Source of the DNA: an uncultured bacterium | Lineage (GTDB): Bacteria > Auribacterota > Erginobacteria > Erginobacterales > Erginobacteraceae | Reading direction: 5' to 3' | DNA length: 32,000 bases | Assembly (NCBI GenBank): GCA_964465735.1 | Contig: CAYXKT010000010.1 | Span: forward strand, 2,925 to 34,924 | Shown: positions 1 to 32,000 of the stretch, in pieces | Layout of the letters: each line of letters begins with the position of its first letter | Position numbering within the stretch: the stretch's first letter is position 1 | Made by a program: the position numbers and the translations under genes | The notes under the pieces: model-generated | Told to the model about the DNA's origin: nothing | The model's database searches: none | The model's input: only the letters and a program-made list of their open reading frames with translations

Positions 1-473
1 TCTCCAATCTGGTGGTGGCCCAGTTGCTCTACCTGCAGATGGAGGACCCGGAGAAGGATATCAGCCTCTATATCAACACCCCGGGTGGGGCGGTGACTGC
101 CGGGCTGGCAATTTACGATACGATGCAGTTTGTCCGTTGTGACGTCACCACTTATTGCGTCGGCCAGGCCAGCAGTATGGGGGCGCTGCTTCTGGCGGCG
201 GGGACCAGAAAGAAAAGGTTCGCCCTCCCCCACGCCCGGATAATGATCCATCAACCCTGGGGCGGTACCCAGGGTGCGGCGTCGGATATCAGCATCCAGG
301 CCCGAGAAATATTGCGGTTGCGGGGGAAGCTCAACGAGTTGATGGTTTACCATACCGGACAGACCCTGGCCAAGATCGAAAAGGACGCCGACCGGGATTT
401 CTTTATGACCGCTGAGGAAGCCAGGGATTATGGCCTGGTGGACGTGGTGATAACCTCGAAAAAGGAGAAATAA
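1..473 (+). CDS. clpP: ATP-dependent Clp protease proteolytic subunit ClpP (5' end outside the window)
   Basis: The reading frame is open to the window edge, so the Met at 12 is internal. The translation ([48 protein letters not shown]) matches the ClpP family, including the catalytic Ser and His contexts. clpX follows 4 nt later. Confidence 0.95.
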
Positions 474-477
474 GACG

Positions 478-1731
478 ATGGCGGGTAAGCATCAAGCGCC
501 TCCTAATTGTTCGTTCTGCGGCCTCTCCGCCGACCAGGTGGGCCGACTGATTACCGGCCGGGAAGGCCTGATCTGCGAAAACTGTGTCCGGCTCTGTTCC
601 GAGATGCTCGAGGAGAAGCAGACCAAGCCGAAGCCGAAGAAACCGGCTCTCCCCGCCACCACTCCGACGCCGATGGAGATCAAGGATTACCTCGACGGCT
701 ACGTGGTGGGCCAGGAAATGACCAAGAAGATCCTGGCGGTGGCCGTCCATAATCATTACAAACGGATCCGGGAGCTGGAGAAAGCCGGCGCGGTTGAACT
801 GGAGAAGAGCAATATTTTGATGCTTGGCCCCACCGGTTCGGGAAAGACCCTCCTGGCCCGGACCCTGGCCCGCTGCCTCCACGTCCCCTTTGCTATTGCC
901 GACGCCACCACTATCACCGAGGCCGGTTACGTCGGTGAGGACGTGGAAAATATAGTTCTTCGGCTCCTCCAGGCGGCTGATTACGAAGTTCTGCGGGCTC
1001 AGGTCGGGATTATCTATATCGATGAGATCGACAAGATCTCCCGGCGGACCGAGAATGTCTCGATCACCCGGGACGTTTCCGGAGAAGGAGTTCAGCAGGC
1101 GCTTTTAAAGATCTTCGAGGGAACAATCTGTAATATCCCCCCCAAGGGCGGGAGGAAACACCCCCACCAGGAGTTTATCCCGGTGGATACCAGCAACATT
1201 CTTTTTATCTGCGGCGGAGCTTTCAACAACCTGGAGAACCTGGTCCGGAATCGGCTGGGGAAGCGGATGATCGGTTTCGAATCCAGCGCCGCCAAACAAC
1301 GAGAATTAAAACGAGGCGACCTTCTCTCCCTGGCTGAGCCGGAAGACTTGATCCGCTACGGGCTGATCCCGGAGTTCATCGGGCGGCTGCCTGTGACCAC
1401 CGCTCTTTATGACCTCACTCCGGCGGACCTGGTCACCATCCTGACCGAGCCGAAAAACGCCCTGCTCAAACAGTACTCTCGCCTGCTGGAAATGGAAGGC
1501 GTAGAGCTAAGTTATACCCGGGGCGCACTGAAATATCTGGCCGAGGAAGCGACCCGGAAGGGGACCGGGGCCCGGGCCCTGCGCGGGATCCTGGAGCGGG
1601 TAATGCTCGACGTGATGTACGAGATCCCGTCCCGGAAAGATCTGAAAGAGTTCCAGTTGACCCGGACGCTTCTGAAGAAGCTCTGCCGGGCAACTTCCGT
1701 CCCCGGTTCTTCCACCCTCCAGGCCGCCTGA
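478..1731 (+). CDS. clpX: ATP-dependent Clp protease ATP-binding subunit ClpX
   Basis: 417 aa. It has an N-terminal C4 zinc finger (CSFCG...CENC), Walker A (GPTGSGKT), Walker B (IIYIDEIDK) and an IGF-type loop (MIGFES). clpP-clpX synteny supports the call. Confidence 0.95.
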
Positions 1732-1796
1732 AGCGGCTGGGTCGCTCGGTCTGCCCCCGCCGTGGGCCGGGGTATTGATTTTAGGTTTCTGGAGAA

Positions 1797-2525
1797 ATGC
1801 AAGAGACGACCGGAAATTTCCCCCGCCATATCGCCATCATTATGGACGGTAACGGACGCTGGGCTCAGGGTCGGGGACTCTCCCGTCTGGAAGGGCATCG
1901 GGCGGGGGCGGAAGCGGTCCGGCGGGTGACTACCGCCGCCGCCGAGATCGGGATCGAATATCTGACCCTCTACGCCTTTTCGGTGGAGAACTGGCGTCGG
2001 CCCCGAAGGGAAATTCAGGGACTGATGCGTTACCTGCGGGAGTACCTGAAGAACGAGTTACCCCTGATGAAAAAGCACCAGATCCGGCTCAAAGCGATCG
2101 GGCGGCTCGATGAATTCCCGGCCTCGGTCCGCAAATCCCTGGACCGGACGATTGCCGCCACCGCCGCCCACCAAGGTCTTACCCTCACCCTGGCTCTCAG
2201 TTATGGCGGTCGGGCGGAGATCATCGATGGGATCCGGCAAATCGTCAGAGAAGCTCGAGAAGGCGGATTGGAACCGGAGCGGATCGACGAGGAGTTTTTT
2301 TCCCGCTATCTTTATGACCCCGATCTCCCGGATCCCGATCTCCTGATCCGGACCAGCGGGGAGATGCGGGTCAGTAACTTTCTCCTCTGGCAGATCTCCT
2401 ATAGCGAATTCTGGCTGACCGAAGACTGCTGGCCGGATTTCGACCGGGAACGGTTGCTCCTGGCGATCGCCGATTACCGGAAGCGCGACCGCCGTTATGG
2501 CGGTCTGGGTGTCGGTGTCCGGTAA
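1797..2525 (+). CDS. uppS: Undecaprenyl-diphosphate synthase (cis-prenyltransferase)
   Basis: 242 aa with family motifs HIAIIMDGNGRWA, LTLYAFSVENWRRP and IRTSGEMRVSNFLLWQ. GGAGA lies just upstream of the ATG. Confidence 0.95.
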   Translation: MQETTGNFPRHIAIIMDGNGRWAQGRGLSRLEGHRAGAEAVRRVTTAAAEIGIEYLTLYAFSVENWRRPRREIQGLMRYLREYLKNELPLMKKHQIRLKAIGRLDEFPASVRKSLDRTIAATAAHQGLTLTLALSYGGRAEIIDGIRQIVREAREGGLEPERIDEEFFSRYLYDPDLPDPDLLIRTSGEMRVSNFLLWQISYSEFWLTEDCWPDFDRERLLLAIADYRKRDRRYGGLGVGVR

Positions 2526-2556
2526 TTGTAAAAACTGTTAAAGGAGAGTAGGAATA

Positions 2557-3420
2557 ATGTCGAAACGCCGGGTGATGACTGCCATCCCCCTGATCCTGAT
2601 TCTGATCGGGGTGATTTATTTCAGCGGCCGGGCGCCGATCTTATTTTTTCTGGTCGGAAACCTCTTTGTCGGTCTGGGGATGCGGGAGTTCACCCGACTC
2701 ACTGATGGGATCCGCTCGATGGGTATTATCGGGGGGGTCTGTCTTTTCTCTTCAGTTTTTATCTCCGCCCTTGGTCCGGGAGGGCTCCCGGCGCACTTTT
2801 CTGACTGTATCGGGTCCGGCCAGGGAGACGCGGTGCTTTTTTTGATCGTGGTCGGGTTGTTCCTTTTTCAGGCTACCCGGACTGACGGGGGGCCGGCGAT
2901 CAACCGGATCAGTACTACCCTGACCGGGATTGTTTACGTCGCCTGGCTCTTCTCATTTTTTCCCCGGATCAACTATTATTTCCCCGCCGATGCTTCCGGG
3001 GGGTTGCCGGGGCGGTTCTACATCTTCTTTCTCGTCCTGGTGGTTAAGGTCAATGACAGCGCCGCCTATTATTTTGGTTCCCGCTGGGGAAAGACCAAGT
3101 TGATCCCCCGGATCAGTCCGGGCAAGACGGTGGAAGGGGCGGTCAGCGGGGTTCTGGCCGGAGGGGTGAGCGCGGTGGCCGGGAAGTTTCTCTTTTCCCT
3201 GACCCGCCTGACCTGGCCGGCGGCCCTGACCCTGGGTCTGGTTTTGGGGACGGCGGCGGTTTTGGGGGACCTGGCGGAGTCGCTCCTGAAGCGCTCGGGC
3301 GGGAGAAAAGATTCCGGCCGGACCCTCCCGGGTATGGGGGGGATACTTGATCTCCTCGACAGTCTGTTCTTTACCTCGCCACTGCTCTACTTTTATCTGA
3401 AACTGGTTCTGAAATTGTGA
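2557..3420 (+). CDS. cdsA: Phosphatidate cytidylyltransferase (CDP-diglyceride synthase)
   Basis: 287 aa, multi-pass hydrophobic. It has CTP-transferase-1-like segments (SAAYYFGSRWGKTKL, ISPGKTVEGA, GDLAESLLKR, GGILD). It sits in the conserved uppS-cdsA-dxr-rseP order and has an AAGGAGAG ribosome-binding site (RBS). Confidence 0.85.
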   Translation: MSKRRVMTAIPLILILIGVIYFSGRAPILFFLVGNLFVGLGMREFTRLTDGIRSMGIIGGVCLFSSVFISALGPGGLPAHFSDCIGSGQGDAVLFLIVVGLFLFQATRTDGGPAINRISTTLTGIVYVAWLFSFFPRINYYFPADASGGLPGRFYIFFLVLVVKVNDSAAYYFGSRWGKTKLIPRISPGKTVEGAVSGVLAGGVSAVAGKFLFSLTRLTWPAALTLGLVLGTAAVLGDLAESLLKRSGGRKDSGRTLPGMGGILDLLDSLFFTSPLLYFYLKLVLKL

Positions 3421-4568
3421 AAAATATCGTCATTCTCGGTTCTACCGGTTCGATTGGGGTCAATACCCTGGAGGTGATTCGTCGGGACCGGAACACATTT
3501 TCTCTGCTTGGGCTGGCCGCCGGGAACAATATCGATCTCCTGAAACGGCAGGTTGATGAGTTTTCTCCCCGCCGGACGGTAGTGGCCGACCCCGACCGGG
3601 CAGAAATATTTCGCTCCCGGCTGACCGGTGGTCCTGAAGTTTTGACGGGAGAGGAGGGGATGGTTGAACTGGTCTCCGATCCTGAAGTCGATCTGGTGGT
3701 GGTCGCGGTGCCGGGGACGGCCGCTCTTCTCCCCGCCCTGGCGGCGATCGAACTGGGTAAGGATATCGCCCTGGCCTCCAAAGAAATCCTGGTCGCGGCC
3801 GGGGAACTGACGATGGCCGCGGCCAAAAAGCACGGGATTCGGATCCTCCCGGTGGACAGTGAGCACTCCGCCATCTTCCAGTGTTTGCAGGGATTGAGAC
3901 CGGATCAGGTGCAGAGGATTATTCTCACCGCTTCCGGGGGCCCGTTCCTCAATGCTTCCGGCGATGAATTGGCCCGGGCTACCCCGGAGGCGGCCCTGGC
4001 CCATCCCCGCTGGAAGATGGGGAAGAAAGTCAGCCTCGACTCGGCCACGATGATGAACAAGGGGCTGGAGGTGTTGGAGGCCCACTGGCTCTTCTCGATT
4101 CCCCTGGACCGGATTGAGGTGGTCATCCATCCCCAATCCATAGTTCATTCCCTGGTGGAGACCACAGACGGCTCGCTCCTCGCCCAACTCAGTCTCCCCG
4201 ATATGCGGCTGCCGATTTCCGGCGCGCTTTATTACCCTGACCGTTCCCCGGATAACTTCCGCCGGACCGTTTTAACCGATCTTGAGGCGCTGACCTTCCA
4301 AAAACCCGACCCCGCACTCTTCCCCGCTCTCAATCTGGCCCTCCGCAGCGGCCGGGCCGGGGGTACACTGCCCGCGGTAATGAATGCCGCCAACGAGGTT
4401 GCCGGAGAAATTTTCCTGGCCGGGAAGATCCCTTTCCTCAAGATAATGGAGGTGGTGGAGCAGGTGATGGACAGCCACCTGGTGGTGGCTGAGCCCGATC
4501 TGGAAGCCATCCTGAAGGCCGATCATTGGGCCCGGGGAGAGGCAAGGGCAGTGATCGGTGAGCAGTGA
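3417..4568 (+). CDS. dxr: 1-deoxy-D-xylulose 5-phosphate reductoisomerase
   Basis: The GTG start overlaps the cdsA stop (GTGA). Motifs are ILGSTGSIG (NADPH binding), DSEHSAIFQC, LTASGGPF and MNKGLE. Confidence 0.95.
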   Translation: MKNIVILGSTGSIGVNTLEVIRRDRNTFSLLGLAAGNNIDLLKRQVDEFSPRRTVVADPDRAEIFRSRLTGGPEVLTGEEGMVELVSDPEVDLVVVAVPGTAALLPALAAIELGKDIALASKEILVAAGELTMAAAKKHGIRILPVDSEHSAIFQCLQGLRPDQVQRIILTASGGPFLNASGDELARATPEAALAHPRWKMGKKVSLDSATMMNKGLEVLEAHWLFSIPLDRIEVVIHPQSIVHSLVETTDGSLLAQLSLPDMRLPISGALYYPDRSPDNFRRTVLTDLEALTFQKPDPALFPALNLALRSGRAGGTLPAVMNAANEVAGEIFLAGKIPFLKIMEVVEQVMDSHLVVAEPDLEAILKADHWARGEARAVIGEQ

Positions 4569-4686
4569 GCAGGACTATCAATCCTTTAGCTTCCGGGACA
4601 ATTTTAAATATCACTTAAAGAACGAGGTTCAATCCGGATTTCTCAAAAAAAACTATTACCTAAATTGAGCGATTCTATGACGAAGC

Positions 4687-4772
4687 AATCTGTTTATTCT
4701 GTCGTGAGATAGCTTGGTCACTTCCGTTTTTCGCAATGACAAATGCTGCGTGGTATCAGGTTTTCGGTCAGA
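4687..4772 (+). repeat. Conserved intergenic element, family 1, copy A (dxr-rseP spacer)
   Basis: The core 4706-4771 aligns by eye with 25290-25354 at roughly 80% identity (GAGATWGCTTGGTCACTTC..CGCAMTGACAAAT..CGTG.TA.CAGGTTT.CG.TCAGA). Both copies have the same orientation. This copy ends about 70 nt upstream of a + strand start codon. Confidence 0.75.
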
Positions 4773-4839
4773 GGTTAATTGAGGATAAGACCAACCGAAT
4801 ATTTTCACAGAACGTATCTGCCAACTAAGGTAAAATAAA

Positions 4840-6462
4840 ATGCCGATAATTCCCCCCGCTCTAATCAACATCGCCAAGTTCGTTGTCCTCCTCGGGATAT
4901 TGATCTTTGTCCACGAACTCGGTCATTTCCTTGTCGCCCGTCGCTGCGGGGTTTATGTCAAGAAGTTCTATCTCGGCTTTGATATCGGGGGGGTGAAGCT
5001 CTTGCGCTATCGGGGCCGGGAGACCGAGTACGGGATCGGGATTCTGCCTTTGGGCGGCTATGTCAAGATGGCCGGCCAGGAAGATCTCCCTCCAGGAGAT
5101 GAGGAAGGGCTGAAAAAACTGGAAGAAGAAGATCAGGATATTGCGCCCGAACGCCGTTTCGACCGCAAGCCGCTCCGCCAGCGGGCGGCGATCGTGGCCG
5201 CCGGCCCGGTGATGAACCTTCTGCTCGGGGTTTTACTCTTCATCGCGATCGCCCGGATCGGGATTAAGACCCCGGTTTATCTTACCGAACCCCGGATCGG
5301 CCTGGTCGGGGAGGGGATGCCGGCCGAACGGGCCGGGATCCGGCCGGGCGACTTGGTCCGGGAGATTGCCGGCCGGGAAGTTGACGATTGGGATGATCTG
5401 TTCCGGAAACTTCGGTCCAGTCGGGCCGGCGAAGAACTGCCGATAGTTATTGAGCGGGAGGGGAAGACCCGGACCGTGACGGTGGTCCCGGAGCAATTGT
5501 CCGGGGTGGGTTTTTCTCAGATCGGGATTTCTCCGGCCGGAAAGGTGGTGATCGGGGGACTGGACCCCGATTCTCCGGCGTCTCGGGCGGGGTTGGAGGA
5601 GGGGGATATCCTGATCCGCCTTAACGGCGAAGAACTGCTGGCCCCCGCCCCCCAGGAGATACTCGAAGATTTTACCGGTGAGCTGATCTCCCTGGAGGTT
5701 ATCCGGCCGGAGACCGGAGAGATTCACCAACTCTTTATCCCGGCCGATCATCCGTCCTTTATCTCAGGTCTTTATCTCGATCGGGGCCGGGTGGCGGGGG
5801 TCGATCTCCGGGCCGAAGGAGGGGTGGGTAAATTAAAGAAAGGTGACCGGGTGGTGGAGATCGACGGTCATCCGGTGGAGCCGGAGGAAATCTCCGGCCG
5901 GATCGCCCAGGCCGCTCCCGGCCAGGAATTGATTTTCACTCTCCACCGTTCGGGCTGGTTTGCCCTCAAGCCGGCCACCCGGATCACGGTGAGCCTGCCG
6001 GTCGCTTCCCGGGCGGTTCTTTCCGGGGTATTCCTATCTTATGATCAGGAGTCGGTCCTGACCCGTTATTATGGACTGGCGGCGATCCCGGCCGGGTTGC
6101 GGATGGGGATGGAAAAAGCGGGGGAGGTAGTGGAGGTCTTTTATTTTCTTCTGACCGGGCGGCTGGGAGGTACGGCAGTCGGAGGTCCGGTGATGATCTT
6201 CCAGGTGACCAGCGGCGTTCAGGGTTTTTCCGAGTTCCTCGTGCTTTTGGCCTTGATCAGCATCAACCTCGGGTTGATCAACCTTGTCCCTCTCCCGGTC
6301 CTCGATGGCGGGCATCTCCTCTTTTTCGGGTTGGAAGGGCTCATCCGCCGGCCGTTGCCGCCCCGGGTGACTCTAATCGCCCAGCAGATCGGACTGGCGG
6401 TGATCGTCGGCTTGATCCTGCTCATAACCTACAAAGATATCCTGCGCCTTTTGGGATATTGA
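4840..6462 (+). CDS. rseP: RIP site-2 metalloprotease, RseP/M50 family, with a PDZ-rich central region
   Basis: 540 aa. HELGH lies in the first hydrophobic segment and the C-terminal motif is NLVPLPVLDGGH. The central region has several PDZ-like segments (GIRPGDLV, GLEEGDIL, LKKGDRVV). The position after dxr fits the conserved order. Confidence 0.9.
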   Translation: MPIIPPALINIAKFVVLLGILIFVHELGHFLVARRCGVYVKKFYLGFDIGGVKLLRYRGRETEYGIGILPLGGYVKMAGQEDLPPGDEEGLKKLEEEDQDIAPERRFDRKPLRQRAAIVAAGPVMNLLLGVLLFIAIARIGIKTPVYLTEPRIGLVGEGMPAERAGIRPGDLVREIAGREVDDWDDLFRKLRSSRAGEELPIVIEREGKTRTVTVVPEQLSGVGFSQIGISPAGKVVIGGLDPDSPASRAGLEEGDILIRLNGEELLAPAPQEILEDFTGELISLEVIRPETGEIHQLFIPADHPSFISGLYLDRGRVAGVDLRAEGGVGKLKKGDRVVEIDGHPVEPEEISGRIAQAAPGQELIFTLHRSGWFALKPATRITVSLPVASRAVLSGVFLSYDQESVLTRYYGLAAIPAGLRMGMEKAGEVVEVFYFLLTGRLGGTAVGGPVMIFQVTSGVQGFSEFLVLLALISINLGLINLVPLPVLDGGHLLFFGLEGLIRRPLPPRVTLIAQQIGLAVIVGLILLITYKDILRLLGY

Positions 6463-6501
6463 AAAGGATGACAATCGATAATCAGTGTCCGGTAATCGGT
6501 A

Positions 6502-7587
6502 ATGAGCGATGATATGCAGAGGCGGGTGACACGACAGGTGATGGTCGGTCCGGTCCCGGTCGGGGGCGGGACGGAGATCTCCGTCCAGTCGATGACCAAG
6601 ACCGATACCCGGGATGTCGAGGCGACTGTAAAGCAGATCGAGGAATTGGCGGCGGCCGGCTGCGAGATTATCCGGACGGCGGTTCCTGACCCCGCGGCGG
6701 CGGTGGCCCTGAAAGAGATCTGTCGCCGTTCCCCGTTGCCCTTGATCGCCGATATCCACTTTGATCATCGCCTGGCCCTGCTCGCGGCTGAGGCCGGGGC
6801 GGCCGGCTTGCGGATCAATCCGGGAAATATCGGGGCCGCCGGGAAGGTGAAGGAGGTGGTCAGTGCCTGCCGGGAGAAAAATCTCCCGATCCGGGTCGGG
6901 GCCAACGAGGGGTCGCTGAGCCGGGAGATGGAAGAGAAGTACGGCGGACCCACCCCCCGGGCCCTGGTCGAGTCCGCGCTTCGGGAAGTGGCGATCATTG
7001 AGCGGGAGGGATACGGAGAGATCAAGATCTCGGTCAAGGCCTTTGATGTCTTCACCTCCCGGGAGGCTTACCGGCTGCTCTCCTCGAAGACCGATTACCC
7101 GCTTCACGTTGGGATCACCGAGGCCGGGCCTCCGCTTCCCGGGACTGTCCGTTCGGCGATCGGGATCTCAATGCTCCTTTTAGAGGGGATCGGGGATACA
7201 CTTCGGGTCTCTCTCTCCGGCCCACCCGCCGCTGAGGTCCGGGTGGCCCGGGAGATACTTCAGACCCTGGGCTGCCGCGGCTTTGGACCGGTGATCGTCA
7301 GCTGTCCGACCTGCGGCCGGACCCGGATCGATCTTCTGGCTTTGCTTGAGGAGGTGGAGGAGAAACTGGACCGACTCCCGGACAAGGAACGTCTGGCCGG
7401 CTGCCGGGTGGCGGTGATGGGGTGCGAGGTCAACGGGCCCGGGGAAGCTAAACAGGCCGAGATCGGGATCGCCGGGGGGCGGCAGGACGCCCTGCTCTTC
7501 AAGCGGGGGAAGGTGATCGGGCGTTATCCTCTAAAGGAGGTGGTCGATGTCCTGATCTCCGAGCTGGGTACCGGGGGCGAGCGATGA
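6502..7587 (+). CDS. ispG: 4-hydroxy-3-methylbut-2-en-1-yl diphosphate synthase (GcpE)
   Basis: 361 aa. GcpE-type segments are VQSMTKTDT and LRINPGNIG, with a C-terminal Fe-S cysteine context (SCPTCGR ... GCEVNGPGE). Confidence 0.95.
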   Translation: MSDDMQRRVTRQVMVGPVPVGGGTEISVQSMTKTDTRDVEATVKQIEELAAAGCEIIRTAVPDPAAAVALKEICRRSPLPLIADIHFDHRLALLAAEAGAAGLRINPGNIGAAGKVKEVVSACREKNLPIRVGANEGSLSREMEEKYGGPTPRALVESALREVAIIEREGYGEIKISVKAFDVFTSREAYRLLSSKTDYPLHVGITEAGPPLPGTVRSAIGISMLLLEGIGDTLRVSLSGPPAAEVRVAREILQTLGCRGFGPVIVSCPTCGRTRIDLLALLEEVEEKLDRLPDKERLAGCRVAVMGCEVNGPGEAKQAEIGIAGGRQDALLFKRGKVIGRYPLKEVVDVLISELGTGGER

Positions 7588-9128
7588 GCGAGATCCGGCG
7601 GCTGACCGGGAATACTACCGCCCTGATTCTCAGCCGGGGTGTCCGACTTTTGCTCTCAATGGCCCTGGGAGTGGTCCTGGCCCGTTACCTGGGCGACCTC
7701 CATTACGGCAACTGGACCGTGGCCCGCTCCCTGGCCGCTCTTTTGACTATCCTCTGTTCCCTGGGGATGAGCCAGATCGCTATCCGGGAGTGCTCTCCCC
7801 GGCCGGGGGAGATCGGGCGCTATCTGGGCACGGTCCTCTCCCTCCAGGCCGTTCTCTCCGCCGGCAGCGTCCTGGCCGCCCTGGTCCTGGTGTACGGACT
7901 TGGTTACCGGGCCGAGATCGCCTGGCTGGTCTTCATCGCCCTGGGAATCTACCTGCTCTCCTCTTTCGGCTCCAACTTCATCATCCAATTTCGTTCCCGG
8001 GAGAAGATGGGGTACGAGGCCCTGGCCAATACCAGCAAAGACCTGGCTTTGATGTTCCTGGTCTTTCTTGCCGTCTATCTCGGTTGGGGCGTGGTCCGGA
8101 TCGCCGGTCTCTACCTGCTGGCTACCGCCGGGTTCGTGATCTTTGCCTGGTTTCTGGCCGTAAAAAAATTTCCCGGTACCCGCCTCCGGTTCGACCGGAA
8201 GTTGGTCAAACGTCTGTTGCTCGGCGGTCTTCCGATCGGGCTGGCGGTCTTTTTTAACTCTTTTCACGATGTGACCCGGATTGTCCTCCAGAAGACGGTC
8301 GGTTCCTCGGGGGCGGGTCAGTACAGTGTGGCCACTCTGCCCTATCTGGCCCTGGAGAGCACCGTGATCATCGCGATAATGGGGGCGATCTTTCCGCTCC
8401 TTTCCCGGCTCTATCGGGACGATCGCGACCGGCTGGTCAAGATCACCCGGACCTTGAGCCGGTATTTCTATCTCCTTTCCGGGCTCCTGGTCGTTTACTG
8501 TTTGTTTCTCGGTGATGAACTGATCCTTCTGCTCTTTGGTGAACAGTACCTCGATGCCATCCCGGTCTTCAAGGTGCTGGGTCTGGTGATCATCCTGATG
8601 CCTCAGAACTACCTGCTCTTCAACGCGATGGTCGCCTCCCGCAAGGAATGGCTCTTTGCCCTGGCAGTCGGGGCGGCGGCTATTATCAACGGGGCGGGGG
8701 CCTTTCTTTTCAGCGCGCTTTTCTCCCGTCTCTCCCCGACCCCGGTCATCGGGGCTTCCGGCCCTGGCTCGGGGATCCGCCTGCTCGGGGTGACCGGGGG
8801 CCCGGTCGCTCTCTTTATCGCCCAGCTCTTGCTCCTGATTGTCCTGGCGAGGATTTTACGCCGGGAATATCGCCAGGGCCTGCTGGCCCATAACCTCTGG
8901 CGTCCGGTTCTGGCGGCGGTGGTGACCGGAGGGCTGGTCCGCTGGCAGGGGATTCTCGGTTTCCCCCCCGGTGTCATTCTGGCCACCAGCGCGGTAGTTT
9001 ACGCGGTCGCCCTCTATGGGTTGGGGACGGTTACTGAGAGGGACCGGGCGGTGTTTCGACAGCTTCTGACAACCTGGCCGCGCTTCTCCCGGCCGTCGAG
9101 CGTTGAGGATGGAGAGGCCGACCGATGA
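7584..9128 (+). CDS. Polysaccharide/oligosaccharide flippase, MOP (Wzx-like) family
   Basis: 514 aa and hydrophobic throughout, with more than 10 helices. Its length and N-terminal pattern are typical of 'polysaccharide biosynthesis protein' flippases. The start overlaps the ispG stop (ATGA). Confidence 0.75.
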   Translation: MSEIRRLTGNTTALILSRGVRLLLSMALGVVLARYLGDLHYGNWTVARSLAALLTILCSLGMSQIAIRECSPRPGEIGRYLGTVLSLQAVLSAGSVLAALVLVYGLGYRAEIAWLVFIALGIYLLSSFGSNFIIQFRSREKMGYEALANTSKDLALMFLVFLAVYLGWGVVRIAGLYLLATAGFVIFAWFLAVKKFPGTRLRFDRKLVKRLLLGGLPIGLAVFFNSFHDVTRIVLQKTVGSSGAGQYSVATLPYLALESTVIIAIMGAIFPLLSRLYRDDRDRLVKITRTLSRYFYLLSGLLVVYCLFLGDELILLLFGEQYLDAIPVFKVLGLVIILMPQNYLLFNAMVASRKEWLFALAVGAAAIINGAGAFLFSALFSRLSPTPVIGASGPGSGIRLLGVTGGPVALFIAQLLLLIVLARILRREYRQGLLAHNLWRPVLAAVVTGGLVRWQGILGFPPGVILATSAVVYAVALYGLGTVTERDRAVFRQLLTTWPRFSRPSSVEDGEADR

Positions 9129-10363
9129 AACCGAAAGTCGCGATGATCTTCTCCCAGTTCCCCTGTTATGACGAGGTCTTTATCCTCCGGGAAATGGTGG
9201 AACTGGAGAGCTCACTCGATCTCTTTATCTTCTCGATCAAGCGCCCCCGCCGTGACCCGGTCCGGCACACGATCGGTCGGGGACTGGCCGGGAAGACGAT
9301 CTATTCCGGGCTCTTCGGGGACTGCCGGGTTCTTCGGGAGAATCTCCGGTTGCTGTTTTCGCAGACCGGGTTATATCTGAAGCTCATCGGTCTGGTTTTT
9401 CGGCTCAATCGCTCCGATCCGGAATTTCTGATCAAGTCATTGGCCATTCTGCCCCAGGCGGTATATTTTGCCCGGCTCTGCCGGGAAAGAGGGGTTGCCC
9501 GGGTTCACGGCCAGTGGGCCACTTACCCGGCTCTGACCGCCCTGATCATCTCCCGGATCAACCGGATCGCCTTCAGTTTCACCGGACACGCTCACGATAT
9601 TTACCTCAAGACTGTCGGTCTGGTCGGCAAGATCCGGGAAGCGGATTTTATCATTACCTGTACCGGGGATAATCGGCGCTACCTCGCCGCCCTCGATCCG
9701 GAGATCCGGCCGGAGAAGATCCGGGTGATCTACCACGGCGTTGACCTTGCCCATTATCAGCCGAAGAGCGAAATTGGGGGTGAGGTTGCGCCGGAAGGAG
9801 CCGGTCCCTTCCGGATCCTCTCGGTGGGGAGTTTATTTGAGTGCAAGGGGTTTGAGTATCTGATCGAGGCTGGAGAAATCCTTCGGCGGGAAGACTTTGA
9901 TTTTCGCTGCCGGATAGTCGGCGGTGGTTATCTCGAGGATCGTCTGAAGAAGATGGTGGAAGAGAAGGGTCTGAGCGGATATATTGAATTTTCCGGCTAT
10001 CAGGCCCAGGATGAGATGCCCCGGCATTATCGCTGGGCCGATCTTTTTATCCTCCCGGCGGTCTTGAAAATTCACTGGGGGATCCCCAATGTGCTTTTAG
10101 AGTCGTTGGCCGTCGGAGTCCCGGTCGCCTGTACGCCGCTGCCCTCGCTGGGGGAGGTGATCGAAAATCCGCCCTGCGGGTTTGCCATCCCCGAGCGCGA
10201 TCCGGCGGCGATCGCCGATCTGGTCCGGAAAGTCAGCCGGGACCGGGAACTATTAAGGAAGTACGGCCAAGCCGGGCGGGAAAAGATTGTCGAGAAGTGG
10301 GATATCATCAAAACCGCCGCCGCCATCGCCGGCCTCTGCACCGAGCCGTCTGACCGGGAATAA
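9125..10363 (+). CDS. Glycosyltransferase, GT4 (GT-B fold)
   Basis: 412 aa. The C-terminal half has GT4 patterns (SLFECKGF, ADLFILPA...GIPNVLLESLAVGVPVA). The start overlaps the flippase stop (ATGA). Confidence 0.8.
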   Translation: MKPKVAMIFSQFPCYDEVFILREMVELESSLDLFIFSIKRPRRDPVRHTIGRGLAGKTIYSGLFGDCRVLRENLRLLFSQTGLYLKLIGLVFRLNRSDPEFLIKSLAILPQAVYFARLCRERGVARVHGQWATYPALTALIISRINRIAFSFTGHAHDIYLKTVGLVGKIREADFIITCTGDNRRYLAALDPEIRPEKIRVIYHGVDLAHYQPKSEIGGEVAPEGAGPFRILSVGSLFECKGFEYLIEAGEILRREDFDFRCRIVGGGYLEDRLKKMVEEKGLSGYIEFSGYQAQDEMPRHYRWADLFILPAVLKIHWGIPNVLLESLAVGVPVACTPLPSLGEVIENPPCGFAIPERDPAAIADLVRKVSRDRELLRKYGQAGREKIVEKWDIIKTAAAIAGLCTEPSDRE

Positions 10364-10392
10364 AATTCGACAGGATTTAGAAGATAGGGAGA

Positions 10393-10445
10393 ATGGAGTG
10401 ATGGAGTGATGGAGTGATGGCGGCTCAATCCGGTCCCTCACTCCG
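10393..10445 (+). repeat. GGAGTGATGG-type intercistronic repeat, copy 1 (3x tandem octamer plus hairpin)
   Basis: GGAGTGAT occurs three times in tandem from 10395. The last unit (10411-10420) can pair with CCCTCACTCC (10435-10444). The element begins about 30 nt after the glycosyltransferase stop. Confidence 0.7.
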
Positions 10446-10501
10446 ACGCGCCGAACCTCCATCTGTTCCCTGATTTTGGGCAATCAAACAAGGAGAATGT
10501 G

Positions 10502-11506
10502 ATGATCAATCTGGGCATTATCGGGGTTGGTGGCTGGGGGAAGAACCTGTTGCGAAACTTCCAGGAACAGCCGGGGGCGCGGGTATTGATCGCCGCGGAC
10601 AAGGTGGAAGAGCGCAGGAGTGTTGCCGGGGAGAAGTACCCGGAGATGATCTTGACCGATGACTACAACGATATCCTCTCCCATCCGGATATCCGGGCGG
10701 TGGTGGTGGCTACCCCGGGGGCCGGTCATTTTGCCGTCGCTCAAGATTGTCTCCTGGCGGGGAAGGATGTCTTTGTCGAGAAGCCGATGGCCCTGACCGC
10801 CGCCGACTGTCTCGAGCTCTGTCGGTTGGCCGAGGAGCGCGACCTGATCCTGATGGTCGGGCACCTCCTTCTCTACCACCCGGCGGTGCGGAAATTGAAG
10901 GAGGAGATCGAGGCGGGGACGATCGGAGACCTGTATTATCTCTACAGCCAGCGGCTCAACCTGGGGAAGATCCGCCGGAGCGAGAACGCGCTCTGGACTT
11001 TCGCTCCCCACGACATTTCGGTCGCCCTTTATCTGCTCGGCCGGCCACCGGTCGCGGTCTCCGCCCGGGGAGGGGCCTATATCCAGGCCGCGGTCGCCGA
11101 TGTCGCCTTTATCACCGTCAGTTTCGCCGACGGGGTGATGGCCCACCTTCACGTCAGCTGGCTCGACCCCCGCAAGGAGCGGAAGGTGACCATTGTCGGT
11201 TCCCGGAAGATGCTGGTCTTCGACGATATGGACAGTCTGGAGCCGGTCCGGATTTATGACAAGGGGGTGCCGGAGAATTTGGCCTACGACACCTATGGGG
11301 AGTATCTCAACCTCCGCTACGGCGATGTCCATATCCCCTGGGTCAGAGCCGGAGAACCGTTGCGGGCGGAGACCGGCCATTTCCTCGACTGTGTCCGCGA
11401 GCGGAAACAGCCGCTGACTGACGGCCGCAACGGGCTGGCAGTGGTCTCGGTTCTGGAAGCCGCCCAGCGTTCGCTGGAAAACGGGGGGCGGTTAATCGAA
11501 CTGTGA
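10502..11506 (+). CDS. Gfo/Idh/MocA-family NAD-dependent sugar-nucleotide dehydrogenase (WbpB-like)
   Basis: It has a Rossmann N-terminus (GIIGVGGWGKN) and a VEKPMA motif. Length and layout fit the Gfo/Idh/MocA family. The ATG at 10502 lies 6 nt after AGGAG; the GTG at 10499 used by the ORF track is also possible. Confidence 0.85.
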   Translation: MINLGIIGVGGWGKNLLRNFQEQPGARVLIAADKVEERRSVAGEKYPEMILTDDYNDILSHPDIRAVVVATPGAGHFAVAQDCLLAGKDVFVEKPMALTAADCLELCRLAEERDLILMVGHLLLYHPAVRKLKEEIEAGTIGDLYYLYSQRLNLGKIRRSENALWTFAPHDISVALYLLGRPPVAVSARGGAYIQAAVADVAFITVSFADGVMAHLHVSWLDPRKERKVTIVGSRKMLVFDDMDSLEPVRIYDKGVPENLAYDTYGEYLNLRYGDVHIPWVRAGEPLRAETGHFLDCVRERKQPLTDGRNGLAVVSVLEAAQRSLENGGRLIEL

Positions 11507-11531
11507 ACCATAGCGAGCGGGGATTTAAAAA

Positions 11532-11590
11532 GGAGTGAGGGATCGGCTGTGGCTGCCGGTATTCCAGTACCCCAGCACCCCAGTCACCGT
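11532..11590 (+). repeat. GGAGTGAKGG-type intercistronic repeat, copy 2
   Basis: GGAGTGAGGGATCGGCTGTGGCTGCCGGTATTCCAGTACCCCAGCAC aligns with copy 3. It starts 26 nt after the dehydrogenase stop. Confidence 0.7.
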
Positions 11591-11631
11591 AATCCTATTA
11601 ATTTCTAAATAGTCAACCGGCAAGGGAGAAA

Positions 11632-12240
11632 ATGAAAAAAACCAAGACTGAGAGCGGTTACTTTGTCCACCGATCAAGCTATGTTGACTCGGGGGCCGAG
11701 ATCGGGGAGGGGACTAAAATCTGGCACTTCAGCCATATCCAGTCCGGGGCCCGGATCGGCCGCGGCTGCTCGATCGGCCAGAACGTCAACATCGCCTCTA
11801 ACGTGAAGATTGGCGATTATGTCAAGATCCAGAACAATGTCTCGGTATATGAGGGGGTGGAGCTGGAGGATTATGTCTTCTGCGGACCCTCGATGGTCTT
11901 TACCAATATCCTCGACCCCCGGAGCGAATTTCCCCAGCGGGGAAGCGGATTTTACTTAAAGACCCTGGTCAAGCGTTCGGCCAGTATCGGGGCCAACGCC
12001 ACTGTCGTCTGCGGCCGGTCTATTGGGCGCTCGGCTTTTATCGGCGCCGGAGCCGTGGTAACCCGGGATGTCCCTGATTTCGCCCTGGTTTACGGCAACC
12101 CGGCTACGCTGAAAGGCTGGATCTGCGCCTGCGGCGAGCAGTTGAATTTTTCGGAAGCATCGGCGCTCTGCCGGCGGTGTGGTCGGAGATATCTTCGGAG
12201 GGGCGGAGTGGTGAGCCTCTTACCGGAAATCCAGGAATGA
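11632..12240 (+). CDS. Hexapeptide-repeat sugar N-acetyltransferase (WbpD/WlbB-like)
   Basis: 202 aa. It has left-handed beta-helix repeats (IGEGTKIWHFSHIQSGARIGRGCSIGQNVNIASNVKIGDYVKIQNNVSVY) and a GNPA..GW.C.CG tail. GGGAGAA lies upstream of the ATG. Confidence 0.85.
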   Translation: MKKTKTESGYFVHRSSYVDSGAEIGEGTKIWHFSHIQSGARIGRGCSIGQNVNIASNVKIGDYVKIQNNVSVYEGVELEDYVFCGPSMVFTNILDPRSEFPQRGSGFYLKTLVKRSASIGANATVVCGRSIGRSAFIGAGAVVTRDVPDFALVYGNPATLKGWICACGEQLNFSEASALCRRCGRRYLRRGGVVSLLPEIQE

Positions 12241-13343
12241 TCCCCCGGCCCCGGAGAGTCCTTTATGTGATCGACAAGATGGTCCGGGCGGGGGCTCAGC
12301 GCCATCTGCGGCAGCTGCTCGCCGGTTTTGACCGCCGGGAGGTCGAACCGATGCTTTGCTGTCTGCTCAGTTCCGGGCCCCTGGCGGAGGAACTGGCGGG
12401 GGAGGGGATCGTGGTCGAGACTCTGGGGCTGGAAAATATTATGGGTTTCCGGTTCTTTCGGGCCATTGCCGGCTTGCGGCAGATCATCCGCCGGCACCGG
12501 ATCGACCTGGTCCATTCCTATCTCTTTGCCGCCAACCTGGTCTCCCCTCCAGCCGGCTTGCTTACCAATACGACGGTAATTACCAGCCGACGGGATACCG
12601 GGTTCTGGAAGACCCGCCGCCATATTCTGGCCCTTCGGGCGGTCAACCCCCTGACCGGGAAGATCACCGCCAACTCCCGGGCGGTGGTCGAATACCTTCA
12701 CCGGCGAGAAAGGGCAAAAGCGGAAAAAATTGTTTTGATCTATAATGGGGTCGAGCTCCCGGCCGGGGCAGAGATGCCTGCTCGTCCGACCGGAGCGGGC
12801 AGTAAGATTGTGATTGGCGCGCTGGGGAATATCCGTCCGGTCAAGGGCTACCGGGAACTGCTCAAGGCGGTAGGGATGCTGGCACCGGATATTGATTGGG
12901 AACTCCGGGTGGCCGGGCGGACACTGGATTACGGCTACCGGGAAGAGCTGCGGGATCTGGCCGGTGAAGAAGGACTGGGCGGTCGGATAAGTTTTATCGG
13001 AGAGGCGGCCCAACCGGAAGAATTTCTCCAGGGTCTGGACATCTTTGTCCTGCCCTCCCGGACAGAAGGATTCTCCAACGCCCTGATTGAGGCGATGGCC
13101 TGTGGTCTGCCGGTTATTGCTACCACGGTCGGCGCTAACCCGGAGGTGATCGTCGAGGGGGAGAGCGGCTTGCTGGTCAAGCCCGGGGTCCCCCAACTTT
13201 TGGCGGAGAGGCTGGAAGAACTGGCCCGGGATCCCGGGCTCCGTTTCCGTCTGGGCCGCGCGGGCCGCCGGAGGGTCGGGGAAGTTTTCAGCCGGGAGGC
13301 GATGTGTCGGAATTATCGGGATTTATATTATGAGTGGGCTTGA
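12237..13343 (+). CDS. Glycosyltransferase, GT4
   Basis: The ORF-track start at 12177 would overlap the upstream gene by 64 nt. The ATG at 12237 gives an ATGA overlap and the N-terminus RVLYVIDKM. The C-terminal motif is LPSRTEGFSNALIEAMACGLPVIAT. Confidence 0.85.
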   Translation: MIPRPRRVLYVIDKMVRAGAQRHLRQLLAGFDRREVEPMLCCLLSSGPLAEELAGEGIVVETLGLENIMGFRFFRAIAGLRQIIRRHRIDLVHSYLFAANLVSPPAGLLTNTTVITSRRDTGFWKTRRHILALRAVNPLTGKITANSRAVVEYLHRRERAKAEKIVLIYNGVELPAGAEMPARPTGAGSKIVIGALGNIRPVKGYRELLKAVGMLAPDIDWELRVAGRTLDYGYREELRDLAGEEGLGGRISFIGEAAQPEEFLQGLDIFVLPSRTEGFSNALIEAMACGLPVIATTVGANPEVIVEGESGLLVKPGVPQLLAERLEELARDPGLRFRLGRAGRRRVGEVFSREAMCRNYRDLYYEWA

Positions 13344-14160
13344 ATTCTTCTCCCGGCAGAGGCTCCGGAAGGTTCTTCCTCGCCTGGCGGCAACCTGTGC
13401 GCCTAAAGTCGGTGGGTTCAGGGTCCGGATCCTGATGTATCATCGGGTTACCGATATCCCCGGTGATCGGCTGTCGGTATCTCCGGACGAGTTTAGCCGA
13501 CAGATGGATCTCCTCCGGGCCGGAGGCCGGACGGTGGCGGATCTCTCCGCCGCCTTCTTTCGGGATGGGGCAGATCGCGAACGGAGCCGGGAGGTCCTGG
13601 TCCTGACTTTTGATGACGGTTACCGGGACTTTTATGATAATGTCTTCCCAATTCTCCGGGCCCGGCGGCTGCCGGCCGTGGTTTTTGTCGTCCCGAAATT
13701 CATTGAGGGCGCGATCGAGCTGGACCGCTACCGGGGGAGGGGAGAGGACTCTCGCCCGCTCTCCTGGGAGATGTTGGCGGAGATGAGCAAGGAGGGAATA
13801 GAGATCGGTTCCCATTCCCTGACCCATCGGGAATTGACCGGGCTGAGTCGGCCGGAAGCCGAGACCGAGATCTTGAGGTCAGCGGCGGTGATCGCCGAGC
13901 AACTGGGCCGGCGGCCGCAATGGTTCGCCTACCCCCGGGGGAAGGCCGATCCTGGGCTGGCCGAGTTGGTCCGGGCGGCCGGCTATCGGGGGGCCGTTAC
14001 CGTCCGGCCCGGGATCAATCGGTCGGGCCAGGACCGCTACCTGCTGCGCCGGACTGAGATCTCGGGAGATGACGACCGGGAAGATTTTTTGTTGAAGATT
14101 GCCGGAGGTTTTGATCTTCCTCACCGGGTCTGGCAGATAATGGCGGGGAGGAGATTATGA
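13330..14160 (+). CDS. Polysaccharide deacetylase (CE4 / NodB-homology)
   Basis: 276 aa with ILMYHRV, LTFDDGYRDFYDNVFPIL and IGSHSLTH. It overlaps the upstream glycosyltransferase by 14 nt. Confidence 0.8.
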   Translation: MSGLEFFSRQRLRKVLPRLAATCAPKVGGFRVRILMYHRVTDIPGDRLSVSPDEFSRQMDLLRAGGRTVADLSAAFFRDGADRERSREVLVLTFDDGYRDFYDNVFPILRARRLPAVVFVVPKFIEGAIELDRYRGRGEDSRPLSWEMLAEMSKEGIEIGSHSLTHRELTGLSRPEAETEILRSAAVIAEQLGRRPQWFAYPRGKADPGLAELVRAAGYRGAVTVRPGINRSGQDRYLLRRTEISGDDDREDFLLKIAGGFDLPHRVWQIMAGRRL

Positions 14161-14163
14161 AGG

Positions 14164-14225
14164 ATGGAGTGATGGACCGGATGGGGCTGCCGGTACTCCA
14201 GTACTTCAGCACAGCAATACTGCGT
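14164..14225 (+). repeat. GGAGTGAKGG-type intercistronic repeat, copy 3
   Basis: GGAGTGATGGACCGGATGGGGCTGCCGGTACTCCAGTACTTCAGCAC begins a few nt after the deacetylase stop. Confidence 0.7.
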
Positions 14226-14281
14226 CGCTCCAATTGCCAGGTGAATCCGGATATTTCCCTGCTTGCCTCTTATCGATACCA

Positions 14282-15427
14282 ATGAACGGCAGACGAAAAA
14301 TTACGATCCTCCACCTGATTGACAGCCTTCCCCGGGAGGGGGCGGAGATGGTGGTCTATGACCTGATCCAGCAGGGAAACCGGGAGGAGTTTAATTTCCT
14401 GGTCGTTGCCCTGACTCGGGGCGGCGGGGTGGCGGAGATGCTAAAAGCGATCGATATCCCGGTCGATATCCTGAAGAGAAGATCGTTTCTTGACCTCCGG
14501 GCTTTTCGCCGGTTGCTGCGCTTGATCAGAAATCGGAGGGTGGACGTGATCCAGACTCATCTCTTTTCCAGTCATCTCTGGGGGTGGGCGGCGGCGCTTT
14601 TCTTCCCCCGGGTCCGGCTGCTGCGGGTCGAGCACAATATGTCGGAATGGAAGAATTATCTCCGCCGGGGTCTGGATTATCTGCTTTCTTTTCGGACCGA
14701 CCGGTTTGTCGCGGTCTCCAAACCGGTCCGCGGATCCCTGGTCTCGCGCTGCCGTATCGACCCGGTTAGGGTTGAGGTGATTGTGAACGGATTGAATACC
14801 GACCGACTCCGGCCAGGTTCTGACCCGGCCGCCTGGCGGCGGAAACTGGAGATTCCGGCGGAGTCAAAGATTGTGGTCACCGCCGCCGCGCTTACTTCGA
14901 AGAAAGGTCACCGGTATCTTCTGTCGGCATCCGAACTGGTCTCTGCCCATCGGGATGATGTCTATTTTCTCTTACTTGGGGAGGGGGAACTGCGGGGCGA
15001 ACTGGAAAGTTCAATCCGGGAGCGGGGGCTAACCGATCGGGTATTTCTCCTCGGCTCCCGTTCGGACGCGGTGGAGATTATCTCCCAATCCGATCTCTTT
15101 GTTCTCAGCTCGATCCGGGAGGGTCTGCCGATTTCCCTGCTGGAGGCGATGGCTCTGAACCGACCGGTGGTGGTAACCGCGGTGGGAGGATGTCCGGATC
15201 TGATTGTGGAAGGTGAAAACGGCCTCCTGGTTCAGCCCCGGGACGGGGCAGGTCTGGCGGCGGCGATCGTAAAGGTTCTCGACTCTCCGGGGCTGGGAGA
15301 ACGGCTGGGAAAAGCGGCCGCCCAAACCGTGGTTACAGGATACGGGATGCGGGGAATGATCGAAGCTTACGAACAACTCTACCGGTTGAACCGGGAGCAG
15401 CTGAGAAGACGAGTGGGGAACCAATGA
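14282..15427 (+). CDS. Glycosyltransferase, GT4
   Basis: The ATG at 14282 gives the N-terminus MNGRRKITILHLIDSL. The ORF-track start at 14234 lies inside an intergenic repeat. The C-terminal motif is LSSIREGLPISLLEAMALNRPVVVTAVGG. Confidence 0.85.
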   Translation: MNGRRKITILHLIDSLPREGAEMVVYDLIQQGNREEFNFLVVALTRGGGVAEMLKAIDIPVDILKRRSFLDLRAFRRLLRLIRNRRVDVIQTHLFSSHLWGWAAALFFPRVRLLRVEHNMSEWKNYLRRGLDYLLSFRTDRFVAVSKPVRGSLVSRCRIDPVRVEVIVNGLNTDRLRPGSDPAAWRRKLEIPAESKIVVTAAALTSKKGHRYLLSASELVSAHRDDVYFLLLGEGELRGELESSIRERGLTDRVFLLGSRSDAVEIISQSDLFVLSSIREGLPISLLEAMALNRPVVVTAVGGCPDLIVEGENGLLVQPRDGAGLAAAIVKVLDSPGLGERLGKAAAQTVVTGYGMRGMIEAYEQLYRLNREQLRRRVGNQ

Positions 15428-15726
15428 GCGATCTCAAGCCGATCCCGGAAAAACGGAAGATCCGGGTCAGAACCCGGGTGGACGAGAGACGGACCGAGAA
15501 GATTAGCGGTCGGCTGTCCCGGGTAAAGGTCGTGGCCGTATTATTTGCGGCGGCGGTCGTGGGGATTGCCCTGGGAATTGTCCTGGGCCGGGGGGCTAAC
15601 CGGATGGTCAGTGTTCATCGCCAGCAGAAGCGGATTGCTCAGTCCCTGCCGAAGTTCAACCCCGATTCTTCGGACCTGGCGGAACTGGCTCCGGTGGCGG
15701 AACCCGGCAAGTCGCCCGCGCGTTGA
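15424..15726 (+). CDS. Small hypothetical single-pass membrane protein
   Basis: 100 aa. The start overlaps the upstream glycosyltransferase stop (ATGA). A basic N-terminus is followed by one hydrophobic helix (VKVVAVLFAAAVVGIALGIVLG). I recognise no family. Its last 88 nt overlap the convergent motB-like gene. Confidence 0.4.
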   Translation: MSDLKPIPEKRKIRVRTRVDERRTEKISGRLSRVKVVAVLFAAAVVGIALGIVLGRGANRMVSVHRQQKRIAQSLPKFNPDSSDLAELAPVAEPGKSPAR

Positions 15727-16463
15727 ATGATCTCAATCTCCACCCGGCGGTTCATCGCTCTCCCCTCGGGCGTGGCGTTGCTTGCTGCCGGCTGGTAGGG
15801 GCCATAACCGATCGCGCTGAGAATCCCCGGCCCGATCCCCTGTTCGTCGATCAGATACCGCATTACTGAACTTGCCCGGGCGCAGCTCAACTCCCAGTTG
15901 GAAGGATAACGGAGGGTATTGATCGGAAGGTTGTCGGTATGCCCACTGATCCGGACTTCAACGGTCGGGTTGTGGAGAAAGACCCGGGCCAGAAGGTTGA
16001 GAAACTCTTTCCCTTCCGGTCTCAGATCGGCCGAGGCGGGGCGGAAGAGAAAAGGGGCGAGGGGGACGATCTTCAGCTTCCACTTGCTGACGTCAACCCG
16101 GACGAAGCGGCTTAAATTGGCGTCGATGATATACTGCTGGATCTCCCGGGCCATCTGCCGCATCTCGTCAATCCGGGCCAGCTCCCGCATCTGCTGCTCT
16201 TTTAATTCCCGGATTTTATCCAGCAGTTCCTGCTCCTCCTGGGTCAGCTCAACATCGATCGCGTCTTCTATTCTTCGGTCGGAGAGCTGGATCAAACGTT
16301 CCCCGGCGATCCAGACCACCGGGATGTTCAGGGCCAGCATCGTGGAGAGGATGATGAAGAAAGTCATCATCAAGGTGGCCAGATCGGAGTAGGTGGTCAT
16401 CCACTCCGGCGGCCAGCCGGCGCCCCCCTCGTCCGGATTGAAATTTTGCCTTCTTCGGGCCAT
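15639..16463 (-). CDS. motB: MotB-like stator subunit, paralog 2 (OmpA-like peptidoglycan-binding C-terminus)
   Basis: 274 aa. The N-terminal TM segment carries the conserved Asp (WMTTYSDLATLMMTFFIIL). A periplasmic coiled coil follows. The OmpA-like domain reads RISGHTDN...PSNWELSCARA...GYGPYQP...NRRVEIEI. Confidence 0.85.
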   Translation of the reverse strand: MARRRQNFNPDEGGAGWPPEWMTTYSDLATLMMTFFIILSTMLALNIPVVWIAGERLIQLSDRRIEDAIDVELTQEEQELLDKIRELKEQQMRELARIDEMRQMAREIQQYIIDANLSRFVRVDVSKWKLKIVPLAPFLFRPASADLRPEGKEFLNLLARVFLHNPTVEVRISGHTDNLPINTLRYPSNWELSCARASSVMRYLIDEQGIGPGILSAIGYGPYQPAASNATPEGRAMNRRVEIEIIQRAGDLPGSATGASSARSEESGLNFGRD

Positions 16464-16482
16464 TATCAGGGTTCGGTCGGAT

Positions 16483-17298
16483 TTATCTCTCGGCCATCTC
16501 GGAGCCGAGATAGATATGGAACTCGACCCGGCGGTTGCGCCCCGTCAGTTCGGGGTCGTCTTCTTCATACTTGGGTCGGGAAGGGCCGTAAGCCGCGGCG
16601 GAGATCCTTTCCGGGGGGATCTCCCCCCGGTCAATGAGGTAATTGGCCGCGGCAATCGCTCGGGCGGCGGAGAGTTCCCAGTTGCTGGGGAACTGTTGCT
16701 GATGTCGGGGGTGGATCGGGGTGGAGTCGGTATGCCCCTCGATCCGGACCGAGGCTCCGGTCTCTTCAATCAGCCAGGCGATCTTGTCCAGAACCGGATA
16801 GAAAGACTGGAGAATTTCTGCCTTACCCTCCCGGAAAACCAGAGGCGCGGTAGGGATGATCACGATATCCTCCGCCGTTACCAAGAGCTCGACGTCGCCC
16901 TCCATCCTTCCCATCCGAACAAACTCCATCACCTCTTCCGCTTTCATCCGCAGGGTCCCCAGTTCGCTGAGGACGGTCTGCTGCTGTTTGCGGGGGAGCA
17001 GCTGGAATTGGGTCAGGATCCGGTACTCATCCTCGGTGACAAAATCCATCTGGCTGGTCTCGGCGGTTCCCCGGATGATATCGGCATCGTCCTCCTCCCG
17101 CATTTTGATGTATTTCTCGTCAATCCCGGCTACGGTCAGCGAATACCAGAGGACAAAGAAGGTCATCAGGATGGTTGTCATATCGGAGTAGGTGACCATC
17201 CAGTCCGGTGGCCAGTCCCCTTCGATCCCGCCGGCCCCGGACTCGGGGGCGATCCGTTCGTGCTCAATCTGGGGGGTGAGTTCAGTCTCGTCGGGCAT
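16483..17298 (-). CDS. motB: MotB-like stator subunit, paralog 1 (OmpA-like C-terminus)
   Basis: I chose the ATG at 17298, which follows GGGAGGAG and avoids overlap with motA; the ORF-track start is 17388. The TM segment with Asp is WMVTYSDMTTILMTFFVLW. The OmpA-like domain reads RIEGHTDS...PSNWELSAARA...AYGPSRP...NRRVEFHI. Confidence 0.85.
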   Translation of the reverse strand: MPDETELTPQIEHERIAPESGAGGIEGDWPPDWMVTYSDMTTILMTFFVLWYSLTVAGIDEKYIKMREEDDADIIRGTAETSQMDFVTEDEYRILTQFQLLPRKQQQTVLSELGTLRMKAEEVMEFVRMGRMEGDVELLVTAEDIVIIPTAPLVFREGKAEILQSFYPVLDKIAWLIEETGASVRIEGHTDSTPIHPRHQQQFPSNWELSAARAIAAANYLIDRGEIPPERISAAAYGPSRPKYEEDDPELTGRNRRVEFHIYLGSEMAER

Positions 17299-17344
17299 AG
17301 TATGTCTCCTCCCGGGAAGAGCTTCCCGGGCCCGTCCATCGGTC

Positions 17345-18097
17345 CTACTGCCGGCCGGCCAGGTAGGCGCGGAGTTTTTCCCGGACAATCTGGGAATTGT
17401 CGCCGGCCTGGATCGAGGCGATTCCCTCGATGATGATCTCGCGGGAGAGGGCCATATTGGTATTGTAGACCCGAATCTTCCCCGCTACCGGCATACAGAT
17501 CAACCCGGCGAAGAGGATCCCGTAAAAGGTGGTCATCAACGCGACCGACATATTCGGGGCGATGGTCGAAGGGTCGGTCAGAGTCCGCAGGAGCATAATC
17601 AACCCGATCAGGGTCCCGACCATCCCGTAAAGAGGAGCGTAAACCCCGACATCCCGCCAGAGTCGTTCGTCGGCGCCGATCTTCATCTGCAGATAGTCGG
17701 AGACGGTCTCCATAATTCCCCGGGTGATCCCGGGGTCAGTCCCGTCGGCCACCAGGTCAACCCCGATATCAAGCAGGGGGTAGCGGCCCTTGGTTGAGAG
17801 TTCCCGGATCGACATAAATCCTTCCTTCCGGGCCTTGACGGCCATCTCCACGATCAGGTTGATCACCGCTTCCGGGTCCATCACCGCCCCGACCAGAGTG
17901 AAGCGGAAGGCCTTTAAGCCGCTGATGATCTGGTAGAAGCTGAAGTTAATCATAATCGCGGCCGCCGTTCCCCCAAAGACGATGATCACCGACGGGAGGT
18001 TGAAAAAGTAGGGGAGCATCTCCGGTCCCCGGACGTAGATGGAGAGGAAGACGACGCTTACTCCGAGAATAAAACCGATTATGGTGCTGAGGCGCAT
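17345..18097 (-). CDS. motA: MotA/PomA-family stator subunit
   Basis: 250 aa. Two N-terminal TM helices are followed by a charged cytoplasmic loop (KARKEGFMSIREL). The C-terminal TM pair has conserved Pro contexts (YAPLYGMVGTLIG; ALMTTFYGILFAGLICMPVAGK). Confidence 0.9.
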   Translation of the reverse strand: MRLSTIIGFILGVSVVFLSIYVRGPEMLPYFFNLPSVIIVFGGTAAAIMINFSFYQIISGLKAFRFTLVGAVMDPEAVINLIVEMAVKARKEGFMSIRELSTKGRYPLLDIGVDLVADGTDPGITRGIMETVSDYLQMKIGADERLWRDVGVYAPLYGMVGTLIGLIMLLRTLTDPSTIAPNMSVALMTTFYGILFAGLICMPVAGKIRVYNTNMALSREIIIEGIASIQAGDNSQIVREKLRAYLAGRQ

Positions 18098-18103
18098 AGT
18101 TCT

Positions 18104-18310
18104 TTAACCTGTAGTTGGTTCAGGTTTAGGGGAGTTGATCTCCTGCTTGTAGCGGGTGACCTTGGTGATAATATCGTCAACCAGATCCCGGACAATATAT
18201 TGCTCCCCGGAGTTTAAGGTGATGATGGTGTCCGGCTTGGCTTCCAGCCGTTCGATCATCTCAGCGTTGATGATCAATTCCTGTCCGTTAAGCCTGGTCA
18301 GCTTGATCAT
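18104..18310 (-). CDS. flbD: FlbD-family small flagellar-type protein
   Basis: 68 aa. MIKLTRLNGQELIINAEMIERLEAKPDTIITLNSGEQYIVRDLVDDIITKV matches the FlbD pattern as I recall it. It sits directly upstream of motA, as in spirochaete and firmicute loci. TAATG overlap with the upstream gene. Confidence 0.8.
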   Translation of the reverse strand: MIKLTRLNGQELIINAEMIERLEAKPDTIITLNSGEQYIVRDLVDDIITKVTRYKQEINSPKPEPTTG

Positions 18311-20412
18311 TATTTCTTGGCGTTCTCCCCCGCCTCGTCCTGGAAGTGGGGGACGGTAACCAGTCCGTCGTGGGAAAGCTTGCGGATAACGGCGATAATT
18401 TCGTGTTGGGCGGACAGGGTCTTACTGGACAGCTTGCGCAGCACATCCATAATCTCTTCCTGGGCCTCGACCGCCCGGGAGTGGGGGATACCCCCCATCA
18501 CCGTCAGGTCTTCTTTGAGCATCGCCCCCGCCCGTTCGGTCAGGCCGGTAAAGAACTTGGTCTGGACTTCTTCCGACGAACCCCGCAACGCCATCTTTAA
18601 AGTGGTCCGTTCCACGGTCCGAAAAATTTCGTCGATAATCGATTGATCGACGGCCAGCATTGCTTCATTGAAGGGGAGTTCCTTCCCCTCTTCCTCAATC
18701 TGGACCTTTTTGACCGATTCCATATCTTCTTTCAGGCGGGAGCGGCCCTTGTCGGTCATATTTTTCATAAACTTCGAGCGGACATCTTCGGGGGCGTCAA
18801 CCAAAGCGGCACCCAGGACTTCGATATTCAAGTTGTGGATCAAGGTCTCCACATCCTTGTCCTGAAGAGTCTTGATGTCTTCGAAGAGGAACATCCGTTT
18901 TCTGACGTCGGTAGCCATCGCCGGATTATTGCTATCCATCTTCTCCAGCAGGACCTTGGCCATCGCGTAGCGGCTGGAGGAGAGCATATCCGCCAGGACC
19001 CGGACCCCGGTCACCGGCTGATAATCTTTCCTCAAGCGGACAATCTTCAGTTTTCTCTCGAGGAAGTCCTTGATCTCGTCGGCCATATCCTCTTCCTCGG
19101 TCAACTGAGTCATTGCTCGAGCCATCTCGAACTGCTTCTCCTCGTCGAGAGCCTCAAAGACCGAGGCCGACGTCTGGGCGTCGAGCTGGGAGAGGACCGC
19201 CGCCGCTAATTTCGGCTCCTCGTCCTTGATCAGAAGGATGATATCCTCCGGATCAGTGGTCTTGATGTATTTAAATGGCTGCTCAACCAGGCTGGGGGAT
19301 CGTTCCAACTGCTGGCTCATCAGTTCCTCGAGGTTGCCCAGGACCTGGATCACCTGCCCTCCACCCCCCCCGAAACCTCCGTCTCCGGAGGGCGCGGCGG
19401 CCGCGGCCGCCGCCGGCGGTGCTCCGGGAGCGGCCGCCGGAGCACCGGGTACACCCGGCGCGCCGCCGCCGCCCAATCCGCGTCTCCGCTGTTCATCGAG
19501 CAGATCGGAAAGGGTGTCTCTCATTTCGGTCAGCAGGACGTCGGATTCCTGGGCGGGGCTGCTTAAAAGATCCCGGATCTCTTCGAGGATCCCGACATCG
19601 ATCCTCCCTCCGCCGGACCCGCTCCCGACCTGCATTTCCATCAGTTCCTTGATCCCGGTCAGGGTGGCCTCCCGGGTATCGCTGGAGATCCCGGAGAGGG
19701 CCTTCTTCAGTTCTTCCAACTCCGCCTGCCGCTGCTTTCGCTCTTCTTCTGAGAGATGCATCCCGCCGGCGGCCGCGACACCGCTCTCGGGGCTGCCGGC
19801 CTTGACCTTCCGCATCGGAAAGTAGATGGCGGCGATCAGGATTAAAAGGGCAACCAGCGCGAGAATGGAGTAGAGCAGGTAGTTCTGCTGGGCGGCGGAG
19901 GGAGGAGAGAAATCTCCCCACTTCTTGGGGATGACCCGGACCGTATCCCCCCGGGCGGGATTGATCCGGGCCCAGCGGGTGATGGCTTCCTGGATCTGCC
20001 CCGGTTCATCCGGGGTCCCCAGATCCGAAGCCGAGAGTTTTTCATCAGCTTCGACCGTGATGTGGATGCTGGAGATTTGGGCGAACATCCCCCGACTGGC
20101 CGGCAGGGCCTGCTCTCTTTGTTCGGTCGTCGGGATCCGGACCCCCGGCAGTCGCTCCAGGACCCGGGCTGTGTCAGGATCCTGGAGGTCGAAACGATCG
20201 GAGAGGGTGACTTCCACACTGACAATACTCCGGTGGGGGCCAAGCATTGTGTTAAGATTATTCTGTAGAGAGGCTTCCAGGGCGGAGGCGATCTGGGTGG
20301 CGTCGCCCCGCTGGATGGTCTGGGCCCCGGTGGCCGGGATCAAAAGGAAAAAGCATAGGACCGGGAGAAAAATGTTCCCGGAGTTTCGGCTGAAGAAAGT
20401 TATCCTTGCCAT
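18310..20412 (-). CDS. Membrane-anchored FliF-like / FliG-like fusion protein (TM - ring-building periplasmic domain - TM - linker - FliG middle and C domains)
   Basis: 700 aa.
- Residues 1-30 form a signal or TM segment.
- Residues ~31-176 have FliF-like segments (LNTMLGPHRSIVSVEVTLSD; ISSIHITVEAD; NPARGDTVRVI just before the TM).
- TM2 spans residues 177-198.
- Residues 311-353 are a Gly/Ala/Pro low-complexity linker.
- Residues ~378-700 are FliG-like (PFKYIKTTDPEDIILLIKDEEPKLAAAVLSQL; MFLFEDI; torque-helix-like RSKFMKNMTDKGRSRLKEDM and QTKFFTGLTERAGAMLKEDL). Confidence 0.7.
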   Translation of the reverse strand: MARITFFSRNSGNIFLPVLCFFLLIPATGAQTIQRGDATQIASALEASLQNNLNTMLGPHRSIVSVEVTLSDRFDLQDPDTARVLERLPGVRIPTTEQREQALPASRGMFAQISSIHITVEADEKLSASDLGTPDEPGQIQEAITRWARINPARGDTVRVIPKKWGDFSPPSAAQQNYLLYSILALVALLILIAAIYFPMRKVKAGSPESGVAAAGGMHLSEEERKQRQAELEELKKALSGISSDTREATLTGIKELMEMQVGSGSGGGRIDVGILEEIRDLLSSPAQESDVLLTEMRDTLSDLLDEQRRRGLGGGGAPGVPGAPAAAPGAPPAAAAAAAPSGDGGFGGGGGQVIQVLGNLEELMSQQLERSPSLVEQPFKYIKTTDPEDIILLIKDEEPKLAAAVLSQLDAQTSASVFEALDEEKQFEMARAMTQLTEEEDMADEIKDFLERKLKIVRLRKDYQPVTGVRVLADMLSSSRYAMAKVLLEKMDSNNPAMATDVRKRMFLFEDIKTLQDKDVETLIHNLNIEVLGAALVDAPEDVRSKFMKNMTDKGRSRLKEDMESVKKVQIEEEGKELPFNEAMLAVDQSIIDEIFRTVERTTLKMALRGSSEEVQTKFFTGLTERAGAMLKEDLTVMGGIPHSRAVEAQEEIMDVLRKLSSKTLSAQHEIIAVIRKLSHDGLVTVPHFQDEAGENAKK

Positions 20413-21246
20413 TTATTCTGCCTCGTACTCAGGGGTGGCTTCCGGTTCCTCGACTTCTCCCCCGGTAAACTCATCTTCACTGACCGGAGAAGTATTCTCC
20501 GCCAGTTCCGGGTAACGGGGGACGAGGAGGACCATCCCCGGATAGATCAAGTCGGGGAGGAAGATCTGGTCCCGGTTGGCGTGATAGAGCAGAAGCCAGC
20601 GATAAGGGTCGTTATAGATCTCCTCACGGCCGGCGATCTTCCAGAGATTGTCATCTCTTCTGACCATATAAGTATATGTCGCGGCCCGCTCCACCGCCAT
20701 CCCCGACGGGGCCGGTCCAGGGGCAACCGCTCCATCCCCGATCCAGGCGGTGGCGGGTGGAGGCGCCATCTCTAATTCCTCGATCTGGAATTCCAGGGCC
20801 TCGATCTTCAGCGCCCGGTCATCGGCGATTTTTCGCAGGGAGGCCGCCTCTTCAGTCAGTCGGTCCCTTTCCCGGCGGAGGTGTTCGTTGGCGGCCACTT
20901 CATTGAGGAGTTCCTCCCGGATCTCCCGGCAGTCCTCTGAGGCAATTAAAAACTCCTCCCGGTCGATCTTCCGAGCCGGTCGGCGGCGGGTGAATTCATC
21001 GGACCGCGGGTTGATGAAGATATAACCCCGGTTTCCCCAATCCCGGACCGTCTCTCCCCCGTAGATTCCCGGTTGGGGACTGTAGGGATAATCGATTACC
21101 CCGGTGGTCCGACCCGATTTCTTCCAGACACTCTCCAATCCCGTGCGGTCGATATTTATCGACGACTGTCCGTGCAGCTGGGGGGGGGATAAAAATCCGG
21201 AGAAAAGGAAGATGGAAATTATGATTTCGAAGGATGTCTTGAGCAT
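20413..21246 (-). CDS. Secreted coiled-coil protein with C-terminal LysM peptidoglycan-binding domain
   Basis: 277 aa. It has a signal-like N-terminus (IIISIFLFSGFLSPPQLHGQ) and a central heptad-rich region (LRRERDRLTEEAASLRKIADDRALKIEALEFQIEELE). The LysM pattern is YTYMVRRDDNLWKIAG...YNDPYRWLLLYHANRDQIFLPDLIYPGMVLLVP, followed by an acidic tail. GGGGAGG RBS. Its stop abuts the start of the next gene. Confidence 0.8.
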   Translation of the reverse strand: MLKTSFEIIISIFLFSGFLSPPQLHGQSSINIDRTGLESVWKKSGRTTGVIDYPYSPQPGIYGGETVRDWGNRGYIFINPRSDEFTRRRPARKIDREEFLIASEDCREIREELLNEVAANEHLRRERDRLTEEAASLRKIADDRALKIEALEFQIEELEMAPPPATAWIGDGAVAPGPAPSGMAVERAATYTYMVRRDDNLWKIAGREEIYNDPYRWLLLYHANRDQIFLPDLIYPGMVLLVPRYPELAENTSPVSEDEFTGGEVEEPEATPEYEAE

Positions 21247-21404
21247 TGCCTGAAGCCTCCCCGATACTCCAATAATTTAAGTAGTGGAGGGGGGCAGGAT
21301 ATCGCTCCCTGTTCCGCTACCTGATGCCATCTCTAATTGTGTAATCTACATAAATCGGAATGTATTGTAAAGAGAACTTTTTTGCTGTTCAGCCGGGGAG
21401 CGAT

Positions 21405-21433
21405 TTGACAATCAAGAGAAAATTTGGTATTGT
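21405..21433 (+). promoter_or_regulatory. Sigma70-like promoter candidate for the 21518 gene
   Basis: TTGACA (21405-21410) is followed by a 17-nt spacer and TATTGT (21428-21433). A TG lies at the extended -10 position (TGGTATTGT). The region is a relatively AT-rich divergent intergenic spacer. Consensus rules may not transfer to this lineage. Confidence 0.45.
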
Positions 21434-21517
21434 CGGCTTGTCTGATATTCCGGCTCAGAAGATCAAAACCGGCCTCCCCTTTCTTCACCAAAATAGCATA
21501 ACACTACTGGACCGAAG

Positions 21518-22552
21518 ATGGAAAGAAAAAGTTTCGTCCGGATTTCCCTTCATCTGCTCTGGGGGATCTTGATCATAGTAGTTCTCCTCCTGTTTTTTCG
21601 GGAACGGTTGGGCCACCTGCCCGGTTTTTTCCGGCGACTGAAAAGGGAGCCCCAGGCCCTGGTCTCGGTCTTCAAGCCTCGGGAGATGGCCGGGGTCAGT
21701 TTCTCCTTCGCTGATCCGGAGGACCGGGCCGTCTGGAAGACCTCGGGATCCCGGCTGGAGGCCGTCCCCGCTTTCTTCGGGGCGGATGAAACCTGGGGTC
21801 GGGTTACCTATCAGCCTTCCGGTTCCCCGGGTTTGCTTTTGACCGATGAGACAATGGGGGTGATGGACTGGCGGGGGGCGGAGAGTCTCTCCTTCTCCGT
21901 CTATAACCCCCAGACCTGGTCGATCAACCTCAAGATCAAGGTCAAGGATACCTCCGGCCACAGTTTCCAGAGTGAACAGGAGATCCCTCCTCGGGTCCGG
22001 ACTGTGGTCACCATCCCGGTCCGGGATATCGCTTCCCGGCTTGATCTGAGCCGGGTCGGCTACCTGAATATCTTCCTCTGGGATCCGACTACCGCCACAG
22101 ATCTGTATCTGATTGACTTCGCCTTCCCCGCCCCTGGCCGGCCCTCTGTCCCTTCCGGCCTGGTCAAATTTATGGGGCTACAGTTTCCCTCCGTGCTTCG
22201 GCCGGGAGAGGAGGTTGAAGCAGTCTTTTATTTTCTCCCCAGTCGTCCGCTTGCCGCCGACAGTGTTCTTCTGATCCGGCTCCGCCGGGGCGAGGAGCTC
22301 TTCTCCCTGGTCCGGGTTGATCCGCCCACCCCGACCAGCCGCTGGCGACCCGGACGGTTGGCCAAGGTCGGGCCGTTCCCGGTGGAGATCCCCGCCGATC
22401 TCCATCCCGGCCGCTACGATCTGGAGGCGATCCTGGCCCAGCCGCTTTCCAGCGCCCGGGGCGAGGAGCTGGTCTTTCAGCCCTACCAGAACCCGGAAAT
22501 TCTTGGTTTCAAGGTCTCGGAAATAAATGTGACCGGTGAGGGAGGGATGTGA
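21518..22552 (+). CDS. Hypothetical membrane-anchored protein (CBM-like beta-sandwich plus 'PGxYD' beta-sandwich domain)
   Basis: 344 aa with an N-terminal TM helix (LHLLWGILIIVVLLLFF). The central and C-terminal regions are paralogous to the next gene (LHPGRYDLEAILA...FQPYQNPEILGFKVSEINV versus EPGEYDIRAGLL...REPYLNPEIENFIIGRLTV). A promoter-like element lies upstream. Confidence 0.6.
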   Translation: MERKSFVRISLHLLWGILIIVVLLLFFRERLGHLPGFFRRLKREPQALVSVFKPREMAGVSFSFADPEDRAVWKTSGSRLEAVPAFFGADETWGRVTYQPSGSPGLLLTDETMGVMDWRGAESLSFSVYNPQTWSINLKIKVKDTSGHSFQSEQEIPPRVRTVVTIPVRDIASRLDLSRVGYLNIFLWDPTTATDLYLIDFAFPAPGRPSVPSGLVKFMGLQFPSVLRPGEEVEAVFYFLPSRPLAADSVLLIRLRRGEELFSLVRVDPPTPTSRWRPGRLAKVGPFPVEIPADLHPGRYDLEAILAQPLSSARGEELVFQPYQNPEILGFKVSEINVTGEGGM

Positions 22553-22614
22553 TACATTTTACCCTGGCGGGGACAGAATGAATATCCGACAAGAAACATC
22601 CAATGAAGAAGGGG

Positions 22615-22640
22615 AGACGGTCCGCTCTGCGGGACCGTCT
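22615..22640 (+). terminator. GC-rich hairpin downstream of 21518-22552
   Basis: AGACGGTCC (22615-22623) pairs perfectly with GGACCGTCT (22632-22640) around an 8-nt loop. It lies about 60 nt after the stop. The 3' tail (GGTTATCTCC) is only weakly U-rich, so intrinsic-terminator function is uncertain. Confidence 0.4.
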
Positions 22641-22801
22641 GGTTATCTCCGCCGTCTTGATTATTTGACAGAAATAGTGGGTGACAATCTGTCAGTGTGA
22701 GCTATAGATTTTAGCCGCGAGTTAAGTGTGGCGGGAAGTAGTCTCAATTTATTGACAGGCAGATAAGCTGTCAGAACACCGGAAAAACCGAGGATAAAGT
22801 T

Positions 22802-24289
22802 ATGAAAAAAACCGTCTCTTCTGCCGCCCTTTTTGCCGCGTTTCTTTCTCTCTTCTCCCTCCCCGCGCTTTTTGGGCAGGGATATGGCTCTTATCGGACC
22901 GAGGTCCGGGAAGGTGATCCGAGACTGCAACTGGTCAGTTTCAGTCTCCCGACCGAGATCCCCCAGGGAGAACTGATCAGCGGCAGCCTCTTCTTCAAGG
23001 CGACCCGGCCCCTGGAAGAGAACCTGAAAGTATTTTTTCATCTGGTCCGCCCCGGCCAAACCAAGACCGTCCTCAACGGCGACTTCTCTCCTCCCAACTC
23101 CACCCGGCTCTGGGATGTCAACCAGGTGGTGGAGGCGGGTCCTTTCGAACTGTCGGTCCCCTTTAACCTGGAGCCGGGCGAATACGATATCCGGGCCGGA
23201 CTGCTCCAGATTGTTCGGGAGGAGGATCTGGTCCGCTATATCCGGGAGCCATACCTCAACCCGGAGATTGAAAATTTTATTATCGGCCGGCTGACGGTCC
23301 AGGGGACGGAGAGGGCCGATCTCTCGGGTCCCTCTGAGCTTGATCTGATCGCCTTCGACAACGAGGAGGAGATCATCTTCTGGGAGGCCTCGGGGGCGAA
23401 GATGGAGTTTGCCGGCTACTCCGAGGAAGGGGAAGAGACGGTCTCCGCCGTCCGGGCTACCATCCTCCCCGGGATTGTTGAGTACCCGGGGGTGAGTCTG
23501 CAGAATTTTTTTAATCTCTTGCCCGCTCGGTCCGACTGGTCACTTTACGATACTCTCCGTCTCCACCTCTCTCTTCCGCCGGGAGACTCGGCCGGTCAGC
23601 TGCGGCTTTTGATTGAAGACCGGGCCGGGCGGCGTTATGAGTCCAACATAACCGTCTCCCCGGGCCGGACCAAGCGGCTCAATCTCTCCACGGTCGATCT
23701 CAGCGGTTCGATCAATGTCTCCGCGATCCGCCGAATGAAGCTTTACCGGGTCAACCCGACCTCAGCTTTCACCTTCTACATCTCCCACCTCCAGCTGATC
23801 TCCCGGGGCCAGCCGACCGGGAAACCGGCGTTGACTTTTGTTCGGATGGAGGCGCCCGATCAGGTCCGGCGGGGCCGCCCCTTCCAGATCCGGTTCTTCT
23901 TCAGCATCGACCAGCCGATCTTCCAGAGTCATAAGCTCTTTACTCACATCTACCGGGTCAACGATATGGCCGGGAAGGCCACCTCGGATATCTCTCTTCC
24001 CCAGCCGATCCGGAACTGGCGGCTGGGCGAGGAGATAGCGGTTGATTCCGGCCCCCTGATGATCTCCACTGATGGCCCCCCCGGAACCTATGTGGTTCGG
24101 GCCGGGCTTTATGTCGTCGCCGACAGCTCCGGCCGGGGCTATGTCAAGGTCGATGACTGGTTGGCCTATGACAGCAGCCAGGAGGTGATCAACATTATCC
24201 AGCCGGATGGACCGGTCGATTACATCAAGCAGCCCTATACCAACTCCGATATCCAGAACTGGGAGGTGGGGACGATCACGGTCGAATGA
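22802..24289 (+). CDS. Hypothetical secreted protein (domain X - CBM-like - domain X)
   Basis: 495 aa. It has a signal peptide (AALFAAFLSLFSLPALFGQ) and a GAGGA RBS 7 nt upstream. Two copies of the 'PGxY..AGL...PY.N..I....G.ITV' domain flank a central CBM-like segment. Confidence 0.65.
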   Translation: MKKTVSSAALFAAFLSLFSLPALFGQGYGSYRTEVREGDPRLQLVSFSLPTEIPQGELISGSLFFKATRPLEENLKVFFHLVRPGQTKTVLNGDFSPPNSTRLWDVNQVVEAGPFELSVPFNLEPGEYDIRAGLLQIVREEDLVRYIREPYLNPEIENFIIGRLTVQGTERADLSGPSELDLIAFDNEEEIIFWEASGAKMEFAGYSEEGEETVSAVRATILPGIVEYPGVSLQNFFNLLPARSDWSLYDTLRLHLSLPPGDSAGQLRLLIEDRAGRRYESNITVSPGRTKRLNLSTVDLSGSINVSAIRRMKLYRVNPTSAFTFYISHLQLISRGQPTGKPALTFVRMEAPDQVRRGRPFQIRFFFSIDQPIFQSHKLFTHIYRVNDMAGKATSDISLPQPIRNWRLGEEIAVDSGPLMISTDGPPGTYVVRAGLYVVADSSGRGYVKVDDWLAYDSSQEVINIIQPDGPVDYIKQPYTNSDIQNWEVGTITVE

Positions 24290-25143
24290 GCCGCCGGGGG
24301 CGAAAGGTCCTGTGGCTTGGGGTCATAATCGGCGGCTCGGTGACTGTTGTCGGTTGGTTTCTTCTCTTTGTCGCCCTGGTTCTGGAGCCGAACTGGGTCA
24401 CCGTGGACCGGGTGGTGATCGAGGACGAGCGGCTCTCCGGCCCCCTGGCCGGGATGAAGATCGTCCAGATCTCCGATCTTCACCTGGAAGGCAGCCTGGG
24501 GTTCCGGGAAAAGGAATTGGTCCGGAAACTCAATCGACTTTCTCCTGATATTATCCTGATCACCGGCGATCTGGTAGAAGCCGCGGCGCCGGAGTTGGTG
24601 GAGCAGCTGGTGAAAGAGTTCCGTCCCCGGATCTGGACTTATGCCATCCTCGGCAACTCCGACCGGATTTATCTCCAGCGGGAGGGACTGGCGCGGCGGT
24701 GGAAGAAGTCCGGTCTTTCTCTGGTCGGGGGCAAATGCCTTCCGATGGCTGGAGAGAGAGCGGAGATATTCTGGCTGGCCGGGATTGATTTTCCCGGCTA
24801 CGAGGTTCCCGGGGTGGAGGCGGAGATTGATCGCATCCTGAGCGAATTTCCCGCCGGCTCTCCCCTGGTCTTTCTCTCTTACGACCCCGATCTGGCCCCG
24901 CTCCTGATCGAGAAAGGCGCCGACCTGGTGCTTTCCGGGGATACTCACGGGGGTTTGATCGGTCTTCCCGGCTGGCCGGCGATCTTTCACCGGTATTTCG
25001 GCCGGTCGAAATATATCCGGGGACTTTATCCGGTAGCTGGTGGGATTCTTTATGTTAACCGGGGGATCGCCCCCAAGGGGCTTCCGGTCCGTTTTCTCTG
25101 TCCGCCGGAGATAACCCTCTTCGAGTTTCGGCCGGTCGGATGA
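24286..25143 (+). CDS. Membrane-anchored metallophosphoesterase (calcineurin-like, YkuE/YaeI type)
   Basis: 285 aa with an N-terminal TM helix. Metallophosphatase motifs occur in order: ISDLHL, ITGDLV, GNSD, GDTHGG. ATGA overlap with the upstream gene. Confidence 0.8.
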   Translation: MSRRGRKVLWLGVIIGGSVTVVGWFLLFVALVLEPNWVTVDRVVIEDERLSGPLAGMKIVQISDLHLEGSLGFREKELVRKLNRLSPDIILITGDLVEAAAPELVEQLVKEFRPRIWTYAILGNSDRIYLQREGLARRWKKSGLSLVGGKCLPMAGERAEIFWLAGIDFPGYEVPGVEAEIDRILSEFPAGSPLVFLSYDPDLAPLLIEKGADLVLSGDTHGGLIGLPGWPAIFHRYFGRSKYIRGLYPVAGGILYVNRGIAPKGLPVRFLCPPEITLFEFRPVG

Positions 25144-25271
25144 GCGGGGCGGCAATCGGAAAGCTTTCCCGGTAATCACGGTCAGGCAGTCCCCAAACTC
25201 GGTCCGTCATTATAGTCTCTGAACGGAAAACCCGAAAACCAGGTCTGATTGCGAGGAGGGACGAGGAATTT

Positions 25272-25356
25272 ATCTGTTTGGTTTGAGATGAGATTGCTTG
25301 GTCACTTCGTTGCTCGCACTGACAAATTCTCCGTGATAACAGGTTTCCGTTCAGAC
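25272..25356 (+). repeat. Conserved intergenic element, family 1, copy B (upstream of the second deacetylase)
   Basis: This is the partner of 4687-4772. Its 3' end (25342-25358) is also an imperfect inverted repeat of 25215-25233. Confidence 0.75.
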
Positions 25357-25427
25357 ACTGTTTAAAGAGGATCGCGATGTGACAATGCCGGTTCCGGATC
25401 CCTTGGGGCGGAATCAAGGATAGAGAT

Positions 25428-26213
25428 ATGGTCAAGGAACCCAGGATTTTAATTCTGATGTACCACAGCGTCTCCGATTCCGGGGAGTACGGAAGACTGC
25501 CTGCGGACTGTCGCCCGCTTGGCTATCGGGTGGGGGTCCGCGATCTCCAAAATCATCTGGAAATTCTTCACCAAGAGGGTTGCTCTACCATCCTTCTTCA
25601 GGATCTGGCCGAGGCCCGGGCAGGGAGGGCTAAACTTCCTCCCCGTCCGGTTATCTTGACTTTTGACGATGGCTACGGGGATAATTTCTCCTCTGCCCTC
25701 CCTCTGCTCCGTTCCGCCGGCTGCCGGGCAGCCTTCTTTCTCAGCGTCTCTTACCTCGGCCGTCCGGGGATGTTGACCTGGGAGGAGGCCTCGCGCCTGG
25801 CCGCCGCCGGGATGGAGATTGGCTCTCACGGAATGAACCACGGACTTCTCTCTGGGAAAAGCCGGGCGGAACTTCGCCGGGAACTGGAAGAGTCCCGCCG
25901 GTGCCTGAAGGAAAGGCTGGGGTTGGCGGCGGAGTATTTCTCTCTCCCCCGGGGTTACCTGCCCCGGGCGCTCCCCCGGCTGGCTCTCCGGGCTGGTTAC
26001 CGCGGCCTCTGTACTTCTCGGCCGGGTTTGAATACACTCCGGACCGATCCCTTCCGGCTTTGCCGTTTCCCGGTCCGGTCCGGGATTTCTCCCGAAGAGT
26101 TTCGGGCGCTCATATCCGGACGGGGCTGGAGGTATTCCCGGATTTATCTGTCCGAGACGGCTCGGGATCTGGCCCGGATCCGTCACTACCGGCCGGGGAG
26201 AGAGGGGCGATGA
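25428..26213 (+). CDS. Polysaccharide deacetylase (CE4 / NodB-homology), second paralog
   Basis: 261 aa with ILMYHSV, LTFDDGYGDNF and IGSHGMNH. The architecture matches the gene at 13330-14160. Confidence 0.8.
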   Translation: MVKEPRILILMYHSVSDSGEYGRLPADCRPLGYRVGVRDLQNHLEILHQEGCSTILLQDLAEARAGRAKLPPRPVILTFDDGYGDNFSSALPLLRSAGCRAAFFLSVSYLGRPGMLTWEEASRLAAAGMEIGSHGMNHGLLSGKSRAELRRELEESRRCLKERLGLAAEYFSLPRGYLPRALPRLALRAGYRGLCTSRPGLNTLRTDPFRLCRFPVRSGISPEEFRALISGRGWRYSRIYLSETARDLARIRHYRPGREGR

Positions 26214-27073
26214 CGACAGCTGCCACGGATTGTGAAGTCCAGGGGGGCGAGAGGAGATCTGTATTCGAACTGGTCTTGATGACGGCCGCGGTCCTCTTTC
26301 TGTTTTTCCCCACCCTGGTCTGGATGAACGCTCGATTTTTCGAGGAGCACTCCTATTACGGACACGGCTGGCTGATCCCGCCGGCGATCGCCTTTCTCAT
26401 CTACCATCGTCGGGAATTCATCCTCTCCGTCCCGTCTCGCCCCAGCAGAGTCGGACTTTTCTGCCTGATTCTTTCTCTGGCTCTGCATCTGGGAGCCCGT
26501 TTATTCGGGGTCAATTTTCTCTCCGCGCTTGCCCTGCCGATGGTGTGTTTCAGTCTGGTCCTGGCCCGGTTCGGACCTGGCCGCAGTCGGTACCTGATCG
26601 GTCCCTTACTTCTAAGCGTGTTGATGATCCCTATTCCGGGGATCTGGATTATCGCTTTGACCTTCCGGTTGAAGATGGTCGCGGTTGATGCCGGGGTCGC
26701 CCTGGGGAGGTTGCTCGGATTGGAGATTGTTCGGGAGGGGATCGAGATCATCCTCCCCACCGCCCCCCCGGGGGAGACTCTGAAGATCGGCGATCCCTGC
26801 AGCGGTCTGCGATCGCTGTTCTCCTTTGGCGCCTTAGGCGGTTTTTTCGCCCTGCTCCTCCCGATTACTGCTCCCCGAAGGGCCATCGTCTTTTTTGCCG
26901 CGGTTCTTTTAGCCCCCTTGAGCAATCTCCTCCGGGTGGTGGCGTTGATCGTTCTGCGACAGACGGCGGGACCGGAAATCCTTGCCGGTCACTGGCATAT
27001 CGCTCTTGGGGTGGGGGTCTTCTTCTTCTGTTTCTTAATCTTTCTCCAGGTGGCGCGATGGCTGCTCCGTTAA
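26210..27073 (+). CDS. Exosortase (EpsH-type transpeptidase)
   Basis: The ATG at 26210 gives an ATGA overlap with the deacetylase; the ORF-track start at 25901 lies inside that gene. The protein is a multi-pass membrane protein. It shows SYYGHGWLIPP near the N-terminus, the catalytic-Cys motif GDPCSGLRSL, and later conserved Arg (NLLRVVALI) and His (GHWHIALG) contexts. Confidence 0.85.
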   Translation: MTTAATDCEVQGGERRSVFELVLMTAAVLFLFFPTLVWMNARFFEEHSYYGHGWLIPPAIAFLIYHRREFILSVPSRPSRVGLFCLILSLALHLGARLFGVNFLSALALPMVCFSLVLARFGPGRSRYLIGPLLLSVLMIPIPGIWIIALTFRLKMVAVDAGVALGRLLGLEIVREGIEIILPTAPPGETLKIGDPCSGLRSLFSFGALGGFFALLLPITAPRRAIVFFAAVLLAPLSNLLRVVALIVLRQTAGPEILAGHWHIALGVGVFFFCFLIFLQVARWLLR

Positions 27074-27705
27074 CCGCTCAGCGGGCCTACTTAAGCGGGC
27101 TTCTGCTTGTCCTGCTGGCCGGGACCCTCGTCTGGCTGATCGATCGGGACCGGGAGGATATCCTCCCCGCCGGAGATCTTGGACGCCTGCCGTTGGAGAT
27201 CGGGGATTGGGTTGGGGAGGATATCCCGGTTGGAGCCCGGGAGCGGGCGATTCTCGGGACCGATAATCTCCTGCTGCGCCTTTATCGGAAGGGAGACTGG
27301 TTCCTTTATCTATATCTTCTCGAGTGTTCCTCCAACCGGGCCAGCTTCCATCCCCCGGAGTACTGCTATGTCGGGGGCCGGACCGAGTTGGTGGAACGAG
27401 GTCGGAAGACTGTGTTCTGGGATGGGGGAGAGATTCCAGCGCATCGGATGGTCTTTCTCGGGCCGCGGGGGAAGAGTCTGGTCTATTACTGGTACACCTA
27501 TGGGGAGCGGGTTCTGGGTGATTATTATCGCCAGCAGTTGCTGATCATAACCAATATCCTGCTCGGCCGGCCGCGGCCGGCACTGCTGGTCCGGGTTTCA
27601 GTTGAGGGGGCTTTTCCGCAGGAGGTCGGGGAGGAGATGATCGCCGATTTTTCCCGTACTGTTCTCCCCGCCATCGAGCGCGATCTGCTGAAGACTGCCC
27701 CCTGA
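27058..27705 (+). CDS. EpsI-family exosortase-associated protein
   Basis: 215 aa with one N-terminal TM helix. EpsI-like patterns are LPLEIGDWVGEDIP, FHPPEYCY and ALLVRVS. It overlaps the exosortase by 16 nt. Confidence 0.7.
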   Translation: MAAPLTAQRAYLSGLLLVLLAGTLVWLIDRDREDILPAGDLGRLPLEIGDWVGEDIPVGARERAILGTDNLLLRLYRKGDWFLYLYLLECSSNRASFHPPEYCYVGGRTELVERGRKTVFWDGGEIPAHRMVFLGPRGKSLVYYWYTYGERVLGDYYRQQLLIITNILLGRPRPALLVRVSVEGAFPQEVGEEMIADFSRTVLPAIERDLLKTAP

Positions 27706-27744
27706 CCCTGATCCTGCCGATCTCCGGTCACCGAATCCCGACTC

Positions 27745-27774
27745 AAAAAATATAGAATCCAGAATTCAGGATTC
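27745..27774 (-). terminator. Weak hairpin plus U-tract downstream of the sugar transferase gene
   Basis: On the minus strand, GAATCC-N8-GGATTC is followed by TATATTTTTTG. It lies in the convergent gap between EpsI and the sugar transferase. The stem is only 6 bp. Confidence 0.35.
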
Positions 27775-27800
27775 AGAATTCACCTTGACTCCCGACTTTC

Positions 27801-29201
27801 TCAGACTGCCCCTTTCCCGCTCAGGATCACCCCCAGGGTCTTGAGCACGATCAGAAGGTCGAGGGCCAGGGACATATTCTCCAGGTAGAAGATGTCATAG
27901 AGAAGCTTCTCCCGATGCTCGATGGTCGAGGAGGAATAACCGTAAGTCACCTGAGCCCAGCCGCTGATCCCCGGCTTGACCTCCAGCCGCTCGGCATAAA
28001 ACGGGATCTTCTCCACCAGTTCGCGGACAAAGCAGGGTCGCTCCGGCCGGGGTCCGATCAGGCTCATCTCGTTGATCAGGACGTTGTAGAGCTGGGGTAA
28101 TTCATCGAGCCGGAATCTCCTTAAGAACCTCCCTGTCCTGGTGCAGCGGGGATCGTGAGGACAGGAGAATTCCGGTCCGTGAGTCTCACTGTCAGCGAAC
28201 ATCGTCCGGAATTTATAGAGGATAAAGGGCTGACCGTGAAGTCCCGCCCGCTCCTGTCGGTAGAGAACCGGGCCGGACGAGGTCAGTTTAATCACCAGGG
28301 CGATCAGGAAGAGGAGGGGGGAGAAGACAATCAGGCCGATCAGAGAGATCGCGGTATCGATCAGTCTCTTCAGGTCCTTGTAGCGGATTACCCGATTGGA
28401 GATCGGGCTGATCATCGGGACCAGTTCGGTCGGGGAACCGGCCATCGATCCGATGGTCGCCTCGTAGAGACTGGGGACGATCCGGAAGACGACATCGGTC
28501 TGGCTGAAGAGGGTGAAGATGGAGAGGATGGTCTCTTTCGGCATCTGGCTGGCGATCACCACCTCGTCAATTGGATAGAATTCAATCAACCGGGGAATAT
28601 CGTCAATCCCCCCCAGGTGGAATGGATTCTCCGGCAAAAGGTCGGTGTCTTCCCTCAAGCTGATGAAGCCGACCAGTCGGCGGGAGATATGGGCCTCCCG
28701 GAGCAGACGGGTGGCAATTCTCTGGGCCCCGTGATCGGTGCCCACAATCAGAGTGTGGGAGACGAAATAGTCTTTCCCCAAAACCAGGTTGATCAGTTTT
28801 CGGGCCAGCAACCGCCAGGTGATGATCAGGATTATGGTGAGCAACCAGGAGAAAAAGATCACTGTCCGGGGATAGGCGAAAGCCCGGAAGAAGAAGGCCG
28901 CCACCATAATGATCAGGGTGCTGGCGGTAGTGGCCTTGATAATGTTGAGGACGGTATCGTAGGTGGTCTTGTACTTTGGCTTGTCGTAGAGGCCGTAAAT
29001 AAAAAAGCTGAGCAGCCTCAAGACAATAATCGGCAGGAGAATCTTTAAGAAATCGGCGAAGTTGGCTCGGGGGAAAGGGCCTTCAGTCCGCCCGAAGCGG
29101 AAAAGGAATCCGGAGATTTCGGCGCCCAGAACCAGCAGAGAGTCAATGGTCAGTGAGGCGAGGATCAGGGTGAGCTTGGAAGTCCGACGCTTCCTATTCA
29201 T
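27801..29201 (-). CDS. Polyprenyl-phosphate glycosyl-1-phosphate transferase (WbaP/EpsB-type initiating sugar transferase)
   Basis: 466 aa with N-terminal TM helices. The C-terminal 'bacterial sugar transferase' domain reads KRLIDTAISLIGLIVFSPLLFLIALVIKLTS.GPVLYRQERAG, YKFRTM, DELPQLYNVL...MSLIGPRPERP and PGISGWAQV. Confidence 0.9.
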   Translation of the reverse strand: MNRKRRTSKLTLILASLTIDSLLVLGAEISGFLFRFGRTEGPFPRANFADFLKILLPIIVLRLLSFFIYGLYDKPKYKTTYDTVLNIIKATTASTLIIMVAAFFFRAFAYPRTVIFFSWLLTIILIITWRLLARKLINLVLGKDYFVSHTLIVGTDHGAQRIATRLLREAHISRRLVGFISLREDTDLLPENPFHLGGIDDIPRLIEFYPIDEVVIASQMPKETILSIFTLFSQTDVVFRIVPSLYEATIGSMAGSPTELVPMISPISNRVIRYKDLKRLIDTAISLIGLIVFSPLLFLIALVIKLTSSGPVLYRQERAGLHGQPFILYKFRTMFADSETHGPEFSCPHDPRCTRTGRFLRRFRLDELPQLYNVLINEMSLIGPRPERPCFVRELVEKIPFYAERLEVKPGISGWAQVTYGYSSSTIEHREKLLYDIFYLENMSLALDLLIVLKTLGVILSGKGAV

Positions 29202-30021
29202 TAATCAGGACGGTGAAGCCGGTCTTCAGTTGGCGGTGGGTCCGAGCCCTATTGATGTCGGCTATCGTCATATCCGGCAGGACCCGGGTCGCTGTGATCT
29301 CTCCGACTTCCCGGTCTCCATCGAGGACTCGAAACCCGACGCCGGGAACAACTCCGTCACCGCCGCCTCGGTTAATGATTACGAAGTCATAGTCAGTATT
29401 GACTTTGAGGATGGTTCCTCGCAGAGCAGGGACCTCGGTTCGCACGTTCCTGACCAGTAGTCCCGGCATCTCGACGGCCGGACTTTCGGCCAGACGATCT
29501 TGAAGTTTATTCTTCTCCTCCAGGAGTCTTTCGATCTGGTCCAGATAGCGTTTTTGCGATTCCCGGCTTTCTTGGAAGTCCTGGCGGAGTTCGGCCAGAG
29601 AACTTTGTTCGGCCCGCAGCCGTTGGTCGAGAATCCGGTTATCACTCTGGAGGGCCTCGACTCGGGATTGGAGCTGGGTCCGTCCGGCCCGCAGTTCGAC
29701 CACTTCTTCCTGGAGCTGGCCCCGGCCGGCTTCGACGATCCGGAGTTGATCAGCGAGATCGTTAAGTTCCCGGAGCCGGTCAGTGAGGTCTCGCCCCAGG
29801 TCGGCGGCCTGTTCTTCGGCGATGGTCAGTCCCCGGGCTGCTTCTTCCAGCCGGGACGATTGAGCGCGCGACCGGGCAAAGAGGGCGATGGTTGCCATTA
29901 GCAGCAGCCCGATGATTACGGGAAAGACAATCCGGGTTAACATCGATCTCCCGGTCCGGGGAGAATTCCCTTTTTCCAGAGTAGATTTTGTCTCTTGATT
30001 TTCTGCGGGAGCCATAGTCAT
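29194..30021 (-). CDS. Hypothetical single-pass membrane coiled-coil protein with C-terminal beta-rich domain
   Basis: 275 aa. It has a TM helix (IVFPVIIGLLLMATIALF), a long coiled coil (res ~55-180) and a C-terminal segment (GTILKVNTDYDFVIINRGGGDGVVPGVGFRVLDGDREVGEITATRV). It overlaps the sugar-transferase start by 8 nt. I cannot confidently assign a family. Confidence 0.55.
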   Translation of the reverse strand: MTMAPAENQETKSTLEKGNSPRTGRSMLTRIVFPVIIGLLLMATIALFARSRAQSSRLEEAARGLTIAEEQAADLGRDLTDRLRELNDLADQLRIVEAGRGQLQEEVVELRAGRTQLQSRVEALQSDNRILDQRLRAEQSSLAELRQDFQESRESQKRYLDQIERLLEEKNKLQDRLAESPAVEMPGLLVRNVRTEVPALRGTILKVNTDYDFVIINRGGGDGVVPGVGFRVLDGDREVGEITATRVLPDMTIADINRARTHRQLKTGFTVLINE

Positions 30022-30175
30022 TTCTCCTGTTAGATTCCTGGTCAGAAAAAAGAATAGCTTGTTTGCCTAACTACAGTAATATACTAAACAGATCCCGTCC
30101 GCTGTCAAGACGTATATGGATTTAATTGATTGCTTTAGGCACCAGTTGTGGTGAGCGTTGAGGGGGATTGTTAAA

Positions 30176-31288
30176 ATGGAAACGCTGTTTATAATTGCTT
30201 TATTGTTTATTCTATACACTTATATCGGGTATCCCCTGGTCCTGCTGGTGGTGACGAGAGGGAAGAAACGCCGACCGGATCTACAGTCTCGACACTTTCC
30301 CCGAATCAGTCTTCTGATCCCGGTTTACAACGAGCAGGAGGTGATCGTGGCCAAACTGAATAATTCTTTGGCCCTGGACTATCCGGAAGGAAAGCTGGAG
30401 ATTGTCGTTGCCTCCGACGGTTCGGACGACCGGACTGTGGAACTGGTTCGGCCCTTGCTTTCGCGGTCAGTCCGGCTAAAAGCTTACTCCGAGCATCGGG
30501 GGAAGATGAGCACCCTCAACCGGGCGATTCCGGAACTTTCCGGGGAGATTATTGTTTTTACCGATGCCAGTGCCTTTTTTCCCCCGGAGACGCTGAAAAT
30601 TCTTCTCCAGGGGTTCGCCAACCCGGAGGTGGGAGCGATCAGTGGGTCCCTGATTTTACAAGAAGAGGTGGCGGGGGGAGGTGAACTGTCGGTGGACTGG
30701 TACTGGCGGATGGAGAAATTCATCCGGGAACGGGAAAGCCTTCTATCTTCAACTGTGGGGGCTACCGGGGCGATCTGGGCGTTACGCCGGGAACTGTTCT
30801 CGCCTCTGCCTGATGACACCATTCTCGACGACTTTCTCCTTCCCCTGGCGCCGGTCCGCCGGGGCTACCGGGTACAGTTTGAGAGCCGGGCCCGGGCTTA
30901 CGAGAGGAGCCGGACCAACCTGCGGGGGGAGTTTCGCCGCAAGGTGAGGACTCTGACCGGCAACTACCAGGCCTTCTTGCGGGCTCAGTGGCTCTTCAGG
31001 TCGAAGCTTGCCTTTCAGCTGATCTCCCACAAGCTCTGCCGGCTTTTTGTCCCCTTCGCCCTGATTGGGCTGCTCATCTCCTCCTGGTTTGGACCCTCGG
31101 CCTTGCGGCCGTTTTTCTATCTCCAGGTGATCTGTTACGCTTTAGCCGCCGCCGGCCTGCTGCTGATCAACCGTGGCCGGAAGCCGAGGAAGTTATTCTC
31201 CGTTCCCCTGACCTTCTGCCTTCTCAATGGGGCCGCCCTGAAAGCGTTTTTTGTCTATTTCCTCGCCCGGCGTCGTCCGGTCTGGTGA
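30176..31288 (+). CDS. Membrane-integrated family 2 glycosyltransferase
   Basis: The ATG at 30176 follows GAGGGGG; the ORF-track TTG at 30158 is less likely. An N-terminal TM helix is followed by a GT-A core (ISLLIPVYNE, VASDGSDDRT, FTDAS). The protein also has an RRKVR segment and C-terminal TM helices. Confidence 0.85.
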   Translation: METLFIIALLFILYTYIGYPLVLLVVTRGKKRRPDLQSRHFPRISLLIPVYNEQEVIVAKLNNSLALDYPEGKLEIVVASDGSDDRTVELVRPLLSRSVRLKAYSEHRGKMSTLNRAIPELSGEIIVFTDASAFFPPETLKILLQGFANPEVGAISGSLILQEEVAGGGELSVDWYWRMEKFIRERESLLSSTVGATGAIWALRRELFSPLPDDTILDDFLLPLAPVRRGYRVQFESRARAYERSRTNLRGEFRRKVRTLTGNYQAFLRAQWLFRSKLAFQLISHKLCRLFVPFALIGLLISSWFGPSALRPFFYLQVICYALAAAGLLLINRGRKPRKLFSVPLTFCLLNGAALKAFFVYFLARRRPVW

Positions 31289-31382
31289 AAACGGCTTTTT
31301 ACTGGACTAATCGAATGAATTGTAATATCAACTTAGCCTTTGGGCAAAATCAGTTGACTCCGGCTCAGGTGGGTCTGGCAGG

Positions 31383-32000
31383 ATGAAAGATTCAGTAAAG
31401 AAAAAAGTATTTTTAGGTATCCGGATCGCGATCAGTCTCGTTTTGATCGGGTATATATTTTATCGGATCTCCGCCGACTGTGAACTTGGAGATCTGGTCA
31501 AGTACTGGACTGATATGAATTACGGGTGGCTGGCCGGGGCCTTCCTGATCCTTCTGGTGGTTCTGGCGCTCGGCTCTTTCCGCTGGGGTCTGCTCCTGGC
31601 CGCCGGCGGGGTTCGGCTGAGTCAGATCAGCGTTTTTATGTATTATCTGATGGGGATGTTCTTTAATAACTTCCTCCCCTCCACGGTGGGGGGAGATGTT
31701 ATCAAGGCTTATTATCTCTCCCGAGCGACCGGGAAGGGCGCGGTGGCTTTTGTCTCCGTGCTCCTCGACCGGCTGATGGGGATGGGTGGCCTCTGTGTGG
31801 TGGCGGTCGTCGCCAGCCTCTTCGGGGGGAGAACTCTCTTGTCCCTTGAGGCTACTCGTCCCTACGCTCTCCCGGTTTTCCTTATCGTGGGTGGGGTGAC
31901 GGTGGCTCTTGGCTTGTTTTTCCTCCTGGTCTTTAATGCGCGGATAATGCATTTCTTCCTTTCCCTCGCCCGTTGGGGAAAGATCGGGGAGAAGATCCGC
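31383..32000 (+). CDS. Flippase-like / LPG-synthase-TM (UPF0104) family membrane protein, 3' end outside the window
   Basis: This gene is missing from the ORF track because it has no stop in the window. My own translation from the ATG at 31383 reads MKDSVKKKVFLGIRIAISLVLIGYIFYRIS...FRWGLLLAAGGVRLS...FFNNFLPSTVGGDVIKAYYL. That is the pattern I associate with the UPF0104 flippase-like family. The frame is open for 206 codons to the edge. Confidence 0.7.
   Translation, partial: MKDSVKKKVFLGIRIAISLVLIGYIFYRISADCELGDLVKYWTDMNYGWLAGAFLILLVVLALGSFRWGLLLAAGGVRLSQISVFMYYLMGMFFNNFLPSTVGGDVIKAYYLSRATGKGAVAFVSVLLDRLMGMGGLCVVAVVASLFGGRTLLSLEATRPYALPVFLIVGGVTVALGLFFLLVFNARIMHFFLSLARWGKIGEKIR

Follow-up and report, generated by a model that had tools for sequence, protein, structure and literature searches.

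Genes and features of the locus

The window analysed here is the whole 32-kb stretch of DNA. It contains six co-directional genes that encode a LysM protein, a fusion of FliF-like and FliG-like parts, FlbD, MotA and two MotB paralogs, and that sit inside an exopolysaccharide (EPS) locus. The features of the locus, in window coordinates, are as follows.

7584-15427: left arm of the locus, with a flippase, three GT4 genes, GFO, a hexapeptide transferase and a second deacetylase
15639-21246, minus strand: six-gene operon (LysM protein, fusion, FlbD, MotA, MotB1, MotB2)
15639-16463, minus strand: gene 6, MotB paralog 2, 274 aa; transmembrane (TM) segment with channel Asp, plug, OmpA
16483-17298, minus strand: gene 5, MotB paralog 1, 271 aa; TM segment with channel Asp, plug, OmpA
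17345-18097, minus strand: gene 4, MotA/PomA-type stator A subunit, 250 aa, four TM segments
18104-18310, minus strand: gene 3, FlbD/SwrD family, 68 aa; profile match
18310-20412, minus strand: gene 2, fusion, 700 aa; FliF(RBM3)-TM-linker-FliG_M-FliG_C-FliG_C; putative membrane rotor ring
20413-21246, minus strand: gene 1, LysM protein (profile matches), 277 aa; secreted or membrane-anchored
21247-21517, no strand assigned: intergenic region that separates the operon from the divergently oriented hyp344 block
21518-25143, plus strand: divergent partner block, conserved beside the operon, distant loci included
21518-22552, plus strand: hyp344, secreted beta-sandwich protein, paralog of hyp495
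22802-24289, plus strand: hyp495, secreted beta-sandwich protein, paralog of hyp344
24286-25143, plus strand: membrane-anchored metallophosphoesterase, following hyp495
25428-29201, no strand assigned: EPS/exosortase genes
25428-26213, plus strand: PgaB-like deacetylase
~26210-27073, plus strand: exosortase EpsH (TIGR02602, 130.4 against a cut-off of 105.6)
27058-27705, plus strand: EpsI (TIGR02914, 76.7 against a cut-off of 42.8)
27801-29201, minus strand: priming sugar transferase (TIGR03025, 398 against a cut-off of 295.6)

The TAA stop codon of the LysM gene abuts the ATG of the fusion gene (gaaTAAATGgca), the fusion gene and flbD have a TAATG in common ("aaaTAATGatc"), and the other intergenic gaps in the operon are 6, 46 and 19 nt. 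The 46-nt gap presumes that MotB1 starts at the ATG at 17298, which is the choice of the gene caller; the longest open reading frame (ORF) for this gene begins at a TTG at 17388. The divergent intergenic region contains promoter-like sites on both strands (consensus matches only). Beyond it, hyp495 resembles the CBM-like modules of xanthanases and agarases and also CBM11, i.e., carbohydrate-binding modules. No ORF in the window has a PEP-CTERM-like tail. The first-pass annotation, made from sequence alone, had described six minus-strand ORFs as one packed operon, specified each of these junctions, assigned the flanks to an exosortase-type EPS locus, and reported that the 32 kb contain no flagellar switch (FliM/N), export, rod, hook or filament gene. 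All of these claims held: every ORF was found at its claimed coordinates, and EpsH, EpsI and the priming transferase exceed curated cut-offs.

The LysM protein has an N-terminal signal (hydrophobic segment), a coiled coil at ~aa 110-160, a Pro/Ala linker, a LysM domain at aa 193-243, and an acidic tail. The LysM match is weak in Pfam (17 bits, under the cut-off), and NCBIfam LysM models match with E 4e-8. This gene lies upstream of the fusion gene in all related loci. FlbD matches its family profile across positions 1-58 of 59 (PF06289, E 1.2e-24, 86.1 bits against a cut-off of 24.7) and is kept in all loci, including the TPR class described below. Sequence comparison shows it to be the stator-associated factor of flagellar flbD-motA-motB cassettes.

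A flagellar-type stator

Conservation in the operon is highest for MotA (67-93% among Auribacterota). It matches MotA_ExbB (PF01618) with E 3.8e-21. Its best NCBIfam match is PomA at 181 bits; the PomA/MotP models score 179-181 bits, under their equivalog cut-offs. The best PDB matches are flagellar MotA/PomA, with E values from 3e-42 to 7e-37, and there are no others. Both channel prolines are invariant. So is the first rotor-contact Arg, one half of the cytoplasmic charged pair that contacts FliG (R90/E98 in E. coli, R88/E96 in PomA). Position R+8, however, is K/R rather than acidic, and an acidic residue is found at R+9 in most, not all, loci. By this alignment, the MotA-rotor interface thus appears to differ from the canonical one, with the acidic contact shifted by one position.

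The two MotB paralogs are 32% identical to each other. Both exceed the MotB_plug cut-off (36.5 and 40.6 bits; cut-off 24) and match OmpA (65 and 66 bits), and the channel Asp is invariant in both across 12 loci. Hence, MotA together with MotB1 and MotB2 carries flagellar-type stator features, as shown by sequence comparison.

A truncated FliF-FliG fusion

The fusion protein can be divided into the following segments, all on the minus strand.

20314-20382: aa 11-33, first hydrophobic segment (signal/TM)
19918-20310: aa 35-165, periplasmic ring-building-motif (RBM) domain, assigned from AlphaFold, Foldseek, a PDB profile search and relatives
19801-19893: aa 174-204, second TM helix, near-invariant YLLYSILALVALLILIAAIYFPMRK
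19288-19800: aa 205-375, cytoplasmic linker, in the place of FliF-C/FliG_N
19045-19251: aa 388-456, FliG middle domain, from a profile match
18691-18945: aa 490-574, first FliG_C unit, aligned to A. aeolicus FliG
18343-18627: aa 596-690, second FliG_C unit, aligned to T. maritima FliG_C (1qc7/8ucs)

Evidence for the FliF-like part comes mainly from fold and from relatives. The AlphaFold model has the RBM alpha-beta-beta-alpha-beta topology with a core pLDDT of ~80 (alpha 35-57, beta 62-70, insert 73-111, beta 113-123, alpha 139-147, beta 157-163), although confidence is low for the full-length model taken as a whole (mean pLDDT 57, pTM 0.25). The insert at aa 73-111 is predicted with low confidence and occupies the position of the FliF beta-collar, and the domain ends in an invariant RGD motif, as in FliF. 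In Foldseek searches, FliF RBM3/S-ring structures match the periplasmic domain with probability 1.0; in a family-profile search of the PDB, the best two matches are FliF (E 0.02 and 0.27). Pfam profile searches with the window protein gave no match for this part, but YscJ_FliF_C (PF08345) matches a distant relative (P0028) at 30.6 bits, over the gathering score, and another family member (P0026) weakly, at 17 bits. PF01514, which represents RBM1-RBM2 of YscJ/FliF, gave no match to the N-terminal 210 aa even at E<=10. The periplasmic part is only ~140 aa and has a single RBM. Fold and relatives therefore show that the N-terminus is a FliF RBM3-type domain, while the window sequence by itself is weak evidence.

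The cytoplasmic linker has no Pfam family in profile searches and is helical in the model; between its conserved helical motifs ("ILEEIRDLL...PQESDALLTEMRDTLSDLLDEQR") lie variable stretches rich in Gly, Ala and Pro. In the FliG part that follows, FliG_M is matched with E 3.5e-11 and FliG_C with E 7.6e-35 over two stretches, both over the gathering scores, and the internal duplication of FliG_C is detected with E 3e-6. The best Foldseek matches for this part are FliG_MC. The first FliG_C unit contains an invariant MFLFEDI hinge and torque-helix copy 1 (NMTDKGRSRLKEDM) with conserved charges (K/R555...E562 D563); the second contains torque-helix copy 2 (LTERAGAMLKEDL), with R627, E634 and D635 invariant, and C-terminal helices. 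FliG_N is absent, its lone match being weak (E 0.016) and overlapping the M domain, and an invariant EEPK stands where FliG has the EHPQ motif that binds FliM. The fliG equivalog TIGR00207 scores 149 bits, under its cut-off of 226.7. Databases label the fusion as FliG. Among database representatives, 61/63 short-RBM3/FliG fusions lack EHPQ, and 47/61 FliGs of canonical length keep it.

How do these results compare with the initial reading? The domain assignments of all six proteins were supported, with the FliF-like N-terminus resting on lines of evidence other than its own profile match. The claim of a complete stator, based on the MotA Pro contexts and on the TM Asp and OmpA domain of both MotBs, held, and the MotB plug was found in addition. 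The proposal that a FliF-like ring-building domain tethers FliG torque helices to the membrane also held; the FliF part is narrowed to an RBM3-type domain, and FliG_C proved to be tandemly duplicated. A failure of profile searches to support FliG or FliF homology at 18310-20412 would have refuted the proposal, and profile and fold searches together exclude this.

Conservation of the operon and its neighborhood

The six-gene order is intact in 11 species-level metagenome-assembled genomes (MAGs) of Auribacterota, including Ca. Erginobacter occultus. An Omnitrophota MAG and one metagenome contig, where the fusion is ~30% identical, have the intact order as well, and another distant metagenome contig has the same order as far as the contig end. 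The operon is far beyond chance, because it is conserved in >14 independent loci, and the intact order across these loci shows that it is deeply conserved and under strong purifying selection.

The surroundings are conserved too. The operon is always divergent from secreted glycan-binding-like beta-sandwich proteins accompanied by a metallophosphatase. A deacetylase and a priming transferase are present in most loci, with Wzx/Wzy/Wza/Wzz or exosortase genes near, and EPS genes follow wherever the contig reaches far enough. No switch, export, rod, hook or filament gene was found in the +/-10 kb flanks of related loci. Recurrence of the neighborhood with EPS genes, which the first-pass annotation had put forward as a check, was thus borne out in related loci. 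A constant link to exosortase was not: there is no exosortase within 10 kb of the operon in three distant loci (L028, L030 and L031), and the constant neighbor is instead the secreted glycan-binding-like block with its metallophosphatase. The link to envelope polysaccharide is strengthened because synteny persists across two phyla between proteins that have diverged to 27-50% identity. Synteny within one clade may nonetheless partly mirror shared ancestry rather than function.

A sister class has a shorter set of genes (a fusion with TPR, FlbD, MotA and MotB) and adjoins giant-protein and Wzy_C genes. Specifically, its neighbors include giant ORFs of >3,200 and 8,833 aa, a UPF0164/PorV-like+TPR protein and a Wzy_C-TPR protein. 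One giant ORF has a faint Por_Secre_tail match; the PorV and Por_Secre_tail matches are under curated cut-offs. Since the core recurs in this giant-protein context, it is a reusable module. The truncated-fusion architecture as a whole is represented by at least 61 clusters at 50% identity, and no description of such a system was found in the literature searched.

Comparison with known systems

One of the known systems closest to the module is the core of the flagellar motor. RBM3, FliG_M and FliG_C, the MFxF hinge, the charged torque helix, PomA/MotA, and the MotB plug, Asp and OmpA domain are all homologous, and the flbD-motA-motB gene order is the same. Given these homologous parts, the predicted torque-generating interface is the flagellar one. 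There are also differences. The module lacks RBM1 and RBM2, and an insert of ~40 residues replaces the beta-collar. In FliF, RBM1 and RBM2 house the export gate. FliG_N is replaced by a covalent FliF-FliG link, and with EEPK in place of EHPQ, FliM docking is not expected. FliG_C is duplicated, there are two MotB paralogs for one MotA, and a LysM/coiled-coil partner is present. Unlike the flagellar core, the module has no C-ring, export, rod, hook or filament genes beside it and is found in EPS loci of bacteria reported to be non-flagellated.

Working flagellar motors tolerate a covalent linkage of FliF and FliG. One such fusion, from Vibrio, was used for the structures 8z4d/8z4g, which are among the matches of the window protein, and the database also contains natural full-length fusions (P0056, P0114 and P0153). 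P0056 and P0114 retain a long FliF periplasmic region before the RBM3-like part; P0056 and P0153 retain EHPQ, while P0114 has no match to the EHPQ pattern. These full-length fusions are likely flagellar. The window protein, by contrast, is a truncated, S-ring-only version without EHPQ.

Other systems share parts of the concept. Non-flagellar 5:2 motors (GldLM of T9SS gliding, AglRQS-Glt/Nfs, ExbBD-TonB, TolQR-TolA and ZorAB) likewise use a MotAB-family motor to energize a non-flagellar envelope process, and the targets of two of them, Agl-Nfs and GldLM, are surface polymers or giant adhesins, which resembles the contexts of the module. However, these motors have GIT-type (ExbB/TolQ-like) A subunits and transmit force through a periplasm-spanning B subunit or partner rather than FliG, whereas the module has a PomA-like, plug-bearing stator of the flagellar type and its partner is a FliG-bearing ring. 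An ExbB/TolQ/GldL-type A subunit was considered for MotA and rejected (TolQ model, E 0.0057 and 16 bits, against 181 bits for PomA). SpoIIIAG, PrgK and EscJ are one- or two-pass membrane RBM proteins, with or without a beta insertion, that form large periplasmic or intermembrane rings; unlike the module, they have no FliG domains and no stator pairing, and Foldseek ranks FliF RBM3 far over PrgK/MxiJ for the fusion domain. Lastly, the B. subtilis EpsE clutch and stator-dependent EPS signaling are known to link EPS loci with the FliG-MotA interface. Those cases involve a complete flagellum, with regulation running from EPS genes to the flagellum or the other way; in the present case, the EPS locus itself encodes the FliG and MotAB parts, and there is no report of a flagellum.

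Proposed function and alternative explanations

What does the module do? On balance, the evidence slightly favors a flagellum-independent rotor-stator module, driven by ion-motive force, that serves the surrounding envelope-polysaccharide locus; the function is inferred. In this model, the fusion would oligomerize into an S-ring-like membrane ring presenting a crown of FliG torque helices. Peptidoglycan-anchored stators, possibly MotA5-MotB1-MotB2 heteromers, would be activated on this ring and would turn it, or load torque on it, with H+ or Na+ flux as the source of power. Neither a C-ring nor an export gate, rod or filament would be attached. Mechanical output would instead reach the periplasm by way of the ring and of the LysM/coiled-coil protein translated along with it, a potential binder of peptidoglycan or of a polymer containing GlcNAc. 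The exopolysaccharide that the flanking genes produce may be what the output works on, be it in export, assembly or movement. Ring formation, stator stoichiometry and rotation are all inferred by analogy, and a peptidoglycan-binding LysM partner is hard to square with a freely rotating ring.

The most conventional alternative is that the operon is a variant flagellar motor or a decaying remnant of one, that the host is flagellated now or was recently, and that the EPS location is incidental. Indeed, all parts are homologous to flagellar proteins, the database annotation of the fusion is FliG, flagella are reported for one MAG of Auribacterota, that of Ca. Auribacter fodinae (PMC9324843), and flagellar genes could be hidden by MAG incompleteness. 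Against this, the fusion lacks RBM1/2, most of the beta-collar and FliG_N, and has an invariant EEPK for EHPQ, so it cannot be an ordinary FliF/FliG. Nor, for the same reasons, can it simply be the sole FliF/FliG of a normal flagellum; in addition, its ortholog is present in the Ca. Erginobacter occultus MAG (L004), which encodes no flagella according to its describers (PMC9324843). The absence of flagella is one paper's statement about MAGs that are 88-100% complete, and it does not cover the window's own genome. Decay is incompatible with gene order, reading frames and catalytic or contact residues kept across two phyla down to ~30% identity, and the position in a polysaccharide locus is constant. 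The flagellar reading is therefore very unlikely, and the first-pass view of a self-contained stator-plus-ring module rather than a flagellar locus is supported as to its parts, its output being inferred only. The circumstance named as refuting that view, a fusion that is simply the only FliF/FliG of a normal flagellar regulon, did not apply. Even more remote, and all but excluded, is a Zorya-like or other MotAB-based anti-phage defense. ZorA and ZorB are homologous to MotAB, and in PADLOC the OmpA/MotB regions of the MotB paralogs have some similarity to ZorB models. This generic ZorB/OmpA similarity of the MotBs is the only match, however: MotA has none to ZorA, and the fusion, FlbD and LysM proteins have none at all. 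MotA, at 250 aa, has a PomA-like cytoplasmic domain without the long ZorA tail, no ZorC/D-like genes are present, and the context is chromosomal housekeeping and EPS.

A signaling device remains possible. Here, the stator and ring would be a switch that senses load or ion flux, or a FliG docking site, and would regulate EPS synthesis without doing mechanical work on the polymer, like stator-dependent c-di-GMP/EPS control in Pseudomonas, Vibrio and Caulobacter or the B. subtilis EpsE-FliG clutch in reverse. Stator-EPS signaling is documented in flagellated bacteria (e.g., PMC7098655, PMC7314104), which provides a precedent. In addition, the Omnitrophota operon directly adjoins a histidine kinase and a REC-GGDEF diguanylate cyclase, the conserved linker motifs could bind a regulator or glycosyltransferase, and a filament-less ring has no obvious load to drive. 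However, no c-di-GMP or PilZ gene is found in the window or the Auribacterota loci, and a sensor has no obvious need for an RBM, duplicated torque helices, FlbD and two peptidoglycan-anchored MotBs, all of which are strongly conserved. A surface-motility motor is less plausible and judged unlikely. By analogy with GldLM driving SprB in Bacteroidota or Agl-Glt/Nfs in Myxococcus, it would power gliding-like movement or the transport of a surface adhesin, with EPS as slime or adhesive. The giant ORFs of the sister class, with their PorV-like+TPR and Wzy_C-TPR neighbors and the faint Por_Secre_tail match, speak for it. The Myxococcus Agl motor moves polysaccharide spore-coat machinery, which adds a precedent. 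Yet the sub-threshold status of the PorV and Por_Secre_tail matches weakens this support, the window has no gliding or T9SS genes, and no outer-membrane component was identified in the Auribacterota operon. Moreover, surface motility overlaps with the rotor-stator module serving polysaccharide and does not exclude it.

Functional implications

Flagellar-type stators and FliG are usually regarded as specific to the flagellum. Indeed, plug-bearing MotAB with the torque interface were defined as "flagellar ion transporters" (the "FIT" clade) in a 2025 classification (PMC12505986). The operon is a candidate for a minimal rotor and stator that is deeply conserved and genetically tied to polysaccharide secretion, suggesting that flagellar torque machinery may be reused at the cell surface for another, undescribed job. 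If this is true, ion-driven rotary motors would have a new output, and the module would be a natural minimal system for torque generation, with few proteins and a covalent FliF-FliG link. It would bear on models for the evolutionary assembly or disassembly of the flagellar motor. It would also point to an unknown energy-dependent step in the deployment of EPS or biofilm matrix by abundant uncultured anaerobes.

A bolder reading, for which the case as yet falls a little short, is that a widespread and previously unrecognized family of flagellum-independent rotary machines exists in PVC-group bacteria. Its core would be a truncated FliF(RBM3)-FliG fusion ring without a C-ring, together with FlbD and a flagellar-type MotAB stator, and its targets would be exopolysaccharide for the six-gene version of Auribacterota and Omnitrophota and giant surface proteins for the TPR version. 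In both, the flagellar torque-generating interface would do mechanical work on surface macromolecules. The FliG-MotA interface would then have its first use outside the flagellum, and the family would have a relation to the flagellum like that of the injectisome, yet derived from the motor rather than from the export apparatus.

Operon layout and genomic surroundings

The first-pass annotation described six minus-strand genes packed as one operon, and ORF calling recovered them exactly as described. Its account of the junctions also held. The TAA of the LysM gene is followed immediately by the ATG of the fusion gene, TAATG is the overlap common to the fusion gene and flbD, and the remaining gaps are 6, 46 and 19 nt, the 46-nt value depending on the start chosen for MotB1. 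The features discussed here are as follows:

15639-21246, minus strand: six-gene operon encoding a LysM protein, the FliF-FliG fusion, FlbD, MotA, MotB1 and MotB2
18310-20412, minus strand: fusion gene
16483-17388, minus strand: longest reading frame for MotB1
14234-15427: GT4 glycosyltransferase gene
15424-15726, plus strand: 100-aa ORF with a single transmembrane (TM) segment
21518-22552, plus strand: hyp344, a secreted hypothetical protein
22802-24289, plus strand: hyp495, a secreted hypothetical protein
25901-27073, plus strand: longest reading frame for EpsH

Two starts are possible for MotB1: the longest ORF, from TTG 17388, encodes 301 aa and overlaps motA by 44 nt, and the gene-caller start at ATG 17298 gives 271 aa and the 46-nt gap, with the homolog alignment starting near this shorter form. 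The single-TM ORF shares its first 4 nt with the end of GT4 and, being convergent with motB2, overlaps the 3'-terminal 88 nt of that gene (15639-15726); it is predicted by gene callers in identical contigs (L001) and belongs to no known family.

On the left flank, clpP-clpX-uppS-cdsA-dxr-rseP-ispG is followed by the EPS locus. This locus encodes a flippase, three GT4 glycosyltransferases, a GFO oxidoreductase, a hexapeptide transferase, two PgaB-like deacetylases and one GT2, together with exosortase EpsH, EpsI and a priming transferase, all three of which exceed curated cut-offs. The longest EpsH ORF starts at GTG 25901 (390 aa) and overlaps the deacetylase gene by ~300 nt. Gene callers place the start near 26210 (287 aa), leaving a 4-nt overlap with the deacetylase stop that suggests translational coupling. 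No PEP-CTERM substrate proteins were found in the window, and promoter and terminator scans gave consensus-level hints only. As first claimed, the 32 kb contains no flagellar genes besides the operon. Because the window has no tRNAs and its base composition is uniform, without a break, there is no sign of an island, and a tRNA or mobile-element context was rejected.

Divergent from the operon, hyp344 and hyp495 are secreted beta-sandwich paralogs that share the C-terminal motif 'PY.NP[ED]I' and match no Pfam or NCBIfam family. The hyp495 model (pLDDT 78) has three beta-sandwich domains, predicted to resemble non-catalytic carbohydrate-binding modules of xanthanase and GH50 agarases, plus CBM11. 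Hypotheticals of similar size are divergent from the operon in distant loci as well.

A FliF-FliG fusion reduced to one ring-building motif

What remains of FliF in the fusion protein? Hydropathy places membrane segments at aa 11-33 and aa 174-204. An AlphaFold model made with 13 homologs as input is poor overall (mean pLDDT 57), with a confident periplasmic core (pLDDT about 80) in the order alpha-beta-[insert 73-111]-beta-alpha-beta, which is ring-building-motif topology; the insert occupies the place of the beta-collar in FliF. In the Foldseek ranking, FliG_MC structures came top and numerous FliF RBM3/S-ring structures (probability 1.0) next, with the T3SS rings PrgK and MxiJ well behind. 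Pfam found no FliF match in the isolated N-terminal 210 aa of the window protein. The family member P0026 matches PF08345 weakly, the distant relative P0028 is above the cut-off for that model, and a profile of family N-termini searched against the PDB gave FliF as its two best matches, aligned via a common RGD motif before the second TM segment. The family profile, the relatives and the fold show that the FliF-like ring-building domain is real, but that it is only RBM3. RBM1 and RBM2, which surround the export gate in FliF, are absent.

The second TM segment is followed by a linker of ~170 residues, then FliG_M (E 3.5e-11), then FliG_C (E 7.6e-35) twice. The FliG_C duplication reaches significance at E 3e-6, and distant relatives show it more cleanly. 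When residues were aligned to T. maritima and A. aeolicus FliG and across the family, the MFxF hinge was invariant, and a basic residue and an acidic pair were kept at canonical positions in both torque helices. FliG_N is missing, and an invariant EEPK replaces the FliM-binding EHPQ motif. The fusion has therefore lost features related to both FliM and the export gate, and its domain architecture is incompatible with a canonical MS-ring/C-ring, whatever gene inventories say. Of the homologies first claimed for this gene, FliG-like torque helices held on the profile matches and residue alignments, and the FliF-like part held when narrowed to RBM3.

The linker (aa 205-375) contains repeated invariant helical motifs, 'LEEIRDLL', 'LLTEMRDTLSDLLDEQR' and 'VLGNLEELM', separated by variable Gly/Ala/Pro-rich stretches and recognizable in the Omnitrophota homolog too. 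It matches no known family. The motifs could form a partner-binding site, an inference from sequence.

Stator, FlbD and LysM proteins

MotA matches MotA_ExbB (E 3.8e-21), its best NCBIfam models are PomA/MotP, and its best matches among solved structures are without exception flagellar MotA/PomA (E 3e-42 to 7e-37), not ExbB/TolQ. Both MotBs carry MotB_plug and OmpA domains by Pfam/NCBIfam. Conservation was scored over 12 operons, including some with ~30% fusion identity: the first rotor-contact Arg and both channel prolines of MotA are invariant, as is the channel Asp in both MotB paralogs. The initial claim of a complete stator, with conserved MotA Pro contexts and a TM Asp and OmpA-like domain in each MotB, held; one MotA acidic contact deviates. 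Within MotA aa 87-99 (window 17800-17840), R+8, canonically acidic, is K/R in all 13 sequences, and an acidic residue lies at R+9 in most (L009 has G there, and L008 has N). This shift may mean a modified rotor-stator charge interface.

The two MotB paralogs, which share 32% identity, both persist in the Omnitrophota locus, so the duplication is old; a heteromeric MotB1-MotB2 dimer is plausible, although untested. Gene 3 matches the FlbD family in Pfam (E 1.2e-24), and the LysM domain is weak but reproducible in Pfam and NCBIfam. Profile searches thus supported the assignments made from sequence alone, the FliF N-terminus of the window protein being left without a Pfam match.

Distribution and synteny

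Clustering at 90% identity divides the fusion family into 27 clusters, whose members are all about 690-710 aa long; where a name is given, the annotation reads Ca. Erginobacter occultus, Ca. Auribacterota or PVC group. In a species-representative genome collection, 11 MAGs carry it. Operon-bearing MAGs include JAVCCZ01 (Erginobacter), CAZPMN01, CAWGIE01, CAZOYW01, CAZKCI01, PWXJ01, JAZDIV01 and GCA_042566865.1. When the window genes were mapped onto these loci, the six-gene order was intact wherever the contig covers the operon, the same two EPS arms always enclosed it, and MotA was the most conserved operon gene (67-93% identity). More distant full-length relatives of the fusion came from an exhaustive profile search against 1.84 billion representatives. 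A search with an alignment of these distant members returned the near family only and no new taxa; the word index limits its reach. In an exact cluster look-up, a single distant member received a name, from Omnitrophota.

Deep synteny of the operon with polysaccharide genes is evident in the distant loci. The order LysM-fusion-FlbD-MotA-MotB-MotB recurs in L028 (a Ca. Omnitrophota bacterium) and L030, and in L031 as far as the contig reaches, which is into the first MotB; the short contig L029 has an upstream LysM-like gene (faint LysM match), the fusion and FlbD. In L028, L030 and L031, one or two secreted hypotheticals of 340-500 aa are divergent from the operon with a metallophosphatase alongside, and Wzy, Wza, Wzz or tyrosine-kinase genes are also nearby; L028 and L030 additionally have a deacetylase and a priming transferase. 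No exosortase lies within reach of the operon in these three loci, so the constant partner is polysaccharide assembly generally, not exosortase as such. Hence, recurrence of the neighborhood held with polysaccharide genes, and the exosortase link is not constant.

Directly upstream of the LysM gene in L028, and divergent from it, are a histidine kinase and a REC-GGDEF diguanylate cyclase (L028:6494-9160), adjoined by a Wzy_C polymerase. This pair could tie the locus to c-di-GMP; the window has no counterpart of it.

Flagella and earlier literature

Williams et al. 2022 (PMC9324843) state that flagella are not encoded by any Auribacterota MAG from Ace Lake, at completeness of 88-100%; they describe type IV pili in Ca. 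Erginobacter occultus and flagella in Ca. Auribacter fodinae. The complete operon is present in L004, from the same Erginobacter MAG (isolate MAG_3300035698_653). The absence of flagella from this operon-bearing MAG rests on that published statement, with no whole-genome screen here. Flagella go unmentioned in a second paper, which deals with related Auribacterota MAGs. A study of MotAB evolution (PMC12505986) treats stators with a plug and torque interface as flagellar, and a survey of flagellar loss reports that about 11% of non-motile genomes have rotor proteins, which "could have an alternative function". Searches of 8 million full texts turned up no description of a module of this type. 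Neither MotA nor FliG comes up in the relevant passages of giant-gene and Omnitrophota papers, and those of the giant-gene papers do not mention the sister class described next.

A wider class of truncated fusions

Among the top 149 representatives, 63 have an N-terminal RBM3-like domain, then a TM segment and FliG_MC (median 625 aa), many with a C-terminal TPR domain. EHPQ is missing in 61 of these 63, the exceptions being P0056 (a full-length FliF-FliG fusion) and P0175, and is kept in 47/61 canonical-length FliGs of the same list. Two contigs show the surroundings of P0041, a TPR-class fusion: in order, they encode a giant ORF of 8,833 aa, a UPF0164/PorV-like+TPR protein, the fusion, a coiled-coil protein of 1,091 aa, FlbD, MotA, one MotB and a Wzy_C/TPR protein. 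ORFs of >3,200 aa adjoin other members of this sister class.

Sister-class fusions have a signal peptide, FliF_C-like domain, TM segment, FliG_MC and TPR, and their loci are L034:1-18827 and L035 (JGI 3300033153/3300033148), with L026, L027 and L032. The Por_Secre_tail match of the 8,833-aa ORF is faint and sub-threshold. Other natural fusions join FliM/FliN-like sequence to FliG (P0043, P0145 and P0166; 589-996 aa, one with two FliG_MC copies) or are full-length FliF-FliG fusions (P0056, P0114 and P0153; 787-920 aa, with EHPQ retained in P0056 and P0153). Both kinds are likely flagellar variants.

Functional implications

What could the operon do? A variant flagellar motor, or a remnant of one, is very unlikely: the module would work like the flagellar rotor-stator core but fails the tests of flagellum membership, and a pseudogene or remnant was rejected because the six reading frames and key residues are all conserved across two phyla. 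A defense role is all but excluded, Zorya and defense systems having been rejected on PADLOC results. Gliding-like motility overlaps with the reading preferred here and is unlikely. A signaling or clutch-like role of the module remains possible.

On balance, we lean toward an ion-driven rotor-stator module that is independent of any flagellum and serves the EPS pathway. This supports and extends the initial interpretation of a self-contained stator-plus-ring module rather than a flagellar locus. The homology, topology and residue conservation of the proteins are established; the mechanism is inferred. The fusion would form a membrane ring, the stator would engage that ring to give rotation or torque, and the work would reach EPS export, assembly or movement via the periplasmic ring and the LysM/coiled-coil protein. 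The module is, in these terms, a kind of ion-driven rotor-stator motor. The bolder reading, that it is a distinct and undescribed class of machine, is one to which we give a sizable chance, if not quite an even one. Because the core recurs beside both EPS genes and giant ORFs, a truncated FliF-FliG fusion with FlbD and MotAB is a reusable module, present in at least two non-flagellar settings, both concerning surface macromolecules.

Follow-up and report, generated by a model that had tools for sequence, protein, structure and literature searches.

What is a protein that carries part of the MS-ring protein FliF at one end and the torque-bearing part of FliG at the other, and what might it do beside its own set of stator genes? 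The question is raised by a gene on the reverse strand of a 32,000-nucleotide stretch of DNA from an uncultured bacterium of the Auribacterota (the window, which here means that whole stretch). The reading frame of this gene is unbroken over all 700 aa, and its product is composed of the following parts.

18310..20412, (-) strand: whole FliF(RBM3)-TM-linker-FliG(M+C) fusion, 700 aa (ORF call; Pfam/NCBIfam matches; 27 full-length homologues)
20323..20412, (-) strand: residues 1-30, putative signal peptide, or membrane anchor equivalent to FliF TM1 (basic n-region and hydrophobic core)
19897..20316, (-) strand: residues 33-172, predicted ring-building motif of the FliF RBM3 type, alpha-beta-beta-alpha-beta (AF2 model, Foldseek, family profile)
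20083..20196, (-) strand: residues 73-110, short loop in place of the beta-collar insertion, with a conserved LPGV (low pLDDT in the monomer model; alignment)
19819..19884, (-) strand: residues 177-198, highly conserved TM helix NYLLYSILALVALLILIAAIYFP, then MRK (hydrophobicity scan, family alignment)
19282..19818, (-) strand: residues 199-377, cytoplasmic linker (composition, invariant columns, no FliG_N alignment)
19045..19251, (-) strand: residues 388-456, FliG middle domain (Pfam FliG_M)
18691..18945, (-) strand: residues 490-574, MFLFED hinge (507-512) and ARM_C copy A (first stretch of Pfam FliG_C)
18343..18645, (-) strand: residues 590-690, ARM_C copy B and canonical C-terminal helix bundle (T. 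maritima FliG alignment)

The order of these parts, a signal peptide or TM1, a 140-aa periplasmic domain, one TM helix, a 180-aa linker and the FliG M and C domains, is the one that the initial annotation had read from the translation, and it is borne out by the ORF call, Pfam, the hydrophobicity scan and the family alignment. The boundaries proposed there hold as well: the hydrophobic segment placed within residues 1-30 spans residues ~14-30, the periplasmic region of ~145 aa comprises residues 31-176 with the domain at 33-172, TM2, put at 177-198, is a helix at ~178-198, and the ~180-aa linker covers residues 199-377. All of the motifs quoted were found, namely GPHRSIV (58-64), ISSIHITV (113-120), ARGDTVRV (153-160) and DEEPK (397-401). 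The N-terminus consists of a basic n-region and a hydrophobic core (14-27), with a small-x-small motif followed by Q in most family members. Its end, ATGA followed by QT, looks like a signal-peptidase site, and cleavage at this point is putative; a lipoprotein signal was rejected, there being no lipobox and no conserved Cys. Beyond the TM helix, the linker is made of helical segments and Gly/Ala/Pro-rich tracts, with a conserved helix, LLTEMRDTLSDLLDEQR, at residues 293-309. To judge from the sequence, it appears to stand where the FliF C-terminus and the FliG N-domain would be, and profile-profile alignment (hhalign) shows no hidden FliG N-domain in it.

Fold and sequence profile together support the prediction that the periplasmic domain is FliF-RBM3-like. 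An AF2 model of this domain has a pLDDT of 73 (core about 88), and when it was compared with the PDB by Foldseek the top 17 matches were all FliF RBM3/S-ring structures, with probabilities of 0.96-1.00 and TMq up to 0.56. The E-values of these matches are modest (about 4e-3), and their RMSD is high because of the loop. A generic RBM of the SctJ/PrgK or SpoIIIA type was rejected, as PrgK, EscJ and SpoIIIAF came at E 0.15-0.75 and ranked under the 17 FliF matches. At the sequence level, a family profile of the N-domain finds canonical FliF, at the PF08345 (RBM3) region, with E 1e-9 to 1e-5 among 1.84 billion proteins. No FliF family of Pfam reaches threshold with the window protein alone; weak matches to PF08345 are given by 6 of the 13 family members, and a distant one, P0028, matches it over the full profile length (30.6 bits, cutoff 23.8). 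A profile of the N-terminal region compared with PDB sequences gave no FliF match, with noise at E 0.85-6.6, and the link to FliF comes from the fold search and the much larger representative library. The earlier view of this domain as FliF-like is upheld by the Foldseek matches and by the retrieval of canonical FliF; the contrary outcome, a domain unrelated to the YscJ/FliF fold, was checked by structure and by profile and did not occur.

The FliF part is strongly shortened. RBM1-RBM2 (SctJ-homology, PF01514) has no Pfam match in the fusion, whose periplasmic region is about 145 residues long, and the beta-collar insertion is down to a 38-aa loop, in line with the previous remark that no room is left for RBM1, RBM2 and the beta-collar. 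The gap between the first two RBM3 strands, estimated before at ~35 residues, measures 38-40 residues (73-110); canonical FliF has roughly 100 or more there, with about 70-90 extra residues at this site. Within the loop, Gly90 is invariant and Pro89 nearly invariant across the family, and an LPGxP consensus extends over the whole superfamily.

The cytoplasmic part is FliG-like from the middle domain onward. FliG_M (PF14841) matches residues 388-456 (E 3.5e-11, 43.6 bits, cutoff 25) and FliG_C (PF01706) matches from residue 490 (E 7.6e-35, 119.9 bits), a value against which an MgtE_N-like identity (MgtE_N, E 2.5e-4) was rejected. FliG_N (PF14842) stays below threshold in the fusion (16 bits, cutoff 25), with a weak match that lies inside the M domain, and the profile-profile alignment begins at canonical FliG residue 144; therefore, no N-domain is detectable. 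The fliG model TIGR00207 scores 149.4 bits, under its equivalog cutoff of 226.7, and covers profile positions 106-304 only. Pfam and alignment thus agree with the initial annotation, in which FliG started at the middle domain, with DEEPK for the EHPQR-type motif, and had lost its N-domain. DEEPK (397-401) occupies the EHPQ position, the alignment with T. maritima FliG (1LKV) pairing DEEPKLAAAVLSQL with SEHPQTIAVVLSYL, and the EHPQR motif, which belongs to the FliM-binding surface, is partly kept, with Glu and Pro retained and His and Gln lost.

In comparison with solved FliG, the fusion retains Gly469 of the GG-linker, the MFxF hinge and the charged residues of the torque helix. Its FliG_C part contains a tandem duplication of about 50-70 residues, from ARM_C to the torque helix (hhalign probability 96%, E 4e-9; pairwise score 62 versus 26.8 +/- 4.7 for shuffles). 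Copy A includes a first torque-helix-like segment, MTDKGRSRLKEDM, at residues 552-564. Copy B, aligned to T. maritima FliG residues 143-215, carries the torque helix TERAGAMLKEDL...PHSR (625-646), which pairs with KRAAALLKDEL...VRLK of T. maritima FliG. This segment retains an Arg, an acidic pair and a second Arg, which we take to be the equivalents of E. coli R281, D288/D289 and R297. The duplication, the exopolysaccharide/exosortase locus and the large and diverse superfamily described below go beyond what had been annotated initially.

The fusion is the second gene of a tightly packed operon of six, in the order LysM protein, fusion, FlbD, MotA, MotB, MotB, so the stator genes noticed beside it do follow it directly. 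These genes and two divergent neighbors are as follows.

20413..21246, (-) strand: secreted 277-aa protein with a coiled coil and a C-terminal LysM (peptidoglycan-binding), first operon gene (Pfam/NCBIfam)
18104..18310, (-) strand: FlbD, 68 aa (Pfam FlbD, E 1.2e-24)
17345..18097, (-) strand: MotA/PomA-type stator A subunit, 250 aa (NCBIfam PomA 181 bits, MotP 179 bits)
16483..17388, (-) strand: MotB paralogue 1 (Pfam MotB_plug and OmpA; Asp69 in YSDM)
15639..16463, (-) strand: MotB paralogue 2, 274 aa (Pfam MotB_plug and OmpA; Asp27 in YSDL)
21518..24289, (+) strand: two paralogous proteins, 344 and 495 aa, divergently transcribed (conserved position)

The LysM of the 277-aa protein is matched weakly by Pfam (residues 193-243, E 0.0047, below cutoff) and by NCBIfam LysM models down to E 3.8e-8, and an orthologue lies immediately upstream of the fusion in every related locus that reaches this point (10 species-level MAGs) and in the Omnitrophota locus L005. 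The stop codon of the fusion and the FlbD start codon overlap, and FlbD likewise follows the fusion at the related MAG loci and at the distant ones L005, L006 and L007. Compared with solved structures of flagellar MotA/PomA, MotA gives E 3e-42 to 7e-37. It conforms to the pattern of four TM helices, conserved prolines and cytoplasmic charges facing FliG, with Arg90, Pro155 and Pro203 retained; position 98, canonically Glu, is Arg here, and a Glu at 99 places the second charge one residue later. The channel Asp, the plug and the OmpA-like peptidoglycan-binding domain are present in both MotB paralogues, each of which has its own orthologue in Auribacterota and in L005. The true start of MotB1 is probably Met31, at 17298; its orthologues align from residue ~31 onward only. 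The 344-aa and 495-aa proteins match nothing in Pfam/NCBIfam. An orthologue of the 495-aa gene is found at the same position in 9/9 related MAG loci reaching there, and a clear one of the 344-aa gene in 7/9, a conserved position that makes both candidate partners of the motor. A 100-aa ORF that overlaps the end of MotB2 (15424-15726) was rejected as part of the module, having no counterpart in any related locus, and a scan of the window with Rfam gave neither riboswitches nor other RNA families.

How widespread is this arrangement? A homologue search, as proposed initially, found the same fused architecture in 27 full-length homologues (50-78% identity; NCBI, JGI, ENA and Logan assemblies) and in a wider superfamily. 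The operon is kept in 11 species-level MAGs of Auribacterota/PVC, with identities of 67-93% for MotA and 50-77% for the fusion. Among the best 150 representatives, clustered at 50% identity, at least 69 are RBM3-TM-FliG fusions, and the few named ones come from Omnitrophota and Elusimicrobiota. When an alignment of 54 diverse fusions served as the query, the homologues recovered were essentially those of the close family, together with fragments and a single canonical FliG, and no further taxonomy was gained for the distant fusions. MotA and MotB are next to the fusion in all five distant contexts that extend far enough downstream. In three of the distant contexts the neighbors are giant ORFs or genes for outer-membrane barrels, and in one they are polysaccharide-export genes; PorP/SprF, PorV-like and CHU_C proteins adjoin distant relatives of the fusion.

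The module of the window sits in an exosortase/exopolysaccharide locus, and a polysaccharide context recurs in 11/11 genomes, a gene position which suggests that it is tied to polysaccharide. No other flagellar gene is present in the 32-kb window or in the 20 related loci examined, and this holds for genes of the export apparatus, rod, hook, filament and FliM/FliN. According to Williams et al. 2022, the Ace Lake Auribacterota MAGs encode no flagella, including the type MAG of Ca. Erginobacter occultus (95% complete), whereas another Auribacterota MAG, A. fodinae, encodes them. The type MAG, which represents the closest named species, carries the operon (locus L009). The lineage of the fusion is therefore probably without flagella, an absence taken solely from the statement of Williams et al. 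2022 on MAGs that are 88-100% complete.

With moderate confidence, we regard the fusion as the one-polypeptide rotor of a flagellum-derived, stand-alone rotor-stator module, descended from or sharing ancestry with the flagellar MS-ring/C-ring and having its output in the envelope or at the surface. The periplasmic RBM3-type domain would oligomerise into a ring just outside the inner membrane, and the single TM helix and the long flexible linker would hold the FliG M/C unit on the cytoplasmic side, where it could offer its torque helix to MotA. The stator would be built from the co-transcribed products, FlbD, the PomA-like MotA and the two paralogous MotB proteins with their channel Asp, plug and peptidoglycan-binding OmpA domain, and ion flow through it would turn or push the ring in the fashion of the flagellar motor. 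The sequences show the identities of the domains, the conservation of the operon and the setting of the locus; we infer that such a ring forms, that it rotates and that it acts outside propulsion. A ring-forming FliF end, a FliG torque part and a dedicated stator, with a relative reportedly devoid of flagella, may amount to a rotary motor reduced to its essentials and used for something other than swimming. Given the exosortase/exopolysaccharide setting and this same relative, the output would most likely be in the envelope or at the surface rather than a propeller, polysaccharide or surface-protein handling being the candidates.

The ring may instead drive nothing and serve as a docking platform that gates or senses ion flow through MotAB, as part of a signaling or mechanosensing unit regulating exopolysaccharide production or surface behavior. 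Such a role would suit the exopolysaccharide/exosortase locus, the histidine kinase and GGDEF response regulator adjoining the Omnitrophota relative, the relative joined to a histidine kinase (P0131) and the PilZ protein near the module of L008, and no axle or other load-bearing part is evident. We nevertheless consider it unlikely. The FliG part keeps its MFxF hinge and the charges of its torque helix, MotA its Arg90 and the MotB proteins their plug and Asp, all of them marks of an interface that generates torque, and neither two MotB proteins nor FlbD would obviously be needed by a sensor. Still less probable is that a real, if unusual, flagellum is involved, with the fusion as its MS-ring and FliG and with its other genes elsewhere in the genome. 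The flagellar-type stator and FlbD are compatible with this, as are the flagella of A. fodinae and the incompleteness of MAGs. However, RBM1, RBM2 and most of the beta-collar are missing, and in an MS-ring these house the export gate and hold the rod; in addition, the FliG N-domain is absent, FliM/FliN are not nearby, the operon-bearing type MAG is reported to have no flagellar genes, and the polysaccharide context holds in all 11 genomes. It is very improbable that the locus is merely what remains of a lost flagellum, in decay and no longer functional: the reduced domain content, the loss of the FliG N-domain and the partly degenerate EHPQR motif would be expected of one, but the frames are intact, the six-gene operon is kept in 11 species down to 50% identity (MotA 67-93%), and at least 69 diverse representatives have the fused architecture in common, with functional residues retained. 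Lastly, an assembly or frameshift artefact joining two genes, for which nothing speaks except the error-prone kind of Gly/Ala/Pro low-complexity tract at about 19350-19800, has a negligible probability, because the same fused ORF runs continuously and collinearly through this tract in 27 homologues from independent assemblies (NCBI, JGI, ENA, Logan) and in 11 species-level genomes, with TM helix and linker conserved.

A broader and more doubtful proposal can also be made. The operon and the wider RBM3-TM-FliG and MotAB superfamily of Auribacterota, Omnitrophota and Elusimicrobiota might constitute an undescribed, flagellum-independent rotary machine, a minimal membrane ring turned by MotAB and working on the cell surface. 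It might move, extrude or organize exopolysaccharide here and handle giant surface proteins via outer-membrane barrels in distant relatives. It could have arisen from the flagellar motor core by reduction, or it could be a simpler relative of that core that has survived. If the module works without other flagellar parts, then the torque core (ring, FliG and MotAB) can exist and be selected alone, which would bear on the evolution of the flagellar motor and on the smallest working rotor. One rotor gene with three to five partners would also make a very small system in which stator-rotor coupling could be studied structurally and in single molecules, with no switch complex present. The phyla with these fusions are known almost entirely from metagenomes, and the recurrent siting by polysaccharide-export, exosortase, giant-ORF and outer-membrane-barrel genes suggests an unrecognized motor-driven surface system.

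Among known systems, the FliF RBM3/S-ring (6SCN, 6SD1, 7BK0, 8T8P) shares with the fusion the alpha-beta-beta-alpha-beta fold, the motifs LxxxLGP...V.V at the start, I..l.v.v.vD in strand 2 and aRGDtl.V before the TM helix, and a placement directly before that helix, toward the FliG-binding side. The fusion differs from FliF in lacking RBM1/RBM2 (PF01514), in a beta-collar shortened from about 100 to 38 residues and in an N-terminus that resembles a cleavable signal peptide, and a separate C-terminal peptide for binding FliG is missing from it, FliG being part of the same chain. With FliG (T. maritima 1LKV/3AJC; Salmonella C-ring 8UMD) it shares the middle domain, the inter-domain helix, the Gly linker, the MFxF hinge, ARM_C and the C-terminal bundle with its charged torque helix, whereas the missing N-domain, DEEPK for EHPQ, the tandem duplication, the membrane anchoring and a score below the TIGR00207 cutoff set it apart.

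A literature search that covered few subscription journals found no description of an RBM3-TM-FliG fusion with stators, and the only precedents, partial ones, were a fusion in Chlamydiaceae and engineered fusions. The natural FliF-FliG fusion of Chlamydiaceae (Bergeron 2016, PeerJ, PMC4768692) has about 330 aa, with RBM2, one further RBM and only a FliG middle-domain-like region, and a role alongside the injectisome has been proposed for it; neither a torque-helix domain nor MotAB/FlbD partners are reported. The novelty suggested initially is thus qualified, a natural FliF-FliG fusion having been described before (PMC4768692), although with another domain set and no stator. By its published description, the chlamydial protein differs from that of the window, which has RBM3 only, FliG M and C, 700 aa and stator genes nearby. 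Both join a shortened FliF-like periplasmic part to a FliG-like cytosolic part, and both come from PVC-group lineages considered to be without flagella. In Salmonella and Vibrio, rings reportedly still assemble when FliF and FliG are linked covalently 1:1, as they are in engineered or spontaneous fusions, but these join full-length FliF to full or nearly full FliG within a complete flagellum.

Ion-driven 5:2 motors also work outside flagella, in Myxococcus as AglRQS with Glt/Nfs (gliding, spore-coat polysaccharide) and in Bacteroidota as GldLM/PorLM with T9SS/SprB, and in B. subtilis the EpsE-FliG clutch links an EPS-operon product physically to FliG. AglRQS and GldLM/PorLM couple an ion-driven stator to the handling of surface polysaccharide or adhesins, as is proposed for the present module, and AglRQS further resembles it in having one A subunit and two different B subunits. 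Those motors are TolQR/ExbBD-like or of the GldLM kind and have neither FliG nor a FliF ring, whereas the fusion module combines a flagellar-type MotAB stator with a putatively ring-forming partner that carries FliG.

The fusion is encoded by an open reading frame that belongs to a set of six tightly packed genes, and its stop codon shares bases with the start codon of FlbD.

Genes of the operon, in order
20413-21246, LysM/coiled-coil secreted protein, first
18310-20412, minus strand, fusion (700 codons without interruption), second
18104-18310, FlbD, third
17345-18097, MotA, fourth
16483-17388, MotB1 (true start probably at 17298), fifth
15639-16463, MotB2, sixth

Layout of the fusion protein
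Residues 1-30, N-terminus, basic and then hydrophobic, with its end at ATGA/QT
Residues 31-176, periplasmic domain
Residues 177-198, highly conserved transmembrane helix, with MRK next
Residues 199-377, linker of 179 residues
Residues 388-456, FliG_M (Pfam E 3.5e-11)
Residues 490 onward, FliG_C in two stretches (Pfam E 7.6e-35)

The translation and the Pfam matches reproduce the domain order of the initial annotation (a transmembrane or signal segment, a short periplasmic part, a second transmembrane segment, a linker, and the FliG middle and C-terminal domains), and all the motifs quoted there are found at their positions. A join of two genes is contradicted by 27 full-length homologues with 50–78% identity in NCBI, JGI, ENA and Logan assemblies. 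With each species represented by a single genome, a scan gave 12 loci in 11 MAGs, whose labels are “PVC group bacterium”, Ca. Erginobacter occultus or uncultured. The operon is conserved: the order LysM–fusion–FlbD–MotA–MotB1–MotB2, together with a divergent 495-aa gene, is preserved wherever the contig is long enough, and the same six genes occur in an Omnitrophota genome. Across the family, identities are 67–93% for MotA and 50–77% for the fusion. Judged from these sequence comparisons, the fusion is real and under selection.

Structure and profile comparisons established the identities of the domains. Both AF2 models of the periplasmic domain show an α-β-β-α-β fold with a core pLDDT of ~80–90 and a low-confidence loop at residues 73–110. 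When the domain model was compared with the PDB by Foldseek, ranks 1–17 were all Salmonella or Vibrio structures of the FliF RBM3/S-ring (E 4e-3 to 2e-2, probability 0.96–1.00, TMq up to 0.56), and PrgK, EscJ and SpoIIIAF reached only E 0.15–0.75. Pfam matched no FliF model in the window protein alone; PF08345, the RBM3 domain, was weakly matched by six of 13 family members, and P0028, a distant relative, scored above its gathering threshold across the whole profile. A profile of the domain retrieved 388 proteins at E <= 1e-3 from 1.84 billion representatives; the 500–560-aa matches that were checked are canonical FliF proteins (PF01514 plus PF08345), aligned exactly at RBM3. The paired motifs, domain profile first, are leaaLeqsLqskLdtliGp..s.V.V with IEVAMEQKLQTMLDRVLGPSRSVVRV, IssihitvevD with IRRLSVAVLVD, and npaRGDtl.v with LPARGDTLSVV. 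By predicted structure and profile alignment, the periplasmic domain is thus identified as FliF RBM3, as its motifs had first suggested. RBM1 and RBM2 are missing, also as proposed. In canonical FliF the β-collar is built from an additional 70–90 residues that separate strand 1 from strand 2; the fusion has a 38-residue loop there, with a conserved LPGV motif.

Regarding the cytoplasmic part, the linker has 29 Gly, 21 Ala and 11 Pro residues and contains several helices, one of them strongly conserved (LLTEMRDTLSDLLDEQR). A FliG N-domain in the linker is ruled out as a recognizable one, because the profile–profile alignment with a canonical FliG begins only at residue 144 of that protein. The TIGR00207 (fliG) match spans profile positions 106–304 with 149 bits, under the full-length cutoff owing to the lack of the N-terminal third. 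The FliG part begins at the middle domain, as first read. When aligned to T. maritima FliG (1LKV), the fusion matches it over the middle domain and inter-domain helix, then over the Gly linker, whose Gly469 never varies in the family and hardly varies in the superfamily, and over the MFLFED hinge; DEEPK is found in the place of EHPQ, the substitution already noted for the EHPQR-type motif. A gap in the query comes next, and beyond it the match continues through ARM_C and the C-terminal bundle. In the torque helix (TERAGAMLKEDL...PHSR), both Arg residues and the acidic pair known from canonical FliG are retained. By sequence comparison, the stretch that this alignment skips is a second copy: residues ~520–570 and ~592–642 match each other (hhalign probability 96%, E 4e-9), with a pairwise score of 62 vs 26.8 ± 4.7 for shuffles. 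This internal tandem duplication of the segment from ARM_C to the torque helix (residues 490–690; window 18343–18945, minus strand) gives each subunit two KED-containing torque-helix-like motifs. It is also present in three other representatives (P0032, P0034 and P0058), one of them from Omnitrophota, and absent from most other fusions.

The adjacency of stator genes had been described correctly, FlbD, MotA, MotB1 and MotB2 following directly after the fusion. MotA is PomA/MotP-like, matches solved flagellar stators at E 3e-42 and retains Arg90 and both conserved prolines. The position of Glu98 is occupied by Arg, with a Glu one residue on (window 17800–17830, minus strand, residues 90–99, ARKEGFMSIRE). 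This Arg98/Glu99 arrangement is common to the window's clade, and in more distant relatives the spacing of the Glu is the usual one. The fusion still has the FliG Arg with which Glu98 normally pairs. MotB1 and MotB2 each keep a channel Asp, a plug and an OmpA domain. The stator–rotor interface and ion-channel residues are retained, as read from the sequences. Orthologues can be told apart for each of the tandem paralogues (15639–17388, minus strand), in Auribacterota and in the Omnitrophota locus alike, which suggests that the stator contains the two MotB proteins as an obligate heterodimer, comparable to AglQ and AglS in Myxococcus. The order fliF-fliG ... flbD-motA-motB is that of the flagellar superoperon of spirochaetes and Firmicutes, and an origin by deletion of all the genes between would fit the operon. 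Weakly supported promoter-like sites lie ahead of the LysM gene, in the 270 bp that separate it from the divergently transcribed gene. A 100-aa open reading frame with one hydrophobic segment (15424–15726, plus strand) overlaps the MotB2 3' end convergently. None of the related loci has a counterpart, and it is possibly not a gene.

The surroundings of the operon are non-flagellar. To the left lie ClpX, UppS, CdsA, Dxr, RseP and IspG, and after them a polysaccharide flippase, glycosyltransferases, an oxidoreductase, an acetyltransferase and a deacetylase. To the right are two proteins without match, a metallophosphoesterase, a deacetylase, an XrtA-like exosortase (130 bits, EpsH subfamily) and EpsI, followed by an EPS priming glycosylphosphotransferase (exosortase to glycosylphosphotransferase, window 25901–29201) and a GT2 glycosyltransferase. 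An equivalent context is found at a locus with 53% identity. The two unmatched proteins (344 aa, 21518–22552, and 495 aa, 22802–24289, both plus strand) are paralogues with hydrophobic N-termini and a shared, repeated ...PY.NPEI..F..G...V... motif, and match neither Pfam nor NCBIfam. Wherever the contig of a related genome extends far enough, the 495-aa gene is found in its place across from the operon, and a clear 344-aa orthologue is found in seven of the nine loci reaching that far. Neither the window nor any of the 20 related loci contains genes for flagellar export, rod, hook, filament or switch. None of the Ace Lake Auribacterota MAGs, unlike A. fodinae, encodes flagella (Williams et al. 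2022); they include the 95% complete E. occultus type MAG 3300035698_653, which is our locus L009.

The search for the same fused architecture extended beyond the close homologues to a wider superfamily with at least 69 fusion representatives, whose named members come from Omnitrophota and Elusimicrobiota.

Classes among the best 150 representatives of the N-domain search
At least 69 of 150, RBM3 at residues ~30–170, TM helix, FliG M/C (a minimum; by Pfam, the “other” class holds two or more further fusions)
39 of 150, FliF-like by length and match position (three checked by Pfam, canonical)
30 of 150, <400 aa, no FliG part detected (four with source names, three marked partial)
12 of 150, other

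At one distant locus (L007, 4910–16699), Wza and Wzc precede a 478-aa fusion, FlbD, MotA, MotB, a 1,301-aa FG-GAP/CHU_C protein, a PorP/SprF-TPR protein and LytR_cpsA_psr, an unusual setting for a flagellar-type motor in that T9SS-like genes and capsule genes are combined. At others the fusion comes directly after giant ORFs of 16,931 aa (L008, 1–13238), >8,833 aa (L006, 1–14854) and >3,202 aa (L003, 1–11914), with an outer-membrane-barrel-like or TPR protein (UPF0164/PorV/Toluene_X) between them and MotA/MotB after the fusion. In L008 this protein is a UPF0164/TPR barrel, and the fusion is followed by MotA, MotB and further genes, the last of which encodes a PilZ protein; in L006 a TPR protein, a fusion with TPR, a 1,091-aa protein, FlbD, MotA, MotB and Wzy_C follow; in L003/L004 a PorV-like/TPR protein precedes a fusion with TPR. 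The main survey of Omnitrophota giant ORFs mentions neither flagella nor stators.

In the proposed mechanism, RBM3 would form a ring and the covalently attached FliG units a cytoplasmic one, in which the extra ARM_C copy may replace contacts normally made by FliM or neighboring subunits; MotA5–MotB2 units anchored to peptidoglycan would turn the ring, with the LysM protein as a plausible periplasmic partner or bushing. By analogy with AglRQS–Nfs/Glt, GldLM–T9SS and the EpsE–FliG clutch, we favor a polysaccharide-related function in the cell envelope or at the surface as the motor output. The main rival is a signaling or gating role instead of a mechanical output. One superfamily protein, P0131 (836 aa), has a histidine kinase (HisKA plus HATPase_c) fused N-terminal to RBM3–TM–FliG, and in the Omnitrophota locus L005 a histidine kinase and a response regulator with GGDEF are neighbors of the module; these hint at a signaling link.

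Engineered FliF–FliG fusions reportedly assemble rings, and FliF by itself does so too. Within our incomplete coverage of the literature, no RBM3-only FliF fused to FliG M and C domains with a dedicated FlbD–MotAB set was found in flagellum-less lineages; that part of the novelty first claimed stands, and the system implied by the operon could be a new kind of machine, which we consider possible rather than probable. A natural FliF–FliG fusion as such is not new, one having been described in Chlamydiaceae (PMC4768692). The Chlamydiaceae protein, as described there, differs in carrying RBM2 and one further RBM, only a FliG middle-domain-like region, and no stator.
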